A DNA stretch of 35,866 nt, taken from assembly GCA_000934665.2 (NCBI GenBank), contig JYFJ02003976.1:1-35866 (forward strand). Reading direction: 5' to 3'. Source of the stretch: Catajapyx aquilonaris. Lineage: Eukaryota. Of this stretch, positions 1 to 35,866 are shown piece by piece (positions within the stretch are counted from its first letter, which is position 1; each line of letters begins with the position of its first letter). The notes under the pieces are model-generated. The model was given only the letters and a program-made list of their open reading frames with translations. It was not told the origin of the DNA and ran no database searches. The position numbers and the translations under genes are program-made.

Positions 1-95
1 ATAGCCATAATTATTGCAAAGGTTACTACTAAATCAATGAGTCACTCCTATGGAAAAGTCTTTCATAACCCGAGCAACGCCGGGTATCCTGCTAG
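1..95 (+). mobile_element. Helitron 3' terminus (element continues off the left edge), inserted in an intron of G1
   Basis: Subterminal hairpin CCCGAGCAACGCCGGG (69-84) followed by CTAG (92-95) and then T, the canonical Helitron 3' end. Host intron sequence (taattttataatcacatg) resumes immediately after. A near-identical end lies at 20444-20470. Confidence 0.8.
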
Positions 96-156
96 TAATT
101 TTATAATCACATGTCATATTTCCGTGAAATTATAGGTACAACAGAATAGGTCTCAC

Positions 157-753
157 TTGAAATTCTACCTGTGGGGAAACATCATGGGGATGAATGTTTT
201 CTTCCTCAGACGATGAATAATTTTCTTCCTCAGAGAATGAATTATTTTCTTCCTCAGACAATGAAATATCGGTGTTCTCATCATCAGGAAATAACTTTTC
301 AGCTCGTTTTTTCTGTGAAAATTAATTTTAAGATGTGTAAGACACATACGCGCACTAAAATTGAGTCATGTACAATTTTGTTTAGAATCGTTACCAGCAG
401 TTTTTTCATGTAACTTGGCACATTATATTTCTTACAGTAGTAGTCAAGGAAGTTCATCAGGACATGTTCCTTTTTAACCTTTTTCCCAAAATGTGCTTCA
501 CAATTAACCACATCTTCCATATTGCCGACGATCGTTACGAATTGTCCTGTTGAAATTAACTGATTTAGAATTAACTATAATCGACACAGAATAATGTGGC
601 ATGACCTTCTCGGAAAATGTCCCTGAGATTAAATCCCTTCAAGCACACCCCATGAAGGAAAACACTGTCGCTTGAAAAACCATAGTAGAGTTCTTCATCT
701 CCATAATCCACCAAAAGACTTTTCCTGATCATTCCAACAATATTGCCTTTCAT
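157..753 (-). CDS. Family copy G1, partial: exons 1-3 present, exons 4-5 deleted, last exon outside the window
   Basis: ATG at 753. Exons 753-606, 546-395 and 312-157 have GT-AG boundaries and an open frame (MKGNIVG...GQFV...KKRAEKLFPDD...SEEEN x3...QVEFQ). Deletion junction at 111-113. Confidence 0.65.
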
Positions 754-1334
754 TGTGAATGGAAAAAAGATGTCTCTCACATATATCACAGCTATAGATG
801 CACGAATGCTCTTATCAACAAGAATAAAGCTGATGCATCGTTATCTCTTTATCTCATTTGTGTGAAGTAGGTTCCTATCAAAACATCCCACAGCTACACG
901 GGGGTTTTCCCCCATGCGGTGGTACTTCCCCGTTCAAGTAGAAGTAATAATAATTCTCCACTAGTTTGTGGATAATTAAAGTCTGAAACAACTGCTGTTT
1001 GAAAATGGCAGCTCGCATGCGATTGCATGAAATCTTGTTTATTTTTTGCGGCTATGAAATTACACTTGATGCATGTTCCACAGTTGAGCAGTTTGAATGA
1101 ACACATTTGCAATGAACATTAAAAAGGGTAATTACGACGGTATGTGGAAATCGAATTAAATTGGGCAGCAAATTTTCTCAGCAAGTCCATGAAATCAATC
1201 ACGTCCCAATCGTTCGACAGGTTCCAATGCATGTGAGTTACGAGTGCGAGCAGGATGATGTGGACGGGATGAAGTTTGAACAGAAGGATGAAGAAGAAGA
1301 TCAGGGAAGTTGCGGACACTGCGTCGTTGTCGTT

Positions 1335-2664
1335 CTAGATTAACGAGCTGCAAGTTTCTGAGTCGCACGAAGGTTGTTCACAACTTGTCAAATCATGCTG
1401 TGCCTTGTCGCTTTTGCTTGTTGCATCTGGATGCTCTGTAAAATCTTCCTGTTTTTCTCTCGTAATGATTTCCTTGCTTAACGAGGATGATGAATCAATC
1501 AGCACTGTTTCCTCATCTTCTAAGTTGACGATTGGAGCCCACAAGCGCATCAGATCGTCACCCAGGTAGTCTGCCCAATCGTCGTCTACAGGCTCACTGC
1601 TTGTTAGTTGGTCGTTAGGGGTATTACTCTTGCACTGTAAGTATACAACACACTGTTGATAGTACACAAGGAATAATTTTATACATGGAAAAATGATTCT
1701 TACTTTTAGACTTTCACAGCTTGAAGAAGCAGCCAGAGAATCATTTGTCTTGTTGTCGGGTAATCTTATTTCATCCATCTCTTTCTGTGGAGTAGAGCGA
1801 CCATTATTATTCATGTACACAATCATTTTGTACTTGTGCATACTTGTTCACGTGCAGTGAGGTTCATGAAAAATAATGCATTGCGCAAAAAGTTTTGTTC
1901 TGTTCACCACGTGCGTTATACCTTAAGTTCTTCCCTTATATTTGCCATGCAGGAGTCGACAATGCCGGGGATCAACTGCATCAGTTCCTGTCGAAGTTCT
2001 TCCTTCTGCAGAAACAATAAAAATATCATGAGTTACGCATGTCACATTTCAATGAAATTATAGGTACAACAGAATGTCTCACTTGCAATTCTACCTGTGG
2101 GGAAGCATCATGGGGATGAATATTTTCTTCATCGGACAATGAAATATCGGTGTTCTCAAAATCATAAAATTGCTTTTCAGCTCGTCTTATCTGCAGAAAT
2201 TAATTTTAAAATGTGTAAGACACACAGCACTTTTTTTACTATAAACTTAAAAAGGAGTCATGCACAATTGTGGTTTGAATAATTACCAGCTGCTCTTTCA
2301 TGTCACTTCGCACGTTATATTTGTGGCAGTAGTGGTCAAGGGATGTAATCAGTAGATGTTTATTATTTCGAAATTCTTCCCCAAAATGTACTTGGCAATT
2401 ATACACATCCTCTTCCATATTGCCGACAATCCTTACGAATTGTCCTGTTGAAATTAACTGATTTAGAACAAACTATCATCCTCACACTTTGTACTTAATA
2501 ATAATGTGGGCATTATAATTATTACCTTGTCTAAAAAATTCCTTCAGGTTAAATCCACTCATGGAAACTCCATAAAGGAAAATGTCATCACTTGTGAAAT
2601 ACCAGTTTCCGTCCTCATCCACCTCAAGTCTTTTCCTGCTTATTCCAAGAATACTGCAGGTCAT
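1335..2664 (-). CDS. Family copy G2, six exons, about 289 aa, truncated by a nonsense codon just before the hydrophobic tail
   Basis: Exons 2664-2526, 2444-2287, 2190-2083, 2005-1922, 1784-1704 and 1634-1335 are all GT-AG and in frame. TAG at 1337-1335 corresponds to CAG in paralogs. The ancestral frame continues to 1119. Confidence 0.7.
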
Positions 2665-3034
2665 GATAAATAAATTATTGTACAAAGATACTGCTTCCCT
2701 ACGGGTGTGTCGCTTTTCAGAAAGCACACCCACAAGTAGGCTACTACACGACAATGACCATCAAAAAGCCTTCCAGGGGGTTTTCTACTAACGGGTTTCC
2801 ACCTCAAGCAGTTCTGAACAGTTTCTGAAAAGGCAGATGAATTCAATCCCCACATGTCTGTGAAGAAATATTCTGAAACAACTAAAATGGAAATGCATTA
2901 TTCCGTCTGGGTAAATGTGTCATTCCATTATTAATTTATTAATTAGCAACAGTTGAGCAGTTTGAATGAACACGTTTGCGATGAACATTAGAAAGGGTGA
3001 TTGGGCACGGTAATTGCAACGGTATGAAGAAATT

Positions 3035-4378
3035 TTAAATAATTATTATCAGGACTTTTATGAACAATCCTATCAAAACGAGCCCAATCACTACACACTG
3101 TGCACAGGTTACTATAAGTTCCAATGCACGTGAGAAATAGTAAGTGCTGTGCCAAGTCAAATCATGCTGAACCTTGTCACTTTTGATTATTGCCACTGCT
3201 TCCTCTTTCTCTCTCTCAATGATTTCTTTGTTGATCATTGGATCCCACAAGCTCATCACTTCGTCACCTAGGTAGTCTGAAATGTAGTTTTCATTGTCTT
3301 CGGGCTCGCTGCTTTTTGGTTGGGAAGTAGCGGTATTACTCTTGCTCTGTAATTACACAACAAGTAGCCTGCTTTGTTGATCCTATACACAAGTAATTTT
3401 ATAATCACATGGCTGAATCATTCTTACTAAACTTTCACAGCTTAAAGAAGCAGTCGGAGAATCATTTGCCCCGTTGGCTGATAATTTCATTTCATCGATG
3501 ATCTCTTTCTGTGGAAATATAGCATTACTGGTGTATGCAATGTAATTGTTTCGTACTCATGCACACAACTTAAAACATGAAGTAAGGTTAAGGGAAAATT
3601 ATGTGCCGCACAGAAAGCTTCAAGCTGTCATCATGTTTACCTTCAGTTCTTCCCTTTCCCTTATCTTTGCCATGCAGGTGTCGACAATGCCGGGGATCAA
3701 CTGCAGCAGTTCCTGTCGAAGTTCTTCCTTCTGCGGAAATAATAAAAATCCCATGAGTTATGTATGTCATATTTCTGTGAAATTATATAGGTAGGCCTAC
3801 AACAGAATAGGTCTCACTTGAAATTCTACCTGTGGGGAAACGTCATGGGGATGAATATTTTCTTCATCGGACAATAAAATATCGGTGTTCTCATAATCAG
3901 GAAATAGCTTTACAGCTCGTTTTTTCTGTGAAAATTAATTTTAAAATGTGTAAGACACAGCACTTACTTTTAAAAAATACTGAAAAGGAGTCATGTACAA
4001 TTTTTGTTTAGAATCATTACCAGCCGGTTTTCCACATAACTTGGCACATTATATATCTTGCAGTAGTAGTCAAGGATGTTCATCAAGGCATGTCCCTTTC
4101 TAACCTTTTCCACAAAATGTGCTTCACAATCAACCGCATCCTCTTCCATATTGCCGACAATCCTTACGAATTGTCCTGTTGATGAACTGATTTAGAATCA
4201 ACTATAATCGACACAGAATAATGTGGCATTTACCTGCTTGGAAAATATTCCTGAGATTAATTCCCTTCAAGCACACCCCATGAAGAAAAACCTTATCGCT
4301 TGGAAAATTACAGTACTTTTCATCGCCATTATCCACACGAAGTATTTTCATGCTTACTCCAACAATACTGCCTTTCAT
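3035..4378 (-). CDS. Family copy G3, intact six-exon gene, about 296 aa, with a distinct C-terminal hydrophobic helix
   Basis: Exons 4378-4234, 4175-4021, 3925-3818, 3730-3641, 3508-3428 and 3346-3035 give an open frame ending in LIVTCAQCVVIGLVLIGLFIKVLIIII*. Confidence 0.75.
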
Positions 4379-4805
4379 TGTGAATAGAAAAAAATATGTC
4401 TCTCACGTATCACAGCTAGATGCACAAATACTCTTATCAACGGGAATAAGCTGATGCATTGTTATCTCTTTATCTCATTTGTGTGAAGTAGATTTCCTAT
4501 CAAAACATCCCACAGCTACACCCCATGGAGTGGTACTTCCCCTCGCAACCTGTGAAAATAATAATAATTCTCCACTTGTTTGTGGATAATTAGATTCTGA
4601 AACAACTAACAAGGTTGGCAATGCTGTTTGGAAATGGCAGTGGACATGAAATGTCATGAAATCTTGTTTATTTTTGAGTCTATGAAATTTCACTTGATGC
4701 ATGTTCCACAGTTGAGCACAATTTGAATGAACACGTTTGCAGTGAACATTAGAAAGGGTAATAATTGGGCATGGTAATTGCAAGGGTATGAATAAGGAAT
4801 TATTA

Positions 4806-6343
4806 TTAAATTCTCAGAAAGTCCATGATATCAAATGTGTCCCAATCATTAGACAGGTTCCAATGCATGTGAGTTACAACAAGTGCGAGAAGAATGATGC
4901 GGAAGGGATGGAGACTGAGCAGAATGAAGAAGAAGAAGACCAGGGAAGTGGGCAGGTGTGGTGGCCGAGATGATAACGTCTCGGCTTGCTGTGTGAAAGG
5001 CCCCAGGTTCGATCCCCGCCTGGGGAACTTTCCTTTCACCTGCGTCAGGAGGGTCTCTGACCTGCACCAAGGAGGTGTCTGGCAACCTAACCTCCTGGGG
5101 AACAGCACATGACCCGTGTTCAGACGTGCACCTTGCACCCATGTTCCCTCCCCAAAAATCCCTATCCTTACCTCATGTCCTTTCATCCTTGCACCGGTGT
5201 TAGAAGAAAATAATAAGAAAATTGAAGGAAAATGGTGGTAATCCACCCCCCTATAAGGGCCCATGGCCCTAGCATGGGGTATCGTAAAAATAATAATAAA
5301 TAATAATAAATAAAAATAAATAAAAAAAGACCAGGGAAGTTGCTGAAACTACGTCGTTGTCGTTCTGGATTAACGAGCTGCTAGTTTCTGCGTCACACGA
5401 AGGTTGTTCGCAGTATGTCAAATCATGAAGAACCTTGTCGCTGTTGCTTGTTGCTACTGCTTCCTCTTTTCCTCTCATAGTTTCCGCCTCTTCTAAGTTG
5501 ACGATTGGAGCCCAGAAGCTCATCACATCATCATCAATGTAGTCTGAAATGTTGTCATCATTGTCTTCAGGCCCACTGCTGTTTGGTTGGTCGCTAGTGG
5601 TATTACTCTTGCTCTGTAATTACACAACATAATCATTATATGCCCTGCTTTTACAGTTGATCCTACATAAGTAATTTTATAATCACATGTCATATTCATA
5701 TTTCAAATTATAGGTACAACAGAATAGGTCTCATTTGCAATTTTACCTGTGGGGAAACATCAGGAATATTTTCTTCCTCCTCAGACGATCAATTATATTC
5801 TTCCTCATCAGGCGATGAATTATATTCTTCCTCGGACAAGGAATAATTTTCTTCCTCAGACAATGAAATATCGGTGTTCTCATCATCATAAAATAACTTT
5901 TTAGCTCGTTTTTTCTGTGAAAATTAATAATTTTAAGATGTGTAATAAGACACATACAATATTTTGTTTAGAATCATTACCAGCAATTTTTTCATGTAAC
6001 TTGGCACATTATATTTCTTGCAGTAGTAGAAAAGGATATTCATCAAGGCATGTTCCTTTCTAACCTTTTTCCCAAAATGTGCTTCACAATTAGCCACATC
6101 CTCCTCCATATTGCCGACAATCCTTACGAATTGTCCTGTTGATTAACTGATTTAGAATCAACTCTCATCAACACAGAATAATGTGGCATTACCTTCTAGG
6201 AAAATGTCCCTTAGATTTAATCCCTTCAAGCACACCCCATGAAGGAAAACCTTGACGCTTGGAAAGCCCCAGTAGTTGTACTCTTCATCTCCATAATCCA
6301 CATGAAGTATTTTCCTGCTCATTCCAACAATACTGCCTTTCAT
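4806..6343 (-). pseudogene. Family copy G4, pseudogene
   Basis: Exons 6343-6193 and 6135-5981 are open. Exon 3 has an in-frame TGA at 5791-5789 and its usual donor is mutated (gtgag to atgag). Exons 4-5 are deleted (junction 5687-5689). The last exon (from 5613) is interrupted by a SINE. Confidence 0.75.
4950..5326 (+). mobile_element. Full-length tRNA-derived SINE with a 14-bp TSD
   Basis: tRNA-like head with A box (TGGCCGAGATGA) and B box (GGTTCGATCCC), and an A/(AAT)-rich tail at about 5286-5326. TSD AAGACCAGGGAAGT at 4936-4949 and 5327-5340. Absent from paralogous exons. Confidence 0.9.
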
Positions 6344-6706
6344 TGTGAATGCAAAAAAGATGCCTGTAACATATCACAGCGATAGATGCACAAATGCTCT
6401 TATCAACAAGAATAAAGCTGATGTATGGTTATCTCGTTATCTCAGCTCTGTTTGTGTGAAGTAGGTTCCTATCAAAACATCCCACAGCTACACGGGGGTT
6501 TTCCCCCATGCAGTGGTACTTCCCCGTTCAAGTATAGGTAATAATAATTCTCCACTTGTTTGTGGATAATTAGAGTCTGAAACAACTGCTGTTTGAAAAT
6601 GGCAGCTCACATGCATGAAATCTTGTTTATTTTTTGCGGCTATGAAATTACAATTGATGCATGTTCCACAGTTGAGCAGTTTGAATGAACACATTTGCAA
6701 TGAACA

Positions 6707-8178
6707 TTAAAAAGGGTAATTACGGCGGTATGCGGAAATCGAATTAAATTGGGCAGCAAATTTTCTCAGCAAATCCATGAAATAAATCACGTCCCAATCG
6801 TTTGACAGGTTCCAATGCATGTGAGTTACGAGTGCGAGCAGGATGATGTGGACGGGATGAAGTTTGAACAGAAGGATGAAGAAGAAGATCAGAGAAGTTG
6901 CGGACACTGCGTCGTTGTTGTTCTGGATTAACGAGCTGCAAGTTTCGGCGTCGCACGAAGGTTGTTCGCTGCTTGTCAAATCATGCTGTACCTTGTCGCT
7001 ATTGTTTGTTGCGGCTAGATGCTCTGTAAAATCTTCCTGTTTTTCTCTCGTAATGATGTCCTTGCTTAACGAGTATGATGAATCAATCAGCACTGTTTCC
7101 TCATCTTCTAAGTTGACGATTGGAGCCCACAAGCGCATCAGATCATCACCCAGGTAGTCTGCCCAATCATCGTCTTCAGGCCCACTGCTTTTTGGTTGGT
7201 CGTTAGGGGTATTACTCTTGCACTGTAAGTACACAACATAGGCCCTGCTTTTACAATTGATAATACAAAAGGAATACTTTTATAATCGCACGGAAAAAAC
7301 AATTGACTTTCACAGCTTGAAGAAGCAGTCGGAGAATCACTTGCCTTGTTGTCAGGTAATTTTATTTCATCCATGATCTCATTCTGTGGATATAGAGCAA
7401 GCATTATTATTTATGTACAAAATCATTTCGTACTTGTGCACACAAGGTATTAATAATTATTCACGTGCATTGAAGTTCATGAAAAATAATGCATTGCGCA
7501 GAAAGTTTTGTTCTGTTCACCACGTGCGTTATACCTTCAGTTCTTCCCTTATCTTTGCCATGCATGAGTCGACAATGCCGGGGATCAACTGCATCAGTTC
7601 CTGTCGAAGTTCTTCCTTCTGCGGAAATATTAAAAATCTCATGAGTTATGCATATGTCACATTTCAATGAATTATAGGTACAACAGAATATTTCTCACCT
7701 GTGGGGAAGCATCATCATGGGGATGAATATTTTCTTCGTCGGACAAGAAAATATCGGTATTCTCATAATCATAAAATCGCTTTTCAGCTCGTCTTTTCTG
7801 TGGAAATTAATTTTAAAATGTGTAAAGACACAGCATGAGTCATGCACAATATTGTGCTTATAATAATTACCAGCTGTTCTTTCATGTCACTCCGCACATT
7901 ATATCTAAAGCAGTAGTAGCCAATGGATGCATTCAGTAGATGTTTATCATTTCCACATTCTTCCCCAAAATGTACTTGGCAATTATCCTCATCCTCTTCC
8001 ATATTGCCGACAATCCTTAAGGCTTGTCCTGTTGAAATTAACTGATTTAGAATAATAAACTATCATCCTCACACTACTTGTACTTAATAATAATGTGGGC
8101 ATTATAATCATCACCTTGTCTGAAAAATTCCTTCAGGTTAAATCCACTCATGGAAGCTCCATGAAGGAAAACCTCATC
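6707..8178 (-). pseudogene. Family copy G5, probably degenerate
   Basis: Exon 1 is 5'-truncated (remnant about 8178-8115). Exons 8028-7871, 7797-7699 and 7618-7535 are intact. Exon 5 (from 7383) has lost its gtaag donor. The last exon (7222-6707) is open and retains the hydrophobic helix. Confidence 0.65.
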
Positions 8179-8694
8179 TGGCTCCAGGGATAACAGTTTC
8201 CCCCTGAATCAGTTCTGAACAGTTTCTGAAAAAGGCAGATGAATTCAATCCCCCACATGTCCGTGAAGAAATATTCTGAAACAACTAAACTGGAAATACA
8301 TTATTTTTGTAATTACAATTATCCACTTATTCTATTTGAACATTTTGAACAGTGGGCAGCCACCAGAACGCTCCCCAATTTGTTTCAATTTTAGTCCGCT
8401 TCGTACTACGTGTCGCCACTTGACATCAAAAAAATTACAGATAAATGCACGGCTAAATACCTGGCATAATTATTATTATTACACATAATTAACACCAAAT
8501 ATCAAGTGATTGCTTGCCATCTTTAATTTTATTTGTGAAATTAATCTTGATTTTGTGTTCCACAGTTGAGCACAATTTGAATGGATACCGTTTGCGAATT
8601 GCGATGATGAACATTAGAGAGGGTAATTAGCCATAGTATAATTGCAACGGCATGCAGAAATTTTCTCAGCAAGTCCGTGAAATCAATTGTGTCC

Positions 8695-9992
8695 CTATGC
8701 ATGTGAGTTATAATAATTGCGAGTAGGATGATACGGAAGGGATGGAGATGGAACTGGTCGAAATGTCCGTGGCTCGACGTCCCTAGGACGTCCATAGGAC
8801 GTCACTGTGCTGTCTGGGAAGCTCATCACTTCATCATCACCAACATAGTCTGAAATGTAGTTTTCATTGTCTTCAGGCCCAGTGCTTCTTGGATGGGCAG
8901 TAGCGGTATTACTCTTGCGCTATAATTACACAACATATAGCTTGCTTTTAACGGTGATCCTACAGTAAAAATCATTCTTACTAGACTTTCACAGCTTGAA
9001 GAAGCAGCCACAGAATCATTTGCCCCGTTGGCTGATAATTTTATTTCATCCATGATCTCTTTCTGTGGAAATATATCATTACTCATGTATGCAATGCAAT
9101 TGTTTCTTACTCATGCACACAACTTTACAGAAAGCTTAATGCTGTTGACCTCATGTTTACCTTCAGTTCTTCTCTCATCTTTGCCATGCAGGTGTCTACA
9201 ATGCCAGGGATCAACTGCAGCAGTTCCTGTAGAAGTTCTTCCTTCTGCGGAAATAATATAAATCCCATGAGTTATGTATGTCATACTTCCGTGAAATTAT
9301 AGGTACTGTACAACAGAATAGGTCTCACTTGCAATTCTACCTGTGGGGAAGCATCATGGGGATGAATATTTTCTTCCTCGGACGATGAAATATATTTTCT
9401 CAGAGGGAATGAAATACTTATTTCTTCCTCAGACGATGAAATATTTTCATCCTCAGACAATGAAATATTGGTATTCTTATCATCAGGAAATAGCTTTACA
9501 GCTCGTTTTTTCTGTGGAAATTAATTGGAAAATGGGTAAGACACAGCATTAATTTTTTTAGAAATACACATACTAAAATGGAGTCATGTACTACAATTTT
9601 GTTTAGAATCATTACCAGCAATTTTTTCATGTAACTCGGCACATTATATTTCTTGCAGTAGTAGTGAAGGGATTTCATCAAGACATGTTCCTTTTTAGCC
9701 TTTTTCCCAAAATGTGCTTCACAATTAACCAGACGATCCTCTTCCTTATTGCCGACGCTCTTGCCGACGATCATTACGAATTGTCCTGTTGAAATTAACT
9801 GATTTAGAATCAACTATCATCAACACAGAATAATGTGGCATTACCTTCTTGGAAAATGTCCCTGAGGTTAAATCCCTTCAAGCACACCCCATGGAGGAAA
9901 ACCACGTCGCTTGTAAAACGACAGTGGTCCTCTTCATCTCCATAATCCACATGAAGTCTTTTCCTGCTCATTCCAACAATACTGCCTTTCAT
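8695..9992 (-). CDS. Family copy G6, six exons, about 296 aa, lacking the membrane helix
   Basis: Exons 9992-9845, 9785-9616, 9511-9329, 9244-9161, 9062-8982 and 8919-8695 are in frame. The last exon has a foreign segment of about 64 bp replacing host sequence, which shifts the frame to a TAG at 8697-8695. Confidence 0.7.
8755..8818 (-). mobile_element. DNA-transposon terminal fragment (CCCAG..GCACA end with GACGTC subterminal repeats, CMC/EnSpm-like)
   Basis: The minus strand reads CCCAGACAGCACAGTGACGTCCTATGGACGTCCTAGGGACGTCGAG. It is absent from the other paralogs. The superfamily assignment is from recollection of terminal motifs only. Confidence 0.45.
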
Positions 9993-10180
9993 TGTGAATG
10001 CAAAAAAGATGTCTCTAACATATCACAGCTACAGATGCACAAATGCTCTTATCAACAAGAATTAGGCTGATGCATCTTTATTTCTTTATCTCATTTGTGT
10101 GAACGAAGTAGATTATTCCTATCACAACATCCCACAGCTACACAGGGTTTTTCCCCATGTAGTGGTACTTCCCCTCCCAA

Positions 10181-10181
<1 letters not shown>

Positions 10182-10266
<85 letters not shown>
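10182..10266. repeat. (AAT)n microsatellite, about 28 units
   Basis: Pure TAA/AAT run. Paralogous positions (about 946, 4557, 6539) have only 2-4 units. Confidence 0.95.
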
Positions 10267-10682
10267 TTCTCCACTTGTTTGTGGATAATTATTCTGATTT
10301 TGACGTGTTTTACTAAGAGAACCATGTTGCATGGCAAACATTATATTTTAGCCTTCTAATATATATTATTTTGGCATCAATTATTATGACTGTAGTCGTC
10401 TTGTTATTTTATTGATAAATCATTTAATTTAACACTGGTCTTGCTGTTCCTTTCATTCCATAGAGATTCGGTGCCTGATACTGATAAAAATGGCCTTATT
10501 GGGAGGTTGGAAATGCTGTTGGCAGCTCAAATGAAATTGGATGAAATCTTGTTTATTTATTGCGGCTATGAAATCACACTTGGCGCATGTTCTGCAGTTG
10601 AGCAGTTTGAATGAACACTACGTTTGCGATGAACATTACAAAGGGTAATTGGGCACAGTAATTGCAAAGGTATGAAGAAATA

Positions 10683-12373
10683 TTAAATTCTCAGAAAGTC
10701 CATGATATCAAATATGTCCCAATCATTAGACAGGTTCCAATGCATGTGAGTTACAACAAGTGCGAGTAGGATGATGCGGAAGGGATGGAGACTGAACAGA
10801 ATGAAGAAGAAGAAGATCAGTGAAGTTGCGGAAACTACGTCGTTGTCGTTCTGGATTAACGAGCTGCAAGTTTCTGAGTCGCATGAAGGTTGTTCGTAGT
10901 TTGTCAAATCATGAGGAACCTTGTCGCTGTTGCTTGTTGCTACTGCTTCCTCTTTTCCTCTCATAATGATTTCCTTGCTTAACGAGCAGGATGAATCAAT
11001 CACCACAGTTTTCTCCTCTTGTAAGTTGACGATTGGAGCCCACAAGCTCATCACATCATCACCAAGGTAGTCTGAAATGTAGTCACCATTGTCTTCAGAC
11101 CCACTGCTTTTTGGTTGGTCGTTAGCGGTATTACTCTTGCTCTGTAATTACATGCAACACATGGCCTGTTTTCACCATTCAAAAGTACAAATGAATAATT
11201 TTATAATCACATGGAAAAATGATTCTTACTAGACTTTCACAGCTTGAAAAAGCAGCCAGAGAATCATTTGTCTCGTTGTCGGGTAATTTTATTTCATCCA
11301 TGATCTCTTTCTGTGGATATAGAGTGTTATTCATGTACTACGCAATATTTTTGTACTCGTGCACACAACCTAAAACATGCAATGAGGTTAATGAAAATAA
11401 TAATAATGTATTGCACATGTTGTGGTGTTCATTCACCTTCAATTCTTGTCTGATCTCGGCCATGCTGGAGTCTACAATGCCGGGGATCAACTGTAGTTTC
11501 TGTCGCAGTTCTTCGATCTCCTTTGGAAATTAATTTAAAAAATCACATGCGTTTTATGCAAGCCATATTTCAGAAAAGTAAGAAACAACTCAATATATAT
11601 TTTTTCTCTCACCTGTAGTATGTGCAAGGCAGCATCATGGGGATCAACATTCATATGGGACCAAGAAGCAGTGGTGTTCGCATCATCAGGAAATAGATTT
11701 TCAGCTCGTTGTTTCTGTGAAAATTTAATTGGGAAATATGTAAGTACAGTACTGGTACATATTTTTTTAATGCACATACTAAAGTGCTATTTTGTACTAT
11801 TTTGTTTCAAATAATTACCAGCAGCTCTTCCATGTAACTTGGCACATTATATTTATTGCAGTAGAAGTCAAGGGATGTCATCAGTGGAGATTTCTTTTTA
11901 ATTATTTTCCCAAAATGTGCTTCACAATTGTCCTCATAATCATCCAGGTCACCGACAATCATTATGAATTGTCCTGTTGTAATTATAATTACTCTAGAAT
12001 GAACTATCATCATCACACTTGCTGTTGGCAAGTATAATTAATTAAAGTTTTTTTTTTTTTTTTGCAAACACAACATGTCAAGAAAAAATGTAACTTTTCA
12101 AGAGACACATAAAACATTACCTGCTTTTCAAAATAGGATTTTCACATATTTTAAAAATAATAATATCTTATGGACATGTTTGATGATGATGATGATGATG
12201 ATGACTTCAATTTTGCTTCTTTTACCTTCTTGGAAAATATCCCTGAGCTTAAGTCCCTTCATGCACACTCCATGAAGGAAGACATTATCGCTTGTGAAAT
12301 ACCAGGTGTTGTACTCATCGCCATAATCCACCTCAAGTCTTTTTCTGCTTATTCCAACAATACTGCCTTTCAT
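10683..12373 (-). CDS. Family copy G7, intact six-exon gene, about 342 aa, predicted C-terminal membrane anchor
   Basis: Exons 12373-12226, 11973-11819, 11714-11613, 11520-11437, 11310-11230 and 11141-10683 total 1029 nt, all GT-AG with consistent phases. The C-terminus is SATSLIFFFFILFSLHPFRIILLALVVTHMHW...MDFLRI*. Confidence 0.8.
12180..12204. repeat. (GAT)n microsatellite in intron 1 of G7
   Basis: tgatgatgatgatgatgatgatga. Confidence 0.9.
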
Positions 12374-13154
12374 GCCTAATAAATTGGCAAAGCTTCTAGT
12401 TGCACCAAAACTAACCCAGAAACTAAGCAACAAGATGATCTGACGCAATACACACTACTTATCTCAGTATCTCTGTGATGATTGTAAGATATTTGCTATA
12501 TCAAAAGCACCTCTCCCCTTCCCATCATGCAGTGTGACTTACCCTCTCAAGTAAAATAAAAAAAATCTCCACTTATCTTATCAAAAAGTGGAGGGAGGCC
12601 TTGATCCTGGGCACCCCCAACCGACCATCTGGATGCAATATTTTTGATAGCCTATTAATTTTTCCATATTTGATTAGCCAATGCTTAGGCATGATATGAT
12701 GAACTCAACAACTCTTTTTTTTTTAAATATGTGATATCTATAGTAGATGTAATTATTATGAGTATGACTAATAATATGCATTTATTTTAGAAGGAATGCC
12801 CTATAGCTGCAGATGAAGGCGGGAGTTCAAGAAAGGGATTTAAGATGGCTTGTACGCAATTCAATTTAAGCAAGAGGTGGATTCAGAATCACACTGTGTG
12901 AGTGTGTCCCCAAAGATGTGCAAGTGAAGTGTAAAGAGGACAAGATATTTTGTGTCTACCCTTATTGATGCGAATGGCTCGAGAAAACAATATTGCTTTA
13001 ATTATTGTGCAGGTGATTGCAGTTGACGGTTGCTATGGTGTTGTTTGGAATGTCTTTGTTATTGTTTAGATGTGTCTGGTAGTTTAGAAGCAGAAGAGAG
13101 ATTGATTGTGGTGCAGGAGAGCTGCTGTGTCTCACACACAAGGGTACAAAGGCG

Positions 13155-14157
13155 ATGGAGGCCACAATTGCTGATAACATCAACAGGTGCGGATACTGAT
13201 TGCATAAGCTCGAATACATTAATGCATTTTAGCAGGAGATGAAGTTGCCCTTTGTGTTGGTAATGATGTATGGGTTTTTGTTACCGCCACAGTACTATAT
13301 TCCATGTGGCCCTGCCAGGAACGGTTCCTAGCCCTACAGGATATTTAAAAAAAAAGTTCAATGCGAGCCAGAGCAAGCTAGGCTCTTGTTGTGGGTTCAG
13401 AATCCGCCAACAATGTTTACGCCTCAGTCGTGTGAAATATTTTCCCTCCTAATCTCTATTAACAATTTTGATGTGCACCAGTAATATTATCCTATAATTC
13501 TATGATGTGTCTGTTTGTAGGCTATTTCCCAGATGGCAAATTCATCCCATGGTGAAAGGGGTAGCCGGAAAGAGTGATGATGCTATCGTGATTAAGCAAG
13601 AGAGGCTCTCACCAGTTCAAGATGGCGATGAAGAGGATGAGTTGGACATTGGGGAAGTGGAGGTGAAGACTGAAGAGTTGGAGGTGAAGACTGAAGAGGA
13701 AGAGGAAATGCTGGTGGATGCTCCAAACATCACCAAAGGAATTGAAGACCCACTTGGCGCAGTTCCTGCAATGCCTGCGCAGCCTGGACCTAGACCATTT
13801 AGTTTCAAGATTTGTTACAGAACATTTATTCCGTGTAGCAGTGACATGATGAAGCGCAGTGGAGCGGCGAAGCCACTGTTGTGTCAGGAATGTGGCAAAA
13901 CTTTCCTTTACCGCTCAGCCTTGGCGAAGCACCGTAGAATTCACACTGGAGAGAGGCCATACCAATGTGAAGAGTGTGACAAGTCATTCACGCAGAAGGG
14001 TGGGCTAGTTGCACATGTGAGGACCCATACTGGGGAGAGGCCGTACAAATGTCTGGAGTGTGACAAAACGTACATGCAGACGAATGGGCTAGTTCAACAC
14101 ATGAGGACTCATACCCGTGTCAAGATGAGTGCCACAAGTCGTTCACACATATGTTGA
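13155..14157 (+). CDS. C2H2 zinc-finger protein, subfamily II copy 1, about 218 aa, 3 intact fingers
   Basis: Exon 13155-13186 (MEATIADNIN-R) splices in phase 2 to exon 13533-14157 (WQIHP...IKQE...EDPL...). TGERPY linkers are present and the first finger is degenerate. Confidence 0.75.
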
Positions 14158-14344
14158 TCACAGGAGTTAAGTTGCGGAGCGAACACGTTTGAATAGCCCG
14201 GGTTTGAAGGTAACAGATAATTAACGTTCTATTTATTTTAAAGCGTCGTACATTACCATCCCATGGTTAAATCCGAGGCATTTAATTAACTAATCAATAG
14301 TTAATATCTTAATACAATTTTTTATATATATTAACAGCGGTTGT

Positions 14345-14465
14345 GTTGGCACCATTGGGCCTCGTTCGGCATTCAAGATGGCGCCCAAGTTCTGTGCAGA
14401 AGCGTCAACTCTCCAAGTGTATGACGTTTAATTAGACTTGTAATTACACTGGGAGGAGTGCAGGT
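14345..14465 (+). promoter_or_regulatory. Conserved promoter/5' UTR module of subfamily I ZNF genes
   Basis: CCATTGG, CAAGATGGCG (YY1-type, 14374-14383) and TGACGTTTAATTAGAC, followed by a donor gcag|gtaa. Repeated at about 16205-16335, 21025-21165 and 29610-29740. Confidence 0.6.
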
Positions 14466-14644
14466 AATTAGACTTGATGTGCAGGGCATGCTCAGTACAC
14501 AGGGAAGTAGGGCTCAGGTGTGAGGGTGGAAGGGCAGGCCTTTATTTGTTTCGAAGTGTGCGGCAGGCACATCCGAATGTTCCTCTTTGGCAGACCCTCC
14601 AAGGTTGGGACGTGGATTGAGGTCATTGGGTGACCTGCAGGGCC

Positions 14645-15657
14645 ATGACCTCGTTGGGGGTCAAGGAGGAGCTGGAGGAAGGAGACGTGACGGTGGAGGA
14701 GACATGGCGGCTGCGTCTCAAGGAGGAGACACCGGCGTGCTTCGACGGGGACTCTACGCTCTTCATAGAAGAAAGTCTGCGTGAGATAAAGCAGGAAAGG
14801 GCAGATGAGGAAGAAGAGATGGTTTTGGTCACGCCCAGTGCTGTCGAAGAAGAAGAAGACCCATTAGCACTTGGTTCCAGAAGGACTAATGCGGTAAGTA
14901 ACCATGCTGTAATTGCGATATAAATATTGCACTAAACTTGATTCCCACATTTCAGATCGTGCAGGATACCACAGGAGACGGAGCGGAAAAGAGCGGAATC
15001 CAGCCAGGAAGGAACATGGACGTCTGCTCTGATAAAAAAAATCCACTTGAATGTGTAATATGCCATGATTTGTTTGCTACCCCATATAAACTGGACATTC
15101 ACATGTTTTCTCATAATGGTAGATATTGCTGCCGCTTTTGCCAGAAGAAATTTCGTAGGTCAGTTTCTTTCCAGTCTCACATGCAAAGTCATGGGGAGAC
15201 ACCATTTGTATGTGAGGTATGCCAAGAGAGATTTTGGGATTCAAATGGCCTTGAAGCTCACATGAAAATTCATACGGGAGTCGTATGTAAGGTGTGCCGC
15301 GAAAGATTGAATGATTCAAGCAGTTTGGAAAGCCACATGCGAATTCATACAGGAGAGGGGCCATTTAATTGTTACCTGTGCTCCAAAAAAAATTGTTGCA
15401 GTGTAAATGCTTTGAAAAATCACTTGCAAAATCATTACGGAGAGAGACAATTTAAATGTAAGGTGTGCCAGAAATTATGTTTCAGTACAGGTGCGTTGAA
15501 AATGCACATGGAATATCATAATGAACCATTTCATTGTATGGTGTGCCAGAGAAAATTTCGTAGTGCAAGTAATTTGAAAGGTCACATGCGTGCTCATGCC
15601 CGGGAGAGTAAGTGTCCATGTGAAGCATGCAAAAAAAATAATGTATCATGCAAGTAG
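14645..15657 (+). CDS. C2H2 zinc-finger protein, subfamily I copy A, about 316 aa, 7 fingers
   Basis: gccATGa start at 14645. Exon 14645-14893, 62-nt intron (gtaagt...tttcag), exon 14956-15657, phase 0. An eighth finger is frameshifted. Confidence 0.85.
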
Positions 15658-16204
15658 TTGGAAAACTCACATCGAATTCATACAAGAGAGAAACTATTTA
15701 TTATTGAGCCATGCCATAAAAAATTTAGTAATTGACCATCAGGCTTTTAAAAATAATATAAAACAGGCAAACATATATGGTCTCCAGGTGAAAATACCGT
15801 AACTGATGAAAGTGGCGTGATCCACGCAGGCATAATTTATCTGTCCAAGATCGTGTCAGATTTTGCAAACACGGTTCTGCAATTTGATTAATAACAATGC
15901 GTCAAGACTTGCACATGTGATTGATAACATGTCGACTATACAAATGTTATGCTGAGTAATGTGAAGCCTAACATGATTGTCTTGTACCGTTTACATCAGT
16001 TGCAATATTTAGGAATGCATGTTGTGCAAATGCAGATAATTTTTTTTTTAAATTAAGTAGGGAGTGGAATTATTTTGTTATTTCTTATTAGATGTGCTCT
16101 GTTTGTATTTTGTGTGGACGAATCAGGATTTATTTTTGAACATACCATAAGATAACATTAATAAATATTTCCAGAAAAAATTATGCCTTAGAATCTACCT
16201 TCTT

Positions 16205-16335
16205 GTGTTGGCACCATTGGACGGCTGTCACTTGTTCGTATTCCAAGATGGCGGTCAAGTTTTCTGAAAACATGAACTTCCGGACAGTGTATGACGTTTA
16301 ATTAGACGTGTAATTACACAAGGGTGAGTGCAGGT
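16205..16335 (+). promoter_or_regulatory. Subfamily I promoter/5' UTR module (copy B)
   Basis: CCATTGG, CAAGATGGCG at 16244-16253 and TGACGTTTAATTAGAC. Confidence 0.6.
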
Positions 16336-16504
16336 AACTAGGGTTGATGTGCAGGGCATGCTCAGTACGGGGAAGGAGGGCTCAGGTGTGAGGGTGGAAG
16401 GGCAGGCCTTTTGAAGTGTGCGGCAGGCACATCCGAATGTTCCTCTTTGGCAGACCCTCCAAGGTTGGGACGTGGATTGAGGTCATTGGGTGACCTGCAG
16501 GGCC

Positions 16505-18078
16505 ATGACCTCGTTGGGGGTCAAGGAGGAGGAGGAGGAGGAGCTGGAGGAAGGAGAAGACCTCAAGGTGGAGGAGACGTGGAGGCTGCGTCTCAAGGAG
16601 GAGGCACCGGGATGCTTCGAAGGGGACGCCACGCTCTTCATAGAAGACACGCTGCGTGAGATCAAAGGGGAGGCAGCGGAGGAGGAGGAAGAGATGGTGG
16701 TGGCCACGTCCAGTGGTGTCGAAGATGAAGACGACCCATTAGCACTTGGCTCCGGACGGATTAGCGCCGTAAGTAATCATGCTGAAATTGCGATATAAAT
16801 ATTGCACTAAACTTGATTCACACGTTTCAGATCGTGCAAAATACCACTGAAGATGGAGCAGGAAAGGGTGGAATCCAGGAGGAAAGAAGCACTATAGGAT
16901 ATCCACGTGCATGCAGAGTATGCCAGACATTGTTTGGTACTCTGCATGAATTGGAAATTCACATGTTAACTCATACTAGTGGAAAAAATCGCTGCCTTAT
17001 TTGCCTGAAGACATTGTGTGATGAAAGGAGTTTGAGAGCCCACATGCAAACTCATACGGGAGAAAAGTCATTCATTTGTGGGGTGTGCCAGAAAGGTTAT
17101 AGTCAGTCAAAGACTTTGAAGAAACACATGCGAGTTCATACAGGAGAGAAACCATCCATTTGTGAGGTGTGCCAGAAAAGATTTAGGTCTTCAAGCAATT
17201 TGAATGATCACATCCGAATTCACACGGGAGAAAAACCATTCATTTGTGAGGTGTGCCAGATAAGTTTTGGTCAGTCAGGCAGTTTGAAATTGCACATGCG
17301 AACTCATACAGGAGAAAAGCCATTCATTTGTGAGGTGTGCCAGAAAGGTTATAGTCATTCAAATACTTTGAAGAAACACATGCAAGTTCATATCAGTGAG
17401 AGACCATTTTCTTGTGAGGTGTGCCAGAGAAGGTTTTGGTCTTCAAGCAATTTGAATGCTCACACCCGAACTCACACAGGAGAAAAACCATTCATTTGTG
17501 AGGTGTGCCAGACAAGTTTTGGTCATTCAAGCAGTTTGAAATATCACATGCGAACTCATGCGGGAGAAAAGCCATTCATTTGTGAGGTGTGCCAGAAATG
17601 TTATAGTCATTCAAAGACTTTGAAGAAACACATGCGAGTTCATACCAGTGACAGTGAGAGACCATTTTCTTGTGAGGTGTGCCAGAGAAGATTTTGGTCT
17701 TCAAACAATTTGAATGTTCACATCCGAACTCATACGGGAGAAAAACCATTCATTTGTGAGGTGTGTCAGACAAGTTTTGGACATTCAGGCAGTTTGAAAT
17801 TGCACATGCGAACTCATACCGGAGAAAAGCCATTCATTTGTGAGGTGTGCCAGAAAGGTTTTAGTCAGTCACAGGCTTTGAAGCAACACATGCGAGTTCA
17901 TACCGGTGAGAGACCATTTTCTTGTGAGGTGTGCCAGAGTAGATTTAGTTCTTCAGGCCATTTGAAATCTCACATGCGAACTCATACGGGAGAAAAGCCA
18001 TTCATTTGTGAGGTGTGCCAGAAAGGTTTTAGTCGTTCAAGGACTTTGAAAAGCCACATGCAAACTCATAAGAAATAA
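16505..18078 (+). CDS. C2H2 zinc-finger protein, subfamily I copy B, about 503 aa, 14 fingers
   Basis: Exon 16505-16768, intron 16769-16830, exon 16831-18078. Tandem CxxC-x12-HxxxH fingers with TGEKPF linkers. Confidence 0.9.
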
Positions 18079-18721
18079 AAGCCATTCATTTGTGAGGTGT
18101 GCCAGGAAAAATTTCCCAGTCCAAATATTCTTAAACATCACATGCAAATTCATACTTTAACACAGAATGTAATACAGGAAGTGCCCGATTTACAATGACT
18201 TAAGGCGATCCGCACTTATGAACGAGCTCCTAAATCTCTCCATAAGCCATTTGTAATTATTCCTTAACTTTCAATCACTTCTGCGTACGTTGACCAACAC
18301 CAAGTTCAACATATTAAATACTGCATAACTAATAAATAATTGGGAAACCCTGCTCTTATGAACACGTAAACAAACTCATTACATAAGTGGTTCATTGGAG
18401 CAGTATCTTTATGCAGTGTATGCGCCTGTACCTCACCGATCCAAGTTACATGCAAATCCGAGTTATGGACACTTTCAGGAACGTAACCCCTTTCGTAGAC
18501 CGGGGACTACCTGTAATAATTATACTGAGTCCATATGTCATGAAAAATTTAGTGATGAACCATCAGGCAAGCTTGTTCTCAGTGTGAAAATAGCTGATGA
18601 AAGTGATGCATGCTGCTGTGACATTATTTCAAAGCCATGCTAAAAAATGCAAGACCATAACGTTTCTGTGCAACATAACGTCACATTTTGCAAGCGCAGT
18701 ATGTTTTTCTATTATTTAATT

Positions 18722-18961
18722 GAGGCCGTCAGAGGAAAAAAATGGCATATCCCTACGGGAGTTCATTTTGAGATAAATGGCTTTTTGTGTTGCAAGAGAA
18801 TAGGATGTTCCATTACGGACCAACTTTACAAGTGGAATTTGGGAGCTTTGGCATGTCCCAATCCATTTTGGGAGCTCAGCACATGTAAGGTAGATGGCAG
18901 GAGAGTACAAAAGCACTACAATCTCAAAATCGGATTATGCCGTTTTTCCTCAGAGCGCCTC
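18722..18961. mobile_element. 240-bp MITE, Sola-like (GAG termini, AATT TSD)
   Basis: Imperfect TIRs GAGGCCGTCAGAGGAAAAAAATGGCAT and ATGCCGTTTTTCCTCAGAGCGCCTC, with AATT on both sides (18718-18721, 18962-18965). It interrupts a 3' UTR that is continuous in paralogs. Confidence 0.75.
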
Positions 18962-19139
18962 AATTTACAATGATACATCGGACTTGCACATGTGATTGAT
19001 AACATGTCTTGCTCAATAATGTGGAGCATAACACTTACCGCTACACAGTGTCTTTGTATACAGTACTTTGTACTATCACGTTCAAACAGATTGTCCTCAC
19101 TGTTTATTTTCTTATGTGTTTATCCCTATGGGGAGCTTT

Positions 19140-19215
19140 TTTGCGGGGCTGGGGGGGGGGGGGGNGGGGGGGGGGGGGGGGGTGCCCCCCGCCCGCCCCC
19201 CTAAATCCGCCACTG
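19140..19215 (-). mobile_element. DNA-transposon end of the CAGTGGCGGAT type (hAT-like), with a poly-G tract containing an N
   Basis: The minus strand begins CAGTGGCGGATTTAGGGGGGCGG. A related end, CAGTGGCTGATCCAGA, ends at 19636. Confidence 0.45.
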
Positions 19216-19343
19216 CGTGTAATTAAATGGGCAAAAAACCCGTAAAACCGCACACGTGGACAAACGACCCTTAGGCACACCAATACTTTTGATGTGCGAA
19301 TAATGTTCTGTGTATAGGATTGAGACATTGTGATAAGTGAATG

Positions 19344-19588
19344 TTAATAATGAATACCCCGTGATAGGCCTCTTAGGGGATCATCTTTTCGTGAACCGAC
19401 TTTAATCATTGTCTGCGTGTGATGGATTTTGATTGCGGGAGGAAACGGGAGGACCCCGAGAAAACCAACGCGAACACGGAGAAACTCCATCCACATAAGT
19501 ATCCTCTGCGCGACCCGGGGATCGAACTCGGGACCTTAGAGGTAGAAGGCTGTGGCGCTAACCACTCCGTCACGGCGCCACTAAACGC
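19344..19588 (-). mobile_element. tRNA-derived SINE with a 12-bp TSD (second family)
   Basis: Minus strand head GGCGCCGTGACGGAGTGGTTAGCG...GAGTTCGATCCC and a central GGTTTTCTCGGGGTCCTCCCGTTTCCTCCC motif resembling conserved SINE body domains. TSD GATAAGTGAATG at 19332-19343 and 19589-19600. Confidence 0.85.
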
Positions 19589-20440
19589 GATAAGTGAATG
19601 AAAAAAATGAAGAAAAAACCTCTGGATCAGCCACTGATTGCACGTGCCCTAATGACCCTTTAAATTTTAAATTGTTTAATTTTTAAAATGATTCATATTA
19701 TTATCGTTATGGACGATAATATTATCCTACCAAATTTTATTGAGATCAAAAAATTGGGGGTGAACATACTTTGAATTTTATTTTGCATGCTCTGTCGTGG
19801 AATCTCCCATCAATTAATTGCAAAAAAAAAATTGTGCGAAAGACGATATCCAAATAAATGCTACAGATGAACAAGGGACCCGGAGGCCAGAAAACGCCCC
19901 CTCCTTGCGCACCCGGCAGTATTTATTCCCCCTCGCTATATCACGCCTCTTTTTTTTCTTTTTCTAAGCCTACATCAAGAGCTCTTGCCTACATTAGGTC
20001 TAATTTTTCAAGCCGCGATGATCGTACGATTCGTACCTGTTCCCGACCGTATACAAGAACATTATAGGAACGTATATTTTGGTGGCTGATAGGGTTGCCA
20101 CTTGAACCGGGATGGCAGCAGATCAAATGAAAATGTTATTTTTTTCCCTGAAAAGTTGGAAAATGTGCATTATCTCTATCTCGATAAATAAGGAAGTTTG
20201 TCAGTTTGGATGTTTGTCCCTTATAGAAATCCAGGGGAAGGCCCCTACACCGCCTTAAATTAGCATATCGGGAGTTACATTTTTCAAGGAATTTAATGCC
20301 GCATGTTTCAGCTTCCGAAAATGAACCTAACACCCATAACACGCATATTCCCAATTAATCAATTGCCAATTACCTATTTAACAATATTCATAGATTTCCA
20401 TGGTAATGCCCTCATTACATTGTAGGCCTACCACAATAAC

Positions 20441-20470
20441 TTACCCGGGCAACGCCGGGTAACCTGCTAG
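20441..20470 (+). mobile_element. Helitron 3' terminus (5' end not located)
   Basis: Hairpin TTACCCGGGCAACGCCGGGTAA, then CTAG followed by T. Confidence 0.75.
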
Positions 20471-21024
20471 TTTATACAGTTTTGCCTTGATCCCCCCGGG
20501 GGGAGTGTTGCCCGGGTCGTGGCCATAGCCTCATCCGCCCCTCTCGCCCCCCTTCCCCCAAATCACCCCAAATAAACACCTTTTCACACCCATCAGACAA
20601 CGCAATGCCCCTCCCACTCCCGCCCACCTCCCAAGACCCCGACCGTGGGACCCTGGGGCCGTGGGACCGCGACCGTGACCCGTGATCACAGTGCTGTGGA
20701 TTCCGGAATAACGCCAAATAAACAACCGCGGTTACCTTGGAGCGCCCAGGATAGCCAACACATAAACACATAAGAAAATAAACGGTGAGGACAATCTGTT
20801 TGAACGTGATAGAACTACATAAGTTGCAATATTTGCATATTGAGAAATGCGCATGATGTGCAAATGGGGATTTATTTTTTTTCAAACATACACTGGGACT
20901 GATATTATTTTGTTCTTTTTTATTAGATGTGACCTGTTTGTATTTTGTGGGACGAATCAGAAATATTTTGTGACGCTAATAAATACTTGAAGGAAAATCT
21001 CTACATGATGTGAGTGGCTCTTTA

Positions 21025-21165
21025 TGTTGGCGCCATTGGGCGATTGTCACCTGTTCGGAATCCAAGATGGCGCCGATTGTCGTCTGAAAATCTGAAATTC
21101 ATAACATTCCGAACGTTGAATGACGCTTAATTAGACGTGTAATTACCCTGGGAGGAGTGCAGGTA
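21025..21165 (+). promoter_or_regulatory. Subfamily I promoter/5' UTR module (copy C)
   Basis: CCATTGG, CAAGATGGCG at 21063-21072 and TGACGCTTAATTAGAC. Confidence 0.6.
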
Positions 21166-21338
21166 ACTAGGGTTTGATGTGCAGGGCATGCCCAGTGCAG
21201 GGAAGGAGGGCTCAGGTGTGAGGGTGGAAGGGCAGGCCTTTTGTTTCGAAGGGTGCGGCAGGCACATCCGAATGTTCCTCTTGGCAGACCCTCCAAGGTT
21301 GGGACGTGGATTGAGGTCATTGGGTGACCTGCAGGGCC

Positions 21339-22621
21339 ATGACCTCGGTGGGGGTCAAGGAGGAGGAGGAGGAGGAGCTGGAGGAAGGAGAAGACTTCAA
21401 GGTGGAGGAGACGTGGAGGCTGCGGCTCAAGGAGGAGGCACCGGGATGCTTCGAAGGGGACGCCACGCTCTTTGTAGAAGAAAGGCTGCGTGAGATCAAG
21501 GAGGAGGCAGCGGAGGAGGAGGAGGAGATGGTGTTGGCCATGTCCAGTGCAGTCCAAGATGAAGAAGACCCATTAGCACTTGGGTCCAGAAGGATTAGCG
21601 TCGTAAGTAATCATGCTGAAATTGCGATATAAATATTGCACTAAACTTGATTCATACGTTTCAGATTGTGCAAGATACTGCTGAAGATGGAGCGGAAAAG
21701 AGCAGAATCCAGGAGGAAATAAACACTACAGGAAATCCAAGTGCATGCAAAATATGCCATAAATTATTTAGTACTCTGCATGAATTGGAAATTCACATGT
21801 TAACACATGGTGAAATGCATCGCTGCCATATTTGCCTGAAGACATTGCGTACTGCATAGTATTTGAAAAATCATATAGTAATTCATGCAGGAGAGAGACC
21901 GTTTCACTGTGGGGTGTGCAAGGACAAGTTTCTTACTCAAAGTGATTTGAAACGGCACATGCGAACTCATACAGGAGAAAAGCCATTCATTTGCGAGATG
22001 TGCCTGAAAGGTTTCAGGGATTCATGGATTTTGAAACAGCACATGCGAATTCATACGGGAGAAAGGCCATTCATTTGTGAGGTGTGCCAGAAAAGTTTTA
22101 GTCAGTCAGGCAATTTGAAACTGCACATGCGAACTCATACAGGAGAAAAGCCATTCATTTGTGATGTGTGCCGGAAAGGTTTCAGCGATTCAGGCAATTT
22201 GAAAACCCACATGCAAATTCATACTGGAGAAAAGCCATTCATTTGTCAGGTGTGCCAGAGAAGTTTTACACTTTCATGGAATTTGAAGAAACACATGCGA
22301 ATTCATACGGGAGAAAAGCCATTCATTTGTGAGGTGTGCCAGAAAAGTTTTAGACGTTCAGAGGCTTTGAAGAACCATATGCAAACTCATACGGGAGAAA
22401 AGCCATTCCCTTGTGAGATGTGCCACAAAAGTTTCAGGGATTCATGGATTATGAAAAAGCACATGCGAACTCATACGGGAGAAAAGCCATTCATTGGAGA
22501 GGTGTGCCAGAAAAGTTTTAGTTCAGTCAAACTATTTGAAAATTCACATGCGAATAAATTCTTTAACACAAAATGTAATACAAGAAGCCCCCGGTTTACG
22601 AACAACCAGACTGACTTATGA
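21339..22621 (+). pseudogene. Subfamily I ZNF copy C, with an in-frame nonsense codon in finger 2
   Basis: Exon 21339-21602, intron 21603-21664, exon from 21665. TAG at 21857-21859 where copy E has AAG. The frame then stays open through further fingers to 22621, and the last finger is degenerate. Confidence 0.75.
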
Positions 22622-22784
22622 ACCGGCTCCCAAGGCTCTCTATAAGGACAATTTATAATAATTATTCCTCCACGTTCAGTCACTTCTGTACACTTAGACT
22701 GACACCAAGTTCAACAGAAATATAAATAATAGGGGAAATTACTTTCTGCCGCATGTCTAAACACACACACCCACACATATATAT

Positions 22785-23535
22785 GGGTGATTCTCCAAAA
22801 ACTTACCATTTTCAAAGCAAGAATTAATGAATTTCAAAACTTGTTTTAAAAATCTGGAAAAATTCTCACTTACTCTATATGAGGTCACAAATCAGGGAAA
22901 AATATGGAGAACTAATTCTGATATTCTAATGCCAGGTGAGTGAATATTATTTTCAGGTGTTCGGGAGCCAGAAGAATGACCTATGCATGCAATAGCTAGG
23001 ATTAATATCAAGGTCCAGAACAAACGTTGTCTATGGAGATTTCGGTGGGTTCAAGAAGACCCTTCATTCCATGGAATCACAGTTATTTCAAAACATTTAA
23101 GCTATTATGTGACATAGAAAAATGAGCCAGGAGTGTGAACTTTTTATTTCCGGGAAAACTCGTGGTCACACACACTTTGGAGTGATGCAGCAAGGTCATC
23201 ATGTCAAATGAATAAATCGTTTTAAAAATGATGTTTTATACCTGCAACTATGTACAATTTAATTATAGTATTGAAACTTGTCTAATGTTAATAATAAAAT
23301 TGTAAGAAAATATAGCATGCTTTAAAATGAGATCGGGACATGCCAAGAATAGTGATTTTAGGCCCTTTGACATTTTTTTGCAGTAAAACTTAATTTAATA
23401 TTTTTCTTTGTTTTCATGGGGATGGCTAGGTGTCAACTGCTTCTACAAATGTTTAAAAAATCAACTCTCTCAGTCAAGCCATTTTTGAGTTATTATGCTG
23501 GGACATGGTATTGGTATGTTTTTGGAGAATCACCC
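22785..23535. mobile_element. 751-bp non-autonomous DNA transposon, Sola2-like (GGG termini, ATAT TSD)
   Basis: TIR GGGTGATTCTCCAAAAAC(T/A)TACCA at both ends, flanked by ATAT (22781-22784, 23536-23539). Confidence 0.8.
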
Positions 23536-23591
23536 ATATATGTTGCAATATTTGCAAATTTAGAAATGCGCATGATGTGCAAATGGGGATA

Positions 23592-24333
23592 ATATTGCGC
23601 TAAACTTGATTCCCACGTTTCAGATCGTGCAAGATACCACAGGAGACGGAGCGGAAAAGAGCGGAATCCAGCCAGAAAAGAACATGGACATCTGCTCTAA
23701 AAAAAATCCACTTGAATGTGTAATATGCCACGATTTGTTTGCTACCCCATATAAACTGGCCATTCACATGTTTTCTCATAGTGGTAGATATTGCTGCCGT
23801 TTTTGCCAGAAGAAATTTCGTAGGTCAGTTTCTTTCCAGTCTCACATGCAAAGTCATGGGGAGACACCGTTCGTATGTGAGGTATGCCAAAAAAGATTTT
23901 TGGATTCAAATGGCCTTAAAGTTCATATGCAAATTCATACGGGATCGTATGTGAGGTGTGCCATGAAAGATTGAATGATTCAACCAGTTTGGAAAACCAC
24001 ATGCGAATTCATACAGGAGGGAGACCATTTAATTGTTACCTGTGCCCCAGAAAAAATTATTGCAGTTTAAATGCTTTGAAAACTCACATGTGCACTCATT
24101 ACGGAGAGAGACAATTTAAATGTGAGGTGTGCCAGAAATTATGTTTCAGTACAGGTACGTTGAAAATGCACATGATAGTTCATAGAGTGAAACCATTTCT
24201 TAATTGTGAGGTGTGCCCGAGAAAATTTCGTAATGCAAATCACTTGAAAGATCACGTGCGAACTCATATCCGGGAGAGTAAGTGTCCATGTGAAGCGTGC
24301 AAAAAAAAACATTGTGTCATGCAAGTAGTTTGA
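23592..24333 (+). pseudogene. Subfamily I ZNF copy D, an orphan finger exon closely related to copy A
   Basis: Only the 3' half of the intron and the exon from 23624 remain. The promoter and acidic exon are missing. A 1-nt deletion near 23944 (gggagtcgta to gggatcgta) shifts the frame. Confidence 0.8.
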
Positions 24334-25266
24334 AAACTCACATGCGAATTCATACAAGAGAGTAACTATTTATTATTGAGCCATGCTATTAAAAATTTAG
24401 TAATGCACCATCAGGCTTTTAAAATATAAAACAGGCAAACATGATCTCCAGCAGGTGAAAATATCATAACCCATGAAATTGTTACATGTTGTGATGACAT
24501 GATTTCATAATCATGCAGGCATAATTTATCGGTCCGAAATCATGTCAGATTTTGCAAACACAGTTCTTCAATTTGATTAACAACAATGTATCAGACTTGC
24601 ACATGTGATTGATAACATGTCGACTATACAAAAAATGTTGTGCTGAGTAATACGATGCATAACATGATCTTGTACTGTTTACATAAGTTGCAATATTTAG
24701 GAATGCATGTTATGCAAATGGGGATCAATTGTTTGTTTTTTAAAAATTTATCCTGGGTATGGAATTATATTGTTATTTCTCAGATGTACTCTGTATTTTG
24801 TGAGACGAATCAGGATTTATTTTTGACCACACCATAATATGACATTAATAAATATTTCCAGCAAAATCCCTGTGGCCATCTTGACATGTGTTTTGACTTT
24901 CCATCTTTATTTTCCATACCCTGCTTTAAAAAAATCATTTTATGCATAGAACGGGTCCCCCTATGCGGTACCGTACCATTCGCCTATTTGAGCTCAAGGC
25001 CTAATATTTCATCATTCATCAACTTTATTTACAACGGTTGCCACAGTATGGGTTGGCGGTTGGTTGGCCCCTTCCGTTGGCATATCTTTTCATTGTTGTG
25101 GTTGGTATGGAGAATTTTTTTTTGGGGGGGGGGGGGGGTTGTTTGGAATGTTTGCTTGAGTTTTTGTTTGGAAGTGTGTCTGGTAGTTTAGAAGCTGCAG
25201 AAGAGAGATTGATTGCGGTGCAGGAGAGCTGCTGTGGCTCACACTCAAGAGTACTATACAAAGGTG

Positions 25267-26304
25267 ATGGAGGCTTGGGGATGGGACTACACCGCAATAA
25301 TTGCTGATAACGACAACAGGTACGGCTGGTTGCATGGCGAAGACAACAGTCATCTGCGAATGCAATTATGAAATGCTATGATGTTGTGTCTGTTTGCATT
25401 TCTCAGATGGCAAATTCTTCCCAAGGTGAAAGAGGAAACCAGAGAAAGAGATGATGCTGAGGAAGAGACAACTATGATGATTAAGCAAGAGAGGCTCTCA
25501 CCAGTGCAAGAGCAAGATGGTGAAGAAGATGACGAGTTGGGCATTGGAGAAGTGGAGGTGAAGACTGAGGAGCTGCAGGCAAAGACTGAAGACGAAGAGG
25601 AAATGCTGGTGGATGCTCCAAAGATTACCGAAGGAGTTGAAGACCCACTTGGCACAGTTCCTGCAATGCCTGCACCACCTTCTAGTAGTGGACCTAATCC
25701 ATTTAGTTGCAATATTTGTTACAAGACATTCCCTTGTAGCAGTGACATGATGAACCATAGACAAGTGCACCTTGGAATGAAGCCACTGGAGTGTCCGGAT
25801 TGTGGCAAAATTCGTACGTGCCTCTCAGTATTGGCGAGGCATTGTGGAAGTCACACTGGTGAGAACCCATACAAATGCGAAGAGTGTGACAAGTCGTTCA
25901 CCCAGAAGAGTAGGCTAGTTGGTCACATGCTGATCCATACTGGTGAGAGGCCGTACAAATGTGAAGAGTGTGACAAGTCATTCACATTGAAGGGTAACCT
26001 AGTTAAACACATGAGGACCCACACTGGGGAGAGGCCATTCATCTGTGAAACATGCAGCAAGTCATTTTCATTCCGCTCAGGATTGAATATGCACCGTAAA
26101 ATTCATACAAGGCCGTACAAATGTGAAGAATGTGACAAGTCGTTCATGCAAAAGAATGGGCTGGATCAACACGTGAAGACCCATACTTTGAAGTTTAAGA
26201 TACCCTACAAATGTGGAATATGCAACCAGGGTTTTTTATGCAGCTCAACTCTTAAGAGGCACAATGGCAGGAAACACAAAATAATGACTTTGCTGAACAA
26301 TTAG
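25267..26304 (+). CDS. C2H2 zinc-finger protein, subfamily II copy 2, about 316 aa, 7 fingers
   Basis: Exon 25267-25319 (MEAWGWDYTAIIADNDN-R), intron 25320-25406, exon 25407-26304, in frame. Confidence 0.85.
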
Positions 26305-26727
26305 CAAAGATATTCATAGTGATAGAAATGAACTTATTGTCTCAGTATAACTGTGACACGCTGATGTTCTGCAAGTTAGAGTCTGAGCATGTCAAGTCAT
26401 TAATTTTGGGCTTATGTATACGTATTAATCATTTCTAAAAGTTTCACCCAAAAAAGTGTCCTGATTGCATTGATAGCCATTGATAGCCAATAAAGATGAG
26501 TTACGTGTTTGAAAAGATAAGCATTTCCCACGTGTTTGTGTGCGTTTTCTTGTGCAATTGCCCCTTTTTGCTGTGATCTTTTCATTGATGGTTGCTATGG
26601 GAATTTTGGGTTGTTTGGAATGTTTTCGTTATTGTTTGGAAGTGTCTGGTAGTTTAGAAGCAGAAGAGAGATTGATTGTGGTGCAGGAGAGCTGCTGTTG
26701 TCTCACACTCAAGAGCATACAAAGGTG

Positions 26728-27554
26728 ATGGATGCTTGCGGATGGGACTACACCGCAATTGCTGATAACAACAGGTATAGCTAGTTGCCTTGCTATAGTT
26801 GCTTAAATAATCCTATTGAGACATGATGCGCCCATTTGTATTTTCCAGGTGGCAAATTCATACCAAGGTGACAGAGGAATCCAGAGGAAGTGATGAGGAA
26901 GAGGCAACTATGATGATTAAGCAAGAGAGGCTCTCACCAGTTCAAGAGAAAGATGGTGATGAAGACGATGAGTTGGACATTGGAGAAGGGGAGGTGAAGA
27001 CTGAAGACGAAGAGGAAATGTCGGTGGATGCTCCAAACATCACCGAGGGAGTTGAAGATCCACTTGGCACAGTGTCTGCAATGCCTGCACAGCCTTCTAG
27101 TGAACAGTTTGTGTGCATGTACTGCCTGGAAAGATTTGCTGACTTGGAAAACCTGGAGTGCCACAAGAGAAAGCACACTGGACCTAAACCATTTAGTTGC
27201 CAGGAATGTGGCAAAACTTTCTGTTTCCACTCAGACTTGGCGAGGCACCGTAGAAGTCACACTGGGGAGAGGCCATACAAATGTGGAGAGTGCGACAAGT
27301 CGTTCATGCAGAAGGACAAGCTAGTTGTTCACAAGAGGATCCACACTGGTGAGAGGCCATACAAATGTGAAAAGTGTGACAAGTCATTCAAGCAGACGAA
27401 TGGGCTAGTTTATCACATGAGAACCCACACTGGTGAGAGGCCATACAGATGTGAAGAGTGCGGCAAGTCATTCACGCAAAGGAATGTGCTGGTTTATCAC
27501 AAGAGGACCCATACCGTCGGTGAGAGGCCGTTCAAATATAAAGAGTGTGACTAG
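26728..27554 (+). CDS. C2H2 zinc-finger protein, subfamily II copy 3, about 250 aa, 5 fingers
   Basis: Exon 26728-26774 (MDACGWDYTAIADNN-R), intron 26775-26848, exon 26849-27554. Confidence 0.8.
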
Positions 27555-27946
27555 TGGTTCTCAGCAAAGAAGAGGAACGTTTGTTGATGACCAGCGCAGG
27601 GTAGAGGATTGGCCCCTTCTGTTGGAATCTTTTCATTGTTGGGTTGCTGTGGAGACATGGTGTTGTTTGGAATGTCTTCGTTATTGTTTGGAAGTGTGTC
27701 TGGTAGTTTAGAAGCTGCAGAAGAGAGATTGATTGTGGTGCAGGAGAGCTGCTTGTATCTCACACTCAAGAGTACAAATAAGGTGATGGAGGCTTTGGGA
27801 CTACACCGCAATAATTGCTGATAACGACAACAGGTACGACTGGTTACATAATCTACAATATATTATGAATGTGTACGGTACAGTACTTGGATTCATTATG
27901 ATTTTGTGTCTGTCTACGATTTCACAGATGGCAAATTCATCCCAAG

Positions 27947-28816
27947 ATGAAAGAGGACATCCGAGAAAGTGATGATGATCCGATAGAGGCAACTACGATG
28001 ATCAAGCAAGAGAGGCTCTCACCAGTGGAAGAGCAAGATAGCGATGAAGAGGATGAGTTGAACATTGGAGAAGTGGAGGTGAAGACTGAAGAGTTGGAGG
28101 TGAAGACTGAAGAGGAAGAGGAAATGATGGTGGATGCACCAAGCATCACCGAAGGAGTTGAAGACCCACTTGGCACAGTTCCTGCAATTATTCCTGCGCA
28201 GCCTTCTATTAGTGAGAGGTTTGTGTGCATGTACTGCCTAGAAAGATTTGCTGACTTGGAAAACCTGGAATACCACCAGACAAAACACTCTGGGCTTAGG
28301 CCATTTAGTTGCAAGATTTGTTGCAGAACATTCCCGTGTAGCAGTGACATGATGAAGCATAGAATAATTCGCCATGGACTGAAGCCACTGGAGTGTCCGG
28401 AATGTGACAAGACGTTCTTTTTCCGCTCAATCTTGGCGAGGCACTGTATAATTCACACTGGGGAGAAGCCATACAAATGTGAAAAGTGCGACATGTCGTT
28501 CAAACAGAAGAACCAGCTAGTTGTTCACACGAGGAACCACACTGGCGAGAGGCCATTCACGTGTGAAGAGTGTGGCATGGGGTTCACGCGGAAGGATGGT
28601 CTAGTTGTTCACATGAGGACCCATACCGGCGAGAGGCCTTTCAAATGTGAAGAGTGTTACATGGGGTTCACACGGAGGAGTGGGCTAGTTTATCACATGA
28701 TGACCCACACTGGCGAGAGGCCATTCAAATGTGAAGAGTGTGACAAGTCGTTCATACAGAAGACCAAGCTAGTTGTTCACAGGAGGAGCCATGCTGGTCA
28801 GAGGCCATTCAACTGA
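27947..28816 (+). CDS. C2H2 zinc-finger protein, subfamily II copy 4, 289 aa, 7 fingers, from an internal ATG
   Basis: The upstream mini-exon (ATG 27786, donor after 27833) is frameshifted. An ATG at 27947, where copies 2 and 3 have GTG, opens the finger ORF. Confidence 0.75.
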   Translation: MKEDIRESDDDPIEATTMIKQERLSPVEEQDSDEEDELNIGEVEVKTEELEVKTEEEEEMMVDAPSITEGVEDPLGTVPAIIPAQPSISERFVCMYCLERFADLENLEYHQTKHSGLRPFSCKICCRTFPCSSDMMKHRIIRHGLKPLECPECDKTFFFRSILARHCIIHTGEKPYKCEKCDMSFKQKNQLVVHTRNHTGERPFTCEECGMGFTRKDGLVVHMRTHTGERPFKCEECYMGFTRRSGLVYHMMTHTGERPFKCEECDKSFIQKTKLVVHRRSHAGQRPFN

Positions 28817-29332
28817 GAAATATTATATTATATATTAGGAATGCATGTTGCCGATCCAAATGGGGATCAATTAAGGTTATGCTGGGAGTGGAATTATTTT
28901 GTCATTTCTTAGATGTGCTCTGTTTGTATTTTGTGGGACGAATCAGGATTTATTTTTGAACATACCAGAAGATGCCGTTAATAAATATTTCCAGAAAAAT
29001 AGCAGGGGTTTTGACTCAACTGCTAATAAACAAACTCTTTTTTATTTGGAATAAACATCGCATTGCACTCTTGACACTATTCCTCCCTGGTTTTAATATA
29101 TCATTCATGATCATATTCATATTATAGTTAGCGAAGAAGGAAAATTGCAAGTTAACTCAACTTATTAGTAGAACAACAGACAAACGTAGGCCTATCAATA
29201 AAACAGATAATGTAACATAAAAGATATTTATATTAGCAGCAGGACTTAAAATTCCTCCTCCCCTTTACCTTCAACAGTGTCCTTAGCATTGCACCTTTTT
29301 ATTTATTTTTAATTATTTATTGATAGAAAAGT

Positions 29333-29336
<4 letters not shown>

Positions 29337-29378
<42 letters not shown>

Positions 29379-29387
29379 TAATAATAA

Positions 29388-29441
<54 letters not shown>
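29337..29441. repeat. Interrupted (AAT)n microsatellite
   Basis: About 35 AAT units with two AAA interruptions. Confidence 0.95.
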
Positions 29442-29442
<1 letters not shown>

Positions 29443-29609
29443 CACAAGTTGTACTGGTTTGAATATTCCGGGTTTAAAACACTGATGCCAACAGATCATT
29501 AAATGGAAAATATTTTTAAAAGAGAATTAGTTAACAGCATATGGTTAAATGAGAGGCATTTAATTATCTCTAATTACCAGTTAATAATTACGTCAACAAC
29601 TTTTTTTGT

Positions 29610-29740
29610 TCGCATCATTGGGCGACTGTCACTTGTTCGGAATCAAAGATGGCGACGAATTCTCATTTCTGAAAACATGAACTTCCAAACAGTGAATGAC
29701 GTTTAATTAGACGTGTGATTACGCTGGGAGGAGTGCAGGT
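29610..29740 (+). promoter_or_regulatory. Subfamily I promoter/5' UTR module (copy E)
   Basis: CATTGG, AAGATGGCG at 29646-29654 and TGACGTTTAATTAGAC. Confidence 0.6.
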
Positions 29741-29914
29741 AACTAGGGTTTGATGTGCAGGGCATGCTCAGTGCAGGGAAGGAGGGCTCAGGTGTGAGGG
29801 TGGAAGGGCAGGCCTTTTGTTGTGAAGTGTGCGGCAGGCACATCCGAATGTTCCTCTTGGCAGACCCTCCAGGGTTGGGACGTGGATTGAGGTCATTGGG
29901 TGACCTGCAGGGCC

Positions 29915-32703
29915 ATGACCTCGTTGGGGGTCAAGGAGGAGCTGGAGGAAGGAGAAGACCTCAAGGTGGAGGAGACGTGGAGGCTGCGGCTCAAGGAGGA
30001 GGCACCGGGATCCCTCGAAGGGGACGCCACGCTCTTCGTAGAAGACACGCTGCGTGAGATCAAGGAGGAGGCAGCGGAGGAGGAGGAAGAGATGGAGGTG
30101 GCCACGTCCAGTGCGGTCGAAGATGATGAAGACCCATTAGCACTTGGGTCCGGAAGGATTAGCGCAGTAAGTAATCGTGCTGTAATTGCAACAACACCAC
30201 CACCATCACGGCATTTTCCTATAAGGGGTAGTCAGCGATGAAGGGAGACACAAGTTAACCCAACATATGAAAATAAAACTGGGTCATTCCATGCCAAGAC
30301 TGACACGTTGATTGCTCGACCATCTCAGAATTTGATAATAAAAAAATAATGTGTGTAACACACGCATGGGTTGTTGCTAAAAACAAAATTAGAGGCTCTC
30401 ATGTGAAAATCCCATGGAGATACATGGCAACGTCTTTCGGCAGCAGTGGAGCCGGAAGAACATTTTATTTCAAGCGGAGTCCTTGTTGTGACCCCCATGA
30501 TGTTACATATCAAATTAACGGGGATGAGATGAGGAACATTTTGGTGACAACAGTTTTGACATGAGCATAAAATAAAAATGCTAAAAAATTCGCAAATGTG
30601 CAAAACAGGCACATTTCAGGTTGTCCAATGTCATTGCTAAACACATGCTGAGGGAGTGAAATTAATATGGTAGGTACCTAGTCAGCTGGTCATTACTACT
30701 GTAGAAGGACAGCATCACAAGTCAAGCAGTCTTGGAGATAATGAATCCTGAAACATCCACTTTCCCCTCATTCAGCCACTTTTGGGGTAAATTTTCTCAA
30801 TGTGGGGCTGGGTCTATTTTAAGGTCACTTATGCTAAAAGAAGCGTCTTTTCATGCTTGACCTAGCGATGTATAGAAGATTGACCTAAAACTGTCATGGC
30901 GGCTCTCTGTAAGTCGTTCTGTGCGTCGTTCTTGCTCTCTGTGCATCGTGGAAATTATCATTCACGTGTGCACCAGGTAGGTGTTTTCCCTTCATTTCAC
31001 ATACATACAATTCACATTCATGCAAATGTCTGCCTGCCTTCAGCATTTAGTCTGAATATTAGTTTGTCCACCACCGATTAAACGGACAATGATGACCTCC
31101 TACAGATCATGGGTCCCAAGAAAGACTCTTACTCTGCTTCCTCTGAAGCTGCAAGGAAACGTCGGGAGCGTAGCATGGAGACTCCTTCAGCTAGAAGGTC
31201 AAGACAGGTTGCTGATGCAGCACGACATGCAGCCCGACATGCAGCAATCAGAGCAGCAGAGTCTCCTGCTGCTACCCGGGCAAGACAGGTTGCTGATGCA
31301 GCCCGACATGCAGCAATCAGAGCAGCCGAGTCTCCTGCTGCTACTCGGGCAAGACAGGTTGCTGACGCAGCCCGACATGCAGCCCGACATGCAGCAATCA
31401 GAGCAGCAGAGTCTCCTTCAGCTAGAAGGTCAAGACAGGTTGCTGATGCAGCCCGACAAGCAGCAATCAGAGCAGCCGAGTCACCTGCTACTACTAAGGC
31501 AAGACAGGTTGCTCATGCCGCAAGTCAAGCCACAGCCAGAGCTAAGCCTTGGACTGTCTTCAAGGGTGCAGCATTCACTTATGACCACAACATCCTATAT
31601 GAAGCACATGCCCAGGTAAACATTGGTGAAATGTCTACATTGTGTCCAATAACGCACATGATTGTTTAATATCAAATTCTGAGATGGTCGAGCCACCAAG
31701 TGTACCAAGTGTCGGGGCTCTCCCCACCCGCCCGATCCCACGGCCATCTGGTGTGTGTAACCGCCTTCGTGAATGCTCATGTCAACTCCTGTGTACCTCT
31801 CTCCTCCTCCATTACTTACCCCCAATTGCTGAAATTGGGTTATAAAATTTCATTCGCACATTTCAGATCGTGCAAGATACCGCTGAAGGTGAAGGAGAAA
31901 AGGGCGGGATCCGGGAGGAAAGACGCACCAGTGGAAATCCACATGCATGCAAAACATGCCAGAAATTATTTGGTACTCTGCATGAATTGGAAAGTCACAT
32001 GTCAACTCACAGTGAAACACATCGCTGCCATATTTGCCTGAAGACATTGTGTACTGCAAAGTATTTGAAAACTCACATGCGAATTCATACGGGAGAGAAA
32101 CCTTTTAATTGTGGGGTGTGCCATAAAAGATTTCTTGATTCAAAGTATTTGAAATTGCACATGCTAATTCATACAGGAGAGAGACCATTTGTTTGTGATG
32201 TGTGCAAGAACAAATTTCTTAATCAAAGTAGTTTGAAATTGCACATGCGAACTCATACGGGAGAAAAGCCATTCATTTGTGAGGTGTGCCAGAAAAGTTT
32301 TAGTGATTCGGGCAATTTCAAACTGCACATGCGAATTCATACGGGAGAAAAGCCCTTCGCTTGTGAGGTGTGCCCGAAAAGTTTTAGGCAGTCATGTGCT
32401 TTGAAAATTCACATGCGAGTTCATACCGGAGAGAGACCCTTTACCTGTGAGATGTGCCGGAAAGGATTTTCCTCTGTGAGTAACTTGAAACAGCACATGC
32501 ACATTCATAAGGGAGAGAATCCGTTTCAATGTGAAGTGTGCCAGAAATTTTTTTGCAGTGCAAAGATTTTTAAAAGTCACATGCGAATTCACACAACGCA
32601 GAATGTAATACAGGAAGACCCCAGTTTAACATCAGTGAACCGATTTACAGGAATCCGTACTTACCAACGTGCTCCCAAAACTGGCCATAAGGATGATTTA
32701 TAA
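29915..32703 (+). CDS. C2H2 zinc-finger protein, subfamily I copy E, about 362 aa, 8 fingers, with the intron expanded to 1.7 kb
   Basis: Exon 29915-30166 with donor gtaagt, acceptor tttcag ending at 31866, exon 31867-32703, phase 0 as in paralogs. Confidence 0.75.
31109..31669 (+). mobile_element. Truncated Helitron RepHel N-terminal coding fragment with 23-aa STPR-like repeats
   Basis: Repeats of ESPAATRARQVADAARHAAIRAA (23 aa, or 27 aa with an extra RHAA), followed by AAFTYD....Y..H..V.IG.M...C, which matches my recollection of the motif preceding the zinc-binding region of arthropod Helitron RepHel proteins. The ORF breaks off after the first Cys. Confidence 0.7.
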
Positions 32704-32970
32704 TAATTATTCTTTCACTTTCAATCATTTCTCCATTCTTTGTCATAAATACTGTGTAATTAATTTTATTAAATTTAAGCTGGGAGTGGAATTTGGTTCT
32801 TTCTTATTAGATTTTGTAGTCTGTGTTTTGTAGGACAAATCAGACATTTATATTTGAACATTCGAAGACGACAGTGTTAAAAATATATCAAGTGAAATGT
32901 CGTCTGCAGCCATCATGACCTGCGTTTTTTACTCAACTGTTTATAATAATTAACAAGGTCATTTATTTGG

Positions 32971-33895
32971 AATTATATCAAAAACATTCCCTTCAGTGAA
33001 AAAAAGAGAAGTAAGACCTCCGCGGCTGAATGAAAGTACTGAAACAAGGCAGGCGCACGTAAGACCTTCACCAATTGATTTAAGCTGTACCATAGGTCTT
33101 ACTCAAGCAATTTCCAATTCACTGCTCATGAAGTCTCCTTTCTGAAACCAATTTGTGGAATTTTCGTCCTACTACTAATTACTTCTAACAGCAGTACCAG
33201 TGTACTGCAATTGTACTGGTAAATTAACAGTAACTATAGTTACTGGTAAATTAACAGTAACTATAGTTACTGGTAAATTAACAGTAACTATAGTTACTGG
33301 TAAATTAACAGTAACTATAGTTACTGGTAAATTAACAGTAACTACAGTTGCTTTGTAGTAGTACGACGGAAATTCCGCCCATTAATTTTCCGTGAGCCAC
33401 TCCATATAAGTGTTTTCTAAAATATATTATGAACTTCAATATTAAGCGCATTGAATTTCTAGTCTAGACGATTCGTTCGAATTTATTGCCATGAAACATT
33501 TATGCAGAATCGTCATCTCCTTTAGATGCTGATTTTAACTGAAATGTTTAATTTTTCACATGTAGACGTAAATTGGTGAAATTTTGATGGTCTTTTTCGA
33601 ATGAATGGCTTCTGCATAAGTTCAGGAGAAAACATTTCCAAGTCTGTGAGGATGGGTTCAGTTCTTCTCCTTTTTTTCCTTCCCTTCCCCGTCCCACTGC
33701 TCTGAGTAGTTTGCAGCAGTAATTTATACGAGTCGTTCCATACTGTACTTGGGAATTGCTTGAGTAAGACCTATGGTACAGCTTAAATCAATTGGTGAAG
33801 GTCTTACGTGCGCCTGCCTTGTTTCAGTACTTTCATTCCGCCGCGGAGGTCTTACTTCTCTTTTTTTCACTGAAGGGAATGTTTTTGATATAATT
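32971..33895. mobile_element. Foldback/MITE element of about 925 bp with near-perfect TIRs of about 147 bp
   Basis: 32971-33117 is the reverse complement of about 33749-33895 with about 2 mismatches. Each arm carries three GTAAGACCT motifs. No clear TSD. Confidence 0.85.
33214..33348. repeat. Minisatellite, 5 x 27 bp, with palindromic units
   Basis: TACTGGTAAATTAACAGTAACTATAGT starts at 33214, 33241, 33268, 33295 and 33322. Confidence 0.95.
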
Positions 33896-33936
33896 TCAGT
33901 TCTTTTTTGACAGTACGGAATAGGTACAATGATGCC

Positions 33937-34362
33937 TCATTTTAATATCATACATATTAATACAATTCTGTATGCCATGGCCTTCATCTGAGCTGTCGCT
34001 CTCTTGGGATGCCTCTTGAGAAGAGCCTTCTGCAGCCGGGAAATCATGCCACTCTTTTGGTGCTTAACAGCGAGCTGCTGTCGCCTAATGTACTGTGGAA
34101 GATGCTTTGACATGTACATTGCCGACTTCTGCTGCAGCACCATGGAACGGTTCCGCTTATACCGCTTTGCCTCCCTTCGACGGTTTTGCTCACGATGGCT
34201 GCGGTCGTAACGCGCCTGCTTCTTTCTGATCTGTTCACGATGTCTGTTGTTGTATCTCGCCTGCCTTTCCTGGCTGCTTGCAGGGAGATGCTGCTTGTTT
34301 TTTATTTTTGCAGCATATTTTACTTTAGCTGCTTTTTTCTTACTCCACGCTTTCCCAGGCAT
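33937..34362 (-). other. Intronless 141-aa, highly basic ORF, probably a mobile-element protein fragment
   Basis: ATG-initiated, K/R-rich, with 14-aa spaced repeats (RQARYNNRHREQIR / KQARYDRSHREQNR). Surrounded by repeat-like DNA. No family recognised with certainty. Confidence 0.45.
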
Positions 34363-34632
34363 ATTGAAGCTAAAAAAGGTGGCTAACTCTGTTGAGTCTT
34401 ATCCCTGTATAATATAAAAAATAAGTATGTAGTGAGAGGACTTTATTAGGACTGCCGCTCCGACATGCGGAGACAATACTGACCCTGTTTCTGGAATTGC
34501 TGAATTCAGAAGGGCTCCAAACCAGGGAAAACAATTATGGAGAAACATGTCGAAAGAACATGACTCGACACGATTCTTCTCCAAACGAAATCGTCTGTTT
34601 CGAACAAACTCTCAAGTTTTGAAACACAATTA

Positions 34633-34978
34633 TCCGGAAGCTCACAACGAAATGGTTCGCTCGGAAAACATGCAGTCAGAACAAGAACTCGAATAATAAT
34701 CTCTCCGTATCCTAGGAATGGAAACAATGACGAGCTATATGATTGTTATAAAATACAAATACGTAAATTATATGTAGGGACAATGATGATCTAATAGACT
34801 CCATACTGACCCTGCTGTGGTGATGGAAGGGTTGAGTTTGCCCAGCCAGGTGTGCGGAAGTCGAAGGCCAATCACAAATGCGACAGTGTAGACTGACCAC
34901 TACACAGTTTTCCGGAAGCTCACAACGAAATGGTTAGCTCGGGAAACATGCTGTCAGAACAAGAACTCGAATAATAAT
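34633..34978. repeat. Direct repeat pair of about 68 bp
   Basis: TCCGGAAGCTCACAACGAAATGGTT...AGAACAAGAACTCGAATAATAAT at 34633-34700 and 34911-34978. Confidence 0.85.
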
Positions 34979-35139
34979 AATAATAATAAGTAAATAATAA
35001 ATCTGTAATAAGTACAATGCGTTCACCCTAGAGCAGCTAATAACAATATGGCTAGTGGGTAAACAAGAATTGACGTGTCTAGGTGATGGCAATTCTAGGT
35101 GAAGTAATGGCAGAAAAAATACGAGGTAAAAAAATCACA

Positions 35140-35495
35140 CCTCCAATCCTGTAGCAGTGGGAACTGTGAGATTTTGAACATAGATCCGCACCATCCCACT
35201 GCACCTGCGGCCCTTGGACGAAGAAACCTAATTACGAATAGTTATTGAGCAAAAAAATGAAAACGTATTTTTTAGTGGTCTCAATTTTTTTGCGGCGTTT
35301 TGAAGAGGAATTAAGTAAACGTGTAAATGATAGGAAATCAATTCACGATGGTGGGGATCTGTGTTCAAAATTTGGAAGCTCTACCTACAGCAGAATCTGA
35401 GTTAGGGCGATTGAAAAAAACGTAACAAGAAGCAGGAAAAATTCATTGTTGAAACGCTATGCTACGGTCTTACTTAAGGGCTACCGCCCTTAAAA
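35140..35495. mobile_element. Probable non-autonomous Helentron/HINE-like element end
   Basis: Internal inverted repeat (35172-35195 versus 35347-35370) and a terminal hairpin TTAAGGGC-TACC-GCCCTTAA (35474-35493) followed by an A run. Confidence 0.4.
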
Positions 35496-35866
35496 TAAAC
35501 ATCACGTTGTGTTGTTGCCGACATTCCTCGTCTCTCCCAGGCTTGAATATCTTCTTTCATGTGTATGGTTAAATTCAGGGGGGAGCCGTCCCGACAGATT
35601 TGCTCTTGTCACGTGACCGTGGCTTTTGGCGTGACGTCACGGTGAGGATAAATTCAAACTGGGATAGAGCTTTCCATGCAATGTCATGCACTTTACGTAA
35701 TTATTTTCACACACTTCTAAGTGAGCTAAAAATTTGAGAACTGGCAGACCTGTAACCCAGACATCCAATACAACGTCAAATGTCCCGAATCACACATTTT
35801 CGCCCTGGGGCCGGCCCGCGGGCGAAAGTTCTTAGGCAAGGCAAAAGGGGCATAATTCCCTTCTTG

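Follow-up and report, generated by a model that had tools for sequence, protein, structure and literature searches.

In tail-anchored proteins, the only transmembrane segment lies no more than roughly 30 residues from the C-terminus, and those with a cytosolic N-terminal domain include VAP-A/B, emerin, cytochrome b5 and BNIP3/NIX. LIR-type short linear motifs, which bind Atg8/LC3, occur in anchored autophagy receptors. Uncharacterised genes in lineage-specific arrays are a common feature of animal genomes. Here, we describe a gene family that was not found in print and that, on our best reading, is ordinary in kind. With a probability of about 0.6, it represents a tandem array of small genes, restricted to one animal taxon and under birth-and-death evolution, encoding an acidic, C-terminally anchored protein.

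The window, which is the whole 35,866-nt stretch of DNA that was analyzed, contained seven minus-strand units in tandem at positions 157 to 12373, where a sequence-only reading of the same DNA had claimed seven copies; the count refers to copies within the window. The copies, numbered G1 to G7 by plus-strand coordinate, were arranged head to tail with a spacing of 1.7 to 2.2 kb, and G1, G2 and G3 matched G4, G5 and G6 as a higher-order three-gene repeat with a spacing of 5.59 kb. The similarity between copies was a mosaic, and G2 and G5 were classed as type B. The conserved GT-AG sites in consistent phases described earlier were borne out, with GT..AG at 28 of 29 homologous junctions and intron phases of 1, 0, 0, 0 and 0. 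All units with an intact exon 1 began with ATG, and in every unit the stop codon was followed within about 80 to 165 nt by AATAAA or ATTAAA. Since the gap between the stop of one unit and exon 1 of the next was 364 to 691 nt, there was no room for upstream coding exons.

Only G7 combined six exons, a start codon and the canonical hydrophobic segment, all in frame. Its first five exons are 148, 155, 102, 84 and 81 nt long and its last exon is 459 nt including the stop, which gives an open frame of 342 aa. The gene model was compared with contigs from X1, a public run whose library type is not on record and which we infer to be RNA. Exon 1 (12226 to 12373, minus strand, as are all exons below) opens with its start codon, ATG, at 12373-12371 and ends in phase 1 before a GT donor; no X1 contig was reported there. 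Exon 2 (11819 to 11973) encodes the second half of the N-terminal domain, including the helix-prone YNVPSY, and its donor was confirmed by the X1 joint 11714/11819. The same joint and 11519/11612 (cut +1) delimit exon 3 (11613 to 11714), which encodes the linker. Exon 4 (11437 to 11520), likewise bounded by X1 joints, is helix-prone and the most constrained exon, and exon 5 (11230 to 11310) is flanked by the joints 11310/11437 and 11141/11230. Exon 6 (10683 to 11141) ends with the TAA at 10685-10683, and an X1 contig covers 10537-11141. It encodes, in order, an acidic and likely disordered region, an acidic W-x-x-I motif, a hydrophobic segment split by His-Pro and a 19-residue tail; two overlapping poly(A) signals, AATAAA/ATTAAA, follow at 10552 to 10561 on the minus strand. 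The G7 protein is strongly acidic, with 58 D+E versus 29 K+R. The motifs quoted in the sequence-only reading are present in the sequence. What it took for a coiled coil reads by eye, in exons 4 and 5, as two short helix-prone stretches, of about 12 and 23 residues, divided by Pro-Gly; a coiled-coil protein would have a helix with heptad repeats over some 28 residues or more.

The X1 contigs skipped nine predicted introns at exact sites with CT..AC ends on the plus strand (9 of the 14 listed joints), namely introns 2 to 5 of G7, introns 2 to 4 of G5, intron 5 of G6 and intron 2 of G2, so that intron-less contigs were obtained for G2, G5, G6 and G7. Another of the 14 joints, in G5 (7222/7345), was a GC-AG variant. 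In the contigs, exon 6 began at 11141, 8919 and 7222, with an acceptor situated 6 nt upstream of the closest AG. The contigs of G7 and G6 ended 15 to 24 nt beyond their AATAAA, that of G7 at 10537. The intron 1 junction appeared only in two inter-copy contigs (4174/2525 and 2399/8114), the first within the 3-nt tolerance of the predicted 4175/2526. Neither exon 1 of G7 nor intron 1 of any copy in the window was covered by a single-copy contig, and X1 cover was absent on G7 exon 1, G1 exons 1-2, G4 exons 1-3 and G6 exons 1-2, which is not evidence either way.

The remaining 4 of the 14 joints linked different copies (217/3886, 2399/8114, 3926/2363 and 4174/2525), as would be expected if the units were not separate genes but modules that recur within a single long or trans-spliced transcript. 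We consider this extremely unlikely, because each unit has its own stop codon and poly(A) signal and, where exon 1 is intact, its own ATG, because the X1 contigs end shortly after the poly(A) signals, and because two of the inter-copy joints run backwards and one contains 32 foreign letters. Chimeras of k-mer assembly or paralogues outside the window fit these joints better than a real transcript does, and we take the 32 extra letters in 2399/8114 for the beginning of an exon 2 that belongs to a copy outside the window.

The other six copies differed in their state of preservation. G6 (8695 to 9992, minus strand; exons 9992-9845, 9785-9616, 9511-9341, 9244-9161, 9062-8982 and 8919-8695) has an open frame of 292 aa, in which an exon-6 deletion and a frame shift put the anchor out of frame; its poly(A) signals are at 8533/8527, and X1 supported it by the joint 8919/8982 and a contig at 8512-8919. 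The type B copy G5 (6707 to 8208, minus strand; exons 8208-8115, 8028-7871, 7797-7699, 7618-7535, 7383-7345 and 7222-6707) retains the canonical anchor in frame, but its exon 1 is a fragment without ATG and the canonical exon-5 donor is missing. The X1 joints of G5 were 7797/7871, 7618/7699, 7383/7535 and 7222/7345, the last being CT..GC on the plus strand, which shows a GC donor in use for exon 5 (7383-7345). G4 (4806 to 6343, minus strand; exons 6343-6193, 6135-5981, 5914-5747 and, after the deletion of exons 4 and 5, exon 6 at 5613-4806) is a pseudogene with a TGA at 5791-5789 in exon 3. Its exon-6 match is split in two by a 378-nt SINE-like insertion (4950 to 5327, no strand assigned), which is flanked by a 14-nt target-site duplication at 5328-5341 and 4936-4949; the summed X1 depth was 392.9 in the bin 4775-5208, which overlaps this element.

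G3 (3035 to 4378, minus strand; exons 4378-4234, 4175-4021, 3925-3830, 3730-3641, 3508-3428 and 3346-3035; X1 contig 2895-3082) has an open frame of 292 aa, of which the last 35 residues or so are read, after a deletion, in a frame other than that of G7 and finish with a hydrophobic stretch. The second type B copy, G2 (1119 to 2664, minus strand; exons 2664-2526, 2444-2287, 2190-2095 or 2083, 2005-1922, 1784-1704 and 1634-1119), is terminated at 285 aa by a TAG at 1337-1335, directly before the hydrophobic segment; X1 provided the joint 2190/2287 and a contig at 1275-1459 with no differences across the stop codon. G1 (157 to 753, minus strand; exons 753-606, 546-395 and 312-169 or 157) is partial, as everything past its exon 3 lies beyond the start of the window. 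G1 and G4 share one deletion in which intron 3 was fused to intron 5 and exons 4 and 5 were lost. Outside G7, exon 3 is an acidic, Ser-rich minisatellite linker, whose in-frame units of 24 to 27 nt encode Ser/Glu-rich repeats; a 24-nt in-frame minisatellite occupies 9361 to 9469 of G6 exon 3 on the minus strand, and others are at 190-265 in G1 and 5767-5833 in G4.

Lesions were found in 4 of the 6 copies open to judgement (G2, G4, G5 and G6), while exons 1 to 5 stayed open in 4 of the 6. Whole genes are possible for three copies at most, G7, G3 and possibly G1, and the description of the locus as a seven-copy family of a six-exon protein, though correct in the number of copies, was overstated.

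The lengths of indels argued for coding, as had been noted earlier: in pairwise comparisons, 112 of 129 indels in exons (87%) versus 43 of 170 in introns (25%) were multiples of 3. Together with the open frame, the splice sites and the spliced contigs, the in-frame indels identify a protein-coding gene rather than a non-coding repeat. Purifying selection, on the other hand, is weak. The dN/dS was 0.53 to 0.88 in all 21 pairs, which, with the exon-3 minisatellite and the frequent lesions, agrees with the view of a rapidly evolving family, and the pN/pS was 0.64 to 0.86 in 10 pairs, with a one-sided Fisher p < 0.05 in 6 of the 10. The ratio was not near 1 in every exon, since exon 4 had a pN/pS of 0.29 (109 codons, comparisons of G7 versus the others), but in exons 3 and 5 it was above 1.

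Such values raise the question of a decaying array, in which the ancestral gene was coding and all copies, including G7, are now transcribed relics without protein function, spliced by virtue of leftover promoter and splice signals. The differences were almost even over codon positions (e.g., 63/46/59 for G7-G2), and among G1 to G6 the exons were no better conserved than the introns (e.g., 0.847 versus 0.892 for G1-G3). The lesions in G2, G4, G5 and G6, the loss of exons 4 and 5 in G1 and G4 and the presence of G2 with its stop codon in an X1 contig also fit decay. However, the 342-codon frame of G7 stays open across six exons although the DNA has a G+C content of only about 36%, and the G7 exons were more conserved (identity of 0.79 to 0.83) than the G7 introns (0.65 to 0.72). 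The in-frame exon indels, the low ratio of exon 4 and the open exons 1 to 5 in four of six copies likewise speak against decay, which we regard as a real but minor possibility beside a birth-and-death array that retains at least one coding member.

Hydropathy was calculated by the Kyte-Doolittle scale in 19-residue windows (KD19). Windows above 1.6 were found near the C-terminus only, where the segment reached 2.31. Among the first 30 window starts, the highest value was 0.43 in G7, 0.83 in G3 and 0.54 in G5; thus, there is no N-terminal hydrophobic segment by KD19, in accord with the earlier statement that a signal peptide is absent. The designation of the protein as tail-anchored fits these two observations but needs qualification, since only G7 and G5 carry the canonical segment in frame (G5 having no start codon), and since this segment spans about 30 residues interrupted by a conserved His-Pro and is followed by 19 residues in G7 and 36 in G5. 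The AF2 model of G7 exon 6 (mean pLDDT of 50.7) placed helices at exon-6 residues 89-118 and 120-138, a low-confidence helix-break-helix at the His-Pro; both single-exon models were of low confidence (pLDDT of 50.7 and 47.7). The split segment may thus form a hairpin rather than one span. The products of G2 and G6 would have no anchor. In the otherwise variable exon 6, an acidic stretch leading into W-x-x-I/V was conserved in G2, G4, G5 and G7, and a variant was present in G3.

Relatives were sought by Pfam, PDB-sequence, word-index, HMMER and atlas searches with single exons as queries, the N-terminal domain being represented by exon 1 and exon 2 separately. With an E limit of 1, Pfam returned no family for six exon peptides or ORFs; with a limit of 10, none of the seven exon-1 peptides matched, and one of the seven exon-2 peptides matched one unrelated DUF (E = 0.086). 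The lowest E values in PDB-sequence profile searches, 0.83 and 0.048, pointed to no sensible fold. An exhaustive HMMER search with the 151-position exon-6 profile gave no match among 1.84 billion representatives, and the word-index protein search, in its 'longer' mode, gave none that scored among 294 candidates for G7 exon 6 or among 2056 word-sharing candidates for the exon-2 profile. The ESM atlas gave no usable match for exon 2; for exon 6, two unnamed clusters at 0.94 had a recognition of 1126 (mark, 2300) and were rejected as noise. Rfam had no match in positions 1-13000, and the tRNA scan found no genes. A full-text literature search had no match for four peptide motifs, a weak test, as such motifs are rarely printed. 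In these exon-by-exon queries, the family thus appeared as lineage-specific and unrecognised as had been supposed.

As a control, a neighbouring zinc-finger ORF was searched; of the 120 matches listed, which were spread across fishes, molluscs, insects and others, none exceeded 53% identity. These matches place the window among animals and no closer, and they indicate that the database lacks the proteome of this genome and of close relatives. A diverged member of a characterised family could have been missed for this reason, or because the N-terminal domain of 100 aa was searched as halves of about 50 aa each. A weak likeness exists: the first 25 or so residues align to positions 63-88 of an NDK7-like putative nucleoside diphosphate kinase (PDB chain 9e2g_0Q) at chance level (E = 1.2, 12.1 bits). 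The match covers the end of what we take to be the DM10 domain of NME7 and EFHC proteins, and both sequences have a VDYGDE-like motif. Since a full DM10 domain has about 90 residues, the likeness is limited to 25 residues in its last strands, and Pfam had no match at E up to 10 in any of the seven copies, DM10 membership was rejected. The empty exon-6 and exon-2 profile searches, the Pfam results and the lack of any PDB sequence below E = 0.048 make a missed family of this kind unlikely.

On the preferred reading, a taxon-restricted array of anchored proteins, the founding form would have had the six exons that are whole only in G7 and encoded an acidic protein of 342 aa. An N-terminal domain of about 100 aa (exons 1-2) would be followed by a linker (exon 3) that is acidic, rich in Ser and variable, a short module (exons 4-5) that is helix-prone and constrained, and a long acidic, probably disordered stretch with one conserved acidic W-x-x-I motif, and then by the hydrophobic segment of about 30 residues broken by His-Pro. 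With no apparent signal peptide, the protein would be inserted post-translationally by its C-terminal segment, which may be a hairpin or one span with a kink. The N-terminal domain, linker and motif would then face the cytosol and may act as a membrane-tethered adaptor, while the anchor-less G2 and G6 may be soluble variants or copies becoming pseudogenes. A further proposal is that an orphan family was born and expanded in one animal lineage, that lesions restricted to the last exon switch between anchored (G7) and anchor-less (G2 and G6) forms, and that the acidic W-x-x-I would be an Atg8/LC3-type dock on an organelle-tethered receptor with soluble decoy paralogues. We consider this very unlikely.

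The locus provides a verified family of spliced genes, which annotation from ORFs would overlook, and the exact gene models with the list of damage per copy in a young tandem array will help to annotate this genome. It is also a case study of birth-and-death evolution, with a three-gene duplication, the loss of exons 4 and 5, a SINE insertion and anchor loss. No long-standing question is opened or settled, and function is deduced from sequence features only.

Compared with known systems, the array protein shares with LIR receptors an acidic stretch leading into W-x-x-I/V, in exon 6, and a putative C-terminal anchor, but this candidate motif has only four residues and is common by chance. Like tail-anchored proteins, the array protein has a globular part at its N-terminus, a middle that is flexible and a hydrophobic segment near the C-terminus, has no signal peptide and is about 300 aa long with few exons. 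Unlike them, it has a segment of about 30 residues that is broken by His-Pro, followed by 19 to 36 residues and lost in most copies, and it showed no sequence or profile similarity to VAP-A/B, emerin, cytochrome b5 or BNIP3/NIX in the exon queries. The array, whose protein has no named relatives, does not differ in kind from taxon-restricted birth-and-death tandem families, with which it shares the head-to-tail order, the 5.59-kb three-gene repeat, mosaic similarity, intact and broken copies side by side and relaxed constraint.

Direct-repeat analysis resolved the array into seven units 1.7 to 2.2 kb apart, coding wholly on the minus strand, with exon-3 anchor positions at 253, 2131, 3866, 5855, 7738, 9452, and 11655 (copies G1 to G7, numbered by plus-strand coordinate). 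Long-range repeat pairs recurred at a constant 5.59-kb offset (e.g., 1024-1323 versus 6612-6911, 98% identity); therefore, a three-gene unit is present twice, as G1-G2-G3 and as G4-G5-G6, with G7 separate from both. A perfect or near-perfect (TAA)28 microsatellite lies between G7 and G6 (10182-10266).

G7 is complete. Its six minus-strand exons (12373-12226, 11973-11819, 11714-11613, 11520-11437, 11310-11230, and 11141-10683) encode a product of 342 aa with intron phases 1,0,0,0,0, and the canonical hydrophobic segment, the C-terminal anchor encoded in exon 6, is in frame. Across all copies, GT..AG was found at 28 of the 29 homologous junctions, which upheld the conserved junctions and phases proposed in the sequence-only reading; only G5 departs from it, at its exon-5 donor. 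Intron 1 of G7 (11974-12225) is 252 nt long, versus 57 to 86 nt in the other copies, and contains a (CAT)n run and a poly-A run.

Contigs of one public sequencing run, X1, were compared with the window, and the run contained 24% of the words sampled from 2500-12450. X1 has no library type on record, and we read it as cDNA because introns are missing and contigs end just past poly(A) signals. When the contigs were aligned to 1-13000, 14 joints were listed, 9 of which excise exactly a predicted intron (CT..AC on the plus strand, GT..AG on the minus strand): introns 2, 3, 4, and 5 of G7, introns 2, 3, and 4 of G5, intron 5 of G6, and intron 2 of G2. A further joint, 7222/7345, is a GC-AG intron in G5 that substitutes for the lost exon-5 donor and keeps the frame. 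Four of the 14 joints connect different copies, and these we take to be assembly chimeras or paralogues outside the window. Intron 1 is represented by two of these inter-copy joints and no others, both located where exon 1 meets exon 2 (4174/2525 and, with 32 extra letters, 2399/8114). The contigs also set the exon-6 acceptor at 11141 (G7), 8919 (G6), and 7222 (G5).

An AATAAA or ATTAAA signal lies about 80 to 165 nt downstream of the stop in every unit, X1 contigs stop at 10537 and 8512, 15 to 24 nt beyond such signals, and only 364 to 691 nt separate a stop from exon 1 of the next unit. Because of these signals, contig ends, and short gaps, we consider the units to be separate, tightly packed genes.

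The frame of G3 is open for 292 aa, with an exon-6 deletion that shifts the frame and a hydrophobic C terminus non-homologous to that of G7. In G6, also open for 292 aa, an exon-6 deletion and frame shift leave the anchor out of frame. As for the type B copies (G2 and G5), the G2 frame closes at 285 aa by a TAG (1337-1335) immediately before the anchor, and this TAG is present in an X1 contig (1275-1459) with 0 differences; G5 has lost the ATG and approximately the first 20 codons by a deletion relative to G2, and the remainder is open, including the anchor. G4 carries a TGA in exon 3 (5791-5789), a deletion of exons 4 and 5, and a 378-nt SINE-like insert in exon 6 (4950-5327) with a 14-nt target-site duplication. 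The SINE-like element was very abundant in X1 (summed depth of 392.9, bin 4775-5208), and ARAGORN called no tRNA in it. G1 is open in exons 1 to 3 and shares the exon 4-5 deletion with G4; the rest is beyond the window. Downstream of G1 exon 3, past the shared deletion scar, the family pattern is lost (1-169), and the sequence there is unrelated and possibly repeat derived. X1 contigs have loose ends at position 96, and the array may extend leftwards beyond the window. Since these lesions leave the six-exon layout in five copies and the intact canonical form in one only, the description "seven-copy, six-exon" was too generous: the seven units stand, but G1 and G4 lack exons 4 and 5.

G1 (812-880), G3 (4434-4502), G4 (6400-6474), and G6 (10049-10124) each have three to four WGATAR motifs of the GATA-factor type, in forward orientation, between -135 and -60 relative to the ATG. 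G7 has one and G2 and G5 have none, against a background of 0.6 per 200 nt; TATAWA is absent from the upstream 200 nt of every copy. The promoter may be GATA driven, with motif conservation being non-independent among duplicates.

Coding was favored by the 342-codon frame maintained over six G7 exons and by pairwise indels in multiples of three (112/129 in exons versus 43/170 in introns, the pairs being non-independent), as the earlier reading had claimed. The identity of G7 to the other copies was 0.79 to 0.83 in exons versus 0.65 to 0.72 in introns. On the other hand, strong constraint was opposed by a Nei-Gojobori dN/dS of 0.53 to 0.88 in all 21 pairs and by nearly equal substitutions among codon positions; pN/pS was 0.64 to 0.86 (one-sided Fisher p of 0.009 to 0.19, ten pairs). 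Exon 4 favored coding (pN/pS = 0.29); exons 3 and 5, with ratios above 1, spoke against strong constraint. Among G1 to G6, exon conservation was not above intron conservation. The pattern is what would be expected of a young, fast-evolving family with several members already dead.

Exons 1 and 2 encode a domain of about 100 aa whose invariant residues include two Cys and one His. Exon 2 ends in a helix-prone part, with an AF2 helix at exon-2 residues 29-41 (pLDDT about 64 there; overall mean, 47.7). The linker encoded by exon 3 is acidic and Ser rich, and its length varies via an in-frame 24- to 27-nt minisatellite. Exons 4 and 5 contribute about 12 and 23 helix-prone residues with Pro-Gly between, a stretch that we think is too short to be called a coiled coil. 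Exon 6 is acidic, and for most of it no structure is predicted (residues 33-90 have pLDDT below 50). A single conserved acidic W-x-x-I/V motif is followed there by a hydrophobic segment some 30 residues long, which the model breaks into two helices (89-118 and 120-138) where a conserved His-Pro occurs. This segment is followed by 19 residues in G7 and 36 in G5. No N-terminal hydrophobic segment is present, in agreement with the claimed lack of a signal peptide. Because of this layout, post-translational C-terminal anchoring is proposed: the segment would be inserted post-translationally as a kinked span or hairpin, with the remainder of the protein in the cytosol. The protein of the intact copy is probably C-terminally membrane anchored. 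The layout fits the label "tail-anchored" in part: the segment is split at His-Pro, and the anchor is in frame in G7 and G5 only. The anatomy proposed from sequence was largely right, but the intact six-exon count and the labels "coiled coil" and "tail-anchored" were too generous.

The window is eukaryotic DNA, with 35 to 42% G+C across its first 13 kb and ORFs broken up in all frames. From about 13.0 kb rightwards the plus strand bears clustered C2H2 zinc-finger genes, at least eight in number and of two types (13000-32700); each has an acidic Glu-rich N-terminal exon, which matched no Pfam family. A tandem repeat of 69/81/150 nt (31178-31542) lies in a G+C-rich stretch that reads open in several frames, with Ala/Arg/Gln-rich translations and no Pfam match. 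Also present are a 27-nt unit repeated five times at 99% identity (33214-33349), a perfect or near-perfect (ATA)35 microsatellite (29336-29441), and one N within a G-rich run at 19165, which may be an assembly gap marker.

No relative of the family was found among Pfam with single-exon peptides, among PDB sequences searched with profiles of exons 1 and 2 (best E of 0.048 and 0.83), in word-index protein searches, or in atlas look-ups, and the exon-6 profile gave 0 matches in an exhaustive search of 1.84 billion representatives; these searches were run exon by exon, with the N-domain covered as two halves of about 50 aa. Twenty-five N-terminal residues resemble the last part of the DM10 region in an NDK7-like chain, a likeness taken as chance since E was 1.2 and Pfam gave no support. 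In a control search, the zinc-finger ORF 16840-18078 matched thousands of zinc-finger proteins from scattered taxa (fishes, molluscs, insects, and others). Among the 120 matches listed, the best identity was 52 to 53% and none exceeded 53%, indicating that the source is an animal whose own proteome is absent from the large protein database. The databases also seem to lack its close relatives, which bears on the negative searches.

The array is a genuine tandem family of spliced, taxon-restricted genes undergoing birth-and-death turnover, with one copy complete. A literature motif search did not find the family in print, yet as a genomic feature it is of a common kind.
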